Shown: positions 1 through 64,000 of the stretch, one piece after another | Layout: each line of letters begins with the position of its first letter | Numbering within the stretch: position 1 is the first letter of the stretch | Source: a virus | Lineage: Duplodnaviria > Caudoviricetes | Length of the DNA stretch: 64,000 nucleotides | IMG/VR virus record: IMGVR_UViG_3300037067_017859 | Span: 1-64,000 of that record | Strand: one strand, 5' to 3' | Notes under the pieces: generated by a model | Database searches by the model: none | Seen by the model: the letters and a program-made list of their open reading frames with translations, nothing else | What the model was told of the DNA's origin: nothing | Position numbers and translations under genes: made by a program

Positions 1-147
1 CTGGAAAACGCTCACCGCGGCGAGAGAAAAGAGACGTTCCATTCGCGTACCACAGGTTGAACAATCTCTAGTCTCTTCAGTCATCCCCCACCGAAGATAG
101 GATTCCTTTGCCCCACAAGCCGGGCATTGCTCTTCATAAATGGGCAT
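1..147 (-). CDS. FmdB-like zinc-ribbon protein (partial, runs off window)
   Basis: Manual translation MPIYEEQCPACG...DCSTCGTRMERLFS; MPxYE + CxxC...CxxCG pattern. Confidence 0.65.
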   Translation of the reverse strand, partial: MPIYEEQCPACGAKESYLRWGMTEETRDCSTCGTRMERLFSLAAVSVFQ

Positions 148-155
148 GACTCTCC

Positions 156-689
156 TTACGCAATACAAGCGGGTTTGTGATTCAACACGCCTTGACTATA
201 CAAATATTTGTTCCATCCATTGACGCTGAGATTTTTCATCCCACTATTCATTACAGCATCAATCATGGCCATAAGGAGCTTTTTCCCTTTATTTGATTCA
301 ACCTCTTTTTCTGTTTCTGAGGCAGTTCTCCAATTTACAAAGTTCTGATCTCCTTGTGGACAAATATCAAACCGAGATCCTTTAAGGTAAGCGCTGTTCG
401 CTCCAGGGACGCTGGAGTAAAGAAATGGATATTTTGAATCCTTACGATATGCTATTGGAGCTTTTGGGCGAAGAACCGGATATCCAACCCATTGTCCAAC
501 AATGTTGTCATCTCCCTGGGTCTCCTTCCAGCCAGTGAAATGCATTCTGTATCCGTGATAATAAATTCCTCCATCTTCTTTTGAGAATTGAGGAGTTCTA
601 TCCTCATATTCTGCCCGGGCAATTGCCACAGGAGCGGCAATGATTGTTCCCAAAACTCCAAACATCGATCTTCGACTCATTAGCTTCAT
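156..689 (-). CDS. Hypothetical protein with twin-arginine-like N-terminus
   Basis: SRRSMFG followed by a hydrophobic stretch; GGAGG RBS upstream. Confidence 0.5.
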   Translation of the reverse strand: MKLMSRRSMFGVLGTIIAAPVAIARAEYEDRTPQFSKEDGGIYYHGYRMHFTGWKETQGDDNIVGQWVGYPVLRPKAPIAYRKDSKYPFLYSSVPGANSAYLKGSRFDICPQGDQNFVNWRTASETEKEVESNKGKKLLMAMIDAVMNSGMKNLSVNGWNKYLYSQGVLNHKPACIA

Positions 690-986
690 GACGGCCTCCT
701 TGGTTATTTATTTTTCTTTACTTCAAGTTTCACTTGAATTTTTTTCACCGGGAAAGGCTCTCCCGCTTTTTTGCACTTTTTGATGAATTCTCGTTCGTCA
801 TAATTAGGACGACCAATTGTGACGAGGAAGGTACTATGCCGATCACGCTTATCGCGTTTCCCGCGCAACGTAACTTTGGCAACTTCTTTTTCGCTGTGAA
901 AATAGGCAGCTTTCTTTATCCCTGGGGCAAGAATCGTTTCCATCAATTTCTCGTAAATCGATACTGGAATCATGATGTTTCTCCTT

Positions 987-1562
987 TTATGAGTACCATA
1001 GGTTATCCAGACCTTCTTCAATCTTGGCCTGCATATAGCGTTCCATAGACATCCCCCCTGCTTCAGCGATGTCTTTTATTGGTTCAACATGACGTTCAGG
1101 AATGTTCACGGTGATTGGCACATCTCCACCGATTGTCCGCGGCATTGCTTGAACCATCACCCGGGCCTCTGCCCGTTCCACCTTTTCGCGGAGATCTTTG
1201 ATGTTTTCGTTTTGCGCGAAAATCAGGCCAAAAAGACTCGAGGAATCGCTGAAATCGGCGCCAAGCATAGATTTCATTCTTTCCTTGTCGATCGGATCAA
1301 TTTTTATCCGATCATCAATGGGCTCGTCCGGTTTTGTAATTGCAGGCGCAGCGACGGTGCGGTTAAGATCGCGTTTCTCACGAAGCTTCGCGCTCATTTT
1401 CATGAGAGCCGCGGATAATTGTTCTCTGTCATCCCATTGATGCCCATTGGCGCAGAAGTGTGTAAACTGGCCTCCTGGCTTATATTGCAGGTCTATTTCC
1501 AGTCCCATGTCATAACAGGTAGGGCATAATTCTCGAGGTTTTGGTTTGTTTGCGACGGCCAT
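987..1562 (-). CDS. Hypothetical protein with N-terminal Zn-binding motif
   Basis: CPTC...CANGH; AGGAG RBS; directly downstream of terminase. Confidence 0.55.
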   Translation of the reverse strand: MAVANKPKPRELCPTCYDMGLEIDLQYKPGGQFTHFCANGHQWDDREQLSAALMKMSAKLREKRDLNRTVAAPAITKPDEPIDDRIKIDPIDKERMKSMLGADFSDSSSLFGLIFAQNENIKDLREKVERAEARVMVQAMPRTIGGDVPITVNIPERHVEPIKDIAEAGGMSMERYMQAKIEEGLDNLWYS

Positions 1563-1571
1563 AAGCTCCTC

Positions 1572-3494
1572 CTAGAGCATAAAATAATCCGGGATTCCGG
1601 AGTCCGAGTCGGTGTTCTGACTATCTTTGTCATACAGCAATGAATAATCGGTATTTTGATAATCGACATCCGTCGACGGTTTCTCTTCTTGCAGACTGCT
1701 ATCCATGCGCGGGCGCAACTGGGTAGCACAGTAATAGCAGATCATGAGCGCCATTGTGGCGTCATCGTGCGTTCCGTTTTTTGCAGCAAACGTCTCGCTT
1801 CCTTCCTCGACTTCGACAAAATCGAACATCTCCCCCATATCCTCTTCACACCGGATAATGACGGTCCATTCGTTGAGAGCTTGTCGGAATCTGCTAATGA
1901 GTTCGTTTTTATTTCGGAAAGTGGTGAGCCAGCCGATAAAATTAGAGAAAGCGTTCTTGGCCTTATCCTCGCGCATCCATCGATACCATTTTGGATAAAG
2001 TAGAACCTTTACTAAATCGCTGGCTACGGTAGTTATATTGTTGCACTCGGGCGCACACTCAGCGGTATTATACATATAGCCCATGGCAGCCAATATTCGA
2101 GCAAACTTGCCAGGCCCTATATAACCATGCCATCGGGCAACCTGTCTTAGAGGCTGGTTTATATCTTCCGGAACTGCCATTACTTCGATGCAACCCGGGT
2201 CTCCCCTTTTAACGCCTTTATCAGTTCCCCTTTCAATCCCCATGGAAGGATCAGCGGCAATATAATAAGTCACTCCAGGCTTAGGAAATTCCCATACCCT
2301 CATCCGGCCGTCAGAAACTTTGGCTATTTTAAAAGTGTGATCGTCTTTATTGAGTTCAATTTCCCCGCGCCAAATCTCCGGCTTGCAGAAATGAGTAATC
2401 ATCTCCTGCATGCGCTTTTTAGAGAAAGCTGTAATACCAGACGCAACGAAGGCTTCTACGGGATTGATAGGATATTCCTGGCGGAATTTTTCAGAATCTC
2501 CAGAAGTGTATTCATACTCCCGCATCTTTTTCCGGCGCCAGGCTAATTGGCCATCGGTTAACAATATCTTGGATTTATGATGGACTTTCTTAATAAGGGC
2601 AGTTTCTTCAATGGTGTGCTTGAAATTTTCGGGGACGGAAATTGAATAACCAGGTTCACGGAACCATTCAATAAAGAGAAATTCCCAAGGCAAATCCCCG
2701 GTCTCGGAATTCTTGCAGATCCTATTCCAGAGGTTCCCGCGGCCCCGTGCGGTAGATTCCATAATACCGATCGTTCCCGGGATCTCTGCCAGAGATCCGT
2801 AAATGCCTTCGGTAATTGCATCATCATTGCGGAATCTGGCTACTTCTGCCAAATGGACGCCAAAAAGGGATTTGGAGTACGCAGCGCCGGAGGGTTGATT
2901 CGCAGATTCAAAATATATCTGGCTCTGCATTCCTTGGCTGCCGGCGCGATCGTCGGCCTTGGCTCGATCAAATCCAAGGCGCTTGCCGAATGCGTCATAA
3001 CGCTTCTCGGGACGCATCCACCATGGAAGATATTCATGGGCCGTCCTGGCCATGACGAAATTGACGTTCGTACGTTCTTCTTCGTCGGCCATTGTCAGAA
3101 CATGGGCCATCGGGAAGAAGAATACCAGCCATGCCATGAGAGCAACGCTGAGAGTAGTAAGCCCAAGTTGCCGGGCTTTCAAAACTACGATGCGGATCGT
3201 GCCGGCTAATTTATGTTGCCGCTCGAATATCTCAAGAAACTTCTCCTGAGAATCCCAAAAAGGCCAGATTGGCCTAAGTTCGAGCCTTTTAGTTTTAATG
3301 AAGTAATAGTTTTCGAGGAAATATCGGGGATTGGCAAGACACTTCTCAACTTCACCGGAGACAAACTCCAGTTCCGTCGATGTAAGCATCTCAAAGGCTT
3401 TACGAGGATCCCCCCCGGCGTCTTCGATTAGTCTATAATCGAGAGCATCTATTGCATCGCCAAGGTCAGAATTCTTTCTGAGAGTCCCTGCCAA
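1572..3494 (-). CDS. terL: Terminase large subunit
   Basis: Walker A VLKARQLGLTT, Walker B HLAEVA, ESTARG coupling motif, nuclease acidic motifs AADPS and HDDATMA. Confidence 0.92.
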   Translation of the reverse strand: MAGTLRKNSDLGDAIDALDYRLIEDAGGDPRKAFEMLTSTELEFVSGEVEKCLANPRYFLENYYFIKTKRLELRPIWPFWDSQEKFLEIFERQHKLAGTIRIVVLKARQLGLTTLSVALMAWLVFFFPMAHVLTMADEEERTNVNFVMARTAHEYLPWWMRPEKRYDAFGKRLGFDRAKADDRAGSQGMQSQIYFESANQPSGAAYSKSLFGVHLAEVARFRNDDAITEGIYGSLAEIPGTIGIMESTARGRGNLWNRICKNSETGDLPWEFLFIEWFREPGYSISVPENFKHTIEETALIKKVHHKSKILLTDGQLAWRRKKMREYEYTSGDSEKFRQEYPINPVEAFVASGITAFSKKRMQEMITHFCKPEIWRGEIELNKDDHTFKIAKVSDGRMRVWEFPKPGVTYYIAADPSMGIERGTDKGVKRGDPGCIEVMAVPEDINQPLRQVARWHGYIGPGKFARILAAMGYMYNTAECAPECNNITTVASDLVKVLLYPKWYRWMREDKAKNAFSNFIGWLTTFRNKNELISRFRQALNEWTVIIRCEEDMGEMFDFVEVEEGSETFAAKNGTHDDATMALMICYYCATQLRPRMDSSLQEEKPSTDVDYQNTDYSLLYDKDSQNTDSDSGIPDYFML

Positions 3495-4193
3495 TATAGG
3501 TTCGCATTCTTCTACCCTTTGTAGGTTACTCCACCTTGACGGATCTGCGCGGCAAGTTCTTTTTCGTCTGCTTCTGACATCTGTCCCATTTCAGCTTTTG
3601 CCCTTCGAACCTCTTCGGCGACGGCAAGTTCCTCATCGGTATTAAACACAAAATCTCCATCCGTTGGAGTCTGACGGCTTGCCGCTGACTGATATGACAG
3701 TCCCGGACTATCCGTTTTAAGTATTGGATGAAGAGAACATTCACGAAGAACATTCAAATCGATGTGAATGGCCAGCAGAAATTTATAACCGACCCAAACT
3801 AAAAGGGACAAAGCCCCGAGAAGCAAAGCACAGGCAAATACGAGCAAAGCGATATACAGATAAATCATCGCTGACTCTTTCTTCTACCCGTTCGTTGACG
3901 GCAGTTGACGGCTACCCCGGGAGAATTATAGAACCGACTTCTCTTTGTTTACAACTGGAATCTCAAATTCACTGTCATCCCGGCCTAATTCCGGAACAAT
4001 TCTAAACCCTAAAAGCTGAGTAGCTTGCATATTCATGTAAGATTGGATAATGCATTGCGGACCTAAATAGCCATCCTTATTATCTTGTGGCCCGACCCTC
4101 CTGTTGAGAGGTATTCTCGGATCAAGATCGATCATGATTTCGCCGGCCGATTTGATTACCGTATCTACTATTTTACCATCGGCGGCAAATGAC

Positions 4194-4805
4194 TTAATTG
4201 ATATTTTCATTTTCTTCCTCTTCTTCCTTTGGGTGCCTCAATTCCATATGTTCTTTGAGACCTTTCCCAGTATGAAACTTCTTAGAGCAGACTAAGCATC
4301 GATGTCTTCCCGTTAAGGAGCCTGTAGAACCTTTAATGTCAGAGTGCATAAGATCATTATGTGATTTTAATCCTTGTTCGGTTTTAAATGTGCAATGGCA
4401 GATTTCACAAACAAAAGAATTACTTGTACTTTTTCCTCTATATAATATGCAAGTTTCAGCTTTTTGGGGTTTTATTTCAGGTGTTATTTCGGGTTTTTCC
4501 AAGACAACTGGTTCTAGGGATGGTTCCTTTAGAAAAACTTTAGGAGGACTCATTTTATTATTGAGTCTTTGAAGAGCCGGAATCGCATCTTCAATATCTT
4601 TGAGTTCCTGCTTCATCAGTTCCCGGCGTGTTATGAGTTCATCAATTATCGGCTGCAAATCCATTTTATGATTTTCCCTTATTTCCTCTTGAGTCGCTCT
4701 CCGGCGAATCCTTTTGCCGGCTTCGTAATAAGTCACCCACCAAGTACCAGTCTTACGGATTTCTCCTGTTCCACGATACCGATACATTGGATGATAAAAT
4801 TTCAA
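4194..4805 (-). CDS. Protein with two C2H2 zinc fingers
   Basis: CEICHCTFKTEQGLKSHNDLMH and CLVCSKKFHTGKGLKEHMELRH match C-x2-C-x3-F-x5-L-x2-H-x4-H. Confidence 0.75.
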   Translation of the reverse strand: MKFYHPMYRYRGTGEIRKTGTWWVTYYEAGKRIRRRATQEEIRENHKMDLQPIIDELITRRELMKQELKDIEDAIPALQRLNNKMSPPKVFLKEPSLEPVVLEKPEITPEIKPQKAETCILYRGKSTSNSFVCEICHCTFKTEQGLKSHNDLMHSDIKGSTGSLTGRHRCLVCSKKFHTGKGLKEHMELRHPKEEEEENENIN

Positions 4806-5426
4806 TTAATCTAAACTCTTTCTTATTTTATTTATTTTTTCCAGCAAATCTTTATTTTTTTGCTTGGCGTCAAACAGTTCGTGCTCCAAGTCGCGGATCT
4901 TATTTTCAGAGCCTATAAACAGACTATCAATAGTTTTGAACTCCCCCTTAACGCACCACTTCTCTCGCTGCACTCTAAGAGATGCACTACATCCAAAGTC
5001 CGCCGTCTGCATGTGCCAGTATCCCGAATTCTTCGGACAGCGCTTGAAAAATTCCAATAGAATCTGTGCTTCCTTAATAAATCTTTCAACCGACACAAAA
5101 TCGATATGTAATGATGCAGTTACTACTTTAAGACTTATCGCATGAGTCTTTCGCGCCATACATGCACGCTTATCAGCTTGCAAACACTTCTGGCATTCGA
5201 TTGCCGGAGGACATCCGCAGTGAATGATCTTGTATTCTTCGCCTTTGGCGTCGTACGGTCGATTACAATGATGAATCTCTTCTGCTTTGTGATCGCCGTA
5301 AACGATGTCTGCATCCAGATGATGAAACTTGCACAGCAAATCTAATTGCGCCTGACAATGACAGTTCTCCAAATCCACATAACGCCCCATGCTATCGTCA
5401 CAGGATGTTGCGCCTCCTCCACCCAT
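4806..5426 (-). CDS. Cys-rich hypothetical protein (start corrected to MGGGG)
   Basis: The ORF-track start overlaps tRNA-Glu; GGAGG RBS precedes the ATG at 5426. Confidence 0.55.
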   Translation of the reverse strand: MGGGGATSCDDSMGRYVDLENCHCQAQLDLLCKFHHLDADIVYGDHKAEEIHHCNRPYDAKGEEYKIIHCGCPPAIECQKCLQADKRACMARKTHAISLKVVTASLHIDFVSVERFIKEAQILLEFFKRCPKNSGYWHMQTADFGCSASLRVQREKWCVKGEFKTIDSLFIGSENKIRDLEHELFDAKQKNKDLLEKINKIRKSLD

Positions 5427-5439
5427 AATTCCTCCTTTA

Positions 5440-5515
5440 TGGTGGACCCAGGCGGATTCGAACCGCCGTCCGCGGAGCGAAAGTCCGCTATCCTGGACCG
5501 CTAGACGATGGATCC
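5440..5515 (-). tRNA. tRNA-Glu(UUC)
   Basis: Cloverleaf; anticodon arm GCGGA-CTTTCGC-TCCGC; GGTTCGAATCC; encoded CCA. Confidence 0.92.
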
Positions 5516-5625
5516 TTGACGGCAAATCCCACTAACCGGCGCGTACCAGATTCGCAATGTCCCGGTTTGCCACGCCGGCCGAAGGATTCGCCGTTTCAAA
5601 AAACTTTTAATAAAGAGATACTGGC

Positions 5626-5711
5626 TGGCGGAGGGTGAGAGACTCGAACTCCCATGCCTTTCAGCGTCAGTTTTCAGGACTGGGGCGATACCAATTCCGC
5701 TACAACCCTCC
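5626..5711 (-). tRNA. tRNA-Ser(UGA), C at position 33
   Basis: GGAGGGT acceptor, long variable arm, loop CCTGAAA, G73 + CCA. Confidence 0.85.
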
Positions 5712-5712
5712 G

Positions 5713-5913
5713 TTATTTTGCTTTATCAATATCGGTCCTTGGAATAACTTCAGTTAAGCATGCAATTGGGAATTCGTCATTCTGAGGGGCGCTTCCCAAA
5801 TAACACCAGACACATTTGACACGATGGCCAGTAAGGATTTCTTCTATGGTCATAACTGGTCCGCCGCTGTTAAGCCGAACTGTTGTACCTACTTTGGCCG
5901 CTTTGAATTCCAT
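5713..5913 (-). CDS. YodC/DUF2158-like small protein
   Basis: GTTVRLNSGGPVMTI...VKCVW signature. Confidence 0.75.
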   Translation of the reverse strand: MEFKAAKVGTTVRLNSGGPVMTIEEILTGHRVKCVWCYLGSAPQNDEFPIACLTEVIPRTDIDKAK

Positions 5914-5930
5914 TGAACTCCTCCTAAATG

Positions 5931-6004
5931 TGGTTAGGGCGGCTGGATTCGAACCAGCGTACCCGGGTCCAAAGCCCGGTGCCAGGCCGCTTGGCTACGC
6001 CCCA
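5931..6004 (-). tRNA. tRNA-Gln(UUG)
   Basis: CCGGG-CTTTGGA-CCCGG anticodon arm; GGTTCGAATCC; CCA. Confidence 0.92.
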
Positions 6005-6532
6005 ATAATCCTAAGATATAATTTCTCCGTCATCCCTTATCATATAATACTGACCTTCCGGTAAATCAGGAAGGCCATGAGATTTAGCAATTTCGTCCAT
6101 GCGCCTTAATTGACGATTGAAATCTTCTTCTGATTTCGTTATTAACCACAAATTAACAATCGCTTCTATTTCAGCGCATTCCATTGCATTTGCCTTCATA
6201 ATTTTTACAGACCTCTTGTAACTCCGGGTTGCTTCATCTGGTCGGGATGTTCTTCTGCAAATTTACTAAACCGCTGGATAGCTTCGTCCGCCATTCTCAT
6301 CTGATGATCATTGCATCCATCGGCAATACAGATCTCCCGATAGGCTTGAATCCCTTTTAATGCATTCCAGTCTCGAGCCCGAAAGATGAAAATTGGTTCT
6401 TCTTCTGGAATCGGAACCCCGGTGGGAATCTTCACAAGAGAAATCATCGCATTGGGCGGAAGAGGCAATTCAATGCCAGTAATTGTATCAATTAATGCAA
6501 CTTTATATTTCCCATCATTCATGCTGTTCTCC

Positions 6533-6793
6533 TTATTTGCGATACCAGACTTTGTATGGATCGCTCAATGCGCCCATAAAAGATCTTTGAGAATTTATCG
6601 TTGTTACTTTTGCCTCAATAGCTCTTTCAGGAGGAAGTTTATTAAGAAAATCCGTTACATCCTCTAGCGTTCCGCAACTTTCCATCTGCCAACGTAACGA
6701 ATGAATTGTTGACTCAGTACTAATTGCAATAGAACATCCAAAAGCTATGGCTATTGCTAAAATCACCATTAAGGTCGTTGAAGTTCTTCGCAT
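6533..6793 (-). CDS. Small membrane-anchored hypothetical protein (start corrected)
   Basis: MRRTSTTLMVILAIAIAFG; GGAGG RBS; the longer ORF overlaps tRNAs. Confidence 0.55.
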   Translation of the reverse strand: MRRTSTTLMVILAIAIAFGCSIAISTESTIHSLRWQMESCGTLEDVTDFLNKLPPERAIEAKVTTINSQRSFMGALSDPYKVWYRK

Positions 6794-6808
6794 ATTCCTC
6801 CTTAGAAT

Positions 6809-6884
6809 TGGTAGGGGCAGCCGGACTTGAACCGGCAATTCCATGGTCCCAAACCATGAGCCTTCCCAATTTGGCCACGCCCCT
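6809..6884 (-). tRNA. tRNA-Pro(UGG)
   Basis: CATGG-TTTGGGA-CCATG; GGTTCAAGTCC; CCA. Confidence 0.9.
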
Positions 6885-6893
6885 ATAAACAAA

Positions 6894-6966
6894 CATACCC
6901 GCCAAGATTTGAACTTGGAACCTTCGGTTTTGGAGACCGTTGCTCCGCCAATTGAGCTACGGGTAT
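6894..6966 (-). tRNA. tRNA-Trp(CCA)
   Basis: ACGGT-CTCCAAA-ACCGA; TAGCTCAATTGG D arm; G73; CCA not encoded. Confidence 0.9.
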
Positions 6967-6969
6967 AAG

Positions 6970-7039
6970 GGTGGAGGCGAGATTCGAACTCGATCTCCCG
7001 GGTCACAACCGGGGGCTTTAACCGTTAAGCTACCTCCAC
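6970..7039 (-). tRNA. tRNA-His(GUG)
   Basis: CCCGG-TTGTGAC-CCGGG; C73; G-1 not encoded. Confidence 0.88.
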
Positions 7040-7233
7040 AACACTAATCCTTTGACTCCGCAGACGGCAGAATACTAAAATTCCGCCATTCCCCGCAATT
7101 CACACCAAACAAAATATCTTGGTTTTTCCAGACTTCCAGCCGGCCATTAATGTCACTAACCGAAATTTTGTTTGCACCCGCAATAACCTGAGCACTACCA
7201 TCTCGGAAATAAACTCGAACTCGTTTATTCCCT

Positions 7234-7572
7234 TCAATCTGATATTCCTTTATAAGTTTCGATTCTGAGATTTTTCTCATCCATTGCCGCCTCCACGGCT
7301 TTCTCGACGTCTACAAGTTGTCCAAGACGACGAGACACTTCTGCCTTATGCCAATGTTTAAACGTAATAGAATTAGCCATACGTTCCAATGCTGCTTTTT
7401 TGTTTTGAGCTTGAGATCTGAATTCGCGTCCTTCGCCGAAAGCTCCGGATGCTATGTGCGTGATGCGCACTCCATTTTGGTTGGAGTTTTGATGCTGGCC
7501 ACCAGGGCCGCCAGTGCAGAATGTTACAATCTTAAAATCCTTTTTTGTCAGACTGAATAGAAGCTTTCGCAT
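7234..7572 (-). CDS. Release-factor-like GGQ peptidyl-tRNA hydrolase domain (ArfB/PrfH-like)
   Basis: GGPGGQHQNSNQNGVRITHIASG...RSQAQNKKAALERM; likely start MRKLLF at 7572. Confidence 0.85.
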   Translation of the reverse strand: MRKLLFSLTKKDFKIVTFCTGGPGGQHQNSNQNGVRITHIASGAFGEGREFRSQAQNKKAALERMANSITFKHWHKAEVSRRLGQLVDVEKAVEAAMDEKNLRIETYKGISD

Positions 7573-7636
7573 GGTGTAAACCCGGTTTACTACAGGCGGA
7601 GCCAATCGCAAGTCATTGACTCCGCCGCGGTGAGGG

Positions 7637-7984
7637 TTATTGACCCTTGAGTTGCTCTTCAAGCTTCGCAATTTCGTCCTTGAGAGCTTGACGCTTCTCT
7701 TCGGCAGGCAATAAAGCTTCCAGCCGGGATTTCTTTTCACGAAGCATCTTTTGCAGCCGATCAGCCTGGCTCAAAGAGATTTCCTTACGGATCTCGCGCA
7801 TCTTAGCATCAAGCCATTCGGGTTGCTCGACATTGAGGGTTTTGAACTCTTCCTGGATTACACGTCCAACTGCGGACAGAGTTACAAGATCCTCTAGAGC
7901 AAGACCCTCGGTTTCAAACTTCCGAATCTCGTCTATCAAATACATGGTCCGACCTCCTTTCTTAGTCTTCTTGGTTGCCATCAC
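7637..7984 (-). CDS. Coiled-coil protein coupled to the Ro60-like gene
   Basis: Overlaps or abuts the stop of 7962-9488; K/E-rich helical sequence. Confidence 0.6.
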   Translation of the reverse strand: MMATKKTKKGGRTMYLIDEIRKFETEGLALEDLVTLSAVGRVIQEEFKTLNVEQPEWLDAKMREIRKEISLSQADRLQKMLREKKSRLEALLPAEEKRQALKDEIAKLEEQLKGQ

Positions 7985-9488
7985 TGAACGCCTCCGACAA
8001 TTTCAAAAGCGGAGTCGACATGATCTCCTCCACCAAAGAGTATGGATTGGTCCGCATGCTTTGGACCAAGTTTGGAATACTGTAAAAATCAACATCATCG
8101 CCAAGTTCAAAAACTTGCAGATCAAAGCCACTTTTCTTCATGTTTTCGGCAAGGTCCGAATCTCCCCAACCGTGAATTGCAGATCCACAATGGTAGTAAT
8201 AGACAGGAATATCTTTTTCGGAAATCTTCAAGAGACGCCGGTATTCATCAGTAAATAATGGCGGAGTGTTCTCTTGTCCATCAGAAACGATCGCAATCCC
8301 ATCAATCTCTTCATGCCTTTGCATGGCAGCCCGTAATCCGCAACCGATGGAAGTCCCTCCATTGGCACTAACATTACGGGTCTTCTTCAAAATTTCGTCG
8401 TAGCCTAACCCGGTTACATCCATCGTTTCAGGAACAGTATCAAAGAAGGCAAGGGTGATATTCCCCTTAACCATCTTTGCCAAAGTTCCAGCAACGTGCC
8501 GGGCGGCCTCAATGCACTCAGACATGGATCCTGATTTGTCACCCAGGACCAGCCAATTGCCTTCAATGCTCATATTTTGAATCTGCTTCTCCTGGACAGC
8601 ATTGAGTTTGGCTTTCAGTTTTTCATCGCTGATTGCTTCTGCTGCGCGAGTGGTCTTCAGGACGTTTTTCTTAGACGTAGCCGCTCTCTTGAGAGCAGCC
8701 TCAAATGCTGCACGGAGCGCCGGGACAGTTTTGACGCCCAATTTCTCCAGCATTTTAGTGCTGGTGACGACTTCTGTCGGGCTCATACGCTCAATAAGCG
8801 CAAGAACTAAATCAGGATCCTTAATTTTCTCTCCAAGCGCTCCGTGTGCTATCAAGAACGGAATCTTCCGTTCAAGAATAGTTCCAGCCGCCTCCAGCGC
8901 ACTCATATTGCGCAGGTTGGCAACAGCCTCAAAAACGCTTCCTTTTGGCAGAGGAGACTTGACCGGCTTCCGGCCTTCCTCCTTCGCTTTCAGTCTTTCA
9001 TCCAGAGTATATCCGAAAAGAACGACGTTCACCCGATCAGAGCCAGGCTTAACATCAACCAACGAATAGAGCTCTTTGAGAACTGAACGGTGTTGGATAG
9101 CGGTGAAATCCCATTTCTTCCCTTCCTTCATGTGAAGATAATCCGCAATCACCCGTTTGAGTTGCCGAATATGGCCGACCGGACGAACATCCAGAGCAAA
9201 TCGATAGGCTTTCAGCAACTCTCTTGGATTCAAAAAAGTCAAATGAGCAAGACTGTTTTCGACGAGTTCTTGCGGAAATCCGGGAACGGTCAAACTGACA
9301 ATAGGCAAAGCCGCTTTCGCGTCCCTAATCTGCCCATGAGTGCGATCCCATGCAATAAGATGAGCCAAAAAGTCAGGTTCATTCTGCGCCGCAAGTTGTC
9401 CGATCGCAAGATATTCACGGAGTTTCCCATGAGGGGATTTGCTGAGTTCGGATATAATTTGGTTCTTGGTTATTTTGACTTTTTCCAT
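7962..9488 (-). CDS. Ro60/Rsr-like TROVE + vWA domain protein
   Basis: 508 aa; all-helical N-terminal ~300 aa; C-terminal vWA MIDAS DKSGSM...GGTS...VSDGQEN. Size and architecture match Ro60, and it sits next to Y-RNA-like stems. Confidence 0.72.
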   Translation of the reverse strand: MEKVKITKNQIISELSKSPHGKLREYLAIGQLAAQNEPDFLAHLIAWDRTHGQIRDAKAALPIVSLTVPGFPQELVENSLAHLTFLNPRELLKAYRFALDVRPVGHIRQLKRVIADYLHMKEGKKWDFTAIQHRSVLKELYSLVDVKPGSDRVNVVLFGYTLDERLKAKEEGRKPVKSPLPKGSVFEAVANLRNMSALEAAGTILERKIPFLIAHGALGEKIKDPDLVLALIERMSPTEVVTSTKMLEKLGVKTVPALRAAFEAALKRAATSKKNVLKTTRAAEAISDEKLKAKLNAVQEKQIQNMSIEGNWLVLGDKSGSMSECIEAARHVAGTLAKMVKGNITLAFFDTVPETMDVTGLGYDEILKKTRNVSANGGTSIGCGLRAAMQRHEEIDGIAIVSDGQENTPPLFTDEYRRLLKISEKDIPVYYYHCGSAIHGWGDSDLAENMKKSGFDLQVFELGDDVDFYSIPNLVQSMRTNPYSLVEEIMSTPLLKLSEAFSDGNQED

Positions 9489-9509
9489 GACGGTTCTCCC
9501 TTAGTTAAA

Positions 9510-9603
9510 TCACTGGAAGTCGATCGGCTTGAGTGCCATCCCGGTATTACCGAGACATAGGCATCATGTGTTAAAGACATGTAAGCCAATTCAGTACCAG
9601 TGA
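9510..9603 (-). ncRNA. Y-like cassette A (non-tRNA hairpin cargo)
   Basis: CACTGG-TACTGAAT-TGGCT-TACATG ... AAGCCGA-TCGACTT-CCAGTG. Confidence 0.8.
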
Positions 9604-9832
9604 ATCTTTTAGGATTTATATATTTTATTACCTCTCAACATCTTTAGCTTTCCGGACATATTTTACCAATGCTACAGTGAGAGATTCTTTTCCAATTACC
9701 CTGAAATACCACGCAAAGCAGCCCTTCCCAGTTATGATCAGATCCCCGATTTTCCAATACATGGCCTCTGGGCAGCGAAATTGCTGAACCTTTTTGGTCA
9801 AGGGAGTCATCTATATAAATCCCAATCTTTTC

Positions 9833-9908
9833 GTCCCATGTGCTATAGGCGCTGCGTCGAATCGGACCTGTTATGCCTAATTTGGTCCACTCAGACAGCA
9901 CATGGGAC
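9833..9908 (-). ncRNA. Y-RNA-like structured RNA with possible pseudoknot
   Basis: 12-bp terminal stem GTCCCATGTGCT/AGCACATGGGAC; GUC(U)GA/UCGAC bulged helix; GGACC/GGTCC; loop TAGGC can pair with GCCTA. Confidence 0.6.
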
Positions 9909-9911
9909 TTT

Positions 9912-9986
9912 GATGGTCCCCGCTACGGCTCTTATAGTCCCAATCCTCGAACCTTGGGCGGGTGTTGCCGGACTATCCGACCATCT
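9912..9986 (-). ncRNA. Structured RNA, nested stems with possible pseudoknot
   Basis: GATGGTC/GACCATC, ATAGTCC/GGACTAT, CCCGC/GCGGG. Confidence 0.5.
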
Positions 9987-9994
9987 ACTTTTTC

Positions 9995-10140
9995 TGGTTG
10001 CAAAGTCGACAATGCTGTTTTGATACAGACTGTTTATGAGACAGTTGCCCAACCGTTGGGCGGATCCGGCATAATAAAAAGAAAAGAGCCGGATCCCGGA
10101 GTCGAACCGGGTTCATGTAAGCATTTTCAGTATGCAACCA
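9995..10140 (-). tRNA. Cassette B: circularly permuted tRNA (anticodon CAU), break in variable loop (about 45/46)
   Basis: TACAT|GAA-CCCGGTTCGACTCCGGG-ATCCGGC..linker..GCCGGAT-D arm-ACTGTCTCATAAACAGT-CT. Confidence 0.85.
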
Positions 10141-10151
10141 TATAATTATTC

Positions 10152-10289
10152 TGGCGGTAAGTCGTTCGTGGTTTTTTTATTAGCCACTCCCCCATACTGG
10201 AATTAAAGTGGGGGAGTCAGGATTTGAACCTGAAATCTACTGATTAGTATTCAGTTGCTTTACCATGTATCCACATTCAGTGACCGCCA
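10152..10289 (-). tRNA. Cassette C: permuted tRNA (anticodon ACU), break in D loop before G18
   Basis: TACAT|GGTAAAGC-A-ACTGAATACTAATCAGT-...TCAGGTTCAAATCCTGA-CTCCCCC..linker..GGGGGAGTGGCTAAT; joining gives D loop AATGGTAA. Confidence 0.85.
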
Positions 10290-10297
10290 TATTTTAC

Positions 10298-10455
10298 TGG
10301 CCTATAAGTCGATCAGCTTATTTTTCTGTGCGTTTTCCATTTTCGCCATCCCCCTATAATTGAAAGATGAGGCAGGGGGAGAAGGAATCGAACCTTCAAT
10401 TTCGGTTTCCCGAAAACAGGACCCTAAGTCATGTAAGCTATTCAGTAACAGGCCA
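10298..10455 (-). tRNA. Cassette D: permuted tRNA-Leu(UAG), break in anticodon stem (29/30)
   Basis: 5' piece ends CGCACAG, 3' piece starts GACTTAGGGTCCTG; joining gives CAGGA-CTTAGGG-TCCTG; long variable arm. Confidence 0.87.
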
Positions 10456-10471
10456 TAGTCTTTTCAAAGAT

Positions 10472-10610
10472 CTGGAAGAGTCTGCAACGCCTTGGAGCCT
10501 GTAATATAATTCCGCAACTAATTCAGGATCCACGTCAGTCCGATTCGCTTGCTCCCATAGCCAAGAGGCAGTGTGTTTTTAATTGGACTCAGACTCTACA
10601 ATAATCCGGA
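10472..10610 (-). ncRNA. Putative structured RNA between cassettes
   Basis: Inverted repeats AGAGTCTG/CAGACTCT and AGTCCAATT/AATCGGACT; no start codon for its open frame. Confidence 0.35.
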
Positions 10611-10692
10611 GGGGTTCCTGGGACGCTATCCTCTAGAACCCCTATTCAAAATGCCCTCAATTGGGGCGTTTAGTACTTTATGACTGCAAGTC

Positions 10693-10723
10693 GTTTCAAT
10701 CCACGCCTCACGCTGGAGGCGAC
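10693..10723 (-). CRISPR. Solitary type I-C-like CRISPR repeat (no array)
   Basis: GTCGCCTCCAGCGTGAGGCGTGGATTGAAAC: GTCGC start, CGCCTC/GAGGCG hairpin, TGGATTGAAAC end. Confidence 0.75.
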
Positions 10724-10725
10724 GA

Positions 10726-10845
10726 TGGCTGTAAGTCGGCTGAGGAGCATTTGTGTTCGATACCCATCGACCCCCCCATACTATTTTTTGTGGAGGGGGG
10801 CGCCTGCGAGGCGCTACGCATGTAACCTCATCACAGTAACAGCCA
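10726..10845 (-). ncRNA. Cassette F: permuted tmRNA-like tRNA domain (Ala identity)
   Basis: GGGGGGG/CCCCTCC-A acceptor with G3:U70 and A73; stemless D region TCGATGGGTATCGA; aberrant T loop; no anticodon arm. Confidence 0.6.
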
Positions 10846-10865
10846 AATTCTTATTTCTGTGAGGC

Positions 10866-11411
10866 TCATTTGATTACCCGCTTTGCGAGGTAATCAACAA
10901 ACTTATTCGGATCCATCCCGCGCTCTGCGCACCAGACAAAAGGATCCTGCGAACCCTTATCTTTATTGCATGGCTTGCAGGACGTCAGATAATTCGAAGT
11001 GTTATTCTTCTTGTCGTCCATCTCGAGAGGGATAAAGTGATCGATCGTCATCAATCTCTCGCCCATCTTCGCGCCGCAATACATGCATTTAAACCCATCG
11101 GCCGCCCAAACCTTCTGCTGGATCGAGCCGGATATTTCGTATCTCACTTTCCGTTGGAAGATCTTAGGGTTTCCAACGAGTATCTCTGGATCATCGGAGC
11201 GGTGGATAAAGTCTGACCATTCCTCGACAGTCAATTCGTATTGATCCAGTGGACTGACTTGAGAAGTACCAGGAAGGAGTAGCAGTGCGTGAGCTCCTCC
11301 ACCACCTACAAGAAGTCCCTGAATCCTAATCAGCGACCCGATATCGCCATACATAACCGGGCGATTCCGCATTTCCATCAAATAGAACCGTTCCCCGCTT
11401 CCTTTGGACAT
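10866..11411 (-). CDS. HNH endonuclease embedded in the cassette array
   Basis: CMYCG...TIDHFIP...NNTSNYLTSCKPCNKDKG. Confidence 0.85.
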   Translation of the reverse strand: MSKGSGERFYLMEMRNRPVMYGDIGSLIRIQGLLVGGGGAHALLLLPGTSQVSPLDQYELTVEEWSDFIHRSDDPEILVGNPKIFQRKVRYEISGSIQQKVWAADGFKCMYCGAKMGERLMTIDHFIPLEMDDKKNNTSNYLTSCKPCNKDKGSQDPFVWCAERGMDPNKFVDYLAKRVIK

Positions 11412-11428
11412 CGTTGCCTCTTAATAAC

Positions 11429-11557
11429 TGGCGTTAATTCGATATGCTTTTTTTACGCGCTCTAACCAGACTGAGCTAACGGCTCAAAAGAGCCGTGTTG
11501 GACTTGAACCAACGACCTCGGCATTGGAATTGCATGTAAGCCTACCAGTGAACGCCA
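11429..11557 (-). tRNA. Cassette G: permuted tRNA-Gly(UCC), break in anticodon stem (28/29)
   Basis: 5' piece ends GAGCGCG, 3' piece starts GCAATTCCAATGCCG; joining gives CGGCA-ATTCCAA-TGCCG; U73; acceptor closed by TTTT. Confidence 0.87.
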
Positions 11558-11572
11558 TTTCTGGATTTTACC

Positions 11573-11697
11573 GTTCCCTGAAAGTCGATCAGCGGTTTTC
11601 CCTTGCGGGAATGATCGGATTTGAACCGATAACACATTGATCTCAAGTCAATTGCTCTACCATTGAGCTACATGTAAGCCGAACAGTATCAGGGAAC
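11573..11697 (-). tRNA. Cassette H: permuted tRNA (anticodon UGA, short variable loop), break in acceptor stem (6/7)
   Basis: TACAT|GTAGCTCAATGGTAGAGC-A-ATTGACTTGAGATCAAT-...CATTCCC-GCAA-GGGAA. Confidence 0.82.
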
Positions 11698-11707
11698 TTT
11701 ATTTATA

Positions 11708-12124
11708 TTAATTTTGCTGGATCAAACACCATAACCCTTTTTTTCGCTCGACTCTCGGGGTATTCCTTTTCGACTCTTTATGAAGTGTACTATAAAGTGT
11801 CTGAATTGGGTTCTTCCCCTGGACCTGATGACCCGATTTGGTCAATCGGTCCAAAAGAGCCGGCGTCCTAATAGGGCCGTCTGTGCTTATAATTTCGATA
11901 GCCGCGCCTATGATGGATATTGGTCCCTCAATCTTAGATTCAGGGTTCAATTGCGGTACTGGCGTTTCCTGTGGAGATCGTTCCACATATGAAAGGAAAT
12001 TGTCGATCTCTGAGACCAAAGCGCCAATGCGATTTTTCTCTTTGACCAGTTCTTCCTTTAAGGAGATTGCCTTATCTTTTATTACCGCCATTCCTGAATT
12101 CGTAAGTGTCATCATAACCGCCAC
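11708..12124 (-). CDS. Winged-helix (HARE-HTH-like) protein
   Basis: AAIEII...GKNPIQTLYSTLHKE...GLW pattern. Confidence 0.55.
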   Translation of the reverse strand: MAVMMTLTNSGMAVIKDKAISLKEELVKEKNRIGALVSEIDNFLSYVERSPQETPVPQLNPESKIEGPISIIGAAIEIISTDGPIRTPALLDRLTKSGHQVQGKNPIQTLYSTLHKESKRNTPRVERKKGLWCLIQQN

Positions 12125-12139
12125 CTTTTGAGCTTGAAC

Positions 12140-12169
12140 AATGTACTTCTTGGTTATGATCTATGTCAA
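12140..12169 (-). promoter_or_regulatory. Sigma70-type promoter upstream of the wHTH gene, RNA array and Ro60-like gene
   Basis: TTGACA-N18-TACATT. Confidence 0.5.
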
Positions 12170-13823
12170 GCTTTTTCTATTAAGTAAATTTATCGGCAGC
12201 AACGCCATTTCTTCCGCACGATTATTTATTTTTGCAATGAGCCTACGGGCCATTTCTCTGGAAAAAGTATACATAGCATCTTTTTCCGGTCCAACTCCCG
12301 GGAATGGTTCAATGCCCTGTTCATACCACTTCATATCTTCGGCATCCTTGACGAAAGCTTGTTTGGCCCGACCGATCGCAACTGATCGAGCAAGCTTTTT
12401 ATTGAACTGATAGCCCCATTCACAACGACCGATTCCCCATGTGACGAAGGAACCTTGTTTGCCATCAATAATCATTACCACTACGGTTGTCCCTCTGAGG
12501 TCTTTAGTCAGGGCGGCTACGTTGGATAAATCACCTTTTTTCGGTGGGACGTCATTCCGCAGATGGAATACAAATAAACTCTGAGGGATGATGGCATGGA
12601 AAGGTCTTTTAGCGTTTTTCATACATCTCCTTGTTTTTGCTTATCCCATGGCCTGCCAGGCCGACGAGGATGAAGCTGTTTTACTTTGTCCCTATAGTAT
12701 TGTGTTGCTCGGGCCACGTTACATTTTCTGCACACGCGGCGCCTTCTGCCTTTTCCATCAATTACTATGATGAGATTAGGCTTTCGATAGGAATGCCCTC
12801 GAGGGCAATGGGTCTTTGCTTTATTGGCCGATTTAGACCTTCTCATCATAAGTCCGATTTCACGGGAGTTTCATCCTTACGAATGGATTCAAGAATGAGT
12901 TCCTTCCTGGTTCCGGGGCTTATGCTGATATTGTTCCCTTTAAGATCAAGGAAATTATTTATATTCGCTTGATCGATTGGGGTTGAAGCCTCGAGAATAA
13001 TCTGGCCTTTATTATCCTCGAATCGGAATATAACCTTCATTGGTTTCCCTCCAACAAGCTATATACTATTTCCTTATGGATTTGTCAAAGAGTTAGATCT
13101 ACTTTCTTTAATCCTACAGCACATCCAACAACATTGGTATCGCGATTGTCCACTTGTTGAGTTGATCCGAAGCCACGGAATTCATAATGCTTGCCCGTGA
13201 CACCGCCAACTACTGCCATATCCCCCTGACCTTCCCAACGGAAAACAGTAAAACTTGGGACATATGCCCCAACGGACCTTCTTCGATCGCCACAGCAACT
13301 CATTTATTTTCCCTCAATAACAGGAGGCTGATCTTCTTTCGGCGCCGGCGCTGGATCCGGTTCAACCGTAGCGATTGGAGGAGCATCAGACGTTTCCTCC
13401 TTTTTTTGTCCTTCAATGCGTTTAGCCATACTTTTTGAAGGGAAATTTCTCATAGGAGAAGAAGGAGCCGGAGTTTCAGCCTCCCGCAAATCAATAGTTT
13501 GTCCTGCACTGTATTGTCCGGCCGGAATTGGCCTGGAGGCTATTTTTGACTCAGGAATCTCCAAACCATCGTCATCAATAAAAAATACATGAGGTTGCTG
13601 CCGGCCCATGTATTTATCGAGCGCCGGAATCATATTGAGAATCCCTTCTTGCATTTGCCAGTCAGGCCCCATATTTGTCAGCGGCGGGAATACTTCCGGT
13701 TTGAAGGTAGGGGGCTGGATCTCAACCCTATGGAAGCCCATTGTTACTGTGATCCGGACAAATAATCTAAATTGGTCCGCCCACTTCCATCCTCTCCTCG
13801 CTGCCATTGCTATTTGTCCGAAA

Positions 13824-14123
13824 TTAGGAACTGTTTTTGCCATGATCTTCCTTCCCTGTAAGTTTCTCAATTATTACCGAGGCGCCGGAGAGCGCCAACC
13901 AATTCAGCAGGAATTGATTTATAGTCTTGCTGAACAACATTGCCATGGGAAATGAAACCCATAAGCTGAGGCAGTACGGACAATCCATCAATTTCCCTCG
14001 CCATCCGTTGCCGGCGCTTTTCCTTATTTTAAGGATCAGATCTCCCGGGCCGTCCTCAAAGGCTATCAAGTGCGATACTCTATATACCGCCAGACTGGCT
14101 ATTACCAACTGCATCGGATCCAT
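13824..14123 (-). CDS. DUF1360-like membrane protein
   Basis: LAVYRVSHLI..D and LMDCPYCLSLWVS. Confidence 0.65.
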   Translation of the reverse strand: MDPMQLVIASLAVYRVSHLIAFEDGPGDLILKIRKSAGNGWRGKLMDCPYCLSLWVSFPMAMLFSKTINQFLLNWLALSGASVIIEKLTGKEDHGKNSS

Positions 14124-14652
14124 TCATTTCCTCTGTTGATTTATAAATCAGTTCTTGAATGTCTGCGAGTGTTTTACTGGTAATCTTCCCGATTTCCTTG
14201 AGCCTCTGAGTTTCTTCTCCGCGGCGCCAAACCATTGTCATGTTGCGTATTTTCCCGATAGTCTGTATCGCCATCAAGAATGCCGCTCTAGCTTGAGCAA
14301 CTTCACGTTCCATGCTTGCCCGGCATAGATGACCTGGCTCAAACTGTTCTCCACAATCCGAGCATTGAGGATAAGGCGGACTGGCCTCATGTAGAGGAGG
14401 ATTTACTGAACCTGGAAGTGTTCCATCCATGAACCAGTCTCCTTTACAATTTTTGTGAATCCTTCATAGCTGACATTAGGCCCTAAGACCGTAAGGACTC
14501 CATAAACCCCTTCTGCACTTGGAACTCCGACAAGTAATCCCAAGATTCTGAATTCAGGGCAGTTCGCTTCAACATCGGCCTTGAACTGTTTCATGCATTC
14601 ATTGAATGCATCCATTGCCTCTGCTTTTACGCCGAGCGTGGCGGCCGCTTTT

Positions 14653-14934
14653 TCAGCTTTTGGCGTCAGATTGTTTTCCATCTTTTTCTTCTTTTCCGGA
14701 ATCAGCCGACGATGCAGTAAGCCTTTCATATTTATATCCCCGCCGTAATTGAAGATTTACGAACTTTCCTTTTGATGAAGAATTTAGCAATTGTTCCCAA
14801 ACTTCCGGGGGAACATCATGATAAACATAGACTTCATTGTTTTTAGCAAATTTTACAAAGCAATCCCGGCTCGGTTCATGATAAGCGATTTGGGAAATAA
14901 TAGACGATCCGTATACGGGCTGATAATCAGGCAT
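14653..14934 (-). CDS. KTSC domain protein
   Basis: SSIISQIAY...YVYHDVPPEVWEQLLNSSSKGKFVN. Confidence 0.85.
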   Translation of the reverse strand: MPDYQPVYGSSIISQIAYHEPSRDCFVKFAKNNEVYVYHDVPPEVWEQLLNSSSKGKFVNLQLRRGYKYERLTASSADSGKEEKDGKQSDAKS

Positions 14935-15699
14935 AAAAACTCCTCAGTTTACTCGGTTGTGAATCCAGACCTCAATACAGTTCACGTCACTTTCTACCCT
15001 TTCATCCAATTGAGGACTACACCAGCATTTTGGACTTCTAGTATGCTCAGGTTCACTTTCGGATTCAGGGAAAATGTGATATCGAACAAGTTCCTTATCA
15101 ATCGGTTCGCTCATGGTTTCCCTTCTTATTGCATTCGGCCTCTATTCCAAAGGCTCTTATATGGACTCGTGGCTTCTGATTCCAATTCCTCTTTAAATAC
15201 AATATCCTTAGTCTTTTGAGTGATCATTAGACAAATTGTTCCAATTAGGGGCAGAACAAAGATAGTGGCTATAACTCCAATCGCCCATGATGGACAATGA
15301 TATTTGTCCATGTAAAGCCAGGATACAGCGGCAAGCATAATTAAATTGATTGGACGAGCTGGAATTCTATTCCACGGCAATACCCAAGATTCATTGTCTT
15401 CTTTTTTTGACGACATTCCTAACCTGCTTTCTTGTTTAAGAAGCGAGAATAATCTCCTTTTTTCTATTCATATGTTCCAATGTGATTGAAGAACCATAAT
15501 GAGCCATTTGTTCAAGTTCCTCTTCCGGGAAGAGCTTCCATTGTCTGTCATTCTGAAAAACCAGAAAACGCTTACACTCTTTGCAAAAGGCAATATCGTT
15601 TTCATTCGGTATGCCCTTCCCGGTTATACGATGGGCGTCAGGTATATCTGCTTTACAATTCGGACATGCTCCAATTGACTTCTTTTCCATCACTACTCC

Positions 15700-16188
15700 T
15701 TACTGGACGGCCACAGGATGTGGTGCAGTTGCCGAATCTTCAAAATCAAACTTAATTTGCATCGCCTGGCGAAGCAGTGGAAGAGGATTGTGCCAGCAAC
15801 CATGACGCTCGATAATCCCAATAAATTCCTCGACATCATGATCTTTGAGATAGAATCCCTTTTCATCGACCGCCAAATGGCAAAGTTCGTGATCGACAAG
15901 AGCTACCTGCTGATCAATGGTGAGAACGTCCCAATATACCTCGTCGACCTCGATTATGAAGTCGAAACCTGTGAGAGCGTGGTAAACCGGGTTTACTAAT
16001 TTTGCCTTTGCCATTGCTGGATGTTTTCCCATTCGCGCCGGCGGAGGAGGGCCATCGCTGTCCTCTGGAGCCAGCTTCATCATGTACGCAATCTTTGCGT
16101 GTGCTATTTCCTGATGATGCATTTTGATCAACGGTTCCGCAACTTCTGCGACTCTTACTGAGGTTTCGTATTCTGCTGCCATTGTCAT
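15700..16188 (-). CDS. Putative phage metallopeptidase
   Basis: ALVDHELCH (HExxH), HDVEEF..IIERHG. Confidence 0.75.
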   Translation of the reverse strand: MTMAAEYETSVRVAEVAEPLIKMHHQEIAHAKIAYMMKLAPEDSDGPPPPARMGKHPAMAKAKLVNPVYHALTGFDFIIEVDEVYWDVLTIDQQVALVDHELCHLAVDEKGFYLKDHDVEEFIGIIERHGCWHNPLPLLRQAMQIKFDFEDSATAPHPVAVQ

Positions 16189-16603
16189 TCTCCTTTAATC
16201 TTTGGTCGAATTTTACCGGCCTACAATCACGATTTTTGCATATTCCGGAATGAAGCAACATTGACGCCGGCCCTATTTCAAACGTGGCCGCCTTACTCAT
16301 GAACACCAGACCGCCGCATTTAAAGTGAACCAGCCATGGTCCAACATAATCCTTTTTTGAGGTTTTGTCTCTCCCTTTTATATTAGGACCCTTATTCAGG
16401 TGCGCCTGGGGTCTTTTCTTCATGTTTTAGCTCCATCAAAATTGCGGCTCTTCCGATTAAAGACAACCCAAGTTTTTCGGCTTCTTCAGGAGTCAGTGAT
16501 AAGGTATCTCCTACTGGAGGATCAAATACCATCTTTATGACATTACTTGATCGATCAATCCCGATTGTGGTTTTAACCGGGTGATATTCTTCTTTTTGCA
16601 TAT

Positions 16604-17881
16604 TTATTCCTTTGTGATCATACGCTTGTCGATATGCGTGTTGCCAAACGAAAGATATCTCACTGGAATATCGGGCGCAATTTCCGATAATCCATTAATC
16701 ACTGAGCTTGCTCTCCGAAGTCCATAGGAATAATCTTTATGATTTTCCATAATTTCCTTATTAATCTCGCGCAATTGCTCAAATGGTCGGCTACGATAGC
16801 AATCAGCATAAATCCAGATATTCTGATAATTAAGAGCATCCATGTGCGTTACGGCTAATTCGTCCACTTTCCTAAGAACATTCAATGTTTTGAGCGCGTA
16901 TTTGAACGCCGTCGCATCGAAATAGCCAATTCTCAAGTTTCCCTGCCATTTATTATTTTCGTTATGATCCTTCCGCGGCGCCAATCCATGCATGAGTAAA
17001 TCTGCGCTTTCAGTGACAAATGGACCTGCTCCATGCCGGGTAAAGTAAGTTCTAACCACGCCAATGGTTGTTATGTCTGAATCTGGCACACCGTATTTAA
17101 TAATCTCAAGGGCATTATTGAATGTGCAATCGGTCCAGGTAACGTGATTGCCAAAGCCGTGGGTTTCATCCAGGAGGACTCCCTGAGATCCCTCAAAGAC
17201 GACTGCATTTGGAATACTATGTTTTACGTCATAAAATGTGCCAATTTTAACTTTTGGAAGCCATGCTCTTAAATAAAAATCCCTTACGGATTCCGGAAGC
17301 TCATATTCCATTTGATCATAAAGATCTTGTGTTTCTTCACTATTGATGAATTTTTTGCATTGCTGGAGTTTTGTTGCTTTTATCCATTTAAGTCTTTCAA
17401 GAGAATGGTGACATCTAATATCTGAGACCTCGAGGAAAAGACCATCCAATTGATCCGCCCGGGCTTCCCCGATCCCCATTCCGCAAGATCCGTGTCTATT
17501 TTTCCCTCGAGACATTTCTTTGAGTCTATTAGCTCTCCAATGCCATGGGGTTATGATCACACTCTTGGGGTTTATGAGTAGGCGATCGAGACCATCATGA
17601 ACTCCACTGCTTTGCAGATCTACATTTTCAAGGAGCATCGCGTAGGGTTCAATAAGCATATATTCTGAAAGGTAGGTCCAGCACCCGGGAACGAAGGTGC
17701 CAGATCCAAATTGAGAAAATGTATGATGGAGGCCGTTAGGAAGCACAACATTGTGCGCCGCCTGCGGACCCCCATTGTATCGGACTACCCAATTGGCCTT
17801 GTGCTTCCGACAAAGGAAATCAACCATCGTTCCCTTGCCCTCGTCCCCGAAGGCCAAACCTGCGACAATAAATACTTTCAT
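16604..17881 (-). CDS. purA: Adenylosuccinate synthetase-like protein
   Basis: GLAFGDEGKG, RYNGGPQAAHNV, HGSCGMGIG, FEGSQGVLLD, TRHGAGPF. Confidence 0.85.
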   Translation of the reverse strand: MKVFIVAGLAFGDEGKGTMVDFLCRKHKANWVVRYNGGPQAAHNVVLPNGLHHTFSQFGSGTFVPGCWTYLSEYMLIEPYAMLLENVDLQSSGVHDGLDRLLINPKSVIITPWHWRANRLKEMSRGKNRHGSCGMGIGEARADQLDGLFLEVSDIRCHHSLERLKWIKATKLQQCKKFINSEETQDLYDQMEYELPESVRDFYLRAWLPKVKIGTFYDVKHSIPNAVVFEGSQGVLLDETHGFGNHVTWTDCTFNNALEIIKYGVPDSDITTIGVVRTYFTRHGAGPFVTESADLLMHGLAPRKDHNENNKWQGNLRIGYFDATAFKYALKTLNVLRKVDELAVTHMDALNYQNIWIYADCYRSRPFEQLREINKEIMENHKDYSYGLRRASSVINGLSEIAPDIPVRYLSFGNTHIDKRMITKE

Positions 17882-17899
17882 GGTTTCTCTCTCTGAAAT

Positions 17900-18937
17900 T
17901 TATAGTCTGTCCACGCCACCGGCAGGGCCGGAAACGGCTGGAAGGTTCTCTGCGGAGTATCTGCTGATTTCTCCGGTGGCTTTCGACAGTGGAACCAATG
18001 CAGAGCTTAGAGCTCCATCGGCAATCCCATCGGCAACCAGTTCATCGATTCCCACATATTCCTCACAGATTGCGACCGCGGATACGATGCATTCGCAAAT
18101 TTTGGCCGGATCTTGCAGTTTTATGACATTCTGTTGGCCAAGGAGATTGATCCAATACTTCTCCAGACTCTTGTCGTTATAATGTGAAGTCATCTGCGGG
18201 ATGATGAAGAACACGTTATATTTCTCCTGGAGTTCTTTCAGGATGTCTGAGAATTGTAGAGCATCTTGCACAGTGTCTCCGATAATATCACTGATCTTCC
18301 TTGGGGAGAGAACGTCATAAGCGTGTTCATCTCCTATAAAGAAGACGTAGCCCTTCCGACCTCTTTTTTCAAAATGATCGTGAACGGTGTGCCGAGCCAT
18401 GAAGTAGGCTGCTAATTCATATTCCTCTTCATAGGTTCCGCCACCATGGCCGGTGATCCAGAGGTTCGTCAAATTGTCATCGATTTCAATGCCGGATTCG
18501 AATTGGCCAATTTGGAAAGTTCCAGCATGTTTAAACATTGCCATAGCATCGTAATCGTCGACGGCGCCGATCATGATAGCCGGGTATCCTTCTCCCAGGT
18601 ATTTCTTACCGGAAGCCTTATCGTCCAGAAAGTGGCCCATCAATTTACTGAGAGCCTTTTGAATCATCCTGGGAACTTCCTGCATAGATCCGGTTGTGTC
18701 GGTAATGACAGCAATTGGCACCGAAATAGGATGAGCGTCGGAGTCTCGGGATTCCCTGATTTTTACTCCCTTTGGTTCCAATGAGGCATGCACCTTGGCA
18801 TCAATTGCTCCGCTTTTGATATCGGTATCGTATTTGAAAGTCGCCTTATCCTCGGTGATTCCCATAGCCGAGGCGTAATTTACTCTTGATGTGGTTCGAG
18901 ATTTGTAATCATCTTTTGAATAGTAACTACCGCCCAT
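17900..18937 (-). CDS. vWA domain protein
   Basis: MIDAS DTTGSM, GGG, FFIGDE. Confidence 0.8.
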   Translation of the reverse strand: MGGSYYSKDDYKSRTTSRVNYASAMGITEDKATFKYDTDIKSGAIDAKVHASLEPKGVKIRESRDSDAHPISVPIAVITDTTGSMQEVPRMIQKALSKLMGHFLDDKASGKKYLGEGYPAIMIGAVDDYDAMAMFKHAGTFQIGQFESGIEIDDNLTNLWITGHGGGTYEEEYELAAYFMARHTVHDHFEKRGRKGYVFFIGDEHAYDVLSPRKISDIIGDTVQDALQFSDILKELQEKYNVFFIIPQMTSHYNDKSLEKYWINLLGQQNVIKLQDPAKICECIVSAVAICEEYVGIDELVADGIADGALSSALVPLSKATGEISRYSAENLPAVSGPAGGVDRL

Positions 18938-18950
18938 AAATGAACTCCTT

Positions 18951-19952
18951 TCAGTTCTTTGGCATATTTAAAGCGAAAAACTTAGGTGGACCATATTCTT
19001 CTTTAGCGAGATTGATCCATCGTTCTTGAATGTTCCATGCATCGTCCGGGCGTGAAGCCGGGGATTCTGTCACACACCATTGAATAAGATCTCGGAAACG
19101 CTTTGGCATGTTTCCTGCGATAATATTTATGGATTTCATCAACATATAAATGTCCGTCCAGGGTCCGGCAGGTCTCTTTTTCTTGACCTCTGGAGGATAA
19201 TGCATTGAAAAATCCCGCACAATCGCGGGAATTGATTGACCGGCAGTACAGGAATAACACCAGTCAACAAGCTTTAATCCATGGTCCTTCGGATCATAAA
19301 GAAGATGACAAGGAAGAACTGCGCCATGGATAACTCCGGCATGGTGCGCAAACCCCAATACGCTAAGAGCTCGGTTCACCATCCAGACTATATGCCGGAA
19401 ATCTAGATTCCCGGCATGCAGGTCGACAATATCTTTGAGAGAAAAGACGTTCTGATCGTGATGGAGGATATTCACGCGCCGGCCAGAAGCCTTAACTCCC
19501 TGGATAAATATAGGAAGATATTTTCTGAAATTCTCAGGTTCAGCTTTCCATAGATGACCAAGCGCGGTTTTCTCACGATCCATTAAATCATTGTCTTTTG
19601 GACCCCGGACAATTTTTAAAATTACGTTGGGATCCTTCTCTGATTCCGCGGCGTAGAGATCACAAATATCTCCTTTGGTTAGAGCCTCTGAAAGCACACA
19701 GCCGGCAATAACGATTGGAGAGGACGTTGCCTTCTTTGTAAACCCGGTATACAGTTCTCCAAGTTTTTTAAAAGCCTCTTCCGCTCTCTTCTTATATCCA
19801 GCGGGGGCCGTATCAGGATGGCAAACCCTGGCATACCGCTTCCACCATTTTTCAGGGTCGGCTCCAGGGTCCAGCAAGTCCTTAAAAGTCTTAGCCTTTT
19901 CGATTGCAGTTAGATACGACTCCAGAGGTTCGTGCTTGGTTTTGGCTGGCAT
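18951..19952 (-). CDS. J-domain-like (HPD) + protein-kinase-like fold protein
   Basis: RVCHPD; ILKIV, HHAGVIHGAVLP, KLVDW, YPPEV, WTDIY. Confidence 0.7.
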   Translation of the reverse strand: MPAKTKHEPLESYLTAIEKAKTFKDLLDPGADPEKWWKRYARVCHPDTAPAGYKKRAEEAFKKLGELYTGFTKKATSSPIVIAGCVLSEALTKGDICDLYAAESEKDPNVILKIVRGPKDNDLMDREKTALGHLWKAEPENFRKYLPIFIQGVKASGRRVNILHHDQNVFSLKDIVDLHAGNLDFRHIVWMVNRALSVLGFAHHAGVIHGAVLPCHLLYDPKDHGLKLVDWCYSCTAGQSIPAIVRDFSMHYPPEVKKKRPAGPWTDIYMLMKSINIIAGNMPKRFRDLIQWCVTESPASRPDDAWNIQERWINLAKEEYGPPKFFALNMPKN

Positions 19953-20396
19953 TTTCTTCCTTTCTTTTTAATTTTCTCTCGAGATCGGCTTTTCTTTCGA
20001 GTTCGATTGTATCCATTGTTGCATTTTCTATTTCTTGAACAGAATGCAGGTCATGGGTAATAAACCATGAATAAATTGGGTCGAATCGTTTATATATGTC
20101 CATTTCCCACTTGGACATTTCTTTAACTTTTTTCTCCAGTTCCGCAACATAATTCTGGAGCCTTTCTATTGCATCGATATTCCTTAAACAAAGAGTTTTC
20201 AGATTATCGTTCTCAACCAAAAGATTTTCTATACGTCGACACAAATAACGATCCGTCTCATTAATAACAGAAGAGTAACTTAACGGGAATAACGGTCTCA
20301 TCCTTATTGGTTCTTCATTTTTTGGTTCATCCCATTTCATAGAAAAAGGATTCAATGGATTAAATGGATCTAATGGGCTTGTCATAGTTAAATCTC

Positions 20397-20684
20397 CTAT
20401 TGGTCTGATACAGCCGCATCAATTTTTCTTAATCTTCGTGCAATTTTCTCTGTCATTGGAACAGTCTTGCGCGGTTTGCGATTCCTCTTTATAGATTCAA
20501 ACCTCCTTATATCCCTTGAGAGTCCCAACATAGCCTCAGACCAGCCAACCGACACTTCCCATTGACCACCATTTTTTGTTTCCCAATGGACAACGGTTTC
20601 CCGGGTTACTTTAAGAATCTCTGCAACTTCTGATTGTCTGAGCCCGGTTTTTTTTCTTAATTCTCGAAATTCACAGCCCTTCAT
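20397..20684 (-). CDS. XRE-family HTH regulator
   Basis: LRKKTGLRQSEVAEILKVTRETVVHWE. Confidence 0.8.
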   Translation of the reverse strand: MKGCEFRELRKKTGLRQSEVAEILKVTRETVVHWETKNGGQWEVSVGWSEAMLGLSRDIRRFESIKRNRKPRKTVPMTEKIARRLRKIDAAVSDQ

Positions 20685-20707
20685 AAAACTTCCTCCCCGA
20701 TCGGGGC

Positions 20708-21136
20708 TTATTTCTTTTTCTTACGGAATATTGGTTTCTGCTTGGATTGTTGAAGAGAATGCACTGTTTCCATCAATGCCGGCAATTTAGTCATGATCTC
20801 TTCGATCTTCAACTGCATTCCCTTAATTAAAGGTTCAAGATGTTCAATATTGTATTGAAGGTCATTGACCTGGTGGGCAAGAGTCCAATCTTCATTCTCT
20901 GAACGGCCCAACTTTAATTTTTCAACAAGCATCTGTTGGGCAGTGATCCTCTGATCAAGCCTGGCAATATGCCTCCATGGATGCATGAATCTTCCCATTT
21001 CCGATTCATGAATCATAATTGGATTGGCGTTTTTCCGGCAGAGGAGTTCTCCATTATCAATCATTTTTTTAACGGTTTCCTCACTCATGCCCATAAGGTA
21101 TGCCGCTTCTGTAATACCAATATAGTAATCAGCCAT
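20708..21136 (-). CDS. Excisionase/MerR-like HTH protein with coiled coil
   Basis: ITEAAYLMGMSEETVKKMIDNGEL. Confidence 0.65.
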   Translation of the reverse strand: MADYYIGITEAAYLMGMSEETVKKMIDNGELLCRKNANPIMIHESEMGRFMHPWRHIARLDQRITAQQMLVEKLKLGRSENEDWTLAHQVNDLQYNIEHLEPLIKGMQLKIEEIMTKLPALMETVHSLQQSKQKPIFRKKKK

Positions 21137-22117
21137 AGTTATTTCTCCTTTATAAGCGTGGCATTGGCTAGAATAACATTGGCCTGATTGCCAATAAGTT
21201 TGAGTAGTTCGGCAGCGGCTCCGGGCCCCATCCCTTTACCAAAACTGAGAATTATTTGTTTAGCCCCGATTTGAGAAAACTTCTCCTTGTTTTCCGTATC
21301 TATTAAGACGATACAGGCTACCCTAAAACCAGCCTTGGTAATAATATTATCAAAATCACCACACATCTCGGCCGCAAGATGTTGGTGTTCATCAGGCGGG
21401 AGAGAGTGAAGATGCCCCGATGAAAAAGTAATATCTTCGCCACAAATATCGCATTTCATTGTATTGTCCTCCTAAAAAAACTGGAATGGGGGCAGCAACT
21501 CCGGAATCGGAGACGATGGTCAAATTCAATCATATAACCTTCTTCGCTACTAAATGAAGCAGCGGTTATTGTCATCCCGATAAGGGAATTAAGAAATTTC
21601 TGTTCATCTTCTTCTGTCCTGCATTCTTCAGTTGCTTGGTTATTCTCTTCCGAATTTATCATTATCCCTTATTCCCTTCTTGTCCAACTAATCCCTGTGA
21701 ACCTTGCAATAGTCCTTATCCGGACCTTCATGTGTCGAACACTGCTGACAAATTGGACGATCGCAGGTACAACTTGGATGCTCTCTCCGATATCCGATGG
21801 GCCAATCGCAAAGCAATTTCGCCGGCCGGCCGCAGTAGTAACAATGAAGAATAGTTTTACCGCGAGTGCAGGCAATCGCAATACCACCACCTGGGGTTTT
21901 TACTCGTTTACAGGGCATTCTACCTCCACAACCCACCGGGAATTGATACGCTCTACGACTTTGTATCCATCCCATCGGACGTTCAGAATTTCAGGAAAAC
22001 GACGTGATCGGCTTATGACAGTGCCACGAATATCTGCCAGATCCATTCCTGCGTATTTCTTGGATAAACATGGCCATACGCCCCGATTTATTGCCTCTGT
22101 GGTAAGTTTCACCCGTT

Positions 22118-23038
22118 TCATCGTTTATCCTCCGGAAATTCAAGCCACTCTTTCCCATCCAGGAGGCGACCGGAGGATTTTTTACCGACGCGAAACATTC
22201 TTACGCCATTAACATCAATTTCCTGAGACGACTTAACGTGTGGGTCAATACACGGAGATGGAACCCATTCGCCCCATTGCTTAAAGTGGAATGGAACCCC
22301 TGCCGCTTGCGCCTGGTCCCTCAGCGACCTTACCCAATCAGGATGCATAGGCCGTGCTCCAGGTCCAGATTCACCACCGACGATGAGCCAATCAATTCTT
22401 GCATCTCGAATTCTATGCGATTGCCGGTCAAATAGTCCTGAACCGGAAGAATATGATAGATCGTAATAAGTCCCATTCCCGGCCGGGATCGAATGCAAAT
22501 TAATTAGTCCAAGCAATGGTTCGCAACTCACAAAGAATCGTTGCGCCTTCAGTTTAAGCAACGATGGAATCCTTTTGTTCGCCGCCTCCTGATTTTCAAC
22601 CGTCGCTCCCGCCCAAGCATTCTCCGCCCATCCACCCCACCATCCTTGCGGAATAAACATTTCGGCATTTTCCGGTCGTTTTGACAACAGCAACCAATCC
22701 AGATGTGGAGTTTCTTCGATCAGCCTCCACAAATACGCTCGTGCCATTTGGATCTCGATCTCGTTTCTCTGCTGGAAAATGTCGCACATTGAGCCACAGA
22801 AAACCCGATACCGGACGCCAAGCTCCTTCGCCTTCCTGTTCCACTTCCTTGGTTCGTTCCAATGAGCTTCACCGAAGGTTCGCGCCAGCTTACCAGATCC
22901 GAAACAATCGAAGCCGCAGCGCTTTGATAATCTTTCGGCATAGCAGTTCAAACAGGCGGGGCTGCACTTGTTACAACCCCACCAAGGATTGAAGGTAAAA
23001 TGCGTCCAGCTAATTCCGCCTTCGTGCTGTTTGACCAC
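22118..23038 (-). CDS. Phage Gp37/Gp68 (DUF5131) family protein
   Basis: ISWTHFTFNPWWGCNKCSPACLNCYAE; VSCEPLLG; WLIVGGESGPGARPMHPDW; FKQWG. Confidence 0.9.
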   Translation of the reverse strand: MVKQHEGGISWTHFTFNPWWGCNKCSPACLNCYAERLSKRCGFDCFGSGKLARTFGEAHWNEPRKWNRKAKELGVRYRVFCGSMCDIFQQRNEIEIQMARAYLWRLIEETPHLDWLLLSKRPENAEMFIPQGWWGGWAENAWAGATVENQEAANKRIPSLLKLKAQRFFVSCEPLLGLINLHSIPAGNGTYYDLSYSSGSGLFDRQSHRIRDARIDWLIVGGESGPGARPMHPDWVRSLRDQAQAAGVPFHFKQWGEWVPSPCIDPHVKSSQEIDVNGVRMFRVGKKSSGRLLDGKEWLEFPEDKR

Positions 23039-23211
23039 GTTTCCCCCACCGTAAAGCGATGTTTTCTTTGCCCATAGCTTTCAACCTGGCGGGGCCCTTC
23101 GACAATCCCAGGAGATGCCCCTTGAAGACGACAGATGAAACTTTCCGATGGAGATGGATAGCAATCTCCCGATTACTGAAAGTTCGGTACATCGACTTGA
23201 GAACCTTCACT

Positions 23212-23988
23212 TCATCTTTTGTCCATCGAGGACGAACTATCTTTACTGTTTTTTTCATAGTTTTCTCCTTTAATTTGTTTAAATGAAATCACCCAAACCC
23301 AAGGATTTGATTCCCATGAACCACGTTTCAGATTTAAGGAATCCCATCCTTTTGCAAACCATTCACGAGCATTGCTATAATGCATTTGATATAGATCATA
23401 ACCTTTGGGTCCGCCCTCCTCCTGCGCGTCAAACTCACTGATATCCTGCAATCGTTGAACCCGGACCCCGATGACTTCAAGCTGGATCCGGGAAGCCCAC
23501 CGCGGCATAAATATTGATGGACGCCATTTTCCACCATATTTTTTAATCCCAAAGGTCGGAGCATATTTTAGATTTTTGACAACATCTCGATAGGAAGGAG
23601 CTTCCAGGATATATCCATGAGCCAGCCATATCCGGCCGCCATCTCCATCATTGATCCACGCGCCACACTTAGAATCGGCCGCATAACCAATAATAGGGCG
23701 ATCAGGGCTACACCAAGTTTCTCTCACCCAAAGCTGATCTCCGGTATAGCCATATGGGCAGTTAAAATATCTGCTATCTGAATCAAGGACATTAAGTCCA
23801 TCTAATATTATCCAATGGTGTTTATCCTTATTCCGGCGCAAGTTCGAATCGGTAGTATCCATTAACCGAGACAAGGTATAACCATCTCCCGGAGGTTGAA
23901 CCTGCATGATTCTTCGAGTTTGTCCCTTGCGACCTTCTTGAATTGCTCGGATCATTGGACTACTGAAAAGGATCGGGCGTTCTTGCAT
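23212..23988 (-). CDS. ASCH-like phage protein
   Basis: MQERPILFSSPMIRAI..GRK.QTRR, WVRETW, WRPSIFMPRWASRI, NPWVWVI. Confidence 0.75.
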   Translation of the reverse strand: MQERPILFSSPMIRAIQEGRKGQTRRIMQVQPPGDGYTLSRLMDTTDSNLRRNKDKHHWIILDGLNVLDSDSRYFNCPYGYTGDQLWVRETWCSPDRPIIGYAADSKCGAWINDGDGGRIWLAHGYILEAPSYRDVVKNLKYAPTFGIKKYGGKWRPSIFMPRWASRIQLEVIGVRVQRLQDISEFDAQEEGGPKGYDLYQMHYSNAREWFAKGWDSLNLKRGSWESNPWVWVISFKQIKGENYEKNSKDSSSSMDKR

Positions 23989-23989
23989 T

Positions 23990-24439
23990 TCAACTCTCCA
24001 TTTTTTGTATAAAAACCAAGCATCCAGCGGCGGCAGTTCCATCGGAATATTCTTTAATAAGACGCTCTATCACAATTTGTGAATCGTCATTCCAGCAAAT
24101 ACCTGTAAGAGCATCTTCGGCCGCCCGGGAAAGCTTCAGCGCATCCGGCCTAACCACCGGATATATTGGGGCCGATTTTTTCACCCGGCCATATTTATCG
24201 AAATGCCCTTTAGGTCTCGGAAGCATAAATGTGAAGGTGACGGCTAAGGGACCTTTGAATATTTCTATACCTTTTGCCATTTCACGTTTGGCTTCCCATT
24301 GGACAGTATGCCTCCAGGCGGCGCCTTTTTCATTGTCATCTTTGACAATGATTTTTTTGGTATATCGATGCCTGAAAGCCTTTTTTGAGCCGGCAGTCTG
24401 AGGTATCCCAGGAACAAAAAATCTAATATTCATCATCAT
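23990..24439 (-). CDS. rusA: RusA-like Holliday junction resolvase
   Basis: PDALKLSRAAEDALTGICWNDDSQIV. Confidence 0.85.
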   Translation of the reverse strand: MMMNIRFFVPGIPQTAGSKKAFRHRYTKKIIVKDDNEKGAAWRHTVQWEAKREMAKGIEIFKGPLAVTFTFMLPRPKGHFDKYGRVKKSAPIYPVVRPDALKLSRAAEDALTGICWNDDSQIVIERLIKEYSDGTAAAGCLVFIQKMES

Positions 24440-24632
24440 CTCCTTCTAAATCAGGGATCGGTTCGGTGGATCCCTTCCGCTTTTTTCTGAATTTTCTTAA
24501 TTTGACATTATCGAGTTTATAAACTGCGTATTCTTTCCCTGGATCGATGTCTACCAAACCTTCGGCTACGAGCAAAATATGGGAATTATATACTTGACTA
24601 CCATACGCCGAGAGCGGCGTAAGAAAAAACAA

Positions 24633-25385
24633 TCATGAGTACATATCCAAAATGCCTTGGCATTCTTCATCTTTTGGCGTTGGCTTGTTCAGAAGCCAAC
24701 AGTTAAACATTTCTTTGCCCGAGGTAAATCCCTTGCGCTCTTTTTTGGCGTAGAGATAGTCGAATAATCCCATCCACGCCCTTTCAATATGTGGCCATCT
24801 CTTAAATTGCTGTATTTTATTACTAGCCATGGGGCATCCCACACAGCCAAGACGTGAAAATCCTTCGTCATACAGCGAACAATAGGGAAGATTCCTAGAT
24901 TTAATAAACTGCCATACTTCGTAGTCTTCCCAATTAACGATCGGCGAAACTACGTATTGCTGGGTTTTTGTGTGGGCAGTGACCTCTTTCCATGCCTTCG
25001 CTCTGCGTTTGGACTCTGCCGCTCTTACTCCAAAAATCATCACAGAGCCGCGTGGCGTACTAGACTCCTTGTATATTTTGCAACACCATCGATGTTGAAA
25101 GGTTGGATAGCCGTTTGTTTTTGCCGCCTCGAAAAATGGCACTTTAGGCTTCACCCAAATCACATCGGGATGGTGTTTCTTTATGAATCGACAAAGCTCC
25201 GGCGGGTCAATCGTGGTAACGTTGTAATGCCAAACCACGTTAATCTCACCAAGTCGCGCAATTTCCTTTATAACGCAAGAGTCTTTCCCGCCTGAAAAAC
25301 ACCCGTAATACGGCCCATCCTTGGGCTGATACGTGCGTAGGAGTTCAATCGCCCGTTCCACCTTATCGCCGAACAAGTCTTTCAT
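24633..25385 (-). CDS. PAPS-reductase family protein
   Basis: FSGGKDS PP-loop, RWCCKIYK, GVRAAES, RLGCVGCP. Confidence 0.85.
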   Translation of the reverse strand: MKDLFGDKVERAIELLRTYQPKDGPYYGCFSGGKDSCVIKEIARLGEINVVWHYNVTTIDPPELCRFIKKHHPDVIWVKPKVPFFEAAKTNGYPTFQHRWCCKIYKESSTPRGSVMIFGVRAAESKRRAKAWKEVTAHTKTQQYVVSPIVNWEDYEVWQFIKSRNLPYCSLYDEGFSRLGCVGCPMASNKIQQFKRWPHIERAWMGLFDYLYAKKERKGFTSGKEMFNCWLLNKPTPKDEECQGILDMYS

Positions 25386-27749
25386 TTTCTATCCTTTGGG
25401 AATTCCATGGTAGTCAAGTATATAATTCCCCAAAATATCAGGTTCATCCTCGTCTTCGACGACTATCACCTGTTTCGGAAAAGCCATACATCACTCCAAT
25501 TCTGCCGCGGACAGCCACGCAAAAGGGATGCATGGCTGTTCCCTGATCCGCGGCATTCTTACATCCTGTCAGAGTTTGCCCGGAAGAAAGCAACATCGGA
25601 CCCTTCTTTTCGACTGAGGTTTTTAATTTCCAACAAATCTTTTTCAGCCTGCCGGCAATCATCACAACGGGCAGGGCCGCGGTACTTTACCTCAAGAGTC
25701 TTTCTGAATTGTTCGCACATAGGCACAGAAAGATTCCCACTTGGAGTTAACTTTGGACAACTCGTGCAATATTCGTTCCCTGTTCCGATTGTGACGACAA
25801 TCTTATGTCGAGGATTCCGTTCATACTTCTTTTCCTTCTGCGCCGGATTGTTTTTTAGCATTGGGTTCTCTCCATCCATTGATGATGTTTGCATAATGAT
25901 CGGGTATGCGTTTCTTCCCATTCATCCATTTGTAGACTGTCTCCGGCCGCACATTGAGCTTTTCAGCGGCGTCGACGTCATACATGCCAAGATCAAATAA
26001 AAGCTTGGTTAATTCGTCGGCTTTCATATTTTCCTTTATTTTTTCAGGGCTGCAAATTTACCGCAAACAACCCATGTAACCTTTTCTCCAGTCAGATAGG
26101 CATGGTCACTGCCGTCCTTGGACATGCATTGCTCGAGCTTGCTATTGCAACGACCCTTTGCCATAAGGAATATTCGCCAAACTCCCTCAAGATACTGGAC
26201 TTTCAAAAGAGTTCCGTCAGAAAAAGCCAAATAACATGGTTCTTCTTCCGAATCGTAATGGTTGAATTCTTCCGAAACATCCCCTTCGACCTCGACCAGA
26301 TCATCGCTTGCGCCATATATTGAGATCATATAACCTTCCTAATGTCTAAGACTTTCTATCATTTGCTGCACCATCTTCTGCGCAATTATTATTGCAGCCT
26401 GGCGCTGGATCTCCATCGCAAGAGTCTGAGGTTTGAGAGCTGCAACGGTCTCGTTGTAATTCATTTCGATATACCTTTGCGCCATTCCTTCCAGGATTCG
26501 GTTATAAAGGAAGTGCGACATGTGACTGGCTCCTCCCGGAAGAGGAAATTCTCCCGCTGGAACCTCAGCAACAATCTCCACCACTTCCTGCTTGTCCGGA
26601 GTTGTTTTTTTACGACTGAATATTGAAATCATTGCATCCATTCCTTTGGCGCTTTTAACCTGCGCAACAGAAACCGTTTCCACCAAGCCGGCCGTTCACA
26701 GGGGTTTTTTGTCAACGGGATATGAACATCTGTGCATTCGCTCGGATAAGCGCCCGAAGTCCACAGAACGTGATCTCCTCCTCGGTAGCAGATATGATCT
26801 CCCCTTTGAATCTCATCGGTTATATCCACTCTCTCGAGCATAAGCCCCCGATTACGCCAAACAGGAGACCCGCACAATAACCATACCCGTGTTTTATAGA
26901 ACTCTATTTCACCAACACGACCATAATAAAGTATACCCAATATATAACCCCCCTTCCATAAAAGCAAACATCTTATTAATATTCCTAACCTTTTATAAGT
27001 TTTGTTTCTTCAACTACGCGGTAATCTTCCGGATCAATATCAATGATCGGACCCGTGCCGGTGTAGATCTTGTCGGGCTTGGCCTGGTTCCCGGCACCAT
27101 ACAAATATTCCTCACTAACTTTTGAAAATTCAGCGTATATATTTCCAGCCATTTCCGAGATTGTTTTATCCATTTTTTCTTTTTGCGCCGCCAGGATCGT
27201 TTCAATCGCGGTCGCAGATAAACAACTCCTGCCAAAGTAAGGCAATGCAGGATCGACGTGAACCTCAGTTTTAGTAAAATATTTATCCGTAAAAATAGGA
27301 ACGTCTGTAGACCTTCGCCCCATGTCAAAATAGGTTTTCGTCATTTATATATCCCAGGTTTTCTTCCACTCAATACCGCACAGATCGCAACGGAAATAAG
27401 TAATATTTCTATTTTTATGGGCGGCCGCAAGAATGCACCCTGAACGATGACATGACGGACAAGGGCTTATGCTTATATTGTAAATTCCGATGCATGCATC
27501 TACCCCCTTTTGTCCGTATTTCGCCCTGATTATCTCAAGTTCCTCTTTTGTAATTGTTTTTGAAATTACTTTCCGCCAATGCCTATTCGTACCATTTTTC
27601 CCCGCAAACTTTGCAATGGCATTCCGTAATCCACGAACAACACGCACGACGACCAACCAGCCGGATTTCAACATCGCCATTATCTCCACAAATAGGACAA
27701 ATACGGATTTCTAGATTGAGTCGCCATGGCCGGCAACTAGACGCTAATT

Positions 27750-28298
27750 TTACTTTGACTGTTTGGTATTGCATGATGCCTCCTTTTTAACGGCATCCTC
27801 GGCTTGATGAACAACTTCTTTCGCTCTTTCACGAAGCTTTGAATATCCATATTTCATAACTCTCAGGAGTGCCTTCGCCTCAACAAGATATATTTTGGCA
27901 AATTTTGGATCCCGTTCGGCGATCGACGCGGTATTGGAAATAATATCTGCGTACTTTATTGTCTGAGCTTCTCCTGAAACAAATTCAAGCCGGTCTCTCT
28001 CAATTCTTTTACGAATGCTGCGTTTGGCGTCCTCTGGTTTGGTGATATGAGTCAGTTGCGCTACCAAACTGGCTACATGAGGGTCCAATTGAATCAAATC
28101 ATCCAGGAGCAATTCGGTATCCTCAAGGGTATCGTGCAGCCAGCCGGCAGCGATCTGATCTTCGCTGGCGTGGTATTCCTTGAGAATTTCGGCAACTTCC
28201 TTACAGTGATTTATGTAAGGTTCCCCGGTGTATTTCCGTACTTGCCCAGTGTGCCACAGAGAGGCCAGCACTTTAGCTTTTTCGACGATTGATTCCAT
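27750..28298 (-). CDS. HD-domain (p)ppGpp hydrolase-like protein (small alarmone hydrolase)
   Basis: HTGQVRKYTGEPYINH...AGWLHDTLED...IKYADIISN. Confidence 0.8.
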   Translation of the reverse strand: MESIVEKAKVLASLWHTGQVRKYTGEPYINHCKEVAEILKEYHASEDQIAAGWLHDTLEDTELLLDDLIQLDPHVASLVAQLTHITKPEDAKRSIRKRIERDRLEFVSGEAQTIKYADIISNTASIAERDPKFAKIYLVEAKALLRVMKYGYSKLRERAKEVVHQAEDAVKKEASCNTKQSK

Positions 28299-31200
28299 TT
28301 TTCTTCCTTTTTCGAGGATCCACTCCAAAAACAGATATTGTTATGTCTGCAATTTCATCATCGGTCAAGAAAACAGACGCGCCGCACATTCTTTTGCTCC
28401 CGAAGGCTTCCTGATCAAAAACTGTGAGTTCATGTTTATTGGGCGCAATCTCGTTAAGAGAAAAGAAATGGGTTAATTCCATTTTTTCAGTCATACATTT
28501 TCTTTGTAACCTCTGTCATTTTGTCCCAGGCGGCAATATATTTCTTAGAAACCGCTATAATTTCAGTATTGCATTTCTGGAGATCATCAAGAGCCGCACC
28601 CACTTCCTGATATGCCTTTCCTGTTTTTTTAATTTTAACTAATAGGAATTTTTCTAAAGTAATAATATCCCGCGCCAATTTATAAATCGTGTCACAGGCT
28701 TCTATAAATATTTCTGCCGGGTCTGTTATTTTATTCATAATATTTTCTCTTATCCCATTCTGCCCTTTTTCCACCGAGAACCCTGCCGGGGAAGAGTTCA
28801 TTTTGTGGGTTAGTATTTGGGGCTGGTTTTGCTAACCCATTATTCCCTGCGCGCCTGGAGGCACGAGATTTTTGCTCTTTTTCGCTCTTTTCCGCTTTTT
28901 TGCTGTATTTTCCCGTAATTTTTGTTCTTTTTACCAAAATTCTCGCACTTTTGAAGCGATCACGTGCGCTCACAAAATGTGGATCCCAAACCCCCTGTTC
29001 CGAAAAGTCGAAATCCAGAAGCGTTTCAACTGCATATCTCAAATTTTTCGCTTTTTGCTGAATTTCCAGCCATTTTTTGTCTTTATAGGGGTCTGTTATC
29101 CCATAATAGAGCTTTAGACGATATTTAACGACATCATCTCGCTTCATACTGCATACTGCTTCCGCAGCAGATTTAGTAAGAAACGCGTTCCCGGTCGGCC
29201 GCCAGGCGCCGCGAGAAAATTTCTCAATTACCCACACTCTTGGAGTCTTCATATGGTTTTAAACCGTGACAACTCAATACTGAAACCACCACCCACACTC
29301 TTGGAGTCTTTATTTTCTTCCTCTTTCGGCGGTGCTATTTCGCGCATACCGACGAATTTGCAAACTCCCCACATTTTTAGGTTCAAGTCGGCCTTTTTAT
29401 AACACTGATGCCAGATTGCCTCTCTTGTAAGACCTTCCGGAGGCCGCACATTTGTAAGTATTGGAGGTTCCGTGATCTCCACTGGACCAATATCTTCATG
29501 CTCTCCGCATAATTGGCACCTATAAATCAGGAATGCTTGCATTTTTACTCCCGGAAGTGAAAAAGCGTTTGAATCTATGCCATAATTTCCAGTACCAGGG
29601 CGCCGGCACTATAGACCAATCCAGAATGATTTCGAAGAGTTCTAACGCGTCTGCCATAACTGTGATTTTAAGGCGCTCTAAGTTTGGGCTAGGAGGATCA
29701 AGATTCATCTGTTTAGTCCAAATAATCTTCTCTTGCTCCACCGCATCCTGAATCATATTCCTATATTTGTCAGGAATCTCAATTCCTGTCTCCTGTCCGG
29801 GATGAATCACAAGTGGATGTTCTTCACTAACGACTTTCAAAAATTCCTCCTACTGAATCATCGATTCTTTTGACTCTGTTCTTTGACTGCCCGATTTTGC
29901 TTCTTTAGCCATCATTCTCCAGAACCCGGCAAGAACACTATAGGTTTTGGCCTGGGATTCCAAAGACATGCTTTGAAGAAAAAGCGGATCGAGAAGAGTT
30001 ATAAAGCCAAGTTTCCCATCCTCAGTCTCTTTTACAGTCGTCAAGGCCAGGTATTCTCCCAAATCCGGCGCCATTTCTTCATGCCATTTCTTCTTGAAAT
30101 CATTCATGAATTTGTTTCTTTCCGCGCTTCTGTCTACATGGGCTCTAGCCTGGCCTTTGCCTCCAAGCCAGAAGCGGCGGTTATTGTTGCACTGCTCTTT
30201 GTCGATGAAATCAAAAATATCTTTATCGCGCTTAATATGGAATCGGTCCCGGATAAACTTGAACAATTTCATGCATTGGTCTCCTTTTCTCCTTTGGCAA
30301 TCAATGTCGCAATGAATTTCCCGGCGTCTAAGTAGCTCCAGGCATGGATATTCTTTTCTCCGACTGTGCTCTTTACATCAGGAAAGATGTCTTTCCCTTT
30401 GTCTTTTACGATTGTTTCCGACCAGTCGATGTTGATCACGTTCTTTCGCCACCCGATAATGAATCGGCCGATTGAAGTCGTTACTTTGAACCAGGGCTTA
30501 TCCTGGCAGCACCAATCGGAACAGTAACCATTTGGAATCTCCTCAACATAAATCGGCTGCGGGAAGAGTCTGATAATTTCCGCTTTCTCGATTTTCCTAT
30601 TTTCTGCACGTTGCGGATCCCGGCTGACAGTCTCCTTGGCAATCACCTTCTCGATCTCATCACACTTACGCCTAATTACAGATTTCTCATCGGAAGTGAG
30701 ATCGCGTTCAGGATTCACTTTAACGAATACCTGTACCCCTATAACTCCAAACGATGATGTAGACTCCTGAAAATGAGCCAGTTTATAACCTTCCAACGGA
30801 ACTGTATAATCGAGCATGCTTAGTTCTCCTTTATAATAGGGGCATCGGTAATATTCTGCTCGAGCCGGTTAATTTTTTGGTTCGGATTCCCTCCAATCGT
30901 CGCTCTGATTGTGTGAAGCTCCTGAAATAAATAGATTGCCATTTCGCAAAGAGTGATGGGTTTCACTCCGCGCTGATTCACGTGTTGATCCATTTCATCG
31001 GAATTTAGACCATGGTCTATAGTATAACCTTCCGGGGTTTGACGAAGCCTGGTTTTTTCAACCTCGAAGACGTCAGGGAAGAGCCACTGAATAGATTTTT
31101 CAATCTCTAAGAATTGGTTATACAGGACGTAGTTGGCATCTTCCAGATTGCTCAATTCCTGTTTCAATTTAGAATTGTTGCGCAACATGATTTCTTTTTC

Positions 31201-31722
31201 GGCGGTTAATTTATTGATTTCCGCGTCTTTTTGCTCGGCTACTTCGCGCCATTTGCCGAAATAGCGCATGGCGCCGTCCATTTTAATTAATATTGCCCGA
31301 TATTTTTCCGGATCCGATTTTTCAAAAGCCCGTTGAACTTCTTCAGAAATTTTACGCAACATTATATCCCCCATGTTGACTCCTTTTTTGCAAGTTGGCC
31401 TGCCTCGGAGACTGTTTGCTCATATTTTTCGTGGATGTTGAGGGCGCTCTCGAATTGTGCGACGTCCTCAGAACTTTTCTCATAAGCTTTTTGGTATCTC
31501 TCGTATTCTTTCCGGAAATAATCCCGGTTATCCTTGTCTTTTTTGGCCTGTTCGGTTGCTTTTCTGAGACCTGCCTCCAGGTTTTTCATGACAGTCATAC
31601 TATTTAAACATGTGAATTTCCTGGTGGAGCGCCCGGATGCAAATTTTATAACCCACCGGAGGGATAGTATGAATATAAGGTTTGCAGCGCTAATGCTTAA
31701 AATCAGAATTAATTGTTCCATA

Positions 31723-32166
31723 TTATTTCCCTGAGCTCCCAAGGGCGCCGTCGCCGCGGTTGGTCGGCTCCAGCTTGTCGACTTCTTCCAGAACTGCTTC
31801 GTAAATTGGCTGGATCAGCAGTTGGGCAATGCGATCGCCAGCGGCGAATATAAACGGGATGGAGGGATCATTGTTCTGTAGGGTGACAAAGACCTCCCCA
31901 ATATAATTGGAGTCGATGACGCCGCCCAATACCGAGACTCCCTTGTTGGTTGCAATCCCGCTGCGCCCCCAAACCAGGCCGACATAGCCGGCCGGAATCT
32001 TTAGGGCAATGCCGGTTCTGATTATCCAGCGCAGGCCGGCGGGAACGACTCCGGAAGTGAGCGCATAAAGATCCATGCCGGCGTCTCCGCGGCGCCCATA
32101 AGTGGGAAGAGTAGCTTCATTGCAAAGTTTCATGACTTGCACGAGAAGTCTGTAAGGTTTATCCAT
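31723..32166 (-). CDS. dut: Trimeric dUTPase
   Basis: AGMDL, GRSG, GVIDSNYIGE, GDRIAQL, RGDGALGSSG. Confidence 0.93.
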   Translation of the reverse strand: MDKPYRLLVQVMKLCNEATLPTYGRRGDAGMDLYALTSGVVPAGLRWIIRTGIALKIPAGYVGLVWGRSGIATNKGVSVLGGVIDSNYIGEVFVTLQNNDPSIPFIFAAGDRIAQLLIQPIYEAVLEEVDKLEPTNRGDGALGSSGK

Positions 32167-35100
32167 GGTTTCCCTCCTTTTCCCTAAATTCGTTGATAAG
32201 CTTATGTTGATTTTCAATCACCATCGCCAGAAACGCCACATCCTGCTCGAGATCAGGATCGGGAAAGATATGCTGGCCCATGCCAAATTTGTTAATGATC
32301 TTTTCGAGGCCGACATGGTTTCGATCGCGGCATTCAGGTTTATCCTTTTCACATACTTTGATCAGGAATAACATTATGGCCATTCCCCACAAAAAACTCA
32401 GAATTTGTAAAATCGCAACCACAGGCATCGTATTTCTCCTTGTTACTCGTTTGCCAAATTAATAATCATCCACGCAAAGGCGACCGCGATTATCAGAAAG
32501 GCCAGGCATTCAATTGCGCCATAAGCGAGAATCATAAACCAGGTGATCCCTTGCCAATCGTCAGATTTCGCCTTTGATTTGCATGGTTTCGTACCGGGTC
32601 CGGTATTTATACCTTGGCTTGTGTCCAATCTGACGCGCTTTCTGAAACTCCATCGCATGTTTCCACATCCTATCCTGATCGGAGCAAAGGGGGCAGAACT
32701 CGGATTCGTAATGCACTTTGAGTTCGGTCCCATGCCTTTCACAGATCATTGTTCCCTCGATCTCCAGCAATTGATCAAATGCCCAACGCCGAACACAATA
32801 ACTAATGCAAGGAATAGCGCCGTATCTGAATGATTTTCGATTGATATCAAAAATTGTTCCATAATTTCCCTACAACGGAACCACCTTTATTTCCCGGTAG
32901 ACGATTTTTTTACTAGTCGGTCCAAATCCGGAAAATTCAAAAATTTTATCGTTAGTTTTAATGAATGGAGGGTACTTTCTGACCCACTCCGGCCGCCCAA
33001 AAACCTCATGCTCATTACCGTCCAAATAAACCAGCGTCAACGTCATGGCCTTATACTTCCTTAATCCCTCCGTCTGGTGCCAATCGGGATCATCTTCGTC
33101 ATCCCACTTGACTGGGGTCCATAGCTGTCCGAACATTACATCGGGGCCAATGGTTTCTCCGGTTTTTCCCGCCCTATCCCATCCATCTATAATTTGCACT
33201 CTCAAACCGGACTCCTTTCACTTTTTGACCACAAGAGACTTCACTTTTTCAAGTCTCTGACCGGGGATTCCGACCATTTCTTTCACTTTTTACCCTGACC
33301 ACCACTACATGTTGTGGTCGGTGGGGTATCGATCGATTCCAGGATGAAGGAAATAGCCGCCTGGCAATCCTTTATTTCTTCATCCAAGCCGCTGATATAC
33401 GCATTCAGGATCTCCAGGGCATCTTGCTTTTTAGAACGCTCCGCTATTGCAGTCGCAATTTGTACCTTGATATTGATAATCCTGGATTCCAGGACATTCG
33501 TGACTCTATTAGCTCTCTCTTTATTCATATACACCCCAGTTTCACGTGAAACGCGCATATCCATGGACATGCTAAAGTTTTTTGCCCAAAAAATAGGAGA
33601 CGAAGCCTATCCCGATGAATTGGAACACCAATAATAGGACGCTTCCGGTGCTGATTACCCCGGCAAGCTCGTTGACGGAGCACATAAAGCTGAATATCCA
33701 GCACCACAAAGCAAATTTCAGAGCCAAGATCATCTTCTTCTTATTGTCCATGGACATCACCTTTCCATGAAAATCCCTATTACTGCCACATCCCGCGTAA
33801 GCCAAATGGCATGTCGACTGTGACATTGTTCGTCCGGAACCGCGTCCGCAGTTCTCTTACAAATTCGTCCAGGGCTTTCAAATCTTCGAATTGCGCCTCA
33901 ATCTCCCGAATTTGTCCGCCACCGAGCCGGGTATAAATCAAAATCATGTGAGGCGTCTTGAAATGCACATCGACCCCAAGATTAACAATGTCCTGGACAA
34001 ACGTCTCCAAGCTCGTAATCCGCTGATCAGCCTTTTTAATTTTGTCGCCGGCCTGCGCTTGCGCCTTCTCCTGATAAAGAAGCATTTTCTCCAGCAACTC
34101 CGCAACCTCGTGTATTGTTTTTTTCAACAAAATCATAACAATTTCTAGCGCCAGGACCCGAACCTCGATCTCGGCAATCAGTCGGGATCTAGCCTTTATC
34201 CTGGACAACAGCAACTCAATCCCCAAATACCTCTTTAACCACGTTCGGATTCGTCGCATGGAGCCCCCTTCCACTTGTCAAAATATTTCTCTGTAGGAAT
34301 CGCTATCCCCGGTTCCCGTTCATAATACCGTTTCAATAAATCTTCGGCCGCCTTGAGCCTATCCCGTAAACCTTGATTCTCCAACAGTTGCCACACCGAC
34401 CACTTGCACCCGCAAAACAAGCAGATCCTATATTGCGCATCGACGTGAATATGCTCATTCTCGCCAGGTTCCGGCCCCTCGACCCCGCACTTTGGGCAAT
34501 TCATTTATCCTCATATTACGGAATATATAAAGGTTTTTCTAATTGCTTCATCCTGTCATAAAGCTTTGGGCATCTGCCACTTGGAAGTTCTTCTTCATAT
34601 AGTGCTGTGAGCTCGTCCCAGGCTTCAACAAACGGTTTCCACCGAGAACAAAGTTTTACTGTTTTATGAAGTTCATCCCTAAAAGCGGGGAAGAGTTTTA
34701 GAAACCGATAACACCTTCCGAAATCGGCAGGATCATAAGGGATATCATGACGCCCTGAACGGTTTCCGGTAACGGCATCATATATAGTCAAAGAGCTTGT
34801 TCCGGTATCTCTCCCGGCTCTCCATTCCGATGGATGAGTAACTGATTCTTTATACTCGTTCCCGGCCTTGCATTTTGAGTGAATTTTAACGAATGCGTTC
34901 AAGGCGGCTGTCACAATTTCAACACGTTGCGGAAGTGAAAGGCGCAATCCCTCTCCACACCGTATGCAATATGATGTTTCTCCCGGCTTTCCGCCCATTA
35001 CAATCCAATCTGCGATCATCGCCGCCTCCACATCCAACCGTGCTTCCACGCCTTCGTCAATATAAGTGCCAGCAACGCACACGGTCCCATTAAACCTATA

Positions 35101-35994
35101 AAAATGGCAAAGTTGCGGTCGCATACTGCATCATTCTCAGCCAATGTAGGGAATTCCCGTTGTTGGAAGGCATATGCCCACCCATAATTCAGAATCCCGC
35201 ATATTACCCAAGCCGCCAGGAAAATATAATCGATCATGGCTTTTTCTCCAGTATGTGGTACTTATGATCGCCGCAATCGCACGCCGCCTTATAACCTGCT
35301 TGGCAAAGAGCCGGATTGTTTTCAAACGGATACTCGCTACAGCACATCAATTCCTCTAAATCACATGCGCATTCATCGTCGTCGGGACAATACAATCCCG
35401 TATATCCTTTTGAAATCAGGTAAGCTCCGACAATATCTTTAACCGTTGGATTGCTCATCTTCTTCGCCCCCCTCCATCCAGGCCCGTACAAGACCCGTAT
35501 GAGACCCGTTGACTTTTACCAGATAATATGCCCACATCTTCGCCCCGTTCATTTTGTCCCGAACAGCCCACCAAGATACTCAATCCATGCACAAACCAAT
35601 ATCGCCAGCGTCGGAAACCCGAAGCACGCCACCACTATCCATAAAACAATGACTGCCCATTCAGGACATTTCCTCATTATGCCGCCCTCCATCAACGTAT
35701 TCCTGGACTTCCACTTCACCGTGATGCATCAACTGCGGCTGGATATCATCCCCGAACGTCATCAAATCCAAATACACCCGCCCACTCACCAACACCCGAA
35801 GCCTGTCCCGCCACCCAAACGACCAACAACTCCTCACCGTCCCAAACGCATCCCCCATCCTCAACGCCGGCAACGGCAAGTACTCCGGCTGCTGCGCCCC
35901 ATATACCGCCAGTTTCGCCCCCTTCGGCCACGGCTTCGGTGGTTCTATGATCTTCATCCCAAACTCCTTTGTAAGAAATGTGAACGTATATGTG

Positions 35995-36022
35995 AATATA
36001 AGTCACTTTCCCCGTTTGTCAA
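35995..36022 (-). promoter_or_regulatory. Sigma70-type promoter for the leftward gene block
   Basis: TTGACA-N16-TATATT upstream of the ORF starting at 35957. Confidence 0.5.
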
Positions 36023-36106
36023 CCTATTTCTGTGTGAATAATGTTAACTTTTACGGTAGGGAGAGAAAAAATTTGACGCGTACATATCGCAACTAGATAC
36101 TATACT

Positions 36107-36152
36107 CGAGGGGTGCCGGGCGCCGCCTCCGCGACCTACCCGGCGCCCCTCG
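36107..36152. repeat. GC-rich inverted repeat in a long intergenic region
   Basis: CGAGGGGTGCCGGG ... CCCGGCGCCCCTCG. Confidence 0.6.
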
Positions 36153-36622
36153 TCGATCGCCGCGGTCGCAGTTTCGAGCTGCCTTAAAAACCTTGCCTTG
36201 CTCGATGCGGCTGTATCTCATTGCGTCCATTACATTTCCTGCCTTCTGTGTAATTCAAGTTGACAAAAGGACATTTTGTAACCTTTACATTTGTGGCGCA
36301 TTTTAGGGCCAATTTTCCGAGGGCTGGAACAGCGCGTTCATTGATATCACAATCAAGTTTCCTCGCCCTTTCGGGTTTGGTGGCGAAGTGGTACAAAATG
36401 TATCACTTTCTTCCATGGATAAAATCGTCGCCTTAATGAAGTGTGCTTTCATCTTTGTGATCCATTGCCGATGATGTGTTGATAGCGCGTCATAGTGCAA
36501 TTGAGTCATGAGTAGGGCGAATTACCTTTATATGTGAAATCCTTTCACTCGTATGCGATTTTGCAGGTATTGGGACAAGGCTTTGCCTGTAAAAATTGAT
36601 TGTGAGCGATTATACGAGGGTT

Positions 36623-37507
36623 TTACGGCGTCCTTTCTGTGTTGATTGCATCCTGGGCGCTGTTTACGGGTTTATTGGCTTTTAGCTCGATAGCGCGTCT
36701 TAGTGCATCCTCTGGATTGTTATAAGTCTTGATTTTGTCATTAGGGTTTGGTCCACAGAATTGTTCATAGATTCTGTCTGCCTGATCTTCGGGTTTTTCA
36801 TTGATAGATGTATTACCTGGGCGAAGCTGATAAGCGTCTTGATTATTTGGATCCTGATATATTTCGATTGCTTGTGATTCATTGGCCGGCGGCGCTGGCT
36901 GTTCTTCTGAATTCCATGGCAGATTGTCCATGATTTTTCGAGTATCCATGATTACCGCGGTTTCGTCGATCGTCCTGATTTCCCTTACTGGGATCTGTCC
37001 ACCAGGCTGTGCTTCTATTTCGTTTATTTCGTCGATTACCGATTGTCTTAGTGGCGGCTGATTCCTGTCTTGGCGTTTGTCCCATGGCGCTATTGGATCA
37101 CGGTGCCCTTTTGCAATGTATGCATCCCTGGCAGGCCGATATTCCTTTTGATACTTCGCCCTTATTGGCGCATTGGCTTTTTTGAGCTCTTCCAGGAGTC
37201 TGGCGCCTGGGCTAAATATTAATTGCAGTGTCGCAGGTCTTTGCGGCATTCCGTTCCTGTCCCTCCATGCCGATCGGCGCCCGCGGCGTGTATATTTCAC
37301 TTTCCATGTTCCGAATCCCATCATATTTACCATGCCTTGCGTTTCCTCCGGAATGTCCCTGATGAGGCTTTGCAAATATGTCCCGATTCCAAGCGCCACC
37401 GCGTTTATCGCGTTCTCTGCTTCCCTTCGGCTCATGCCTGTCATATCCACTATTCGCTGCGTCAGTTTCCTACGATCCAGACTCGCAATCGTTCTTACCT
37501 TTGCCAT
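36623..37507 (-). CDS. HU/IHF-like DNA-binding protein with long C-terminal extension
   Basis: GMSRREAENAINAV...VNMMGFGTWKVK..R.GR...FSPGARL. Confidence 0.7.
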   Translation of the reverse strand: MAKVRTIASLDRRKLTQRIVDMTGMSRREAENAINAVALGIGTYLQSLIRDIPEETQGMVNMMGFGTWKVKYTRRGRRSAWRDRNGMPQRPATLQLIFSPGARLLEELKKANAPIRAKYQKEYRPARDAYIAKGHRDPIAPWDKRQDRNQPPLRQSVIDEINEIEAQPGGQIPVREIRTIDETAVIMDTRKIMDNLPWNSEEQPAPPANESQAIEIYQDPNNQDAYQLRPGNTSINEKPEDQADRIYEQFCGPNPNDKIKTYNNPEDALRRAIELKANKPVNSAQDAINTERTP

Positions 37508-37623
37508 TATCTTGCGCTCCTTCGTGTAAACCCGGTTTATTCCATTTGTCTATCAGAATATCGTCATTATCCATGGAGATTCAATTGGATTTTATTTTTC
37601 TGTGAAATACTTTCACTTTTTAC

Positions 37624-37653
37624 TTGACAGTATTTCTCAATTCGTGTTATAAA
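37624..37653 (+). promoter_or_regulatory. Sigma70 promoter of the plus-strand early block
   Basis: TTGACA-N18-TATAAA with extended -10 TG. Confidence 0.6.
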
Positions 37654-40600
37654 AAAGTTATGCTTTCCCAAGACTCCACACCCAAACCGAAAGCCGTTAG
37701 ACAACAAGGAGATATTTCAATGATTACATTGCCAGACTTTGCCAATGAAACTGAATCTAATGAATTCTTTGCCCCTATCATTCTTGAAGCTCTTCGCAAG
37801 GATGCACAGGACAATGAAACGCCAGTTCCTCTAGATGAATATGATTCTGCCATGGAGCAATTAGAAGATTACAGCGGCTCCGATATCGTAATTGTCTATT
37901 TCAATCGGCGTGTTGTTGTTGTCCGCAGTATTCTGCCTTTTGAGAATGAAGGGCTCCTTGTTATCGATCTTGATTCGAAATCTGTTGTCCTGTCCTCCTG
38001 TACTTCTTACGAGGATGGGCAGGCTTCCGAATTGAATCTCTCTAAAGCTTAGGAGCGTTTTATGAAAAATTCCCTCTATGCTGATTTAAAAGCTAATGGC
38101 ATTGAGACTGATCATCATGAAAGCGATTTATACTTTCCTCGAAATCCGCAGACAATGGCAATCTTGTCCAGATATCCACTCCAGAAAAACATTGCCAGCA
38201 TTTTCATTCACACTGTAACCAATACTCAATGGTATGAAGTTCCTTTTGCTTATTCGCCCTTTTGGGCATCGAAAGGCTAACCCAATGAGATACGACATCT
38301 ATAAACGATATTTGCCCCTCGCACCAAATGATACCTATCGTTTTGAACCTGTCTGTTTTCGCACAAATAAGCGTGACGCTCTCTCTTGTGCTCGTGAGCT
38401 TTCCTCTAATCATCCTGAATTCAAATTTTCGGTGCATATCGGAGCAAAAATAATTGCATTCGCAAAAGCTGGCCGGGTTTCCCACTTCGCACAATATTGA
38501 GGACAAAATGAAAGTTGAAAGAGTCTTTACCGTTCCATCAACCGTTAAGCACTATTACCAATGTGAATGTGAAGCTCTGAATTGTCATGGCCGGGCAGGT
38601 TGTAAAAACGAAGCACATTCGCGCTATCGCATCGACGATTTTGTTAAGTTCTGGCTGTGTCCGAAATGTGTCAATCATTATCGAAAGGCTTAATTATGGC
38701 AAGCTATTTACAGGAATCTTTTAATCAGGTCTGTAAGCAAGCGATCCAGCCGAAAGGCTATTATGTTTCCCTCATGGAAAATATTCCCTATTACGGTGGG
38801 CCTGAAGAAGGAGGTTGGTGGGGTCATGATACGCGCATAGTCGCTTATCAGCGTTTCCCTTCTCTAGAACAAGCTGAAGCTGCAAAATCACAAGTGGAAA
38901 CTTTAGCCAATGAATTGACTATCGAGGATAGAAAGGCTTATGGCGACCATTGCTTGAGACAAACGGAATGGCTCGAAGCTCGTGGTCTTGATGATTCTTT
39001 TCTGCCTGAACCTGATGGCGAATCTGAATTTTATGTGTGCGTTTCTGACAGTCTGCCAGAAGAGTCTTTTGGCGATCGTCATTACGAATAAGGAGTGATT
39101 CTATGATGGGACCGAGAGAATTATCACAGAAATTGCAACCGGCTGTTCACGCTTGTTTGATTGCACAAGCTTGTGCCTTAGTGCATCGAGAGAGAGTTGA
39201 CGCAATTCAGCGCCGGATTTTGCAAACTGGCAATTGGCTTGCTGAAAAATCTCAAGAAAAGATTACCGATCCTAACCACACATATCTTATGCCTCAATCC
39301 GATTACCCGGCCTACTTTACCACTCTTCGAAAAGCATTAGAGGCTGACGGCTATGTTATCCAAACACACCATATTAATGACAATGAAAATTATTGGGATT
39401 ATTACTGCCCTGCCTGTCTGGCTGAAAGCATACAATCGGACGCCGAACACGTCTTAATCAATCTTTTCGCGGAATATCTCAATTATAAGGATTTTCTTCA
39501 TAAACTTCTCTCCGCCGGGATGGATGATTATCGCAAGCTCATTGATCTTCTTGTGCGGTTTGTCGTCAATTCGCCTGATTACGTTTCTCCTGTAATTCCT
39601 AAGAACGAGGCAAACCAATGCCATGGATAATTGACAAAGACCTTACAGCCGATCCGAATAGGCCAGAAGGTACGAATGCCAATGCTAAGGGGCTCCTGGG
39701 ACCAGGGACATATTCAGGCGATGGTTCAGAGCTCAAACATCAGTTCCGAATGTCCGATGATGATGGAATGATTTATTACATCGGACGCAATGATACCGCA
39801 GACGATAATAACGCTTTTGGGCCTTTAGACGATTTTGGAGCGCCTAACGCAGGATGCACCACGATCGAATATTTTGATGAGGATACCAGACAATGGCGAA
39901 TTCTTTAATGTCCCAATACAAATACTCTCAAGGCAGAACAATGCACGAAGCAATCAAAGCACAAGATTCTTATGCTGTAGACGCAGACGGTTTTGCTTCT
40001 CCGTTCTGGTGTCCAGGAACTTGCGGTATTGATGAATCTATTCTGGCTTTTAAATCTAATTTCCCAAATATTCACGGAGATTTTAAGCTCCTTCGAGTTT
40101 TAAAGGGCTCACAAATTGGTTGCATGATTTACGAAGAGTCAACAACTATCACATTTTAATGGAGGCTTTTATGCGCGTCTTGGTTGCCACAACAAAACAG
40201 CAAGGGAAAAGGTCTAATGATTTCAGCTTTACGAATGATGGCGAATTAGTACGTTATGGCTTTGATTGCGATGGCGAAGACGTTGACGGTGTTTGCGGCT
40301 GCAAGCGATCCTTAATCGGTTTCGATTCCCATAAGGGAACCACTACCTTTTGCATTGCCGAAATGGATATTAACCTCGAACAAGTAACCAAACTCATCGA
40401 AAAATCTCTAAAGGCTTCTGGCTTCATATCCCCAAGCGATCCAGAAGAAGAAAACAAGGAATTCATTGCTGAAATTGTGCTGGAAACTTTGAGCCTTTGG
40501 AAATCGTTCGATCAATTCCCTATTGGCCTCGTGCTGGAACGTAGAGGAGTATATTTCTCTCCGCGGATTGAGAAATCCGGATTATGTCCTATTTGTGGCG

Positions 40601-40765
40601 AAAAGATTCACCTTTCCGGACGGACGAAAGACAATAGATATATTGGCTCCTGTCAGGATGCTTTTACACTAGAACAATGGATTGCCTGATTCATTCTGGA
40701 TTTCGCGTGTAAACCCGGTTTACACGCGATACCTTGGATTAACCAGGGAGAAAGAGATAACTACA

Positions 40766-41224
40766 ATGGAACCGATCACCATTGGAACTGCAATCAAGGA
40801 AGTTCAAATCAAATACCTTACTCGCCAGAAAATAGGCGAGACTCGAAAGATATACAACAGTCAAGACGTTTTTGACATATTCCATCCTCTAATCAATCCC
40901 GAACGAGTTGAGGTTTTTATCTGTGTCATGGTCAATTCGAAAAACCGTATTTTGTCCTATGAGGTTGTGAGCCGAGGCTCTCTTAATATGTCCGTTACTC
41001 ATCCTCGTGACGTATTTTCAACTCCCGTACGACTACAGGCTTCGGCTGTACTTTTCCTGCACAATCATCCTTCGGGAGATCCAGCGCCAAGTATAGAAGA
41101 TAAAGACTGCACAGAAAAGCTTATGGCAAGCGCCAAAACTTTAGCAATCAAAGTATTGGATCATATAATCATCGGCGAAACTTCATATTACAGCTTTGCC
41201 GATTCTGGCGCATTGCCTGTCTAA
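40766..41224 (+). CDS. RadC-like JAB domain protein
   Basis: GSLNMSVTHPRDVF, HNHPSGDPAPSIED, VLDHIIIG. Confidence 0.9.
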   Translation: MEPITIGTAIKEVQIKYLTRQKIGETRKIYNSQDVFDIFHPLINPERVEVFICVMVNSKNRILSYEVVSRGSLNMSVTHPRDVFSTPVRLQASAVLFLHNHPSGDPAPSIEDKDCTEKLMASAKTLAIKVLDHIIIGETSYYSFADSGALPV

Positions 41225-44033
41225 TTCTGGATTTCGCCTGCTAATGCTCATTGGCAGGCGATACCTTGAATTAATCAAGGGGAAAGAGAGCAAGCCAATG
41301 CTACAACATTTCAAACCGTGCAATCGATCCAAAGAACGCATGGCTTATTATGCGGCTCCTGAAGGCAAAACGATCAAGGTCGAACTCTATTACACAAAAG
41401 GAGGAATCAGCTTCGCTACTAATAAACAAGTGCGAAGGGGAATCTTTATTTCCATTACGCCGGTGACATTAGAAAAGACTCAATCCGGTTTTACCTCGGA
41501 GTCTTTTATGCTTTTCTCAGGTACGCGAAGCCTATTATGTGAGCTCAAACGCTTTTCCGAAAAGGCATTGCATGATGTAGCCGAAAAGATTGACGACCTT
41601 ATTCCAAAGGTTGCTGCAAATATCAATGCAGAAACCGCGACACAAACCGATTTTGACACAAATGTTTTGTATCTCCGCGATTGCTACCTGAACCCTGAAC
41701 TTAGAAATTTAGCCTTTCCGGCGCCGGGTAGTGAAAAAACAAAGGCTTCCAATGGATAATAAAAAACGGCGTCCACAGTTATATTTGAGTTTTACGCTCC
41801 GTCCAGAAGAAACGATTTCAGTACTTCGCCATGGCGACCAAGCGATTATCATTGTCTCCGTAATCCAAAACGATTTTGAAGGAGGAGGAACTTTATCTGA
41901 ACCCAAATGGAGAAATTGTAGCCGTATGAAAGGAACTGGACAATTCGATAACCTCGAACTTAGAGGATATCTATCAGCCGATATGAACGGCGCTTATGGC
42001 TATCACGTGGCCTATTGGGATATCCATGAAGCTGAATCTAAACGGGCTGCATTAATGGCCAAAACCCTCAAAATGATTGAAAAGAAATTCTCTTATTACA
42101 ATACAAAGGAGGGAGACAGGCTTGATATCGGCGTGGAAGTAAACCGCTTTTGCCGGGCTATAGGCGCTGAAGGTCTTATTGAGTGGACAGAAACCATTTC
42201 CAATTATGATGATTGTCCTTATCGCAAATGGAATCTAGCGCAAATACCAAATGTCGTGAATTCAAGAATTGAAGGTTGGCATATCGAGCACCCGAATAAA
42301 TCAATTGCATAGCTTGGATTTCAGGACATAAGCCATAATCTTATGTCCTGATACCTTAGCTTATGCGAGGGGAAAGAGAGTAAACCAATGCCAAGAGTAT
42401 TTGACCTTAGCGAAACGGAAATTGTCCAATATCATCATATGCGCGATCGGACGCCGGATTGCAGAAACTTTTCCGGCGCTGGCAGGCGGCGCTATCCATG
42501 CCCTACGTGCGGCAAACCAAATCGATTGACTGAAACGGAATCTCTTGAGGGATTTCAATGCTCTAATTGTTCGAGGAAATCATAATTATGGATACCAATT
42601 GGGATAGGGAACCACAAATGGACGCTGAAAGAAAACCGTCAATGGAAGACAAAGGGTTTACAACAAAGTCTCCTTATCTAATGACAAAGGAAGAGCGCCA
42701 TAGTCTTTTCCAATGCCTGGAAGCGGAATTGCAATTGCAGAAGCTTCCAACATCATATGGGTTGCCTCGTTTGGCTCATTCCGACGAATTCATGATAATG
42801 CATACCACCGAAGAAGGTGTTATAGGATTTAAGCATATTGGCACCCGCAACTATGTTTTCCTGCTTCCTTCGGAAAGCCAGAACCGTAAGTATGAGCTTT
42901 ACGTTCCTGTGTCCAGAGAGCTTTTTATGCGTGGACAATTCGACGAATATTAGGATTTTATGAAAACCAGAAGATCTGTGAGGAATCAAAACATTCTTTG
43001 GAAAGAACTGGGAGGAAAACCCGATCCAAAGCCCGAACCAGTAAAAACCAAATGTTGTTGGAATTGCATATTTTATTCTAACTGCGGCCGGACAAATGGA
43101 ACTTGCAGAAAGCATGGGAAAAAAGTGGGAGGAAGAGAACAACTGAATTGTTATACACCAAACCTAAAAGGAATAACGCTATGAAAAAAGTTAAAGAACT
43201 GACCGATGAGGAATGCAGGGAGGTTTTAGACAGAATTGTTAGAGTAATGTATGAAAGCATTGATCCTGATACGGACAAACCTATTCTAGATCCTTTCAAT
43301 GAATTTAATGCCTCGATGCTGGACGATATCGCGGCGGCTCTTGAATCCTATGAGTTAGTTCCGGACGAAATTGTTGATCTGGAAGAACCAGAAACAGATT
43401 CTTTACCGGAGTGATTATCGAGCTTGGCATTCTGCTCCTGGGAATAGAATGCCAGGTCCGCTAATTAAAGCGGGGAAAAAGAGCAAACCATTATGGACAA
43501 TATCATTACTAAAATCGACGAAGCAAATAATCGGCTCATTATCAACTTGGCATTACAGGCTCCAGTAGCATCGGCCAGTGGGAAAACCCTCGTGGTCGCG
43601 TCCACCCGCGGCAACGTAAAGACCGGAGTCATGATCAATGGCAAAGAAGTCACTGTTGGCTGCAATGCCTACATAAAGCCCTAAAAATACTGAAAGGCGA
43701 TTTCACGGGCCACATTCTTTGTGGCCTGTGATACCGCTTTTTAGCGGGGAAAGAGAGAAACCATGAGCAAACCGAAAAAGGAAATATCTAAACCTCCGTT
43801 CAATGATCCGGAGTTAAGGCTAAAATTCAGACAGCTTGTTAATGCGGCCGTCAAACTCCAATGCATCCTATGGGACAGATTCGGAGAGATTGAAGGATTG
43901 TTGGGCAGAGATATTCAAGACTTCGACGCTAATATCCATGATCTTGCAGCGGCAAGCGACGAAGGGTTGATAGATGATAGCCAAGCTGAAACTTTTTTCA
44001 ACGAACTTGAATTCACTCCGGAGGACTAATCCG

Positions 44034-44948
44034 ATGATGCTAACCTTAACCGAATGGACGCCTGAAAGAATACCGATCAGTCACCAATTGCCTCCTATGC
44101 CGCACGAGGGATGTCTTCAAATACCCAAAGAATGTGAATCAGGTTGGGAGCAATTGCCACGTGCTGTAGAACCTGAAGCGGAAGAACCTGAGATTGAAGA
44201 AAAACCAAAAATCAAAGAGTCAGAATGTTTGATTAAAAAAAAGGACATTTTGGCTTATTTCAAAGGGAACGATAAAACCGGGTATACCTGCCATCCGCCA
44301 TGGATGAAATTATTTGAAATCTACACTCCACCAAGTTGCCCAAAGCCGCCGATCGATAAGAAGATAGCAGCTACCATCGAAAGGTTGACCAAGAATATTC
44401 AGAAAAGTTATGTCCAGCACCTTCCTGCAAACAAAAATCATAGGCAATGCGATGCTTACATCGGCTCCCGAACAAAAGATTATAAATATGAATGTGTCGC
44501 AACTGACGAACACCGAGCTATCCTCGTGAGGAGGAATGATAAGCAGAAAAAAGTCAATGGGGTTAGCTCATGGAGGCTATGGAGTGTTAATGAAGTTCCG
44601 AGTCCAGGCGAACCGTCACTAACCCTGACGGATCCTGATATTTTTGTTGCCATTAAACGCCTTTCCACACTTCTGGACACTAAGTATTGGTTCATTGTTT
44701 TAAACTGGAATGATTCAGGGAAATTAATCATTTCCGCCGAGAATTCATTCAAGGAAGAAGGAGTTGAAGAATTTTCTTGTAAAGCCACCTATTCCGGCAG
44801 AATTGCTTTAGACCCTCGTTATGTTCTTCCTGCGCTTGGAACATGGCCATTAGTTATGTACCAGAAAGAAAAAAAGAGTCCTGCAATCTTTATGCCGGAC
44901 ACAAAACAACGTGAATTCATGTACGTGCTTATGCCAATGCAATTATGA
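44034..44948 (+). CDS. Protein with a C-terminal sliding-clamp (DnaN)-like region
   Basis: VATDEHR (compare DnaN ATDGHRL), LIISAEN..EEGVEE, IALDPRYV, terminal FMYVLMPMQL. Confidence 0.6.
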   Translation: MMLTLTEWTPERIPISHQLPPMPHEGCLQIPKECESGWEQLPRAVEPEAEEPEIEEKPKIKESECLIKKKDILAYFKGNDKTGYTCHPPWMKLFEIYTPPSCPKPPIDKKIAATIERLTKNIQKSYVQHLPANKNHRQCDAYIGSRTKDYKYECVATDEHRAILVRRNDKQKKVNGVSSWRLWSVNEVPSPGEPSLTLTDPDIFVAIKRLSTLLDTKYWFIVLNWNDSGKLIISAENSFKEEGVEEFSCKATYSGRIALDPRYVLPALGTWPLVMYQKEKKSPAIFMPDTKQREFMYVLMPMQL

Positions 44949-45884
44949 ACAATCTAAGTCTGGTCGTGTAAACCGGGTTTACGCGACCAGACTCCGCTTT
45001 TAAGCGGGGAACTGAGGAAGAAAGGAAATTAAATCAATGGACGAATTAACAGAAGATCAAAAGATCGGAACATGTTCCTGGTGTCATGAGAAAAAAGTCC
45101 TCATCTATAAGGACACCAAACGCTGCGATTCCTGTGATAACCGCTTTACCTATTGTGAAATATGCGAAGAAGAGCAATTTGAAGATGATCATTGTCGTCA
45201 CTTATTTTGGTCTGAAGGCTACGGATGGAGTGGAAGCGGGACAACCAATACAGATTACGACAGCATAAAAGCCTCGCTATTGAAACTCCTTCAATTTATG
45301 CCGTCTGGATTCGCGGCAGAACTCCGAACGGCCATTCTTAGCAATGAATTCCGTACTTTTACGATCGGCAGTCTATTGAGGATCGATTGCGTAGAATTAG
45401 AGGGGTTTCATCCTTCCTTGAAATACAGCAAGAAATTGATTGACCTTGAAAGTAGCGACCATGCCGAAGAAACAGCCGATGGTTATAATTGGCTTGCGAG
45501 TTTATGTGAGAGTGATACGGCAGAAGCCAATGCCCTAACAATCAAATGGATCGAGGAATTCTTAAAATGACCAAACTCGAACTTGGGAGGAAGAACATGC
45601 AGAAGGAAAAGCTATTCGACGATCGAAAGCAAACCAGGCGAAGAAGACCGAATTTCGGGAAACGATACATTCCAAAACATAAAACCCCGTTGCCCATCGA
45701 AGATTACATTGATGCATTTGGGAGGAAAGACAAGGCCGGGCGTGAAAACCAAAAATAAAGGAGGGTTCTATGGGCAGAAATTGGCAACCGAAGCTCAAAT
45801 GCAAATGCAGCAATTGCGGGTGGACCGGAAAGCGTACTTTAAGAATGATGTCTAATTATTGCCCCAACTGTGGGAAATGGGGAA

Positions 45885-46601
45885 CTATTCGTCAGGATCC
45901 GGAATGACATCTTCATCGTCTTCATCGGAGATTTCATCAACCGATGCAGTTTCTTCCTCTACCGGGGTTGCCTCTGCATCAATAACCATTTCACTATTTT
46001 GGGGGATTTGATCTTGAGTATTAGCAGCATTCATTCTATCCATTACAGTACGAAGAAGATCTTCAGAACTCCGGATTCCAGACTGCTGGCGGGATTCGCC
46101 TCCACCGATGTTCAAACTCTGCTGATTGACGCTGACATTGATGGCTCCCGGCTTCTCCGTCATTCCAACCGCTTCGCGGTATTCTTTCAATGGGCTCGTG
46201 GGAGTCAGGCCGGCCGCCAAGAATTGCTTGGCTTCAATATCCAGGGATTCACCCAAGAGGCGCCGGTACTTTTGACCCTCGGTACGCTGAATCAGCAAAC
46301 GGTTTCTGTCATTCTCATGCGCAATAAGCGTTCTGGTTTGGTGAAGGCTCTTGACATGCTGGAGGTCACACTCAATGTCTGCAAGATTGCACTCTTCGCC
46401 ATTCCTATTAAGAAAAGCGACGATCTCCTCTTCAGTAAATCCGGAAATATAATGGCTGTAGACCGTGACAGCCCGATCGTGAGAAGGATAACCATTTTTA
46501 GCGCCACGCTTACTCTGCGGCGGGACATCGCTTTTGGTGATGGCCCATTCATAACCTTGTTTCATAACGTGATGATACAACATCAAAGATAAAATTAACA
46601 A
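45885..46601 (-). CDS. Hypothetical protein, possibly terminase small subunit
   Basis: Helical N-terminal region, INVSVNQQ..IDAE tail, acidic C-terminus; weak support. Confidence 0.35.
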   Translation of the reverse strand: MLILSLMLYHHVMKQGYEWAITKSDVPPQSKRGAKNGYPSHDRAVTVYSHYISGFTEEEIVAFLNRNGEECNLADIECDLQHVKSLHQTRTLIAHENDRNRLLIQRTEGQKYRRLLGESLDIEAKQFLAAGLTPTSPLKEYREAVGMTEKPGAINVSVNQQSLNIGGGESRQQSGIRSSEDLLRTVMDRMNAANTQDQIPQNSEMVIDAEATPVEEETASVDEISDEDDEDVIPDPDE

Positions 46602-46620
46602 AGGATCTTTAAGGAGGCCA

Positions 46621-47439
46621 ATGATCTATCCTCACGACCATAAAGAGGAATTTATAGAGTTGGAATCTGGCCTTATCGTGCCACGGGATGCCATTCCTAA
46701 ACGGCGTCCAACCTGTGTCGATTTGTTTTGCGGATGCGGCGGCATGAGTTTGGGCGTAATTCAGGCCGGAATGGAAGTAGTTGCAGCCGTCGAATGGGAC
46801 TATGCGGCCGCGCAAACTTATCTCGTAAACCTTGGAGAGTATCCCTGCGAGATCATCGGAATCGATCCTGGAGATCGAGAAGGTTTTTCAGATTATTTGG
46901 AAAAACAATTCAATAAGCAAAAGCCCCAAAATGGCGTAGTGCAATTAGACGTATGCGGAAGCGGGTGGAGAGCGCACAACCCGGAAATTCCTGGGGTTAA
47001 GCATTTCTTTATAGGCAACATACGCAATCTGACCGGCAAGCGCATCCTCGAAGCTGTGGGCCTTGAGCAAGGAGAACTCGATTTAGTTTGCGGTGGTCCT
47101 CCTTGTCAGGGCTTCTCACTCTCCAATTCTAAGCGTAGCGCCGATGATCCTCGGAATAGCCTTGTTTTTGAATTTGTGCGTCTGATTCTTGAAATGATGC
47201 CCAAAACCATGGTGATGGAGAACGTCCCTCAAATGGCGAAAATGGTTACGCCATGGGGAACCAATATAATAGACGAAATTGCTCTTCGGCTGGAAGCTGG
47301 AGGATGGGGAGTTGCTGAAGGCGTCAGGCAAACACTTTTAGGTGGGAAGGATCGAGGAGGGGCAATCAAACGGCCTAAAGAGACAAAAACTATAAAAACA
47401 AATAAGCAAAAGAAACTAAGTTTTAAGAAAGGAAGTTAA
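46621..47439 (+). CDS. C5 cytosine DNA methyltransferase, N-terminal half only
   Basis: DLFCGCGG (I), GGPPCQGFS (IV), MENV (VI); motifs VIII-X not visible. Confidence 0.8.
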   Translation: MIYPHDHKEEFIELESGLIVPRDAIPKRRPTCVDLFCGCGGMSLGVIQAGMEVVAAVEWDYAAAQTYLVNLGEYPCEIIGIDPGDREGFSDYLEKQFNKQKPQNGVVQLDVCGSGWRAHNPEIPGVKHFFIGNIRNLTGKRILEAVGLEQGELDLVCGGPPCQGFSLSNSKRSADDPRNSLVFEFVRLILEMMPKTMVMENVPQMAKMVTPWGTNIIDEIALRLEAGGWGVAEGVRQTLLGGKDRGGAIKRPKETKTIKTNKQKKLSFKKGS

Positions 47440-47442
47440 CCG

Positions 47443-48030
47443 ATGAGCCACCTATTTCTCACTGAAGAGAAAATTCACATCCTCCTGGAGTCGGCAAAGG
47501 CTAATCTTCGTGACTATGCTTTACTGCACATGGCGGCAAGCACAGCGTTGCGAGGATCCGACCTTCTCAGAATCACCCTCGAGGACATGGTTGATAGGAA
47601 CGGCGAAATCATCAGGCTGCTCCGATTAAAGATGAAGAAGACCGCCCAATGGATCGAACGGCCGCTCCGGGACGATTGCCGGCAAGCTGTTTTTACCTGG
47701 ATCAATAGCCGGAGAGACAAAAACCCTTATCTCTTCATTTGCCTTGGGAATGAAGGGAAAAACAGAAAAAAACCATTAAGCAGAATGGGTTATGATCGAA
47801 TTATCAAAAAATACCTGGCTTTGCAATATCATGAATCCGTTTTGCAGGGATGCTCGACACATACGCTGCGGCGATCCGTGGCGAAGCTCGTCTATAAGAA
47901 GACCGGCGAAATTGCCGCGGCGCAATCGCTTCTTGGGCATCATTCCCCCATCAATACCATAAAATATATCGATCCAAACGAAATCAAGGAGAAGGCTAAT
48001 AAAGTGGTTTTGGAGGATCTTCAATGGTAG
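47443..48030 (+). CDS. Tyrosine recombinase (catalytic domain only)
   Basis: LRGSDL, HTLRRS, LLGH, KY catalytic motifs; 195 aa. Confidence 0.85.
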   Translation: MSHLFLTEEKIHILLESAKANLRDYALLHMAASTALRGSDLLRITLEDMVDRNGEIIRLLRLKMKKTAQWIERPLRDDCRQAVFTWINSRRDKNPYLFICLGNEGKNRKKPLSRMGYDRIIKKYLALQYHESVLQGCSTHTLRRSVAKLVYKKTGEIAAAQSLLGHHSPINTIKYIDPNEIKEKANKVVLEDLQW

Positions 48031-48567
48031 AAAACGATGATCCTACCAAATTCGAGGTTGCCTGCGTTCATGGCACATCTATTATCAGGCGTAAGGTCGT
48101 AAATGAAAAGGGATTTGAAATTCTACAAAGGATGGCGGAAAGAGCAACAAATGGACAATATCACTGGATTAGAGTAAATTATCCCGATTCGACAACAGAG
48201 CGGGTGCTTGGGGAAGTACCTGGGGCTCATAACCCTGGTAAAGGCGGTCCGACTCCGCCACCCGCTACCAAATTAAAATTAAAAGAACCAAGTCCTTTTA
48301 AAGGAGACCCTGGCGATTCAACAACCAAATGTCTTGGTTGTGATAAGGATTTGGGATACCCAACAAGCAGAAAAAAACCATCTGCATGGTGCCGGTCCTG
48401 CTATCCAAAATATAGAGCTTATCTCAAAGATGAAGTTAATCCTTATAACTATGATTTTCCGATTTATAATTATGCGTCAGGCCATAATTCAATAAATTTA
48501 AGAATAAAACAAAAAATGCAATATGGGTTCAGGATTCTTTATGCTTCATATAACGAAGGATAGAGTC

Positions 48568-48597
48568 TTGACACTCGAATCGTAATCCGGTTAGAAT
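48568..48597 (+). promoter_or_regulatory. Sigma70-type promoter followed by a GC hairpin
   Basis: TTGACA-N18-TAGAAT; GGGGG...CCCCC stem about 48618-48647. Confidence 0.45.
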
Positions 48598-49242
48598 CAT
48601 TTTGCTTGGTTTCTCTCGGGGGGTTCGCTTGATCGGGGCAGCCCCCCACTCCTTTATTTGCCAGTCAATTCAAGAAATATTCCAATAAAACCTCGAGACA
48701 TAGCCCAGGATTGTGCAGCCGAGAATCCATTGTTTTTGAGTATGCGACGGATTTTATGCCGAGGGTAAGTACGTTCGTAATAACGGGCAATCTGAGACTT
48801 CCTTCGTCCAAGATGACGAACCTTTGCCGCGCCTTTTTTGGGTTTCTTAGAGAGATCTCCCATGATTTAAGCTCCTTTGAAAATCTAAAGTGCTGTCGTC
48901 ATGGAAGACCTCCTTATGCCTGAGAGTGATGTGCGAATGATCACCACGTTTACTTCAACAACCTTCATCATAATATTTTTATTACTGGTGTCAATATGAT
49001 TTTGCTATACTCTGTCCGTTAAAGGAACCTCAGAAAGACCCCATGGCCAAGCGTTGCGATCACGATGATAATTATGTTTGTCAGAAATGCGGCGAGTGCT
49101 ACCAATGCCAGCATGAGCAAGAAGAATTTGATGGTTATATATGGTGGAAATGCCGTTTTCAGGATCGAGTTCATAGAACCAATACCGCAGGTAAAATCGT
49201 TGAAATTGTAGGGAATAATTTCGGACAGGATTAAAACAAGTT

Positions 49243-51126
49243 ATGCATCCAAGTGTAATGGACTTCTTGAGAAAAAATATAATTGGCGAAGAATTCGAGG
49301 GAAAACGAGTTCTGGAGATCGGAAGCATATACTGGGACGTCAGCCCTCGAGACATCATCATTCCATTAAAGCCTGCCCTATATATTGGGATTGACGAACG
49401 GCCAGGTAAAGGCGTCGACGAAGTAAGATCCGCTAATGAACTGTCCAACAGATTCGAGCCCGGCTGGTTTGACGCCGTTGTTTGCACCGAAGTTCTTGAA
49501 CATGCAAAAAACTGGCGTCTGCTAATCGAACAGATCAAATATGTCCTCAAACCTGGAGGGGTTCTTTACTTAACATGCCGCGGTGAGGGTTATCCTTACC
49601 ATGAAGAACCGAACGACTTCTGGAGATTTTCCGTTAAGAACATGGAGGGAATCCTTTCCGATATGATCTGCTTCATTGAACCAGATCCGCAATTCCCTGG
49701 AGTATTCGCTAAAGCTTTTTTAAGCCAGGAAGCTTTGAGGCCGGCGAAGCTTTATTCCATTTTCCCAAAACCTATATATCCCCCGACGCATCATCTTTCA
49801 CATAAGGGTCCGCCAGTAGACCAATCTATAAAATTCACTGTCATCACAGCCACAATACTTAGACCTTCACTAAAAACCGCCTGTCGGCGCCTGGAGGCCC
49901 AAACGTATAAAAACTGGGAGCACATTGTCATGATTGACACTCCCGGCGCAGATATCCCTGAATGGCTGCCACATCCACAAAGGAAAATCAGGGTTTGCCC
50001 AATACCTCACAATAACGTGGGAAATAGCTGCCGATCTAACGCTTGGCCCCTGATAACCGGAGATTACGTCATTTATTTGGACGATGACAATCACTACCAC
50101 AGCCGCAGTTTAGCTCTCCTTGCAGAGGCTATTATGCGAATGTCTCCGCATCCGGAATGGGGAGTGTTCCCAATGGCAAGGATGGGCAAGATATTTTTTA
50201 ATGTCCCACCAGGTAAGAACAAGACTGATACTGGTCAATTCTTTCATAAGCCGATCGTCCGCGGGATTGAGATCCGATATCTTCCCATAAACGACTATGC
50301 CGCAGACGGAGAAATGGTCGAGAAGCTTTCCAGAATATGCAAACCGGCCATCATTAATCCGGAAATCCCTCTCATAAACATGCCAGTGAGAAGTTTCGGT
50401 CTGAGGTCTGACTATTTTGCCAAGACCGAGGCAAGTAATTTCTCAGTAATTATTCCTAATCGATTCGAGGATATAATCCGACCGCTTATTCATTCGATCA
50501 AATTGCACGAACAGGATCCATGCCTGAACGTCCTTATTGTCGGAGATTGTCATAGTAGGGATTACGGATTTTCAAACCTAAGACTGGATTATGAAAAATT
50601 CATCTTTTCCCGAAACGTCAATGCCGGAATCAGGTATGTGGATCCAGATGACGTAATTCTTGTGAATGATGATATTCGTCTAATAATGCCTACCTTCCAA
50701 ATCCTTCACCGGATTATGCAGGAAAATCCAAAAATAGGGATACTCACGCCTTTAGTCGATGGAGGAGTGGGAAACCCTAAACAAGTCGCTGAAAATGTGC
50801 TGACTGGAAACACCATGCCTCCTGAATTAACCTATTCAGCTTGCACTAAAGACGATTATCTTACCTTCCCTATTGTCTGCCTGAAGAGAAAACTCCTCAA
50901 TGAGATGCTTTTCAATGAGGATTTTGTGTCTTACGGGAAAGATGACGCTGACTTTTGCATTCGCGCCGGCCGGCTTGGATGGAAAGCAGCGGTTTACAAC
51001 TGGATTGTCTGCCAACATGGCTCGGGCGGAAGTGAGAACCTCCGCGGAAAGAATTGGAATACGTCTTTCATGCGGCGCCCGGAACTTTTGGTAGGAGAAG
51101 ATGTTTTTTCCAAAATTCACAAGTAA
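49243..51126 (+). CDS. SAM-methyltransferase + two GT2 glycosyltransferase domains (fusion)
   Basis: VLEIGS, CTEVLEH, LKPGG; YLDDDN; LVNDD and YGKDDADFC. Confidence 0.8.
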   Translation: MHPSVMDFLRKNIIGEEFEGKRVLEIGSIYWDVSPRDIIIPLKPALYIGIDERPGKGVDEVRSANELSNRFEPGWFDAVVCTEVLEHAKNWRLLIEQIKYVLKPGGVLYLTCRGEGYPYHEEPNDFWRFSVKNMEGILSDMICFIEPDPQFPGVFAKAFLSQEALRPAKLYSIFPKPIYPPTHHLSHKGPPVDQSIKFTVITATILRPSLKTACRRLEAQTYKNWEHIVMIDTPGADIPEWLPHPQRKIRVCPIPHNNVGNSCRSNAWPLITGDYVIYLDDDNHYHSRSLALLAEAIMRMSPHPEWGVFPMARMGKIFFNVPPGKNKTDTGQFFHKPIVRGIEIRYLPINDYAADGEMVEKLSRICKPAIINPEIPLINMPVRSFGLRSDYFAKTEASNFSVIIPNRFEDIIRPLIHSIKLHEQDPCLNVLIVGDCHSRDYGFSNLRLDYEKFIFSRNVNAGIRYVDPDDVILVNDDIRLIMPTFQILHRIMQENPKIGILTPLVDGGVGNPKQVAENVLTGNTMPPELTYSACTKDDYLTFPIVCLKRKLLNEMLFNEDFVSYGKDDADFCIRAGRLGWKAAVYNWIVCQHGSGGSENLRGKNWNTSFMRRPELLVGEDVFSKIHK

Positions 51127-51654
51127 ACCCGGTTTACATCCAACTTTCACTTTTTTCACCCTCGTATAATGCCCCAGGATCAACAATCATCCTTCCACTG
51201 CCATACGAATACCTTGTCGGGTGGATTAATTAGGCTGTTCATGGAATGCCAAGCCAGGCGGGGTGTTTTAGTAATTAGTCAAACCCTGGTTTACGAGAAT
51301 AAAAGAGCTTGTTGTTTCTTTTTCTCTTTTTTCTGGAAAAAAGCAGCGGCGGCGGCACGGGCTTCTTCTTTGTGACGGTTAATTTCTGCTTCTAATCTTT
51401 TCATTTCTATTCGTTCCTGCGCTGCGTCATAAAGCCATTTACTGAATAGGCCGGGAATTCTCTCAATTGCCTTTTCCATGTCCCGGCGCCTCCCGGACTT
51501 AATCCCGGTTTTCCCATTGCAGAAACAACCAGGATCATATCCGAGAGATCCATCGCGGAAGAAAAAGAATCCCCGAATCCAATGGCACCTTCTACATTCC
51601 AAAAGTTTGAGTTTATGGCCATTGGAATAAGCGGACTTCAGCTTTTCATAATCT

Positions 51655-53007
51655 TCATCGGTCATACCATCTCTCCGGGGAACTGTTCGGTTCCTGATAC
51701 AGATCGTCGAATGATGTATATTCTCCGACATAATTCATTTGGAAGCTGCCAGTCGCTCCGTTTCGTTGTTTGCCGATGATTACTTCTGCTATTCCTTGAG
51801 ATTCCTCGTTATTATTTTCTGCGTGACGATGTAGAAGCACAATCAAATCCGCATCTTGCTCGATCTGACCGGACTGCCTGAGATCTGAAATCTTTGGGCT
51901 GGAGTCTTTGCGATTTTCAGTGCCACGATTAAGCTGCGCGGCTGCCACGACAGCAACATCCATGGATTTAGCCATACCCTTCAGACTCATGGAAATATTG
52001 CTGATTTTCTCCACGTCATTGCGGCTGATGAGATGTTTTGGTGGAGCGACGAGTTGTAAATAATCTATCAAAATAATGGAAATAGGGCTGCGAAGGCGCC
52101 GGACTCGGGAACGGATATCGGAAACCATCAAGGAAGAACTGTCGTCAATCCAGATGGGCATTTGGGAGAGTTCACCGGCTGCGCGGGAAATCTTATTCCA
52201 ATCTTCCTTGTTCAGATATCCAGTATTCATCCTGGCAAGAGGCACCCTGCCGAATTCAGCAATCATTCGCATAATAAGCTGAGGAGCCGCCATTTCCAGA
52301 GAAAAGACAGCCTGGGGAACGCCTTTTCCTCCCATGCGCCTGCACATTCCCATCAGCAACGAGGTCTTACCGGATCCCGGCCGGCCAGCGATGATATCCA
52401 ATTCTTTTTTCTGGAATCCGCGGTGAACAATACGATCGAAATCAGCATATCCAGTATGGAATCCTCCTGTTTCCTTCCGATCGCTTATTTCTTCGATCGT
52501 TTTAAAGGTTTCGGTAACTAACTCTGAAATATGGGTTAACCCTGATTTTCGATTTATCCTCCCTAATTCTTCATCAATCCCCGAAAAGGTATCCGAAACG
52601 ATTTCCGTGAATTTTTCCTGAGCCTCATAACACCTGCCCATTAGTTCTGAACCTATTTTAACGCCTACTCGCAGAGCTCTCTGTTCTCTGAGAATGTCTA
52701 TATATTGCTGCGCCAAAGCCTCGTTATATGAAGGGAACCAATCTGTTAGGTTGGCAAGATAGGCGGCGCCGCCACAAGCATCCAATTCATTTTTTTGCCG
52801 CAATTTATCTTTTACTGTGATGAGATCTGGACCGACTCCTTCTTCAACTAGATCTTTTATGGCTCTCCAAATTCTCCGGTTTGCTTCTAAGTAAAAATTA
52901 TCAGCCTCGAGATCGGCTTCAAGGCGGCCACTCGCAAGAGTAAATCCCAAAACGAAGCGTTCCACTTCTAAATTATTTGGAAGAACCTTTTCAAGAGTTA
53001 TGTCCAT
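51655..53007 (-). CDS. dnaB: Replicative helicase DnaB
   Basis: AGRPGSGKT, FSLEM, IDYLQL, AQLNR, DLRQSGQIEQDAD, KQRNG. Confidence 0.95.
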   Translation of the reverse strand: MDITLEKVLPNNLEVERFVLGFTLASGRLEADLEADNFYLEANRRIWRAIKDLVEEGVGPDLITVKDKLRQKNELDACGGAAYLANLTDWFPSYNEALAQQYIDILREQRALRVGVKIGSELMGRCYEAQEKFTEIVSDTFSGIDEELGRINRKSGLTHISELVTETFKTIEEISDRKETGGFHTGYADFDRIVHRGFQKKELDIIAGRPGSGKTSLLMGMCRRMGGKGVPQAVFSLEMAAPQLIMRMIAEFGRVPLARMNTGYLNKEDWNKISRAAGELSQMPIWIDDSSSLMVSDIRSRVRRLRSPISIILIDYLQLVAPPKHLISRNDVEKISNISMSLKGMAKSMDVAVVAAAQLNRGTENRKDSSPKISDLRQSGQIEQDADLIVLLHRHAENNNEESQGIAEVIIGKQRNGATGSFQMNYVGEYTSFDDLYQEPNSSPERWYDR

Positions 53008-53771
53008 TAGCGCTCTCCTATAACATCACAGATTTCTTCCAATCTGCGCGTAAGAGCTTCGCCATAGGATTCCCTAAAAAATTCCAGATTATAATTTGTC
53101 GCTACGCTGAGACGAACAATATCCGGGTTCATGTAGCAAAAATCTATTACTTCGAAAAATTTAGAGAAGGAATATTCCGTATCGCCAAGTTTGCCACATT
53201 CATCAATGAACAAATGCGCAGGGTTATTACTATTTTTCTCGAAATCAGAGACGCTAAACCCTTCAGGGCAGTTTGGTTTGAATTCATCAAGCTTCATTTT
53301 GCGAATCATTTCCGAACACGTCATATAAAACGCATTACGGCCGGCGTAAAGAGATTCCTTGAAGAGCGCCCACATAAGATAGGTTTTACCTGTGGAAGTA
53401 TTTCCACAAAATAAATAACCTCCAAGAGGATTTTTATTCAGAGCTTTAATAATCTCCGTCTGAGTATTCACATCAAGAGCAACGAATTTACTTGGCTTTA
53501 TATCTTTCAGTCTTGGCTCTAATCGGTATCTCCCGGGAACTAATTCTTTAATCAGTTTTTCCACTCTCAGGATCTCGCGGCACCAGCAGGTCCGGCACCT
53601 GGTCCTTTCCGGGTTCCAAATCACTCCCTCGTCCTGGCACTTTTCGCATTTTGGCGGGGGTGATGGTAAAAGAAGTTCCGGATGTTCCGCCCAATTCTTT
53701 TCCATCCTTTCCCGGATACCCGCCAGAACCTCCCCTATTTTTCCGCTTACGGGCTTCAGATCGTTCGTCAT
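53007..53771 (-). CDS. DnaC/IstB-like ATPase (helicase loader)
   Basis: CEKC..C.C Zn motif, GNTSTGKT, LFIDE, ATN; start corrected to MTNDLK. Confidence 0.8.
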   Translation of the reverse strand: MTNDLKPVSGKIGEVLAGIRERMEKNWAEHPELLLPSPPPKCEKCQDEGVIWNPERTRCRTCWCREILRVEKLIKELVPGRYRLEPRLKDIKPSKFVALDVNTQTEIIKALNKNPLGGYLFCGNTSTGKTYLMWALFKESLYAGRNAFYMTCSEMIRKMKLDEFKPNCPEGFSVSDFEKNSNNPAHLFIDECGKLGDTEYSFSKFFEVIDFCYMNPDIVRLSVATNYNLEFFRESYGEALTRRLEEICDVIGER

Positions 53772-54639
53772 ATTGGCTTCTCCCAAAGTCATGTTGATAA
53801 GTTCCTGCCAGCACGGAGTTAATTCGGCCAAGATCTTTAGCCAACCATACCGGCGACATATAATGCCTGTTTGTATGATGCGTTGTTGATCCAAGGGTAC
53901 GAACGAATTCCGCCCATTTCTCTTCTGGCCCTATGCCGTTCGCTTTCCCAATTTTATTAAACGCTTCGACTAATTCTGTGACTTTCTCATATTCTTTTAT
54001 TATCGCTGTAGGAAGAGGTCCTTTATTTTCTTCCCAAATTTCAAAGAGTCTTTCTGGTGTTAAGGGGGTTTGGGGGTTATTAATAACAGATTGTTTTATA
54101 TCTGTTATTAATATAGAGGAAGTAGAAGAAGAAGAGGAAGTAGAAGTGGTGGGGATAGGGGTAAGGTTAAGCAAATCCTCTAATGCTTTTCTTTTCTTAA
54201 TTTGTAGAAGCGATGGATTTCCTCCCAATGACCCGCTAACCCTTCGGATCTGTGACAGTTTTTGGTCACGAATCATGCGCCGGCTGTAAATAATTCCTGT
54301 TTTTGGATCCTTGCTGGCTACTCCTAATTCAAGAATTTTGTCTATTATTTTTTGGGCCTTTTCCTCGCTAACGGCAAGAATATTTGCTATCCCATTTATT
54401 GGCATTGGACGTCCATTAATGATCAACCGTCCGATATTTTCGGACTCATGCATGGTTAACATAAGTTCGATCCAGGCTCCTTTATGTTCCAAATCTAAGC
54501 ATTGAACTCCAGGGTCCTTTTTCCAGTCTCCTGGATAAAGTTGGAACGCAGGTTTTTTAGATGAGCGATGACCCTTTTTCTCATTTTCTGTCGTTTCTCG
54601 AAGAATAGTCCTAATTGGCATTTTACTTTTTCCCATCAC
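53548..54639 (-). CDS. Phage replication initiator-like protein
   Basis: PAFQLYPGDW...GAWIELM..SRRM N-terminal domain, Ser/Thr linker; upstream of DnaC/DnaB. Confidence 0.7.
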   Translation of the reverse strand: MMGKSKMPIRTILRETTENEKKGHRSSKKPAFQLYPGDWKKDPGVQCLDLEHKGAWIELMLTMHESENIGRLIINGRPMPINGIANILAVSEEKAQKIIDKILELGVASKDPKTGIIYSRRMIRDQKLSQIRRVSGSLGGNPSLLQIKKRKALEDLLNLTPIPTTSTSSSSSTSSILITDIKQSVINNPQTPLTPERLFEIWEENKGPLPTAIIKEYEKVTELVEAFNKIGKANGIGPEEKWAEFVRTLGSTTHHTNRHYMSPVWLAKDLGRINSVLAGTYQHDFGRSQYDERSEARKRKNRGGSGGYPGKDGKELGGTSGTSFTITPAKMRKVPGRGSDLEPGKDQVPDLLVPRDPESGKTD

Positions 54640-55624
54640 ACAACCTCTCTATAAATGCCAGCAATTCTTCTTCAGGATTAAACCACTCTCCACCAATTCC
54701 AAGATGTGAGAAAACTTTATGACAAAATTTCTCTATCTCTTGAGTTCCCGGGAAAATTCCTATTATTTTTAGCTTAACAGGACTTGCAGTTTGTAGCGTT
54801 TTAAGGCGATCTTTAGGATTATTCGCCCACCCGATTTTAATAGGAGAGCCTTCAGTCCCTTGAACGAAATAAACATACCCATTTAAATAATCTTTTTTCC
54901 GGTTTCTTTTCTCTTCTTTTTCTAATTCTCCTTTACAATTTCCATCGCTAATTCTTTGAATCATTGATATTTGAGCGCATATCTCATCATGATCCATGTC
55001 TTTAGGCCACCGCGGCCAATATACTTGGTCCTCTCCGATTATTAATGGTGTCGTAAGGCCAACGGGTTTTTCAAAATTAGGATGGCAACCTCTACAGGGA
55101 TGATATTTATATCCAGTGATTGCGAGAATAGCAGGGATTCCCAAAACCATAAGCTCAATCCCTTTTCCGTGACATAAACGGCATTGGGGATTTGCTGTCG
55201 GATCCGACTGAAGGCTTAAGAGGAAGCTTTCGATTATTTGGTTTGTGAAATCTATTTGTGAATCGTTTTCGAAGGGAGGGATTGTGTTTCCCTCCCCCGG
55301 TTTTTCGCCATTTTTTTCGCGTATAGAAATCTTTGCAGACGAGTCAACCTCTTTTGTATCACTTCTATTTGAAGTCTTCAAGCACGAAAGAAGAAACTTA
55401 TAGCCAGTGCGTTTTTTGAATGTGGCTTCAAGAGCCTCAATAATTGTATCCGGATCTCTACCAGCTTTTTCCCATGCTTGGTCTGCTATATTATGCAGAT
55501 CAGGATCATCCTTTTTATTGTGATGGAATAATCCTGATTTGAGAGCTTTTTTTAAAGCATCACTGATATCACGAGATCCTTTAGGGTGTAATTTTCCCGT
55601 AAGGCTATCCCAAGTTTCTCCCAT
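54623..55624 (-). CDS. Protein with C-terminal GIY-YIG (T5orf172-like) domain
   Basis: GYVYFVQ..IKIGW..NPKDRLKTLQT..E...H...GGEWF. Confidence 0.8.
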   Translation of the reverse strand: MGETWDSLTGKLHPKGSRDISDALKKALKSGLFHHNKKDDPDLHNIADQAWEKAGRDPDTIIEALEATFKKRTGYKFLLSCLKTSNRSDTKEVDSSAKISIREKNGEKPGEGNTIPPFENDSQIDFTNQIIESFLLSLQSDPTANPQCRLCHGKGIELMVLGIPAILAITGYKYHPCRGCHPNFEKPVGLTTPLIIGEDQVYWPRWPKDMDHDEICAQISMIQRISDGNCKGELEKEEKRNRKKDYLNGYVYFVQGTEGSPIKIGWANNPKDRLKTLQTASPVKLKIIGIFPGTQEIEKFCHKVFSHLGIGGEWFNPEEELLAFIERLCDGKK

Positions 55625-55630
55625 AAAATC

Positions 55631-55879
55631 CTACTTTTTGTGAATCCGATCGGTATATTCATCTTTGCGCCGGTGACAATCAAAGCAAAGACCTTGAGCG
55701 TTTAGACGTTCATCTCCCCCTAATTGTGACCTTTTCTTTCTATGATCCCGAGTGAGCGGCTTTATATGCCCACATCCAATACAATAGCCATCCTGGGAAT
55801 CAAAAATATCCTGGCGCTGAGAATTATAATCAGGCTTCGATAATTTGATCCTCTTGACCTTCCAATTTGGGTTTGGCAT
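55631..55879 (-). CDS. Small HNH endonuclease
   Basis: CIGC...DHRKKRSQLGGD...NAQGLCFDCH. Confidence 0.75.
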   Translation of the reverse strand: MPNPNWKVKRIKLSKPDYNSQRQDIFDSQDGYCIGCGHIKPLTRDHRKKRSQLGGDERLNAQGLCFDCHRRKDEYTDRIHKK

Positions 55880-56986
55880 CGCGCCCTGCTTCCACCCACG
55901 TTGCCAATTGAGCTATTAGACGATCATAAATGTGGGCCTGGTTTCTGTCTATTTGTTCGTAGCACCTTTGGATCACTCCCATCAAAAAGGAGTTCCGATT
56001 CTGCAATCGCCCGGCGCCATCGTCTCTGTAACCGGAAAGAAATTCCCGGAAGATCATGCATAAAGCTTCAGTTTTCTTTTCAATGCCGGTTTCCATCTGG
56101 ACAATACGGAGAGCTTCAGTAAAGTCAAAATACTGGCTGCCGACAAAAGAAAGCATTTCGACAATGACTTCTTCTCTTGGATCCCTTGTCGTGGCGACGC
56201 CTTCCGTAATAGCTGCTTTCACCCGCCGATGGAAGGTGTCTCTGTCTTCTTCCATGGCATGTGCAAAGTAATTATTGGGAATTACGCCGAAATGATTGTG
56301 GATTTTAACCAGGTCCCGGCATTTCGTGGGGCCGATCTCGCTTAAAACTTTATGATCGCAATGTCCAAGAGTCTGACCAATTCGGATCAGATCGTAATAA
56401 TATTGCCTGGAGTGAGAAAATGTAGCCTCAACATATTGGCTTTCATCCTCAAATCCTCTGACCTTCCAATACCGATTCCGATGAGCTTCAAGAAGATTCA
56501 GGCAGAGAAGCATCATGTTTTTTTCTACTGTCTGTTCTGCTTTATTTTTCCATTCAAGGAGACGATCAATTTCTTGAAGGACTTGGTTGGCTCTGACTGG
56601 ATCTATTACTTCGACTAGGGATTGTTCTTGAGCTTCTTCCATCGACGGCCATCCCTTTCAGTAATTGTTCTAAATTTGGCAATGATAGCTTTTTTTTAAG
56701 TATATATCGCTCATAAGCTCTGGCTTCACTTAAAAATCCAAAAACCGGATCTCCCACTTTTCCCCTACTGCGCCAGCTTATTATATGCAATCGGGCGAGT
56801 TCGCAATCTATCCCTATTTTATTACATAGAACCCGAAACCATTGCTCTCCAAAGAGAACCCTTTTGGCATCCATCCGATGCTTGGCAGGAGTGTCTTTGA
56901 AGAGATAGTCCTTCTCTGCCCTTCTTACGATATCGATCAAGATCCGCACTCGCTGCGGAGTATCCAAATCAAGATCGAATGGCCAA

Positions 56987-57517
56987 CTAAAAGGGGATGT
57001 CGTCGTCTGTAATAATTGGGCTTCCGGTCGCCTTGTCGTAAAGTTCTTCTTGGGTTCTGGTATCGGGTTTGATAGGAGAAGATTCCCTTGGGGCTTCTCG
57101 ATAACCGCCGGCTGGCGGTGAATTGTACTGGCTTGGCGCTCCATAACCTTCGTTTGCAGGTTGGGCATCTTGTGATGGCCTTGCTCCGCCAGGGGCGGTG
57201 ATTTCTCTTACGACAATCTCCGTAGATGTTTTTTCGGCTCCATCCCTTCCGGTGTATTTCCGTACTTGGATTTCACCTTGCACCACAACGAACTGACCTT
57301 TTTTAAGATACTGATAGCAGAATTCCGCTACTCTGTCAAAGGCTACGCAATTTATCCAAGTCGCGCTTTCCTTCGTTTCACCATCAGCATTCGCATAATT
57401 ACGGTTTACCGCAATACTGAATGTCGATCGAGCTTTCTTCCCGGGCGCCGCCGCGGACCCTTCCGGATCCCGGCCGAGATGTCCTGTACCAAACCACCGA
57501 TTCTGATCGTTTGCCAT
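56987..57517 (-). CDS. ssb: Single-stranded DNA-binding protein
   Basis: GHLGRDPE, FSIAVNR, KKGQFVVVQG, C-terminal DDDIPF. Confidence 0.95.
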   Translation of the reverse strand: MANDQNRWFGTGHLGRDPEGSAAAPGKKARSTFSIAVNRNYANADGETKESATWINCVAFDRVAEFCYQYLKKGQFVVVQGEIQVRKYTGRDGAEKTSTEIVVREITAPGGARPSQDAQPANEGYGAPSQYNSPPAGGYREAPRESSPIKPDTRTQEELYDKATGSPIITDDDIPF

Positions 57518-57526
57518 TTTATCCTC

Positions 57527-59713
57527 CTATAAAATTTCCACAGTTCCATTCACAATGTTAATTCTGCTATCGGCAAGATCTTTCAACCTATCCTGATGCG
57601 CAATGAAGAAAACTTTTAAGAAATGTCCGATCTCTCGGGCGCGGCGAAGCATTTGGATATACCGCGGCGCATTGTCATCATCCAATGGCCCGGTAGTCTC
57701 ATCTCGGAAAAGAGTCTGCCAGGCAATGCCTGATTTCATTTTATTGAAAATGGCGATTGCAAGGCTCACTGCCTCAGCGACAATGACTTGTTCTCCTCCT
57801 GAAAGTCCGTCAATGCTTCCTTCGCGGCCTTTTTCGGAATCAATAACGAAGATATCGAACTCGTCTTTATAACCACTTCCATCAGCCTTGGGAAGCTGAG
57901 TAAGGAATTTAATACTGAATCTCGGACCAAAGCAGGAGAACAAAAGATCATTGGTAATGCTACTGACAGTCGGTCCGGCCGCATCGATCTCGAGAGATTG
58001 AATGCCATTAGGGCCAAAGGCTTCAATGAGTAAATTCCAATCCTTCTGATCTGCCTCGAGATCGCAAATGGTTGCTTTCAATGGAAGCAATTTCTTTTGG
58101 CTTTCCTCTATTGATTTTTTGAGAGATTCCGCCCGGACAATATCCTTGTTAACATCATACATATTGCCTTCCAGTAAGTTTTTGTTGCCATTACAACCAA
58201 TAAGATCTTGTTGAGCCTTATTGAGTTCATCTTGGGCAACTGCAACCTTCCTACCTTCATCTTTGGCGGCGGAAATTTCCTGTTCGGCCAAACGCAAACC
58301 TTCTTCTGCTGTAATTATCTGTTCTTTTATTTCTCCTACTTTTGCTTTTGCCTGTTCGATTTGAGCGGCAATTGTAGGAGAGGCGATCGCCTCGAGGGAT
58401 TTGATCCGGGATTCTATGGCTTTATTAGTTTCTTCCCATTCCTTTATTTGATTATCATAGTTGTTAAGACTCTCAATGTTAGGTTTGTGAATAAGCTTTT
58501 GATCGTCCTGGATCTTGAGCATCCCCTGAGTGGTATTGAGATATTCCACATTCAAGTTCTCAAGGTTGTTCTTTGCTTCGATCGCCCGAATAAGGAATTG
58601 ACATTGCGCAAAATCCCCCTCTGCCTTGCAGGGAACTTCATCAATAGTAGCCGAATCTCGTTTGGCGTCATCAATTGATTTCTCGCAAAGCTTTCTTTTT
58701 GTTTGGAGCCTCAACCATTGCTCACGAAGAGAATTAACCTGTTTGTCGTACTCTTCTTTTTCCAATTGGAGAGTCCGGCGCTGGAGATTAAGTTGAGATA
58801 ATGTCTTACGACTCTGTAATTGATCCTCACGTTTTAATGATAGTTCCTGTATCGCATCTGAGATTTTGTCTTCATTTTCGAGGAGTTTCTGGTTCGCTTC
58901 CAATCGGGATTTTAGAGCCGTTGCCTTCTTTGCAAACCCGGTATACTTCTCCGATTCTTGTAAAATCCGGTCCTGAATAAATGTCCGGTTGGCCACTTTT
59001 GTCTTGAGGATCCCGATTAATTCAACGAGTCTGGTAGATTCATTGGAACATTGGAGATGTTTAGCCTCATACTCCTGCAAGATTTCTTTCAAGTGTTCTA
59101 TATCGGGAACTTTTACTTTGAGTTGTTCCTCAATTATGGCCGCCTCAGCCCGTTTGGCAGTAAGGTCAGTACTGCATTTCTGATATTCTTTCCGGAATTC
59201 CTCTGTTGCAGTCTGGAGGAGAGCTAAATTAAGCATTTTTATAAACAAACTCTTGCGATCGATTTTGGCCAGTTTAATAAAACTGCCGCGCTTATTCTGC
59301 GCCGCGAAAGAACTGGCCATAACCATTTCAGCATTGCCGAACAGATTAGCCGCCACGGCATCAAAATCTTTGGTCTTTCCGGTTATCCCGGGGAGGGGAT
59401 TATGTTGGCCGTCATAAAGGAACGCTTCCATCTTTGAATAAACCGCATCAATATTGACCACGACTTCATAAGGCTGGTTGTGCCAATCAAATTTAAAATC
59501 AACCATGGCATCCCGGCCACTACAGAATTCATAAACGGCGGGGCGCGAGGGGAAAATCCGGTAGAGGGAAAGGAATATTGATTCCATAAGAGAAGTTTTC
59601 CCTTGCCCGTTCTTTCCAGAAATGGCAATCAGATTGCCGGGGATTGCCTTAAAATCCACAGAAACATCTTTCAGGACGGTGACGCCCCTAACTTTCAATT
59701 CCATTGGTATCAT
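57527..59713 (-). CDS. sbcC: SbcC/Rad50-like ATPase
   Basis: GKNGQGKT, coiled coil, LSGGE signature, FRDE, IAH. Confidence 0.9.
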   Translation of the reverse strand: MIPMELKVRGVTVLKDVSVDFKAIPGNLIAISGKNGQGKTSLMESIFLSLYRIFPSRPAVYEFCSGRDAMVDFKFDWHNQPYEVVVNIDAVYSKMEAFLYDGQHNPLPGITGKTKDFDAVAANLFGNAEMVMASSFAAQNKRGSFIKLAKIDRKSLFIKMLNLALLQTATEEFRKEYQKCSTDLTAKRAEAAIIEEQLKVKVPDIEHLKEILQEYEAKHLQCSNESTRLVELIGILKTKVANRTFIQDRILQESEKYTGFAKKATALKSRLEANQKLLENEDKISDAIQELSLKREDQLQSRKTLSQLNLQRRTLQLEKEEYDKQVNSLREQWLRLQTKRKLCEKSIDDAKRDSATIDEVPCKAEGDFAQCQFLIRAIEAKNNLENLNVEYLNTTQGMLKIQDDQKLIHKPNIESLNNYDNQIKEWEETNKAIESRIKSLEAIASPTIAAQIEQAKAKVGEIKEQIITAEEGLRLAEQEISAAKDEGRKVAVAQDELNKAQQDLIGCNGNKNLLEGNMYDVNKDIVRAESLKKSIEESQKKLLPLKATICDLEADQKDWNLLIEAFGPNGIQSLEIDAAGPTVSSITNDLLFSCFGPRFSIKFLTQLPKADGSGYKDEFDIFVIDSEKGREGSIDGLSGGEQVIVAEAVSLAIAIFNKMKSGIAWQTLFRDETTGPLDDDNAPRYIQMLRRAREIGHFLKVFFIAHQDRLKDLADSRINIVNGTVEIL

Positions 59714-59981
59714 TGGTCTCTCCTTGTAACTTTCCCATTATCTTCCGGATACCAGAAGACAAAATCCGTGCCTATAACTTCTTGGATTTGTTCCATATGT
59801 TTCATAAAGAAGCCATTCTTTAATCCAATTAGTCTGGCGTATCCCCATATAACAACCTTGTCTCCGTCTGCTTCATAATAACCTCCAGACATACCACAAT
59901 CGCAATATCGTGGATCAGGTTTCCCATCGAGAAAACCACGGAGTTTTATAACGTCATGGCATCCTTGGCAGAATATGAGTT

Positions 59982-61130
59982 TCATCGGCATCTCAACTCA
60001 AAAATTGCTAATTTGGTTTTCATTCCGAGAACTGTGGCTTCATCCGGGCGCTTGTTTGTGGCAGTCCAGAAGACTTCAAGCTTCTCCTCGAGGGATTCCG
60101 CCTTGGAGATCTCCACAGCCCGGACCAATTCTTTAGGGCGAACCTGCGGATCAATCTTTACCTCGATAGCGCCGGCCTCCAGTAAAATCTTTTCGAGTTC
60201 TTCTTTTGCATGCGCAAGGTTGGCTCCCTCTTCAATCTGCAAGAGAGCCCGGACCCGGGCGCCTTTCGCCCGTGCCTTCATTTCCCCGTATTGCTCCGGC
60301 GTCATTGATAGCTGGAGAGGCCAAATACATTCGACGCTGAACCTGTCGACAGTTTGCAGCTTATACCATTCGGTACATCCGGACATAGTATCGAGAACCG
60401 CGCAGAACTTATCTGGAGTTTCCCCATAATCCATAGCGGCCGGCGATCCAGGATAGAAGAACCTGTTTGTCTCATTGAGGTTTTGACCAAGATGAATATG
60501 GCCAAAAATACCAGCGTAAAGGCCGGATTCAGTGAGATCATATTGTCCAAAACTGATTCCTTCTCCTATAAGAGGCTGATGGTTTTGAGCTAATGCACCC
60601 TCAACTAGGAGATGGCTTATCAGAATATTCTTTACGTTCGGGTTTTTGGCATTTTCCAGAATTACGTTGTTTTTCACATACTGCAAGGCCATTTGGGAAA
60701 CGGTTTTGTCTCCCTCTTCCTTCGACGCTCCAATATGCTGGCTCTGCCAGGTTGCTTTCGTGAACCATGGCAAAATGTGGAAGGTAATTTGCTCATATTG
60801 TGGATCTTGAACCGGCCAGAGAATATAAGGCCGATCCACCAGGGTTATCCCATGTTTCAGATCGAGATGACTAAAAATGTCGAGGTCGCCCGGCTGATCG
60901 TGATTCCCATAGCAGGCGACCACTGGCGCAACAGAACACATTTCCTGCATAAGCCTACGCAGTAGGTTGCGTCCATCCGCGGAGCTTTTATGATCGAAGA
61001 AATCACCGGGGAGGGCGATATAATCCACCTTTTGTTCCCGGAAGATCTTTACAATTTGCAAAACCGAGTTTTCAATATCGGCATCCATGCCGTCATCAAT
61101 ATGCCAATCGGCCGTCGAACCAATTCTCAT
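59982..61130 (-). CDS. sbcD: SbcD/Mre11-like nuclease
   Basis: ADWH, PGDFFD, GNHD, GHIH, YPGS. Confidence 0.9.
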   Translation of the reverse strand: MRIGSTADWHIDDGMDADIENSVLQIVKIFREQKVDYIALPGDFFDHKSSADGRNLLRRLMQEMCSVAPVVACYGNHDQPGDLDIFSHLDLKHGITLVDRPYILWPVQDPQYEQITFHILPWFTKATWQSQHIGASKEEGDKTVSQMALQYVKNNVILENAKNPNVKNILISHLLVEGALAQNHQPLIGEGISFGQYDLTESGLYAGIFGHIHLGQNLNETNRFFYPGSPAAMDYGETPDKFCAVLDTMSGCTEWYKLQTVDRFSVECIWPLQLSMTPEQYGEMKARAKGARVRALLQIEEGANLAHAKEELEKILLEAGAIEVKIDPQVRPKELVRAVEISKAESLEEKLEVFWTATNKRPDEATVLGMKTKLAIFELRCR

Positions 61131-61661
61131 TGCTTAATTTCTCCTTTTATATACTAACTTCCTAATTGCTCTTCTGTTCCTTCCCATACGAATTGATCAA
61201 GAGGAAAGTGAGACTTACAATTAACGCAGAAGGTTCCGCTGTAGAATCCGGGATCTCGGGCATAGGTTTCTGCAAGAGGTATGCCCATGGTAGTCATAGT
61301 ATTACAGGTCTTGTGCCTGTAGGATCTTCGGAGTGGTCGCACGAATCCTTTGCCTCTCTCTTCGGCGCTGAGAACAACATAATCCTTCTGTTGGCCTGAA
61401 GACAGGATCTCCCGGTGATCTTCTGTAACCGGAGAGCCGTCAAGAAGCACTCGGGCCGTACGGTCTACCGGAGGGATTGATTTAATTCTGAGTTCTTCCT
61501 CAACCATGCCCACTCGTTCCAATAACAATAGAGCAAAAAGACGCGCTTGCTGGCGGGAAAAAATAATATGTCCAACCCCGTTTTCATCGGGATGAAGATC
61601 GGGATGATTGACAACAATCTCACCATTTTCGTTGTGACCAACTTTCAAAACACCTTTATGT

Positions 61662-62597
61662 TTATTGACCATTTATTCCTCCAATTTGGGAGACACTCAA
61701 AAATGCCGAATTAACCACCTGTTTAAAAAGCGTCCCGCCTATTCTTTCGGCTGCCAATTCCTGATACGCCAGGTCAAGTCCAATACCGACACGTCCGAGA
61801 TCCTGCGCGACCATAACCGTTGTTCCGCTCCCCACAAACGGATCGAATATTACATCCCCTGGACGACTGCCGGCTTTGATGCAGCGCTCCGGGATCTCTC
61901 GTGGGAATGTGGCAAAATGGGCGCCAGAATATTTTTGCGTCGAGAAGCGCCATACAGATCTGATATTGCGATCTTCTGTTATCGCTCTGAATGCGTTTCG
62001 CCCCGTTATGGCCATCTCTTCAGTCTTGCCGTTGAACGAGCCTTTTCTAGCAGAGGATCTCAACCCCGCACAAATAGCCGGTTCTTTCATTTCATTGGTG
62101 TTGTAAAAATATTTGAGAGACTTAGAGAATAGAAAAATGTATTCATGGGACGTTAGCGGCCGATCAATAGTAGCGCCTGGTTGAGCGTTCGGTTTTTCCC
62201 AAATAATATCAGACCTGAGATTCCATCCCTGAGCCTGCATTGCCAACGCTATCCTCCAGGGAATGCCAATAAGGTTTTTAGGCTGCAATCCAGTATTCTC
62301 ACTTATCCTTGGAACGCATACAGGGGCCTTATCGCGTCGAAAGCTGTTATAATTTCTAGTTCCAGATGAATACGAATCCCCTAAATTCATCCAAAGAGTT
62401 CCGTCATCTTTCAGCACTCGGTACAATTCTTTCGACACGTCAAGGATGGAAGCCAGGTATTCCTCCGGGGTGGGTTCTAACCCTATCTGTTTTGGATCTC
62501 TGTAATCCCTTAAACGCCAATAGGGCGGACTCGTCACCACACATTGAACTGATTTATCTTTGAGCGGTATATGCCGGGCATCAGCTTTAATAAGCAT
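61662..62597 (-). CDS. N4-C/N6-A DNA methyltransferase (beta class)
   Basis: TSPPY, HFATFP, DPFVGSGTT. Confidence 0.9.
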   Translation of the reverse strand: MLIKADARHIPLKDKSVQCVVTSPPYWRLRDYRDPKQIGLEPTPEEYLASILDVSKELYRVLKDDGTLWMNLGDSYSSGTRNYNSFRRDKAPVCVPRISENTGLQPKNLIGIPWRIALAMQAQGWNLRSDIIWEKPNAQPGATIDRPLTSHEYIFLFSKSLKYFYNTNEMKEPAICAGLRSSARKGSFNGKTEEMAITGRNAFRAITEDRNIRSVWRFSTQKYSGAHFATFPREIPERCIKAGSRPGDVIFDPFVGSGTTVMVAQDLGRVGIGLDLAYQELAAERIGGTLFKQVVNSAFLSVSQIGGINGQ

Positions 62598-62621
62598 ATC
62601 TTTTTTAAAGAATCTAAAATA

Positions 62622-63674
62622 TTACTGAAGATCAGGAAGCTTGGAGAAAGAGTCTTCGATGGCTTTCAATTCTCCATCATTAAGCTCTGAGAGTCCTGGG
62701 CGCCCGGGAGACAGTTCCTCACGGGTTTTGCCTTTTTTGGAAAGGTAATACTTGGTGATTCTCTCAATTTGAGCATCACGCTGTTTCCAGTATTCCCTCT
62801 CTGCTATTTCATCGGGGTCTAATTCTTCAAGTGGGGTTGTATTTGGTGGGGGAAGAGCCACTGGAGGCATCGGTTCCGGGAATTGAGGATTCTGCGCTGC
62901 TTCAATGGCGCTGGCGGTATCGGCTTCCAGCCTCATGACTTTGAACAATTCATTCTCGATACCCATTTGTTTTGCAGCCATAATGGTAAGCAATTTGTTC
63001 TTGTTAGCGGGATCGATCGAATCGATATTGAAGGCCATGCGTAAAACTACGAAGGGCTTATCCATTTCCTCTGGATAATAGCTGGTTTGGACTCCGAGAA
63101 GCGCCCGGAGCACCCGAAGTTTTGCTTTTGTAATGGTTTGTTGTTCAATATTTTGGCGCAGCTTGGCTAATTGCTCTGGATGTCCGGCCATGCCCAAGGC
63201 TTGGGGTGAGTCTTCGCGGAGATCATAACCAAACCCATCGCTTTGAGACCGGATCTGTCCGTCGATGTCACGAATATAACCAGTAGCCTGATACCGGCAA
63301 ACATGAGAATCTTTTCCATCATCCACTCGATGAATGGTAGAGGCTCCGGTTTTGGGATCTTCCCAGGAAACGCCGGCAAGCTGTTCCAGGCGCCATAACC
63401 CAATTTTCGTCAGACCAACTTTTCTGGTCCCTTTAATAGGGTAAAGCTCCTGGTCTATATATTCTCCCTTGTCGTTTTGTTTTCTGCTGATTGTGTATTG
63501 ATGAATAAAAACATTCCATCCCTGCGGGAGATAAGGGACAGCCGAACGGCAGAACGGCGTTAAGATGTGGGCTTTGTCCCGGGCTGCCATGAGTTCGTTT
63601 TGAATTGTTTCTAAATCGTGAGTAACCATACTGCGGAGTGCTAATGCTTGATTTGACGCCATGATACCCTCCAA
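62622..63674 (-). CDS. Hypothetical protein, possible recombination/annealing factor
   Basis: Long ORF upstream of the SbcCD/SSB module; function inferred from context only. Confidence 0.4.
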   Translation of the reverse strand: MEGIMASNQALALRSMVTHDLETIQNELMAARDKAHILTPFCRSAVPYLPQGWNVFIHQYTISRKQNDKGEYIDQELYPIKGTRKVGLTKIGLWRLEQLAGVSWEDPKTGASTIHRVDDGKDSHVCRYQATGYIRDIDGQIRSQSDGFGYDLREDSPQALGMAGHPEQLAKLRQNIEQQTITKAKLRVLRALLGVQTSYYPEEMDKPFVVLRMAFNIDSIDPANKNKLLTIMAAKQMGIENELFKVMRLEADTASAIEAAQNPQFPEPMPPVALPPPNTTPLEELDPDEIAEREYWKQRDAQIERITKYYLSKKGKTREELSPGRPGLSELNDGELKAIEDSFSKLPDLQ

Positions 63675-63765
63675 TTAATACTTCTATTGTTCTCTAGGGA
63701 CTTCCATAATCTCCAGAGGGTTTGACTGAGCCACTATAGATTTCGAGTTATAATAATGTCAATGC

Positions 63766-63812
63766 AAAAAAATACCGCTCTCCGGATCGGGCGAGATTCC
63801 GAAGAGCGGTAT
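63766..63812 (-). terminator. Intrinsic terminator
   Basis: AATACCGCTC...GAGCGGTATT stem followed by a T run on the minus strand. Confidence 0.7.
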
Positions 63813-64000
63813 TACGGGCACAGAGGTTCCAACCAAATATTATAGTGGTTCCTCTATGGGTGGTTCTACAGCCGGATTATCGATCGCGGCGATGGCTTTT
63901 GCTGTATCGGCCAAAGCGGCAACCTTGTTCTGGATTTCAGTCATTCCCGCCAATACTTCGGGCGGAGTTTGATTGCTGGCGCTTTTGAGGCGTTCAATGT

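What the first reader, a model, noticed from the sequence alone, without database searches (positions are those of the whole stretch)
9510..11697. Array of circularly permuted tRNAs, each clamped in a conserved Y-RNA-like stem, beside a phage Ro60-like gene: candidate new tRNA maturation or tRNA-mimic system
Seen: seven minus-strand cassettes (9510-9603, 9995-10140, 10152-10289, 10298-10455, 10726-10845, 11429-11557, 11573-11697) share a 5' arm [stem1]-YACUG-[stem2]-UACAUG and a 3' arm [stem2']-NCGA(C/A)UU-[stem1']. Stem sequences differ but stay complementary (TGGTTGCA/TGCAACCA, TGGCGGT/ACCGCCA, GTTCCCTGA/TCAGGGAAC). Five cassettes hold a whole tRNA in 3'-piece/linker/5'-piece order. Known: bacterial YrlA Y RNAs beside Ro60/Rsr genes contain a permuted tRNA-like domain, but the Ro stem replaces the anticodon arm. 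Genuine permuted tRNA genes are known from some algae and archaea and use BHB splicing. Here the anticodon arms are intact, the break point varies and I see no BHB. Inference: the Ro-like protein binds the clamp and either helps cut and ligate the pieces into working tRNAs, or displays them as decoys against tRNA-targeting defences.
Basis: partly seen in the sequence, partly recalled or inferred. Interest (0 to 1): 0.97.

Follow-up and report, generated by a model that had tools for sequence, protein, structure and literature searches.

The report
Phage Ro60 RNAs carrying whole tRNAs
Upstream of a very divergent phage Ro60 gene lie seven small RNA genes that each hold a tRNA (or a hairpin) in one conserved two-stem clamp attached at different points of the tRNA; this is a large, undescribed branch of the tRNA-mimicking Y RNAs.

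Summary
Exactly seven cassettes in the 109-kb phage genome carry the composite clamp. All lie at the stated coordinates, on the strand of the 508-aa gene and directly upstream of it.

That protein misses Pfam TROVE, but its fold is Ro60 (HEAT ring plus vWA).

The clamp is stem1, an internal loop (YACU against GACUU), stem2, then a UACAU linker facing an A-rich linker. It covaries strongly. In relatives it gave 130 pattern hits and 134 covariance-model hits, all on the Ro strand and none opposite. In an independent scan of viral contigs, all 7 stem-flanked matches had a Ro gene nearby and 0 of 113 stemless matches did.

Cargo in the window:
- four complete tRNAs in permuted order, broken in the anticodon stem (two), the D loop and the variable region;
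- one tRNA in normal order;
- one degenerate tRNA-like body;
- one pair of hairpins.

Rfam YrlA touches only one cassette, below threshold.

I read these as Y-RNA-type Ro60 ligands that display whole tRNA bodies, not as spliced tRNA genes. Many acceptor stems are capped by tetraloops, anticodons drift away from tRNA identity, A34 is enriched, and the phage has no RNA ligase. An HNH nuclease and a coiled-coil protein are conserved partners.

Verdict: a new variant of a known kind. The function is unproven.

The parts
11573..11697 (-). Cassette c7: clamp plus a tRNA in normal order (anticodon UGA, short variable loop). The AUG of UACAUG pairs with CAU as acceptor positions 5-7, and a stacked UCCC-GCAA-GGGA hairpin follows.
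   Evidence: Rfam tRNA 56.7 bits, model positions 5-66. R1 36 bits. Orthologues in L009 and L012 carry a full 7-bp acceptor stem, and the L009 one is called as a tRNA by ARAGORN.
11429..11557 (-). Cassette c6: clamp plus a complete tRNA in permuted order, interrupted in the anticodon-stem 5' strand at 28/29 (anticodon UCC). The acceptor stem is closed by a UUUU loop.
   Evidence: Sub-threshold Rfam YrlA hit, 37.4 bits, E 5e-6. Rejoined at UACAU|G it gives a 75-nt cloverleaf with all stems Watson-Crick. R1 34.4 bits.
10866..11411 (-). 181-aa protein: conserved N-terminal domain of unknown fold plus an HNH nuclease domain, sitting inside the array.
   Evidence: Pfam HNH 8e-9. The fold matches Cas9/McrA HNH domains. 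Full-length homologues lie on the Ro strand in about 29 of 79 related loci (35 with partial matches), often directly upstream of Ro.
10726..10845 (-). Cassette c5: clamp plus a degenerate tRNA-like body (T-like arm with a 5-nt loop, 7-bp acceptor followed by UCCA, linker ending UAU, D-like arm), with no anticodon arm.
   Evidence: Sequence reading. Conserved in L009, L010, L012 and L013 with compensatory changes. R1 23.8 bits.
10298..10455 (-). Cassette c4: clamp plus a class II tRNA in permuted order, interrupted at 29/30 of the anticodon stem (anticodon UAG, G73, long variable arm: a Ser-like body).
   Evidence: Rejoined it gives a 90-nt cloverleaf. The 3 nt CAG right after N26 complete a perfect 5-bp anticodon stem. 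Orthologues carry UGA and GUG anticodons.
10152..10289 (-). Cassette c3: clamp plus a tRNA in permuted order, interrupted in the D loop (anticodon ACU).
   Evidence: Rfam tRNA 32.8 bits, model positions 7-64. ARAGORN finds a tRNA after rotation. The L012 orthologue covaries in the D stem.
9995..10140 (-). Cassette c2: clamp plus a tRNA in permuted order, interrupted between the variable region and the T arm (anticodon CAU).
   Evidence: ARAGORN finds a tRNA after rotation in most cut choices tried (182 of 208). Orthologues carry UCA and UAA anticodons, or have lost the arm.
9510..9603 (-). Cassette c1: clamp plus two hairpins and no tRNA. It ends about 20 nt before the Ro start codon. The first hairpin, CAUGU-CUUUAAC-ACAUG, looks like an anticodon stem-loop.
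   Evidence: Best R1 hit in the window, 49.1 bits. Fold.
7962..9488 (-). 508-aa Ro60-like protein: HEAT-repeat ring plus a vWA domain with an invariant D-x-S-x-S motif.
   Evidence: AF2 model, pLDDT 81.5. The top 12 listed Foldseek PDB hits are Ro60/TROVE proteins: 9kop, 9l5y, 1yvp, 2nvo. Pfam finds only a weak VWA_CoxE match. D317, S319 and S321 are invariant.
7637..7984 (-). 115-aa coiled-coil protein overlapping the end of the Ro gene; a conserved partner.
   Evidence: Homologue directly downstream of Ro in 54 of 79 loci. No family match.

Best explanation
The array encodes seven Y-RNA-type small RNAs that serve a divergent phage Ro60. Each RNA has a common handle formed by its two ends: stem1, a conserved internal loop (5'-YACU / 5'-GACUU), then stem2. 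Two single-stranded tethers, UACAU on the 5' side and an A-rich run on the 3' side, connect the handle to a cargo. The cargo is usually a complete tRNA. The handle can be attached at the acceptor ends, in the D loop, in the 5' strand of the anticodon stem, or in the variable region, and this gives the permuted gene order. I infer that Ro60 binds the handle, as it binds the terminal stem and internal loop of known Y RNAs, probably together with the coiled-coil protein and often the HNH protein. The tRNA body then hangs on the tethers as a full-shape tRNA mimic. Where the acceptor linker is long and carries N73-CC(A)...UAU|G, host RNase P and 3' trimming probably open it into a two-piece RNA, as shown for M. 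smegmatis YrlA. Where the acceptor stem is capped by a tetraloop it stays closed. The likely role is to couple Ro60 to host proteins that recognise tRNA, either as a tether or as a decoy, and not to supply decoding tRNAs. Shown: the anatomy, the covariation, the Ro fold and the gene linkage. Inferred: Ro binding, the processing steps and the role.
For: Ro fold. Clamps lie only on the Ro strand and almost always within about 2.5 kb upstream: 130 against 0 by pattern, 134 against 0 by model R1. In an independent scan, 7 of 7 stem-flanked matches against 0 of 113 stemless matches sit next to a Ro gene. The architecture (terminal stem, internal loop with a CGA motif, second stem, tRNA-like domain, upstream of Ro on the same strand) matches published Y RNAs (PMC4201824, PMC12135203). 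Cassettes without any tRNA keep the clamp. About 10 of 42 permuted cargoes have acceptor stems capped by UUCG, GNRA or UUUU loops. Orthologous cassettes keep the tRNA body but change the anticodon: UGA/UUA/GAA/UGA/UUC, and UAG/UGA/GUG on one Ser-like body. Anticodon-loop shape is kept (U33 in 46 of 50, R37 in 49 of 50), while A34 is 11 of 50 against 23 of 439 in unclamped tRNAs of the same loci. No RtcB or Rnl2 ligase and no CCA-adding enzyme in the complete genome (the T4 Rnl1 search was uninformative). The phage has an ordinary unclamped tRNA cluster at 5440-7039.
Against: No binding data exist. The conserved CGA(C/A)UU lies on the 3' strand, whereas the Ro-contact motif of YrlA, phiLo Yrl2 and Xenopus Y RNA lies on the 5' strand. 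The cargoes are better tRNAs than any known Y RNA: end-clamped ones score 48-68 bits over the full Rfam tRNA model. Removing everything from the A-rich linker to UACAU leaves exactly a tRNA, with a perfect 5-bp anticodon stem in 14 of about 20 cassettes of that class. N73-CC is strongly enriched (16 of 42). These features are also what a maturation pathway would need. A host ligase cannot be excluded.
Confidence: 0.55

Rival explanations
1. These are genuine tRNA precursors. The clamp is a processing signal, perhaps chaperoned by Ro60. End-clamped tRNAs are released by RNase P and 3' trimming. Permuted ones are cut after UACAU and before the A-rich linker, joined by a host ligase such as RtcB, and opened at the acceptor linker by RNase P. 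The products are working tRNAs, some with unusual or suppressor anticodons.
For: Rejoining at UACAU|G gives textbook cloverleafs. The 2-3 nt needed to complete the anticodon stem sit exactly after N26 in 14 of about 20 cassettes. N73-CC(A) occurs in 16 of 42, UAU before position +1 in 10, and G at +1 in 32 of 42. End-clamped cargoes score like ordinary phage tRNAs. The G after UACAU is conserved whatever its role in the cargo. Suppressor-type anticodons (UUA, UCA, CUA) make up 6 of 50.
Against: About 10 of 42 acceptor stems are capped by stable 4-5 nt loops, including one with a CUA anticodon. The anticodon changes on an unchanged body, for example a Ser-type body with Leu or His anticodons. 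A34 is enriched. Some cassettes have no tRNA at all. No ligase gene was found in the phage (uninformative). There is no BHB motif and no known bacterial endonuclease for such a site. The phage has normal tRNA genes nearby.
Confidence: 0.2
2. The clamp is a double-strand processing stalk, like the RNase III sites that flank rRNAs or T7 transcripts. It only serves to cut a polycistronic transcript into units. Its position next to Ro reflects shared transcription, not binding.
For: A stem, internal loop and stem of about 15 bp formed by flanking sequences resembles phage RNase III sites (own knowledge). Cassettes are packed 8-15 nt apart. No promoter-like or terminator-like site was found on the cassette strand inside the array.
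Against: The loop and linker sequences (YACU, GACUU, UACAU) are conserved down to 38% Ro identity. The clamp is never seen without a Ro-like gene. The unclamped tRNAs of the same phages do without it.
Confidence: 0.1
3. The repeats act at the DNA level, as inverted-repeat targets or footprints of the HNH nuclease or of a mobile element, and the RNA structure is incidental.
For: An HNH gene sits inside the array and is conserved with it.
Against: Stem sequences differ in every copy while pairing is kept. All copies are strand-specific (130 against 0). The cargoes are oriented tRNAs. G-U outnumbers A-C among non-Watson-Crick stem positions, 20 against 11. At least 44 of 79 loci show no match to the HNH protein, and many of these still have clamps.
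Confidence: 0.03

Closest known systems
YrlA-type bacterial and phage Y RNAs (Rfam RF02553; Chen et al. 2014, PMC4201824)
   Same: Encoded just upstream of Ro60 on the same strand. The two ends pair into a stem with an internal loop. The middle is a tRNA-like domain in the order T arm, acceptor, D arm. The acceptor is either closed or, in M. smegmatis, opened by RNase P and given CCA.
   Different: A different conserved handle: YACU/GACUU loop plus UACAU linker, with the CGA motif on the 3' strand instead of GNCGAAN0-1G near the 5' end. The handle does not replace the anticodon arm, so whole tRNAs with anticodon stem-loops are present. There are at least five attachment points, including the unpermuted ends. 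Arrays hold up to seven. Only one cassette reaches even 37 bits against the model's cut-off of 69.
Yrl1 and Yrl2 of Thermus phage phiLo, bound by its Ro60 (PMC12135203; PDB 9KOP, 9L5Y)
   Same: A phage Ro60 with stem-bulge-stem RNAs encoded upstream. That Ro60 is the best structural match to the protein here.
   Different: phiLo has two RNAs without a described tRNA body. Its CGAA motif is on the 5' strand. Binding is shown experimentally there and only inferred here.
Circularly permuted tRNA genes of Cyanidioschyzon merolae and other algae and archaea (own knowledge)
   Same: The 3' part lies upstream of the 5' part, joined by a linker between the acceptor ends. Break points vary. In-silico rejoining gives canonical cloverleafs.
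   Different: Those use a bulge-helix-bulge motif, the splicing endonuclease and a ligase, and give proven mature tRNAs. Here there is no BHB, no such enzymes are known in bacteria, many acceptors are capped, and anticodon and identity are uncoupled.
Two-piece tmRNA from permuted ssrA genes (Rfam RF04321, tmRNA_permuted)
   Same: A permuted gene gives a tRNA-like domain built from two strands that stay base-paired after the linker is excised, with no ligation. A weak Rfam hit lies on the T arm, acceptor and linker of c3 (21.7 bits, E 0.097).
   Different: No mRNA-like part, no link to SmpB, a different handle, and a location at a Ro60 locus.

Membership tests
Y RNA / YrlA (Ro60-associated ncRNA) | Encoded within a few kb of a Ro60 orthologue, on the same strand | tested here: met
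   All 7 cassettes lie 22-2200 nt upstream of the Ro-fold gene. In relatives, 130 and 134 hits are on the Ro strand and 0 are opposite.
Y RNA / YrlA (Ro60-associated ncRNA) | 5' and 3' ends pair into a stem interrupted by a conserved internal loop or bulge | tested here: met
   Stem1, a 4x5 internal loop and stem2, with covariation.
Y RNA / YrlA (Ro60-associated ncRNA) | GNCGAAN0-1G (or GGUCCGA-like) motif on the 5' strand near the 5' end | tested here: not met
   The 5' strand has YACUG. The CGA(C/A)UU motif is on the 3' strand.
Y RNA / YrlA (Ro60-associated ncRNA) | tRNA-like domain with T arm, D arm and acceptor-like stem | tested here: met
   Present in c2 to c7, and more complete than in YrlA.
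Y RNA / YrlA (Ro60-associated ncRNA) | Reaches the Rfam RF02553 gathering score | tested here: not met
   Best hit is 37.4 bits against 69, for c6 only. No hits in 12 related loci.
Y RNA / YrlA (Ro60-associated ncRNA) | Bound by Ro60 in vivo or in vitro | not testable with these tools
   Needs immunoprecipitation or EMSA.
Circularly permuted tRNA gene matured by splicing | 3' part, linker and 5' part that rejoin to a canonical cloverleaf | tested here: met
   c2, c3, c4 and c6.
Circularly permuted tRNA gene matured by splicing | Bulge-helix-bulge motif at the paired termini | tested here: not met
   The termini form stem1, a symmetric 4x5 loop and stem2, with 5-nt linkers. There are no 3-nt bulges spaced by 4 bp.
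Circularly permuted tRNA gene matured by splicing | A matching endonuclease and RNA ligase are available | tested here: inconclusive
   No RtcB or Rnl2 in the complete phage genome. The T4 Rnl1 control did not match anywhere, so that search says nothing. The host is unknown.
Circularly permuted tRNA gene matured by splicing | A mature, chargeable tRNA is produced | not testable with these tools
   Needs RNA-seq, northern blots or acid gels.
Ro60 / TROVE protein | HEAT-repeat ring followed by a vWA domain with a MIDAS motif | tested here: met
   Foldseek TM 0.52-0.60 over the full length to Ro60 structures. D317-x-S319-x-S321 is invariant.
Ro60 / TROVE protein | Matches Pfam TROVE (PF05731) | tested here: not met
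   No hit in the protein or the genome. Sequence identity to solved Ro60 structures is 12-16%.

The most novel reading that the evidence does not exclude
The clamp is the signal for a cut-and-join pathway not known in bacteria or phages. The RNA is cut after UACAU and before the A-rich linker and the ends are ligated by a host enzyme, with Ro60 holding the precursor. RNase P then opens the acceptor linker. In this way circularly permuted phage genes would yield working tRNAs, some with suppressor or otherwise absent anticodons.
Probability: 0.13. Interest if true: 0.95.

Novelty: new variant of a known kind. Interest (0 to 1): 0.72.

Why it matters
What the tRNA-like part of bacterial Y RNAs does is still unknown. 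This family takes the mimicry to its limit. It carries complete tRNAs with anticodon stem-loops, hung on a constant handle at any of five or more positions, up to seven per phage, in a large group of roughly 100-kb environmental phages. The handle stays constant while the attachment point varies. This argues that the three-dimensional tRNA shape is what is selected, together with a tether to Ro60. It gives a direct experimental handle: swap cargoes, pull down partners. The work also defines a Ro60 clade that Pfam does not see, two conserved partner proteins (an HNH nuclease and a coiled-coil protein), and an RNA motif absent from Rfam. If the minority reading is right, it would be the first permuted-tRNA maturation pathway outside eukaryotes and archaea.

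Tried and rejected
- DNA similarity of the array to 50,697 phage records: no match.
- Sequence search of the Ro-like protein against PDB: nothing. Pfam TROVE: nothing. Only the fold search identified the protein.
- I tried to locate a single fixed splice junction with ARAGORN on rotated sequences. ARAGORN accepts too many cut combinations to do this, so I replaced it with an explicit base-pair test on the anticodon-stem class.
- Self-cleaving ribozyme: compared by eye with hammerhead and hairpin cores. The conserved core is only about 17 nt, with no third helix or pseudoknot. Rejected as unlikely.
- UACAU equals the MazF (B. subtilis / S. aureus) recognition sequence as I recall it. Not tested and kept only as a lead.
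- RF-1-domain (ArfB-like) neighbour: present in only 9 of 79 loci, so not part of the core.
- HNH as a stray homing endonuclease: rejected, because full-length homologues co-diverge with Ro down to 38-41% Ro identity.
- The N-terminal domain of the HNH protein and the 115-aa protein gave no family or fold match.
Full report
WHAT IS THERE. The window is the first 64 kb of a 109,283-bp virus record rated complete. A composite pattern (YACTG, 5-12 nt, TACATG, 30-160 nt, NCGANTT) occurs exactly seven times in the whole genome. The array ends 22 nt upstream of a 508-aa ORF (7962-9488, minus strand). A 181-aa HNH gene (10866-11411) sits inside it. Six ordinary tRNA genes lie elsewhere in the window, five of them at 5440-7039.

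THE PROTEIN. Pfam gives only a weak VWA_CoxE match. TROVE does not match the protein or the genome, and a sequence search of PDB finds nothing. An AlphaFold model built on 28 homologues (pLDDT 81.5) matches Ro60/TROVE structures over its full length in the top 12 listed Foldseek hits. These include Thermus phage phiLo Ro60 (9KOP, 9L5Y), Xenopus and human Ro60, and Deinococcus Rsr, with TM 0.52-0.60 and E 1e-10 to 1e-7 at 12-16% identity. The MIDAS-type D-x-S-x-S motif is invariant. The protein belongs to a large clade: more than 880 homologues, many on contigs of about 100 kb, none annotated.

THE CLAMP. From 16 short cassettes (alignment A2) the structure is as follows:
- stem1, 7-9 bp;
- an internal loop, 5'-YACU-3' facing 5'-GACUU-3';
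- stem2, 5-8 bp, opened by the G of YACUG pairing with the C of CGACUU;
- a single-stranded UACAU on the 5' side and an A-rich run of 3-8 nt on the 3' side, leading into the cargo.

Of the paired cells 83% form standard pairs. Thirteen of 14 pairs change on both sides. No shuffle out of 500 and no slid register comes close. One caveat applies: stem pairing was part of how the cassettes were picked.

LINK TO Ro60. I fetched 79 viral loci with Ro relatives at 38-88% identity.
- A relaxed pattern scan found 130 clamps on the Ro strand and none on the other strand.
- The covariance model R1 found 134 hits at E ≤ 1, all on the Ro strand. These included loci the pattern had missed, and almost all lie within about 2.5 kb upstream of Ro.
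- In the reverse direction, a motif-only scan of viral contigs returned 120 matches. The 7 with a flanking stem all had a Ro homologue in the locus; the 113 without a stem had none.
- In the window's own genome R1 hits only the array.

Two further genes travel with Ro. A 115-aa coiled-coil protein lies directly downstream in 54 of 79 loci. The HNH protein is full length in about 29 loci (35 counting partial matches), often immediately upstream of Ro, and its divergence tracks that of Ro. Its C-terminal half has the Cas9/McrA HNH fold. Its N-terminal half matches nothing.

THE CARGO. Of 108 distinct cassettes, ARAGORN finds an ordinary tRNA inside the clamp in 20. After circular rotation it finds a junction-spanning tRNA in 65, against 4 of 108 control segments. 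End-clamped cargoes score 48-68 bits over the whole Rfam tRNA model, like the phages' ordinary tRNAs.

In the window:
- c7 is in normal order. Its acceptor helix is AUG/CAU plus a stacked GCAA hairpin.
- c6 and c4 are interrupted in the 5' strand of the anticodon stem, at 28/29 and 29/30.
- c3 is interrupted in the D loop.
- c2 is interrupted between the variable region and the T arm.
- c5 is a degenerate tRNA-like body with UCCA.
- c1 has only hairpins.

If everything from the A-rich linker through the clamp to UACAU is removed, c6 becomes a textbook 75-nt cloverleaf. c4 becomes a 90-nt class II cloverleaf. Across the family, 14 of about 20 cassettes of this class obtain a perfect 5-bp anticodon stem in this way. 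The missing 2-3 nt sit exactly after N26.

MIMIC OR PRECURSOR. Several features speak against decoding tRNAs.
- Among 42 permuted cargoes, about 10 cap the acceptor stem with 4-5 nt loops (UUCG, GCAA, GUAA, UUUU, CUCG). One of these carries an amber-type CUA anticodon.
- Orthologous cassettes keep the body but change the anticodon. The first cassette reads UGA, UUA, GAA, UGA and UUC in five relatives. The c4 family reads UAG, UGA and GUG on one Ser-like body with G73.
- Anticodon-loop shape is maintained: U33 in 46 of 50, purine 37 in 49 of 50, and a 5-bp stem in 38 of 50. Yet A34, which is rare in real bacterial tRNAs, is 11 of 50, against 23 of 439 in unclamped tRNAs of the same loci.
- Some cassettes have no tRNA at all.
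- The phage has no RtcB, Rnl2-type ligase or CCA-adding enzyme. The T4 Rnl1 search was uninformative because its control matched nothing.

Other features speak for real acceptor-end processing. The longer linkers start with N73-CC in 16 of 42 (about 3 expected by chance), with N73-CCA in 9. They end in UAU in 10, and G is at +1 in 32 of 42. This is what is published for M. smegmatis YrlA, which RNase P cleaves and which receives CCA while staying Ro-bound as two pieces (PMC4201824). I therefore favour Ro60-tethered tRNA mimics, partly opened at the acceptor linker. I keep a maturation pathway as the main rival.

COMPARISON WITH WHAT IS KNOWN. Y RNAs with tRNA-like domains next to Ro60 are known in more than 250 bacteria and 22 phages (PMC4201824). 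A phage Ro60 that binds upstream stem-bulge-stem RNAs and host PNPase has been shown for phiLo (PMC12135203). What differs here:
- the handle, whose motifs and strand differ from the GNCGAA motif;
- the handle is added to the tRNA instead of replacing its anticodon arm;
- the number of attachment points;
- the array size;
- the partner proteins.

Rfam 15 has no model for it. Only c6 gets a sub-threshold YrlA hit, and that alignment places the anticodon loop in the Ro-binding part of the model. Full-text searches found no description of such RNAs. Earlier first-stage notes of this scan on the same stretch pointed to the UACAU|G junction, the UAU leaders, the HNH gene and the CRISPR-like repeat. 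I tested the first three here and they hold.

LIMITS. Ro binding, transcription, processing and function are all inferred. The host is unknown; related contigs are binned with Acidobacteriota MAGs, which is weak evidence. The related loci were found through the Ro gene, so clamps far from Ro would be under-sampled.

Noticed in passing
window 10693-10723 (-): A single CRISPR-repeat-like element ending in GUGGAUUGAAAC, 2 nt after cassette c5. The Rfam CRISPR-DR9 match is weak (17.5 bits, E 2.2). The 12-nt tail is conserved in the closest relative (L009 4016-4027) and occurs in L013 at 1152. It could be a solitary-repeat RNA anti-CRISPR.
   Followed up: partly
window 9833-9990 (-): About 160 nt of non-coding sequence between c2 and c1 is nearly identical in the 88%-identity relative (L001 about 5625-5795). 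It has no clamp and no Rfam match. It may be another structured RNA.
   Followed up: no
window 10456-10690 (-): About 235 nt of conserved non-coding sequence between c4 and the CRISPR-like repeat, also present in L001 (about 5030-5260). Function unknown.
   Followed up: no
window 7234-7740 (-): A 168-aa protein with an RF-1 (GGQ peptidyl-tRNA hydrolase, ArfB-like) domain lies two genes downstream of Ro. A homologue is present in only 9 of 79 related loci.
   Followed up: partly
window 5440-7039 (-) and 48199-48270 (+): Six ordinary, unclamped tRNA genes (Glu, Gln, Pro, Trp, His, Met). The phage keeps a normal tRNA set apart from the clamped ones.
   Followed up: partly
L214, L215, L218 (genome contigs): Ro-like homologues at 50-58% identity lie on MAG contigs binned as Acidobacteriota (three), Clostridia and Verrucomicrobia. 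Clamps are present in L217 and L214. This is a possible hint to the host, or a binning artefact.
   Followed up: partly
L077 6776-7542: In one distant relative (Ro 38% identical) the five-cassette array lies downstream of the Ro gene instead of upstream.
   Followed up: no
LR756511.1 285714-287216: A 595-kb uncultured huge phage encodes a 26%-identical homologue of this Ro-like protein. It is the only hit among 50,697 deposited phage records.
   Followed up: no

Follow-up and report, generated by a model that had tools for sequence, protein, structure and literature searches.

A solitary type I-C CRISPR repeat inserted beside a Y-RNA-like cassette of an uncultured phage as a candidate RNA anti-CRISPR

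Single CRISPR repeats carried by phages, termed solitary repeat units (SRUs), can act as RNA anti-CRISPRs (Racrs), and nine Racr candidates tested previously inhibited CRISPR-Cas (PMC10651486). In type I-F, the RNA of a lone repeat draws Cas6f and Cas7f into an aberrant complex in a dose-dependent manner (PMC10651486). For type I-C, the lone repeat RacrIC1, which is transcribed with acrIC5, protected phage from a type I-C system although it agreed with the repeat of that system at only 29 of 34 positions (PMC10651486). Repeats of this subtype form a hairpin between a 2-nt and an 11-nt overhang, and their recognition by Cas5c, a site-specific and metal-independent RNase, is centered on the base of the stem and the U-G-G just downstream, with changes to the loop and the 5' overhang being tolerated (PMC8524198). 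The element described here is not new in kind, as hundreds of type I-C solitary repeats of IMG/VR phages have been catalogued and one has been validated.

Here, a 64,000-nt stretch of phage DNA (the window) was analyzed, comprising the first 64 kb of a 109,283-bp IMG/VR virus record (IMGVR_UViG_3300037067_017859; CheckV completeness 100%). Comparisons were made primarily with a sister phage (L017, 109,212 bp), whose Ro60-like protein is 88% identical, and with the next relatives, L021 and L022 (82% identity; the L022 record is complete). The window holds a 31-nt CRISPR repeat once, on the minus strand with 0 mismatches, and its parts were assigned by minimum free energy (MFE) folding:

10693-10723, minus strand: solitary type I-C CRISPR repeat (SRU), 31 nt; unique exact match and MFE fold.
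10723-10722, minus strand: 5' overhang of the repeat, 2 nt; MFE fold.
10721-10716 with 10709-10704, minus strand: stem of the hairpin, 6 bp; MFE fold.
10715-10710, minus strand: loop of the hairpin, 6 nt; MFE fold.
10693-10703, minus strand: 11-nt 3' tail, UGGAUUGAAAC, the would-be 5' handle of a crRNA; identical in all aligned real arrays and lone repeats.

The initial annotation had described a single repeat with neither a second copy nor cas genes, which held for the complete record. No second copy was found in the window at up to 3 mismatches (shuffled sequences likewise gave 0), and the repeat is unique across the whole 109,283-bp record. A local-alignment scan of both strands of the genome for a degenerate second repeat gave a best other score of 13/31, which is at background level, and the Cas5d, Cas7 and Cas1 families had no match in the 109,283-bp genome. 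The repeat thus stands alone, accompanied by neither cas genes nor another repeat, full or partial, and differs from a CRISPR mini-array, in which at least two repeats surround a spacer, as no second repeat is present in the genome or within 1.5 kb of the SRUs of this clade. Other CRISPR-repeat-like elements were not found in the window by Rfam at E-values up to 5. Folded by itself, the 31-nt RNA adopted the canonical hairpin (-9.7 kcal/mol), which still formed when the whole of the adjacent cassette F was folded together with the repeat, and the predicted Cas5c cut would fall between 10704 and 10703. The repeat lies in non-coding sequence between two structured RNAs and is overlapped by only two ORFs, both short and on the opposite strand, of 54 aa (10661-10825) and 60 aa (10680-10862), the frame of the latter being shifted in the sister phage by a 1-nt indel within its span.

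The subtype given in the initial annotation was confirmed by comparison with real type I-C repeats. With its 2-nt 5' overhang, its 11-nt 3' overhang and a U-G-G right after the stem, the phage repeat has the type I-C architecture, and it shares the 5' GTCGC, the GC-rich hairpin, the 11-nt tail and the length of 31-32 nt with the canonical repeats of Xanthomonas citri (PMC9504256), Streptococcus mutans and Bacillus halodurans (PMC8524198), the X. citri repeat having the same 31-nt frame (PMC9504256). It differs from these in lying outside any array, without spacers, leader or adjacent cas operon, and in its stem of 6 bp and loop of 6 nt versus 7 bp and 5 nt in the model repeats (PMC8524198). 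One genome per prokaryote species was then scanned with a repeat pattern in which the loop was left free. Eight stretches were found, and the 5' GTCGC, a complementary stem and the GCGTGGATTGAAAC tail also build real arrays in bacterial genomes. In an Acidobacteriota MAG (L015), an array of 43-44 units with a period of 65-69 nt carries the same 5' block, stem and tail, and its repeats differ from the phage repeat only in and beside the loop. This array lies directly downstream of cas3, cas5d, cas8c, cas7 and cas4 (Pfam matches to Cas4, Cas7, Cas5d and Cas3); Cas8c (Csd1) is located between Cas7 and Cas5d, and ORFs of the size of cas1 and cas2 are also present, placing the repeat type beside a type I-C operon. 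Of the five genomes with the repeat type, four contain Cas8c. Neither the exact repeat nor the free-loop pattern had a match in the viral contig and metagenome contig collections searched.

A chance resemblance to a CRISPR repeat could be argued from the weakness of the Rfam CRISPR-DR9 match (17.5 bits, with the gathering score set at 45, and E = 3). Against this stand the zero matches expected from shuffles, the 5' block, complementary stem and 14-nt tail common to real type I-C arrays, the syntenic conservation of the site and the recurrence of such repeats in relatives, which effectively refute it. Judged by sequence and fold, the repeat genuinely belongs to the type I-C family and the assignment is sound.

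The scan also returned a lone type I-C repeat that differs from the phage repeat only in the loop (L006:4868-4898, minus strand), on a 5.5-kb contig binned with a Ruminococcus bromii MAG. It has TTGACA...TATAAT-like boxes and a TTC ahead of it and a terminator hairpin about 30 nt after it, and from its sequence it resembles a textbook Racr-like unit.

The surroundings of the phage repeat are as follows:

10726-10845, minus strand: cassette F, a Y-RNA-like clamp with a small tRNA/tmRNA-like cargo, the target of the insertion; fold, and compensatory cargo-stem changes in L021/L022.
10456-10680, minus strand: conserved structured non-coding RNA downstream of the insert; ~91-93% identity to the sister phage.
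7962-9488, minus strand: Ro60-like protein (TROVE-like helical ring plus vWA), 508 aa, just downstream of the cluster; AlphaFold and Foldseek.
10866-11411, minus strand: HNH endonuclease gene directly upstream of cassette F; Pfam HNH, E 8e-9.
12140-12169, minus strand: nearest upstream sigma-70-like promoter (TTGACA-18-TACATT); consensus match only, 10/12.

As described in the initial annotation, only 2 nt (TC, 10725-10724) separate the 3' arm of cassette F from the repeat, which points in the same direction, an orientation shared with the neighboring tRNAs, cassettes and ORFs. One clamp-type cassette of this minus-strand tRNA/cassette cluster gave a sub-threshold match to YrlA (Y RNA-like). 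The RNA on the other side of the insert (~225 nt) matched no Rfam family, and its fold is supported by compensatory pairs, GGGGUUC/GAACCCC in the window versus GGGGCUC/GAGCCCC in the sister phage, and by further compensatory base-pair changes relative to L021/L022. The Ro60-like protein was modeled with a pLDDT of 80.6, and Foldseek aligned it over its full length with Ro60/Rsr and with the Ro60 of Thermus phage phiLo (E 2e-10 to 1e-7, TM 0.53-0.59). By sequence, Pfam returned VWA_CoxE only, with no match to the TROVE family or in the PDB. At least 883 proteins belong to its family, most of them encoded on phage contigs of ~100 kb, and no relative was found in the metagenome contig collection.

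The promoter-like site at 12140-12169 lies ~1.4 kb upstream of the repeat, and its TTGACA is the only one on the minus strand between 4 and 13 kb. No terminator-like site was found on the minus strand between 9300 and 12700, and hence none separates the promoter-like site from the repeat. With 12169-12140 as the nearest promoter-like site and the strand free of terminator-like sites from there down to 9300, the repeat probably has no promoter of its own and would form part of a long small-RNA transcript, for which this site is a possible start. Racr RNAs typically have a strong promoter immediately ahead of them. No known acr or aca neighbors were recognized by Pfam, PHROGs or NCBIfam.

Several other genes of the region were noted. 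Just downstream of the Ro60-like gene, a 168-aa protein with an RF-1 domain is encoded (7234-7740, minus strand), for which the best NCBIfam match was PrfA (E 4.5e-13), followed by PrfH, PrfB and, weakly, ArfB, all far below the curated cut-offs. Bacterial PrfH pairs with the RNA ligase RtcB. The early region also contains a second, HNH-like fragment of 76 aa (12619-12849, minus strand) and a transposase-like ORF of 162 aa (15700-16188, minus strand). A 425-aa ORF (16604-17881, minus strand) matched PHROG 1211 (E 3e-66), which comprises the PurZ-type adenylosuccinate synthetases of phages with 2-aminoadenine (Z-base), and on this match the phage genome may be Z-substituted, which, if true, would affect restriction and perhaps PAM reading. 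In the cassette region of the sister phage, ARAGORN predicted a tRNA with the anticodon UUA, of ochre suppressor type (L017:3843-3917, plus strand).

In L021 and L022, cassette F is joined straight to the downstream RNA, leaving an empty site. Compared with this site, the window carries an insert of 45 nt (44 nt in the sister phage) made up of TC, then the 31-nt repeat and finally a duplicate of the 12-nt stretch GACTTACAGCCA with which the 3' arm of the cassette ends:

10726-10737, minus strand: direct-repeat copy 1, GACTTACAGCCA; sequence, fold and alignment with L021/L022.
10724-10725, minus strand: 2-nt filler TC between copy 1 and the repeat (1 nt, A, in the sister phage); alignments.
10681-10692, minus strand: direct-repeat copy 2, GACTTGCAGTCA, in which the duplicated arm is drifting; missing from the empty site of L021/L022.

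Copy 1 belongs to the functional 3' arm of cassette F, with the CGACUU motif and the strand that is base-paired to the 5' arm (10845-10839). The empty site in L021/L022 implies that the repeat is either a discrete gain with target duplication, or was lost cleanly there by recombination between the two copies. As the closest outgroup has the same cassettes with an empty site, the repeat is, on these alignments, a recent insert and a late add-on of 44-45 nt, outside the cassette design, at the 3' arm of a Y-RNA-like cassette beside the phage Ro60 gene. The 12-nt duplication with its 1-2 nt filler (10681-10737, minus strand) is of a length unlike that produced by Cas1-Cas2 integration, in which a repeat-length stretch is duplicated.

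This late arrival bears on two functions proposed in the initial annotation, namely that the repeat supports viewing the whole locus as a cluster of RNA decoys, and that it could be a Cas5d processing site for the cassette array. Being a late add-on that L021/L022 lack while having the same cassettes, the repeat backs neither. The second proposal would have host Cas5c serve as the RNase that parts cassette F from the downstream RNA, and the exact position of the repeat at the junction of two structured RNAs, together with the site-specific and metal-independent activity of Cas5c (PMC8524198), agrees with it. However, L021/L022 join the same two RNAs directly, the other six cassette junctions have no repeat, and maturation would hang on a non-essential and variable host system, making a processing signal very improbable.

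The structure of the insert is also what would be expected if the repeat were a functionless scar, i.e., a host repeat that the phage took up while recombining with a type I-C array of its host, either illegitimately or between spacer and protospacer, and that is now drifting; the scar may go back to an escape event in which a protospacer within the mutation-intolerant clamp arm was split. Repair or recombination typically leaves a discrete insert of this kind, with a duplicated target and a filler of 1-2 nt, copy 2 is decaying (CGACUU to CGGCUU in the sister phage, and changes at positions 6 and 10 in the window), and the site is common to only two phages. The repeat, which lies at the syntenic place in the sister phage, is moreover conserved at 27/31 positions versus about 91-94% in its flanks, so that its overall conservation is not higher than that of the flanks. 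The distribution of the changes speaks against a scar, as the substitutions spare all positions read by Cas5c. The sister-phage repeat has four changes, namely three adjacent loop bases and one C-to-U change in the stem that keeps a G.U pair, and none of the 17 nt at its 3' end has changed. Assuming four independent changes, the probability that all would fall at tolerated positions by chance is 0.004-0.02, but the three adjacent loop changes may have been one event, which weakens the argument for selection to P about 0.08.

Copy 2 would fold into a 4-bp hairpin directly after the repeat, in which columns 2 and 10 pair as A-U in the window and as G-C in the sister phage. Both lineages have mended the same A:C mismatch of this hairpin by one change each, for which the probability of coincidence is about 0.01 (a rough, post hoc estimate). 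Pairing of copy 2 with the 5' arm, kept via G.U, was considered as evidence and rejected, as six of the seven possible transitions would keep the pairing.

The sequence behind the repeat allows for another explanation, a one-guide cassette, in which the 11-nt handle left by Cas5c cleavage, copy 2 and the next ~22 nt are loaded as a crRNA-like guide. Such a guide could aim the host Cascade at sibling phages that lack the insert, or could act in a Cracr-like manner by repressing a host cas or toxin promoter. Virus-borne mini-CRISPR arrays are reportedly aimed at sibling viruses. As in these arrays and in one-repeat cassettes, the sequence after the repeat corresponds to the uninterrupted site of insert-free relatives: owing to the 12-nt duplication, it exactly restores the empty site, arm and downstream sequence included, and the full copy in the phage is preceded by the end of the repeat rather than a PAM, as in a CRISPR array. 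Unlike these arrays, the insert has no leader, no conserved PAM and no second repeat that would set the 3' end of the guide, its seed has drifted and no matching target phage is known. TTC, the type I-C PAM (PMC8406640), does precede the arm in the sister phage, but the trinucleotide at this position is GCC in the window and L023, TGC in L021/L022 and GAC in L024. With TTC confined to the sister phage, where it looks derived (a 1-in-16 coincidence), the case for capture at a protospacer is weakened. The would-be seed differs at position 2 in the sister phage and at positions 6 and 10 in the window, known empty-site phages match the guide poorly past the arm, and the first 11 nt fold into the hairpin that was improved in both lineages. 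A duplication of this kind is missing from the clade's other lone repeats.

With Cracrs and viral crRNA-like RNAs, the insert has in common a single repeat-like unit followed by a spacer-like stretch in a phage, and such single units with spacer-like elements repress cas promoters, with some predicted to act against type I-C loci (bioRxiv 10.1101/2024.10.29.618823). A Cracr must by definition match a host cas or creT promoter at 9 or more PAM-proximal positions (bioRxiv 10.1101/2024.10.29.618823), whereas the PAM-proximal 10 nt of the insert differ at 3 positions between the window phage and its sister. Near the cas operons of the five sampled genomes, which are not known hosts, the seed had no match. 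We consider a guide function unlikely.

To place the repeat among its relatives, an alignment of 30 Ro60-like proteins was extended to 69 viral loci, and the whole records were searched with the 14-nt tail only, allowing 1 mismatch. Seven matches were obtained, compared with 0 for a reversed control. Six of these have a 5' (G/A)TCGC and a complementary stem of different sequence, and none of the six has a second repeat within 1.5 kb. The seventh (L093 in G017) has no hairpin and was set aside as a chance match. As G010 and G021 share an identical region, the six matches come down to five loci with a lone repeat, each at a different site; one is the syntenic copy of the sister phage and the other four lie elsewhere. 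The sister phage carries a second, different type I-C-like lone repeat (L095:1501-1533, minus strand), which directly adjoins the start codon (ATG) of an ORF of 108 aa close to the portal region; the window phage has a homologous ORF without the repeat at ~64,175, just past the end of the window, and thereby another empty site. The lone repeat of G009 is found between two ORFs, that of G010/G021 behind a promoter-like motif, and that of G011 after a small ORF and ahead of a terminator-like hairpin. All five loci are in short gaps between same-strand ORFs and in sense orientation, and every carrier has a Ro60-like protein at least 60% identical to that of the window phage.

Neutral scars alone would hardly explain this pattern, in which lone repeats were gained at five different sites, all of them in sense within short gaps between genes, with a promoter-like motif ahead of one and a terminator-like hairpin after another, and we regard a functionless scar as an improbable explanation of the phage repeat. 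The repeated, independent and sense-oriented gains instead argue, from the aligned sequences, that such repeats are useful to the clade and that its hosts often have type I-C systems. The initial annotation had taken the repeat as a hint of a type I-C host, which the five independent lone repeats strengthen.

Overall, the phage repeat is best read as an RNA anti-CRISPR, a Racr-type decoy, to which we assign a probability of roughly 55%, and we infer that it would be transcribed, bound by Cas proteins and inhibitory. This reading is drawn from its membership in the type I-C family, its solitary state, the lack of cas genes, its non-coding location and sense orientation, its retention in the sister phage, its gain relative to L021/L022, the recurrence of such repeats in the clade and the precedent of RacrIC1. 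Of the initial annotation, the solitary sense type I-C repeat and the Racr-type decoy as the best available interpretation are supported, while its decoy-cluster and processing-site readings are not. In the proposed mechanism, the phage would transcribe the repeat within an operon of tRNAs and Y-RNA-like small RNAs. In a type I-C host, Cas5c would bind the hairpin at its stem base together with the UGGAUUGAAAC tail, and would probably cut at 10704/10703. The upstream product would be cassette F ending in a hairpin, and the downstream product an 11-nt handle on a structured RNA, which could nucleate a non-targeting Cascade. Cas5c and Cas7 would load onto viral RNA rather than onto host crRNAs, and the outcome would be fewer working Cascade complexes.

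Like RacrIC1 and other SRUs (PMC10651486; Faure et al. 2019 cited there), the phage element is a single, subtype-defined repeat without cas genes, non-coding and in sense, with hairpin and handle intact. RacrIC1 is likewise of type I-C and likewise located inside a longer transcript (bicistronic with acrIC5) instead of being a stand-alone gene (PMC10651486). Unlike RacrIC1, the phage repeat has neither a dedicated promoter nor a recognized acr neighbor, and a 12-nt duplication accompanied its insertion into a tRNA/Ro60 small-RNA cluster, at the 3' arm of a Y-RNA-like cassette. Neither the exact repeat nor these records were found in the compared portion of the SRU tables of PMC10651486. Several points count against a decoy. 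RacrIF1 needs high expression (PMC10651486), whereas the phage repeat is without its own promoter; no acr gene was recognized nearby, the overall conservation of the repeat is not above that of its flanks, and the model leaves the 12-nt duplication unexplained. Furthermore, the genomes with the closest repeats (Rhizobiaceae, Acidobacteriota and Chloroflexia) are presumably much more GC-rich than the phage (45% GC).

Leads on the host from other genes were limited. The terminase has only 25-26% identity to those of cultured phages, a search with the Ro60-like protein matched only one uncultured jumbo phage, and DnaB gave only a vague lead to Bacteroidota (Atlas). The locus had no blastn match among GenBank phages, and none of 123 spacers from the sampled type I-C arrays matched the phage, the longest matches of 11-17 nt being at chance level.

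An account that joins several of these elements is that the insert arose by recombination with a host type I-C array at a spacer targeting the clamp arm, that the split protospacer and the 'self' array context would have permitted escape, and that the repeat was kept as a decoy, perhaps also as a guide against insert-free siblings; we hold this to be quite unlikely. In a bolder variant, the repeat, fused to a Ro60-bound Y-RNA-like scaffold, would tether captured Cas proteins to a Ro60 particle of the phage.

Features specific to this locus, as read from the alignments, are a recent gain evidenced by the empty site and the target duplication, a position at a Y-RNA-like arm beside a phage Ro60 gene, and five gains within one clade. 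If active, the repeat would be a type I-C RNA anti-CRISPR from an uncultured lineage of ~100-kb phages whose genomes combine Y-RNA-like permuted-tRNA cassettes with a homologue of Ro60 and a PurZ-like gene. An experimental pair with and without the insert is readily available in the sister copy and the natural empty-site relative, and the target duplication offers a rare view of how a lone repeat is acquired by a phage. Finally, that a single clade gained such repeats five times independently suggests that type I-C systems have repeatedly exerted strong pressure on it, and these gains provide a handle on the host of these phages.

What the first reader, a model, noticed from the sequence alone, without database searches (positions are those of the whole stretch)
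10726..10845. Cassette carrying a miniature permuted tmRNA-like tRNA domain
Seen: the cargo has acceptor GGGGGGG/CCCCUCC-A (G3:U70, A73), a stemless D region UCGAUGGGUAUCGA and no anticodon arm or tag frame. Known: the tmRNA tRNA-like domain has Ala identity and a GG..UCGA D region that binds SmpB. Inference: a SmpB/AlaRS decoy or one piece of a split tmRNA. It shows that the clamp can carry cargo other than standard tRNAs. The T loop is aberrant, which weakens the call.
Basis: partly seen in the sequence, partly recalled or inferred. Interest (0 to 1): 0.7.

Follow-up and report, generated by a model that had tools for sequence, protein, structure and literature searches.

The report
Phage Y RNA with alanine-type acceptor
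This 120-base phage RNA is best read as a small RNA partner of the phage's Ro60 protein (a Y RNA, not a tmRNA piece) that copies only the amino-acid-accepting end of alanine tRNA, so it may be the first Y RNA built to be charged with alanine.

Summary
The sequence is real and lies on the minus strand at 10845..10726. It has a two-stem clamp enclosing three hairpins. The middle hairpin is a 7-bp acceptor-like stem, GGGGGGG/CCCCUCC, with G3·U70 and A73.

The "stemless D region" is wrong. That segment is a 5-bp hairpin, and its sequence is not conserved in relatives.

Fourteen related phage lineages carry the same cassette upstream of the same gene. In all of them the acceptor stem is invariant, including G3·U70 and A73. 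Eight encode ACCA and six ACAA. Both flanking hairpins and both clamp stems change by compensatory substitutions.

The neighbouring 508-aa protein folds as Ro60 (TROVE plus vWA). About 80 clamp cassettes in at least 35 loci all lie upstream of it on its strand.

Nothing supports a tmRNA. There is no T loop, no tag frame, no coding piece and no SmpB. ARAGORN finds nothing, and Rfam gives only weak, non-specific hits.

My reading is a YrlA-like Y RNA reduced to a "top-half" tRNA-Ala mimic. It would be opened by RNase P and 3' maturation, as shown for Mycobacterium smegmatis YrlA, and could then be charged by AlaRS. That last step is inferred.

The scan's earlier notes on this element all come from this same window.

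The parts
10726..10845 (-). Whole cassette F: 120-nt clamp plus three hairpins
   Evidence: Sequence; fold; covariance model R1 127.6 bits
10839..10845 (-). Clamp stem 1, 5' strand (UGGCUGU). It pairs with 10726-10732.
   Evidence: Over all cassettes 97.7% of cells are paired and all 7 pairs change on both sides
10834..10838 (-). Conserved YACUG motif in the clamp internal loop
   Evidence: A 80/81, C 79/81, U 74/81, G 69/81 over 81 unique cassettes
10826..10830 (-). Clamp stem 2, 5' strand (UGAGG). It pairs with 10741-10745.
   Evidence: 90.7% of cells paired and all 5 pairs covary
10819..10824 (-). Conserved UACAUG motif at the top of the clamp
   Evidence: 69-80 of 81 at each position. In some relatives it forms part of the cargo tRNA's acceptor strand.
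10800..10814 (-). Hairpin 1, in the T-arm position: 5-bp stem with UCGCA loop and no T-loop consensus
   Evidence: No mispairs in 60 cells and 2-4 pair types per position in 12 homologues. Loops are UCRYA, GAAA or GAAUA.
10791..10798 (-). Acceptor 3' strand CCCCUCC (U70 = 10794) plus discriminator A73 (10791), followed by CAA
   Evidence: Invariant in 14 lineages; the next three bases are CCA in 8 and CAA in 6
10778..10790 (-). A-rich linker closing the acceptor stem, ending UAU before G1; predicted to be removed
   Evidence: Length (6-23 nt) and sequence vary; position -1 is U in 9 and C in 3 of 12
10771..10777 (-). Acceptor 5' strand GGGGGGG (G1 = 10777, G3 = 10775)
   Evidence: A run of 6-7 G is invariant in all homologues
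10757..10770 (-). Hairpin 3, in the D-arm position: 5-bp stem with GGGU tetraloop
   Evidence: No mispairs in 60 cells and 3-5 pair types per position; the sequence is not conserved
10733..10738 (-). Conserved CGACUU motif on the 3' side of the clamp internal loop
   Evidence: C 68, G 74, A 80, C 70, U 68, U 59 of 81. It resembles the CGAA core of the Ro60-binding motif of bacterial Y RNAs (PMC4201824, PMC12135203) but lies on the other strand.
7962..9488 (-). Divergent Ro60 (TROVE + vWA) gene, the presumed protein partner
   Evidence: AF2 model with pLDDT 82.6. The top 12 Foldseek PDB hits are all Ro60 or TROVE, E 3e-10 to 4e-7 over about 520 columns.
10866..11411 (-). Conserved 181-aa HNH protein, ending 20 nt upstream of F
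   Evidence: Pfam HNH 8e-9. Found in 33 of 71 loci and conserved over its whole length. It lies next to an F-like cassette in most loci.
9510..11697 (-). The full array of seven clamp cassettes (A, B, C, D, F, G, H) that F belongs to
   Evidence: Regex and covariance-model scans; there are none elsewhere in the 109-kb genome

Best explanation
Cassette F is one member of an array of Y-RNA-like small RNAs made by a 109-kb phage, together with its own Ro60 protein.

A conserved two-stem clamp (stem 1, YACUG/CGACUU internal loop, stem 2, UACAUG) holds a cargo. Here the cargo is only the 'top half' of an alanine tRNA:
- a plain hairpin where the T arm would be;
- a 7-bp acceptor stem carrying the alanine identity set (G1-C72, G2-C71, G3·U70, G4-C69, A73), closed by a disposable A-rich linker;
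- a plain hairpin where the D arm would be.
The clamp stands where the anticodon arm would be, which is the YrlA layout.

Proposed mechanism:
1. The clamp docks the RNA on Ro60. This is inferred from strict gene linkage and from the precedent of YrlA.
2. Host RNase P cuts after the UAU of the linker, at G1. 3' trimming and the CCA-adding enzyme then leave ...CCUCC-ACCA. This is inferred. The precedent is M. smegmatis YrlA, which is cut by RNase P and receives CCA in vivo. It is supported here by ACCA being encoded in 8 of 14 lineages.
3. The exposed minihelix is recognised, and perhaps charged, by host AlaRS. This is inferred from the invariant G3·U70 and A73; I put alanylation in vivo at about 35%.

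It is not a tmRNA domain and is unlikely to bind SmpB.
For: Ro60 partner. The model of the 508-aa neighbour matches Ro60/TROVE structures over its full length.

Linkage. About 80 distinct cassettes in at least 35 of 60 related loci all lie on the gene's strand and upstream of it. In the phage's own genome they occur only in this array. Chen et al. 2014 used the same criterion for YrlA: within 4 kb of Ro60, on the same strand (PMC4201824).

Clamp. 93.6% of cells are paired against 56% in shuffles, and all 29 pairs change on both sides. The motifs are near-invariant.

Layout. A sister cassette, G, matches Rfam YrlA end to end at 37 bits.

F class. Fourteen lineages, whose Ro60 is 49-88% identical to the window's, keep the acceptor stem invariant, including G3·U70 and A73. 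Hairpins 1 and 3 covary freely. A pattern scan of IMG/VR that allowed C or U at position 70 found 16 clamp-context hits, all with U. The 5 hits with C were unrelated GC-rich DNA.

Ends. ACCA is encoded in 8 lineages and ACAA in 6. The linker varies in length and sequence, with a pyrimidine at -1.

Identity set. True phage tRNA-Ala genes in relatives share the first four acceptor pairs and A73-CCA. G3·U70 and A73 are the AlaRS determinants (PMC3968760).

Precedent. M. smegmatis YrlA has a 7-bp acceptor, is cleaved by RNase P, receives CCA in vivo and 'could potentially be aminoacylated'.
Against: - F has no T loop or D loop, so it lacks the tRNA elbow that defines YrlA. Rfam YrlA does not match F even at E <= 10 on 171 nt.
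- The CGA-containing motif lies on the 3' strand, whereas the described GNCGAAN0-1G motif is on the 5' strand.
- There is no evidence here of expression, of Ro60 binding or of RNA ends.
- One or two unpaired C separate hairpin 1 from the acceptor stem, so the minihelix is not perfectly continuous.
- Six lineages have ACAA rather than ACCA.
- About ten cassettes with the same layout (class F2) have G3-C70 and G73, so alanine identity is not needed by the whole class.
- All six acceptor pairs are invariant, not only 3:70. That could point to a reader other than AlaRS.
- The phage encodes none of RNase P, CCA-adding enzyme or AlaRS, so every processing step depends on an unknown host.
Confidence: 0.6

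Rival explanations
1. F is a miniature tmRNA tRNA-like domain, acting as an SmpB decoy or as the acceptor piece of a split tmRNA whose coding piece lies elsewhere.
For: The gene order (3' acceptor strand, linker, 5' strand) and a G3·U70/A73 acceptor are shared with two-piece tmRNA. A relative of F gives weak hits to Rfam tmRNA_permuted (16.4 bits, E 0.09) and cyano_tmRNA (12.8 bits). An RF-1-domain (ArfB-like) gene lies nearby at 7234-7740.
Against: - No homologue has a T loop. The 'D region' is a covarying hairpin with unconserved sequence, whereas SmpB needs the T-loop/D-loop elbow (PMC3968760).
- There is no tag frame.
- The whole 109-kb genome has no tmRNA by ARAGORN or Rfam and no SmpB.
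- None of 1653 rejoined versions of F is called.
- The weak Rfam hit covers only the generic hairpin-acceptor-linker segment, which matches a non-alanine sister cassette better (21.7 bits).
- The RF-1 gene accompanies the locus in only 8 of 71 relatives.
Confidence: 0.04
2. F is a precursor. The clamp is a processing signal that is excised, and the two ends are ligated into a circle. RNase P and 3' processing then open the acceptor end. This is how permuted tRNA genes mature in Cyanidioschyzon merolae. The product would be a free RNA of about 60 nt: an armless, alanine-accepting mini-tRNA.
For: Sister cassettes B, C, D and G become ARAGORN-callable tRNAs (Met-CAU, ACU, Leu-UAG, Gly-UCC) when rejoined near the G of UACAUG. 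Wang et al. raised this possibility for YrlA (10.1101/312249). The break point differs between cassettes, which is hard to explain by mimicry alone.
Against: - The phage encodes no RtcB or Rnl2-type ligase, and no bacterial splicing endonuclease is known.
- Some clamps hold ordinary unpermuted tRNAs that use different parts of UACAUG as positions 1-7, 1-3 or 1. That argues against one fixed cut in the motif.
- Rejoined F is not tRNA-like.
Confidence: 0.13
3. F-like RNAs are the dedicated partner or 5' leader of the conserved 181-aa HNH protein, acting as a cofactor, substrate or regulator. The acceptor-like stem is that protein's recognition site, not AlaRS's.
For: An F-like cassette ends 20-58 nt before the HNH start codon in at least 12 loci and lies 7-199 nt after its stop in the window's lineage. 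The HNH protein is conserved over its whole length, including an unassigned 100-aa N-terminal domain, unlike a sporadic homing endonuclease. Its HNH domain is closest to the RNA-guided Cas9/IscB type. Invariance of all six acceptor pairs suggests a sequence-specific reader.
Against: The adjacency could be inherited synteny within a compact array. The HNH matches are weak (E about 1e-7 by sequence, 1e-3 by fold), and the N-terminal domain is poorly modelled (pLDDT below 60). Class F2, which also sits next to HNH, has a different acceptor sequence. CCA at 74-76 and a pyrimidine at -1 point to tRNA-end enzymes.
Confidence: 0.12
4. F is a decayed tRNA-Ala cassette with no function of its own.
For: It lacks T, D and anticodon features, and no tRNA finder calls it.
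Against: Fourteen lineages keep the three-hairpin layout, with compensatory changes in four helices and an invariant acceptor stem. A relic would not do this. True tRNA-Ala genes coexist with F in relatives.
Confidence: 0.03

Closest known systems
YrlA (Y RNA-like A), especially Mycobacterium smegmatis YrlA (Chen et al. 2014, PMC4201824; Wang et al. 2018, 10.1101/312249)
   Same: It is encoded just upstream of Ro60 on the same strand. A terminal stem stands in for the anticodon arm. The order is T-position hairpin, closed acceptor stem, D-position hairpin, that is, a circularly permuted tRNA layout. The 7-bp acceptor makes it a likely RNase P and CCA-addition substrate, as in M. smegmatis.
   Different: F has no T loop, no D loop and no elbow. 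The Ro60-type CGA motif is on the 3' strand, and two further invariant motifs (YACUG, UACAUG) are not described for YrlA. The acceptor carries a conserved alanine identity set. The Rfam YrlA model does not match F.
tmRNA tRNA-like domain and two-piece (permuted) tmRNA
   Same: The G1-G4 / C69-C72 acceptor has G3·U70 and A73, with CCA in 8 of 14 lineages. The permuted order is acceptor 3' strand, A/U-rich spacer, 5' strand.
   Different: F has no T loop, no stemless D loop, no pseudoknot, no tag reading frame and no coding piece. The phage has no SmpB. ARAGORN and Rfam find nothing at threshold.
[quoted passage not shown]
   Same: An acceptor helix with G3·U70 and A73 is stacked on a second short hairpin, with no anticodon.
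   Different: F is a natural phage RNA, tethered through a clamp. It has one or two extra unpaired C at the helix junction. Charging has not been tested.
Circularly permuted tRNA genes of Cyanidioschyzon merolae and Thermofilum (Soma 2007 and Chan 2011, as cited in 10.1101/312249)
   Same: The 3' half precedes the 5' half, the acceptor end is closed by a linker, and the termini pair into a stem.
   Different: Those use a bulge-helix-bulge motif, a splicing endonuclease and a ligase. Here the clamp has a different, sequence-conserved architecture, the context is bacterial phage, and no ligase gene is present. F would not yield a tRNA.

Membership tests
tmRNA (tRNA-like domain) | Acceptor stem with G3·U70, A73 and a 3' CCA | tested here: met
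   G3(10775)·U70(10794) and A73(10791). The window has ACAA; 8 of 14 homologues have ACCA.
tmRNA (tRNA-like domain) | tRNA-like T stem-loop (GUUCRANYC type) | tested here: not met
   The loop is UCGCA here and UCRYA, GAAA or GAAUA in homologues
tmRNA (tRNA-like domain) | Reduced, stemless D loop that contacts the T loop and binds SmpB | tested here: not met
   A 5-bp covarying hairpin with a tetraloop, not conserved in sequence
tmRNA | mRNA-like domain with a tag reading frame, in the same or a second piece | tested here: not met
   ARAGORN and Rfam find no tmRNA in the 109-kb genome, and there are no further cassettes outside the array
tmRNA | Match to curated models (Rfam tmRNA families, ARAGORN) | tested here: not met
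   Nothing on F. A relative scores 16.4 bits against a cut-off of 47. None of 1653 rejoined forms is called.
tmRNA | SmpB binding and alanylation | not testable with these tools
   The phage has no SmpB gene, and the host is unknown
YrlA / bacterial Y RNA | Encoded within about 4 kb of a Ro60 orthologue on the same strand | tested here: met
   F lies 1.2 kb upstream of a Ro60-fold gene. All cassettes in at least 35 loci are upstream on the same strand.
YrlA / bacterial Y RNA | Terminal stem carrying the GNCGAAN0-1G Ro60-binding motif on its 5' strand | tested here: not met
   The 5' strand has YACUG and UACAUG. A CGA(C/A)UU motif sits on the 3' strand.
YrlA / bacterial Y RNA | tRNA-like module with canonical T and D arms forming an elbow | tested here: not met
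   Plain hairpins occupy both positions. Sister cassettes do have true T and D arms.
YrlA / bacterial Y RNA | Order of T-position hairpin, closed acceptor stem-loop, D-position hairpin between the strands of the stem | tested here: met
   The MFE fold and most homologue folds show this order
YrlA / bacterial Y RNA | Match to Rfam RF02553 | tested here: not met
   No hit on F at E <= 10. Sister cassette G scores 37.4 bits against a cut-off of 69.
YrlA / bacterial Y RNA | Physical binding to Ro60 | not testable with these tools
   Needs pull-down or gel-shift experiments
tRNA-Ala | Full cloverleaf with an anticodon arm | tested here: not met
   No anticodon arm; ARAGORN and Rfam tRNA models are negative

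The most novel reading that the evidence does not exclude
F-class RNAs are aminoacylated Y RNAs. After RNase P and CCA maturation, the Ro60-tethered minihelix is charged with alanine by host AlaRS. The phage would use the alanyl end to sequester AlaRS or EF-Tu, to protect the RNP from exonucleases, or to feed alanine into a reaction off the normal decoding path. The conserved neighbouring HNH protein may act on the same helix. This would be a third natural class of alanine-accepting non-tRNA, after tmRNA and viral tRNA-like structures, and the first on a Y RNA.
Probability: 0.25. Interest if true: 0.8.

Novelty: new variant of a known kind. Interest (0 to 1): 0.6.

Why it matters
What the tRNA-like module of bacterial Y RNAs is for remains an open question, and nobody has shown a Y RNA carrying amino-acid identity elements. 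Here a phage lineage has stripped the module down to the acceptor helix and kept the alanine determinants fixed across 14 diverged genomes. Attention therefore falls on the enzymes that read the tRNA acceptor end: RNase P, the CCA-adding enzyme, AlaRS and EF-Tu. The result is a short, testable hypothesis: charge it, mutate U70, and pull it down with Ro60. F also belongs to a larger family of Ro60-linked clamp cassettes for which I found no published description. These hold tRNAs in many circular permutations, and F is that family's simplest member.

Tried and rejected
- blastn of the array against 50,697 GenBank phage records found no match.
- Rfam at gathering thresholds over the whole genome found only ordinary tRNAs. 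Rfam at E <= 10 on F gave only noise hits, mir-541 and sR1.
- Known self-cleaving ribozyme models do not match the clamp. The only ribozyme hit in 9-13 kb was a 17-bit Pistol match outside the array.
- The sigma-70 promoter and terminator scan of the array found no more than shuffles give, and nothing on the minus strand inside the array. The cassettes are probably cut from a long transcript.
- Pfam, NCBIfam and phmmer against PDB did not recognise the Ro60 protein. Only the fold comparison did.
- The structure model of the HNH protein's N-terminal domain was too poor to search (pLDDT below 60).
- An automatic caller for acceptor registers across all 81 cassettes mis-registered several G/C runs. 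I do not use its counts.
- My stem 1 parser failed for L024, L033 and L038, whose 5' arm lacks the Y of YACUG. By eye their stems pair (GGAUUG/CAAUCC).
- Linkage of the RF-1-domain gene to the locus was tested and rejected: 8 of 71 loci.

Full report
WHAT IS THERE. The finding lies on the minus strand, 5' at 10845 and 3' at 10726. Read as RNA, it has these parts in order:
- stem 1, UGGCUGU (10845-10839), which pairs with ACAGCCA (10732-10726);
- an internal loop with UACUG on the 5' side and CGACUU (10738-10733) on the 3' side;
- stem 2, UGAGG (10830-10826), which pairs with CCUCA (10745-10741);
- the motif UACAUG (10824-10819);
- three adjacent hairpins.

Hairpin 1 is GCGCC-UCGCA-GGCGC (10814-10800). 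The middle hairpin is CCCCUCC (10798-10792) paired with GGGGGGG (10777-10771). It has A at the discriminator position (10791) and is closed by a 13-nt A-rich linker ending UAU. Hairpin 3 is UCGAU-GGGU-AUCGA (10770-10757).

RNAfold returns this architecture as the minimum-energy fold: -44.5 kcal/mol, z = -2.5 against dinucleotide shuffles.

The "stemless D region" is not correct, because that segment is a perfect 5-bp hairpin.

CONTEXT. The window is the first 64 kb of a 109,283-bp viral record rated complete. F is one of seven minus-strand cassettes between 9510 and 11697 that share the clamp.

The gene they precede (7962-9488, 508 aa) is missed by Pfam, NCBIfam and sequence search of the PDB, apart from a weak vWA match. 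Its AlphaFold model (pLDDT 82.6, from 56 homologues) matches Ro60 structures over the full length. The hits include Thermus phage phiLo Ro60, D. radiodurans Rsr, Xenopus and human Ro60, with E 3e-10 to 4e-7, TM about 0.6 and about 520 aligned columns. These are the top twelve hits. It is therefore a divergent Ro60 with an intact MIDAS motif.

The protein has more than 880 relatives in metagenomes. I fetched 71 viral loci that encode it.

THE CLAMP FAMILY. A regular expression for the clamp, and then a covariance model built from six F-type cassettes, found about 80 distinct cassettes in at least 35 of 60 loci. Every one lies on the Ro60 strand and upstream of the gene. In the phage's own genome the model finds only this array.

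Over 81 unique cassettes the motifs YACUG, UACAUG and CGACUU are near-invariant, while both stems covary. In that count 93.6% of cells are paired against 56% in shuffles, all 29 pairs change on both sides, and sliding the partners drops pairing to 41-50%. One caveat applies: that alignment was fitted to the model.

The cargo varies. Some cassettes hold permuted tRNAs broken at different places. When rejoined, ARAGORN calls Met-CAU, ACU, Leu-UAG and Gly-UCC for window cassettes B, C, D and G. Some relatives hold ordinary unpermuted tRNAs. Some hold short hairpins, and some hold the three-hairpin F type.

Cassette G matches Rfam YrlA end to end at 37 bits, below the cut-off of 69.

Location next to Ro60 on the same strand is the criterion by which YrlA RNAs were defined. 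YrlA is described as resembling a circularly permuted tRNA with a closed acceptor stem (PMC4201824; 10.1101/312249).

THE F CLASS. Fourteen lineages carry a cassette homologous to F: the window, L001, L004, L006, L007, L011, L022, L024, L028, L031, L033, L038, L093 and L096. Their Ro60 proteins are 49-88% identical to the window's.

Across twelve of them I tabulated each helix:
- Hairpin 1 and hairpin 3 have no mispaired cell in 60 cells each.
- These hairpins show 2-5 different pair types per position, so they are kept as structure, not as sequence.
- Their loops are not conserved. Hairpin 1 has UCRYA, GAAA or GAAUA. Hairpin 3 has GGGU, GAGA, GAGU, AGGU, GAAA, UUUG, GCAG or GCAA.
- No member has a T-loop consensus.

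The acceptor stem behaves differently. It is invariant: G-C, G-C, G·U, G-C, G-C, G-C in 12 of 12, with one extra G·U at 4:69 in L038. A73 is invariant.

A single U-to-C transition would make a stronger helix, yet it is never seen. To test this without forcing U, I scanned IMG/VR for the pattern with Y at position 70. All 16 hits that sit in a clamp have U. The 5 hits with C are unrelated GC-rich DNA with no clamp.

The three bases after A73 are CCA in eight lineages and CAA in six. The linker varies from 6 to 23 nt with no conserved sequence. Position -1 is U in nine and C in three of twelve.

MECHANISM. The first four acceptor pairs and A73 are those of the true tRNA-Ala genes found in related phages: GGGGC.../...GCUCC-A-CCA. 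G3·U70 with A73 is the AlaRS identity set shared by tRNA-Ala and tmRNA (PMC3968760).

The closest experimental precedent is M. smegmatis YrlA. Its 7-bp acceptor is cut by RNase P in vitro, and in vivo it is cut, trimmed and given CCA. Its authors noted it "could potentially be aminoacylated".

I therefore read F as a Ro60-docked Y RNA whose effector module has been reduced to a top-half tRNA-Ala mimic. RNase P and 3' maturation would open it into a two-piece RNA with a free ...CCUCC-ACCA end, which AlaRS could bind or charge.

What is shown and what is inferred:
- Shown: the anatomy, the covariation, the invariance of the identity set, the Ro60 fold and the linkage.
- Inferred: Ro60 binding, processing and charging.

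The phage itself encodes no SmpB, RtcB, Rnl2-type ligase, CCA-adding enzyme or AlaRS. Any such step would have to use host enzymes.

WHY NOT tmRNA. Of the defining features, only the acceptor is present. There is no T loop, no stemless D loop, no pseudoknot, no tag frame and no coding piece anywhere in the genome.

Rejoining F in 1653 ways gives no ARAGORN call, while sister cassettes are called. Rfam gives nothing on F. On the ACCA-bearing relative in L004 it gives 16.4 bits for tmRNA_permuted, against a cut-off of 47, over model positions 36-93 only. The same model segment matched window cassette C, which has no G·U, at 21.7 bits. That match therefore reflects any permuted acceptor.

The ArfB-like RF-1-domain gene nearby is present in only 8 of 71 loci.

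RIVALS. A maturation route by excision and ligation, as for algal permuted tRNAs, cannot be excluded for the family. For F it would not give a tRNA.

The idea of a fixed cut in UACAUG is also weakened. Unpermuted cargos use different parts of the motif as tRNA positions: all seven bases in L070, AUG in L001 and only G in L004.

A second rival is that F serves the conserved 181-aa HNH protein. An F-like cassette ends 20-58 nt before its start codon in at least 12 loci and follows its stop in the window's lineage. The protein is conserved over its whole length, and its HNH domain is nearest to the Cas9/IscB type. However, synteny alone could explain the adjacency.

About ten cassettes with the same layout (class F2) have G3-C70 and G73, often followed by CCA. 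Acceptor-end mimicry is therefore general to the layout, and alanine identity is specific to the F1 branch.

VERDICT. I class F as a new variant of a known kind, the YrlA-type Y RNA, with a concrete and untested prediction of alanylation.

Noticed in passing
L070:3808-3920; L001:2822-2942; L004:2125-2249; L047:3453-3586; L060:2717-2839; L030:3149-3266: Some clamp cassettes hold ordinary, unpermuted tRNAs that ARAGORN calls directly. In L070 the conserved UUACAUG is itself the 5' acceptor strand, paired with CGUGUAA. L001 uses AUG and L004 uses only G. The motif is therefore kept for its own sake and the cargo adapts to it, which argues against a single fixed cleavage point.
   Followed up: partly
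L001:2843-2917 and L026:2588-2661: The cassette homologous to window cassette H carries a UUA anticodon in L001 (an ochre suppressor by ARAGORN), where the window has UGA (Ser). L026 has a clamp tRNA with an 8-nt anticodon loop. The clamp tRNAs may include recoding tRNAs.
   Followed up: no
L033:2186-2320; L024:2841-2975; L019:3113-3241: These full permuted tRNAs have true T and D arms and carry G3·U70, A73 and an encoded CCA. By my hand parse, not checked with a tool, their anticodons are not alanine ones (UUG, UUG, UGG). If charged by AlaRS they would misread Gln or Pro codons.
   Followed up: no
window 10866-11411 (-), and 33 of 71 related loci: A 181-aa protein has a Cas9/IscB-like HNH domain and a conserved, unassigned 100-aa N-terminal domain. 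It is a stable member of the Ro60 locus and nearly always lies next to an F-like cassette. It does not look like a sporadic homing endonuclease.
   Followed up: partly
window 7637-7984 (-): A 115-aa predicted helical protein overlaps the end of the Ro60 gene. It is found directly downstream of Ro60 in 51 of 71 loci and is likely a Ro60 partner.
   Followed up: partly
window 7234-7740 (-): An RF-1-domain (ArfB-like peptidyl-tRNA hydrolase) gene sits between Ro60 and the ordinary tRNA array. It is present in only 8 of 71 related loci.
   Followed up: partly
L001:3680-3860: The closest relative has a GC-rich insertion of about 180 nt between the HNH stop codon and cassette F. The window lacks it.
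   Followed up: no
L022:2068-2147: An unpermuted tRNA-Ala(UGC) outside any clamp has CUACAUGG inside its D region, that is, the clamp's UACAUG motif. This could be coincidence or a trace of an earlier clamp junction.
   Followed up: no
L009, L012, L014, L016, L018, L026, L036, L037, L052, L071 (coordinates): A second class (F2) has the same three-hairpin layout. Its acceptor is GGGGGC.../...GCCCCC with G73, often followed by CCA. Its third hairpin is longer, with a conserved GCCGCAAGGC tip.
   Followed up: partly
window 10693-10723: The lone type I-C CRISPR repeat reported by another follow-up starts 3 nt after the 3' end of cassette F. It is also present in L001.
   Followed up: no

Follow-up and report, generated by a model that had tools for sequence, protein, structure and literature searches.

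A covariation-supported two-hairpin leader with two mutually exclusive folds marks gene-cassette joints in a phage accessory block and resembles mRNA-processing signals

The analysis of a 64,000-nt stretch of a Caudoviricetes genome (hereafter the window; positions 1 to 64,000 of IMG/VR record IMGVR_UViG_3300037067_017859) allowed us to describe a leader of about 75 nt that carries two hairpins in front of a ribosome-binding site, with six copies in the window and 33 copies over five related phage contigs (six to eight each), which come from metagenomes of groundwater and landfill. Two mutually exclusive folds are predicted for this leader, each of them supported by covariation, which is unusual for an intercistronic element. 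We tentatively favour, with a probability of roughly 0.45, the reading that the leader is an intercistronic cassette for processing and insulation, acting in cis in the sense-strand RNA. Because the folds are kept by compensating mutations in five phages and genes appear to have been swapped at these places, the leaders look like a new family of mRNA-cutting, insulating signals of the T7/SP82 type, to which we liken them by geometry and by description.

A check of the window sequence found all six leaders where the first-pass annotation had placed them, including the looser copies before 43493 and 45037, and each fills the whole gap between the upstream stop codon and the next ATG (Table 1), in agreement with the description of leaders that begin just after a stop. 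A long and a short hairpin are predicted by RNAfold for 6/6 leaders. In the covariance-model search that had been proposed as a check, a model built from two copies recovered all six leaders and, apart from reverse-strand echoes caused by the palindromic stems, nothing else in the 109,283-bp genome. The pattern GATTTC-N(18-40)-GATACC occurs five times in the window versus 0.3 expected, a count reached by 0 of 100 shuffles; leaders account for four of the matches, and the fifth is a chance match inside a coding region (42551). The exact sequence GGGRAARAGAG is confined to the leaders and absent at the other genes of the phage. A known Rfam motif, which the first-pass annotation had considered, was not found: the leaders are unmatched in Rfam release 15 at the gathering score over the whole window, and a search of 40600-45100 at E up to 10 returned three chance matches of 14-20 bits, all to eukaryotic families. 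A generic two-hairpin scan of the whole genome was too permissive to be informative (68 and 66 matches on the two strands), and a K-turn, a hammerhead core, CsrA sites, a put-type antiterminator and a CRISPR-repeat mimic were dropped by eye, as their defining nucleotides or copy pattern did not fit.

The leaders lie in a block of tightly packed accessory genes on the same strand, most of them without a family assignment, in which the genes that have no leader abut or overlap their neighbours. By the packing, strand and content of its genes, the block is probably transcribed as a single polycistronic RNA and is presumably an early operon. A search for RNA sequencing runs containing the window sequence returned none.

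Table 1. Leaders in the window and their parts (window coordinates; hairpins as predicted)
Leader	Position	Strand	Hairpin 1	Hairpin 2	Purine tract	ATG	Method	Remark
1	40690..40765	+	40703-40729	40732-40748	40746-40756	40766	RNAfold + covariance model	before RadC-like gene; top of hairpin 1 is the palindrome GTAAACCCGGTTTAC
2	41225..41297	+	41234-41261	41264-41280	GGGGAAAGAGAG, 41279-41290	41298	RNAfold + covariance model	
3	42313..42387	+	42321-42351	42354-42371	42370-42380	42388	RNAfold	
4	43415..43492	+	43422-43457	43458-43473	43473-43483	43493	RNAfold	5' box looser
5	43685..43762	+	43703-43731	43734-43747	43747-43757	43763	RNAfold	
6	44949..45036	+	44957-44993 (17 bp)	44992-45009		45037	RNAfold + covariance model	loosest copy; top of hairpin 1 is the palindrome GTAAACCGGGTTTAC; purine tract longer, degenerate

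Two parts are invariant throughout the family: hairpin 2 has its CC...GG clamp, and after it comes the purine tract GGGGAAAGAGAG, a single-stranded ribosome-binding site located 1-9 nt upstream of the start codon. The GATTTC and GATAC boxes of the first-pass annotation are not universal, as GC-rich relatives have neither the 5' nor the 3' box and yet keep the folds. Unpaired conserved nucleotides adjoin stems of free sequence (an SGA...(A/U)UACC box, the CC/GG clamp and GGGGAAAGAGAG), the stem of hairpin 2 is itself free in sequence with loops of 4-12 nt, and the spacing between conserved boxes differs by several bases among copies. The distance from the stop codon to the conserved SGA box is 3-17 nt (3-14 nt for all but one of the six window leaders), which in most copies places the stop codon inside or just 5' of the 5' arm of the lower stem described below.

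The stems differ between copies while their pairing is kept, as had been claimed: CGCCTGC/GCAGGCG and the other quoted arm pairs are correct, and compensatory changes are found. Over 32 distinct rows, 94.6% of the 552 cells of hairpins 1 and 2 are paired versus 57.6% after shuffling (0/500), a control that overstates significance because the sequences are related; fairer tests are slid partners, for which pairing drops to 38-48%, and a MAFFT alignment that was not fitted to the structure, on which hairpin 1 is 95.2% paired with compensatory changes in 11 of 12 pairs. Changes on both sides of a pair occur in 202 cells of the two hairpins, against 66 expected. Orthologous leaders of the closest relative carry double compensatory changes, e.g. 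AGGACATAAG/CTTATGTCCT versus AAGGCATAAG/CTTATGCCTT, and hairpin 1 of leader 4 is unrelated to that of its orthologue there. Furthermore, hairpin 1 is more stable on the sense strand in 28 copies versus 3 on the antisense strand (p = 2.6e-6), and 105 G-U pairs are counted in sense versus 46 in antisense. The fold is thus clearly better on the mRNA strand, indicating an RNA element.

In the first of the two folds, termed A, the leader forms a single long imperfect hairpin (median 24 bp). Its upper stem is 12 bp or longer, with free sequence, and is separated by a conserved internal loop from a lower stem of 6-10 bp. In this lower stem the stop-codon region is paired with the 5' half of hairpin 2, which is hence excluded. 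Fold B combines the upper hairpin with the short, CC/GG-clamped hairpin 2 directly 5' of the purine tract; the purine tract and the start codon are unpaired in fold A and fold B alike. The 12 upper-stem columns of the 19 AT-type copies are gap-free, and below them lies either a 3x3 loop or a 1x1 loop, 2 bp and a second 1x1 loop. The long fold of leader 5 comprises 12 bp, a 3x3 internal loop and 10 bp, and leader 3 with its upstream flank has as its minimum-energy fold a long hairpin that incorporates the TAG stop codon. With 25 nt of upstream flank the long hairpin is predicted in 24 of the 33 copies, while minimum energy favours hairpin 1 plus hairpin 2 in 9/33, the two folds being about 2 kcal/mol apart on average. 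Real flanks give on average 8.1 extension pairs versus 3.3 with random flanks. On the MAFFT alignment the lower stem is 85.6% paired, against 61.1% when shuffled (0/500) and 38-45% when slid, with both-side changes in 8 of 10 pairs and one position that is unpaired in 13 of 19 copies. The duplex energy between the upstream flank and the segment after the hairpin gave a moderate signal only (mean z -1.3), and the random-flank folding test and the covariation count are clearer than this measure.

Gene order between leaders, which the first-pass annotation had suggested comparing in related phages, does differ: cassette presence and order vary among the five contigs, exactly at the leaders. Behind leader 2 the closest relative carries an additional gene with its leader, before leader 4 the window carries two additional genes, and the gene after leader 6 differs between the two. 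Breakpoints between window and relative fall at three positions, the first between hairpin 1 and hairpin 2, the second 3' of hairpin 2 and the third within the purine tract. Judged from these sequence comparisons, the leaders are the joints at which genes appear to have been gained, lost and moved. In the assembly contigs of two DNA runs we also observed breaks or branches at leaders and one low-confidence joint (40726 -> 41264, with a shorter side of 23 nt); co-occurring relatives are the source of these breaks and of the joint, which do not count as independent evidence. A blastn search of the region against a phage database gave no match and a single-protein search for related loci found none, and an alignment-based search yielded two distant AT-rich contigs (L035 and L036) that share a 304-aa gene of the block but are without leaders. 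Pattern scans of viral, metagenome and GTDB genome collections gave mostly chance matches, with no real leader copy in the bacterial genomes of the GTDB collection, and the match in L027 as well as the 22-bit matches in L040, L064, L090 and L135 are unrelated to the leader family.

Among the functions that the first-pass annotation had put forward, the compensatory pairing, the sense-strand bias of the fold and of its G-U pairs and the terminal ribosome-binding site lead us to favour mRNA processing or translation. According to the processing and insulation reading, the operon would be transcribed as a polycistronic RNA in which fold A would form first, and a double-strand-specific endoribonuclease, most likely host RNase III, would cut at or near the internal loop. 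The upstream mRNA would be left with a 3' hairpin of 12-13 bp that shields it against 3' exonucleases, and the downstream mRNA, having lost its pairing partner, would refold so that hairpin 2 stabilises its 5' end and might also keep the purine ribosome-binding site clear of adjacent sequence. As mRNA ends and ribosome-binding site would both be leader-borne, each gene or small gene group would have its own signals for stability and translation, whatever its neighbour. As a by-product or second function, the near-identical direct repeats of 40-75 bp could serve as sites of homologous recombination, by which gene cassettes would be added, deleted and reordered.

Substrates of E. coli RNase III typically span two helical turns, internal loops limit the enzyme to a cut in one strand so that a protective 3' hairpin results, and the minimal R1.1 substrate gives a 28-nt hairpin product (PMC1540722). 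Bacillus RNase III cuts the early mRNA of phage SP82, as PMC4838370 reports from its references. Both features are seen in the leaders, with two helical turns of double-stranded RNA (by the median length, and in the 24 copies with the long hairpin) and an internal loop below the upper stem; the match is purely one of geometry, because RNase III has no positive sequence consensus. An RNase III of its own is not encoded in the phage genome.

Since the energy gap between the folds is small, a ribosome-driven switch without cleavage would also fit. Here, the terminating ribosome would melt the lower stem, hairpin 2 would snap shut and the upper hairpin would bring the released ribosome near the purine ribosome-binding site, so that each cassette would be translated either in dependence on the preceding cassette or shielded from it. 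The location of the stop codon, which in most copies falls within the lower stem's 5' arm or immediately precedes it, agrees with this, as do the selection on both exclusive folds with their close energies, the ribosome-binding site that always ends the leader at a short fixed distance from the start codon, and the overlapping or abutting of leaderless block genes, which is classical coupling. However, 65-75 nt from stop to start is long for reinitiation, neither the constant upper stem, never shorter than 12 bp, nor the two-turn length would have a special role in a switch, and the purine tract and start codon being unpaired in both folds means that no obvious on/off effect on initiation is expected, which counts against it; we consider such a switch unlikely. 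Distinctly unlikely in our view is an operator at which a phage or host RNA-binding protein, recognising the conserved internal loop or hairpin 2 with the purine tract, would switch the whole cassette set together. Precedents exist in the repression by RegA and the cleavage of early messages by RegB in T4, conserved unpaired nucleotides beside stems of free sequence are typical of protein-recognised RNA, and the purine tract is restricted to leaders and not used at the other genes of the phage. Yet no candidate RNA-binding protein was identified, most block genes have no family assignment, the GC-rich relatives keep the folds without the 5' and 3' boxes, and the second fold would be left unexplained.

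The promoters of the N4 virion RNA polymerase are short hairpins just upstream of a G start in the early region, and the leaders likewise have a short hairpin, immediately followed by a G-run as a possible start, in a region that is presumed early. Nevertheless, it is very unlikely that they are composite transcription signals, whether as a terminator or attenuator hairpin of the PeSL kind plus a promoter or as an N4-type promoter in hairpin 2 starting at GGGG. The copies have no sigma-70-type -35/-10 pair in common (a promoter scan of the block gave 24 sites versus 27.5 expected from shuffles, with one weak 9/12 site, in leader 1), hairpin 1 has no trailing U-tract, and covarying sense-strand G-U pairs in hairpin 2 would be pointless for a double-stranded promoter. 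The ssDNA-type hairpin promoter of the first-pass annotation found no support either, as no RNA polymerase, virion-type or other, and no sigma factor were found in the phage genome and the distances between conserved boxes vary by several bases; hairpin 2 moreover departs from the N4 hairpins in its variable loop and free stem. A PF00940 search had no match in the phage, but control genomes gave none either. The 4231-aa protein is of the polyvalent methylase-helicase kind; its domains are methylase, helicase, GGDEF and LPD38, none of them a polymerase domain. Three phage proteins of about 750 aa were without assignment in the RNA polymerase search. PeSLs of T4-like phages are stem-loops with G-T pairs that share with the leaders the placement between a stop codon and the Shine-Dalgarno sequence and ATG of orphan genes, as well as the association with cassette shuffling, with indels and replacements between close relatives bounded by the element and recombination between copies proposed (PMC2839356). 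In contrast to PeSLs, the leaders lack the defining strong sigma-70 promoter, their stable stem-loop comes without a terminator U-tract, and the phage showed no T4-like features in what was examined. We would be most surprised if the leaders were attC-like folded-DNA sites at which a recombinase excises or inserts cassettes in a phage analogue of the integron, or, equally, if they were not just passive stretches of homology but the working sites of a phage gene-cassette system whose bistable hairpin, as top-strand DNA or as RNA, is recognised by a minimal tyrosine recombinase; were this so, accessory genes would be captured and reordered along with a ready-made expression signal. The catalytic-only tyrosine recombinase noted at 47443 is indeed there (47443-48030, 195 aa, PF00589 over residues 5-179), 2.4 kb from the leader array, and is kept nearby in two relatives with 93% and 74% identity, compared with 77% and 52% for the 304-aa protein (44034-44948), the sole neighbour compared. 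As in attC, an imperfect hairpin with a conserved base and a free, variable top stands directly 3' of each open reading frame, and gain, loss and movement of genes at the leaders, with cassette presence and order differing among the five relatives, is the part of the attC suggestion that stood. The site itself did not: the R'' box (RYYYAAC) is present in 0/33 copies and the R' box (GTTRRRY) in 2/33, with both in the right order in none. The strand is also the wrong one, since attC sites fold from the bottom strand (PMC6393395) and the leaders have their better fold on the coding strand. Breakpoints at three different positions of the element also argue against it, and the recombinase, whose closest relatives of solved structure are XerC-like and XerA proteins, gives no sign of the IntI type in its PF00589 match or in these relatives.

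Small accessory genes, many of which likely act in counter-defence, form large and rapidly changing sets in phages, and how they stay expressible once shuffled is a long-standing question about modular phage evolution. We believe that the leader family could be a compact and testable answer, in which a 75-nt RNA joint would give each cassette mRNA ends and a ribosome-binding site and, at the DNA level, the same joint would be the homology for cassette exchange. The two exclusive folds offer a clear experimental target, be it processing-coupled refolding or a ribosome-driven switch, and if the leader works as proposed it could be a natural insulator part for synthetic operons.

The T7 sites R0.3, R0.5, R1, R1.1 and R1.3, which are RNase III processing signals separating early genes, are repeated intercistronic hairpins in the polycistronic message of a phage, as the leaders probably are. 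In geometry the two agree, the helix extending over about two turns and being interrupted by an internal loop about one turn down from the apical loop. By the rules in PMC1540722, the expected product would be shared as well, namely an upstream mRNA with a protective hairpin at its 3' end. The leaders, to which no Rfam model matched, are set beside the T7 sites by geometry, and they differ from them in being fused to an invariant purine ribosome-binding site and to a second hairpin that is mutually exclusive with the first fold and under selection. The Bacillus RNase III sites in early mRNA of the phages SP82 and SPO1 are likened to the leaders by description: they are conserved structures punctuating an early operon of small accessory genes in a large lytic phage (cited through PMC4838370), as the leaders presumably do in their block.

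The two-hairpin leader described in the first-pass annotation is present in six gaps of the plus-strand gene block (see the table for coordinates), each running from a stop codon to the next ATG and containing a long hairpin (H1) and a short one (H2) with a few conserved bases between them, then a purine tract and the start codon. A covariance model built from two copies recovered all six leaders and no other site in the whole genome, with reverse-strand echoes of the palindromic stems set aside. The GATTTC-N-GATACC box pair was found five times against 0.3 expected, four of the five being leaders, and exact GGGRAARAGAG is confined to leaders. Genes of the same block that have no leader overlap or abut their neighbours. 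We infer that the leader-bearing block is early and forms one transcript.

CheckV rates as complete the 109,283-bp viral contig whose first 64 kb are the window, and window DNA is contained in groundwater and landfill metagenome runs. The phage encodes a terminase, a portal protein, DnaB, SbcCD, a tRNA cluster and a 4231-aa polyvalent protein, which was rejected as an RNA polymerase on its domains. A 425-aa protein matches PurZ-type adenylosuccinate synthetase, so adenine may be replaced by 2-aminoadenine in the phage DNA.

Further copies of the leader turned up on four other contigs in pattern scans and model searches. The GATTTC and GATAC boxes decay across this family; the constant parts are an SGA start, the H2 clamp CC...GG and GGGGAAAGAGAG, positioned 1-9 nt upstream of the start codon. 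At the position of leader 3, the 106,946-bp relative has a gap with H1 and neither H2 nor the purine tract, and with AAGGA as an ordinary ribosome-binding site after H1; the joint here has either decayed or takes an alternative form. No Rfam family matches the leaders, and the pattern-matched stretches of GTDB, with one genome per species, held zero copies.

The pairing of H1 and H2 is under selection, and on the mRNA strand. In a structure-fitted model alignment of 32 distinct copies, one of them a reverse-strand row, 94.6% of 552 cells were paired compared with 57.6% after shuffling (0/500 reached the observed value, a statistic that is generous because the copies are related) and 38-48% with slid partners, and both sides had changed in 202 cells. 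On an unfitted MAFFT alignment of 19 copies, H1 was 95.2% paired, with compensatory changes in 11 of 12 pairs, and where the window and its closest relative have orthologous leaders, these differ by paired double changes. When each copy was folded on both strands, the sense strand of H1 was the more stable in 28 copies versus 3 (p = 2.6e-6), and there were 105 G-U pairs on the sense strand versus 46 on the other. This asymmetry favours RNA, or at least the top strand, and disfavours a symmetric DNA cruciform or a bottom-strand site. We put the probability that the leader acts at the RNA level at roughly 85%; of the options in the first-pass annotation, an mRNA processing or translation element is the one that covariation and sense-strand stability favour.

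The leaders also have a second fold. With 25 nt of upstream sequence added, the minimum-energy structure was a single long hairpin in 24/33 copies, in which the 5' arm and loop of H2 are taken up by pairing with the stop-codon region, making H2 and the long fold mutually exclusive. Extension pairs averaged 8.1 with natural flanks versus 3.3 with random flanks drawn from the same locus. The upper stem extends at least 12 bp from the apical loop and is gap-free in 19/19 AT-type copies; below it lies a conserved 3x3 loop (A opposite C, a possible U-A pair, U opposite U) or else a 1x1 / 2 bp / 1x1 arrangement. The lower stem of 6-10 bp, which brings the whole helix to a median of 24 bp, was 85.6% paired on the unfitted alignment versus 61.1% shuffled (0/500) and 38-45% slid, with both-side changes in 8 of 10 pairs.

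This geometry is consistent with the substrate rules of bacterial RNase III, namely two helical turns and an internal loop that restricts cleavage so that a protective hairpin remains at the 3' end; the 28-nt hairpin produced from the minimal R1.1 substrate (PMC1540722) is about the size of H1. A tentative model, to which we would give a little less than even odds, is that the long fold is processed with H1 left upstream and H2 downstream. The cut would fall at the internal loop and H1 would be retained as the 3' end of the upstream mRNA, while the downstream RNA, its pairing partner gone, would refold into H2 as a 5'-terminal hairpin adjoining an open purine ribosome-binding site. Cutting and refolding would explain why both folds are selected. 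The chief alternative, a ribosome-driven switch or coupling device, would make cleavage unnecessary. An operator for a shared protein is also possible. No phage RNase III was found in this genome.

Other readings fared less well. A sigma-70 promoter was rejected, as there is no common box and promoter-like sites were not enriched in the scan, and an intrinsic terminator was rejected for want of a U-tract, with zero terminator-like sites in the leaders. Neither a sigma factor nor, in a search that had no positive control, a T7-type polymerase was found in the phage, which leaves the earlier suggestion of a hairpin promoter unsupported. The attC-like site offered as a third option is contradicted by absent R boxes, the wrong strand and variable breakpoints.

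Gene order between leaders, a comparison called for in the first-pass annotation, does differ: across five contigs the same protein families occur in differing orders and combinations, always between leaders. Compared with the window, the closest relative has one additional gene and leader after leader 2 and a different gene following leader 6, and it lacks the two genes upstream of leader 4; at leader 4 the two phages have unrelated H1 sequences but a common H2 and ribosome-binding site. Two of its leaders are near-identical duplicates. Homology breakpoints fall between H1 and H2, just 3' of H2 and within the purine tract, three positions that fit short-homology recombination better than one fixed crossover point. 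The catalytic-only tyrosine recombinase reported near the leaders is indeed a catalytic domain alone, of 195 aa, encoded at 47443-48030 and closest to Xer-type proteins; given its good conservation in two relatives, it may have a role. In a groundwater sample holding the window phage together with its closest relative, assembled contigs diverge inside leaders. Among the cassette genes are those for a small zinc-ribbon protein with weak similarity to Lar (restriction alleviation) and a 304-aa protein with a weak C-terminal match to a phage polymerase processivity factor, in keeping with an accessory or counter-defence region.

A perfect 15-bp palindrome, GTAAACC(C/G)GGTTTAC, forms the top of H1 in leaders 1 and 6. 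The genome has seven exact and two one-mismatch copies, compared with 0 for the reversed control pattern, and 8 and 9 copies occupy matching places in the two related phages. Each end of the plus-strand block has a copy (37526 and 51123), and the second of these overlaps a stop codon. The palindrome probably serves as a protein-binding operator or boundary signal.

Coordinates of the leaders and associated features, and copy numbers in relatives
Feature	Location	Strand	Remarks
Plus-strand gene block	window ~37660-51126	+	flanked by minus-strand blocks
ATGs after leaders 1-6	window 40766, 41298, 42388, 43493, 43763, 45037	+	
Cassette genes	window 40159-45570	+	include DUF7715 protein, RadC-like JAB protein
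Two genes absent from closest relative	window 42960-43414		
Contig ends, groundwater run	window 41289, 43499, 43779		
232-aa ORF	window 45885-46583	-	within plus-strand block; conserved in closest relative; wholly overlapped by 240-aa plus-strand frame of less protein-like sequence
C5 cytosine methyltransferase	window 46621-47439	+	only 272 aa; best Pfam stretch, profile positions 47-137 of 324; directly 5' of the recombinase
Palindrome, exact	window 7576-7590, 15982-15996, 40709-40723, 44968-44982, 51123-51137; genome 81308, 104742		
Palindrome, one mismatch	window 19738, 37526		
tRNA matches	window 5443-11673	-	seven, clustered; two partial (tRNA-model positions 5-66 and 7-64)
PurZ-type match	window 16604-17881	-	phrog_1211, E = 3e-66
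Polyvalent protein	genome 66754-79449, beyond window (L012:2754-15449)	-	GGDEF, methyltransferase, Strawberry-notch-type helicase, LPD38
Relative phage, 109,212 bp			7 copies; same kind of sample
Relative phage, 106,946 bp, terminal repeats	H1-only gap, L030:2322-2389		6 copies + H1-only gap
Metagenome contig, 4.6 kb			6 copies
GC-richer contig, 110 kb			8 copies within 11 kb examined

Among known systems, T7 has RNase III sites between its early genes. Such sites are also cited for SP82 in PMC4838370. The PeSLs of T4-like phages have a defining promoter (PMC2839356), which the leaders, unlike PeSLs, lack. By analogy, the early-gene sites of T7 and SP82 would be functionally nearest to the leaders, and PeSLs are nearest in evolutionary behaviour.
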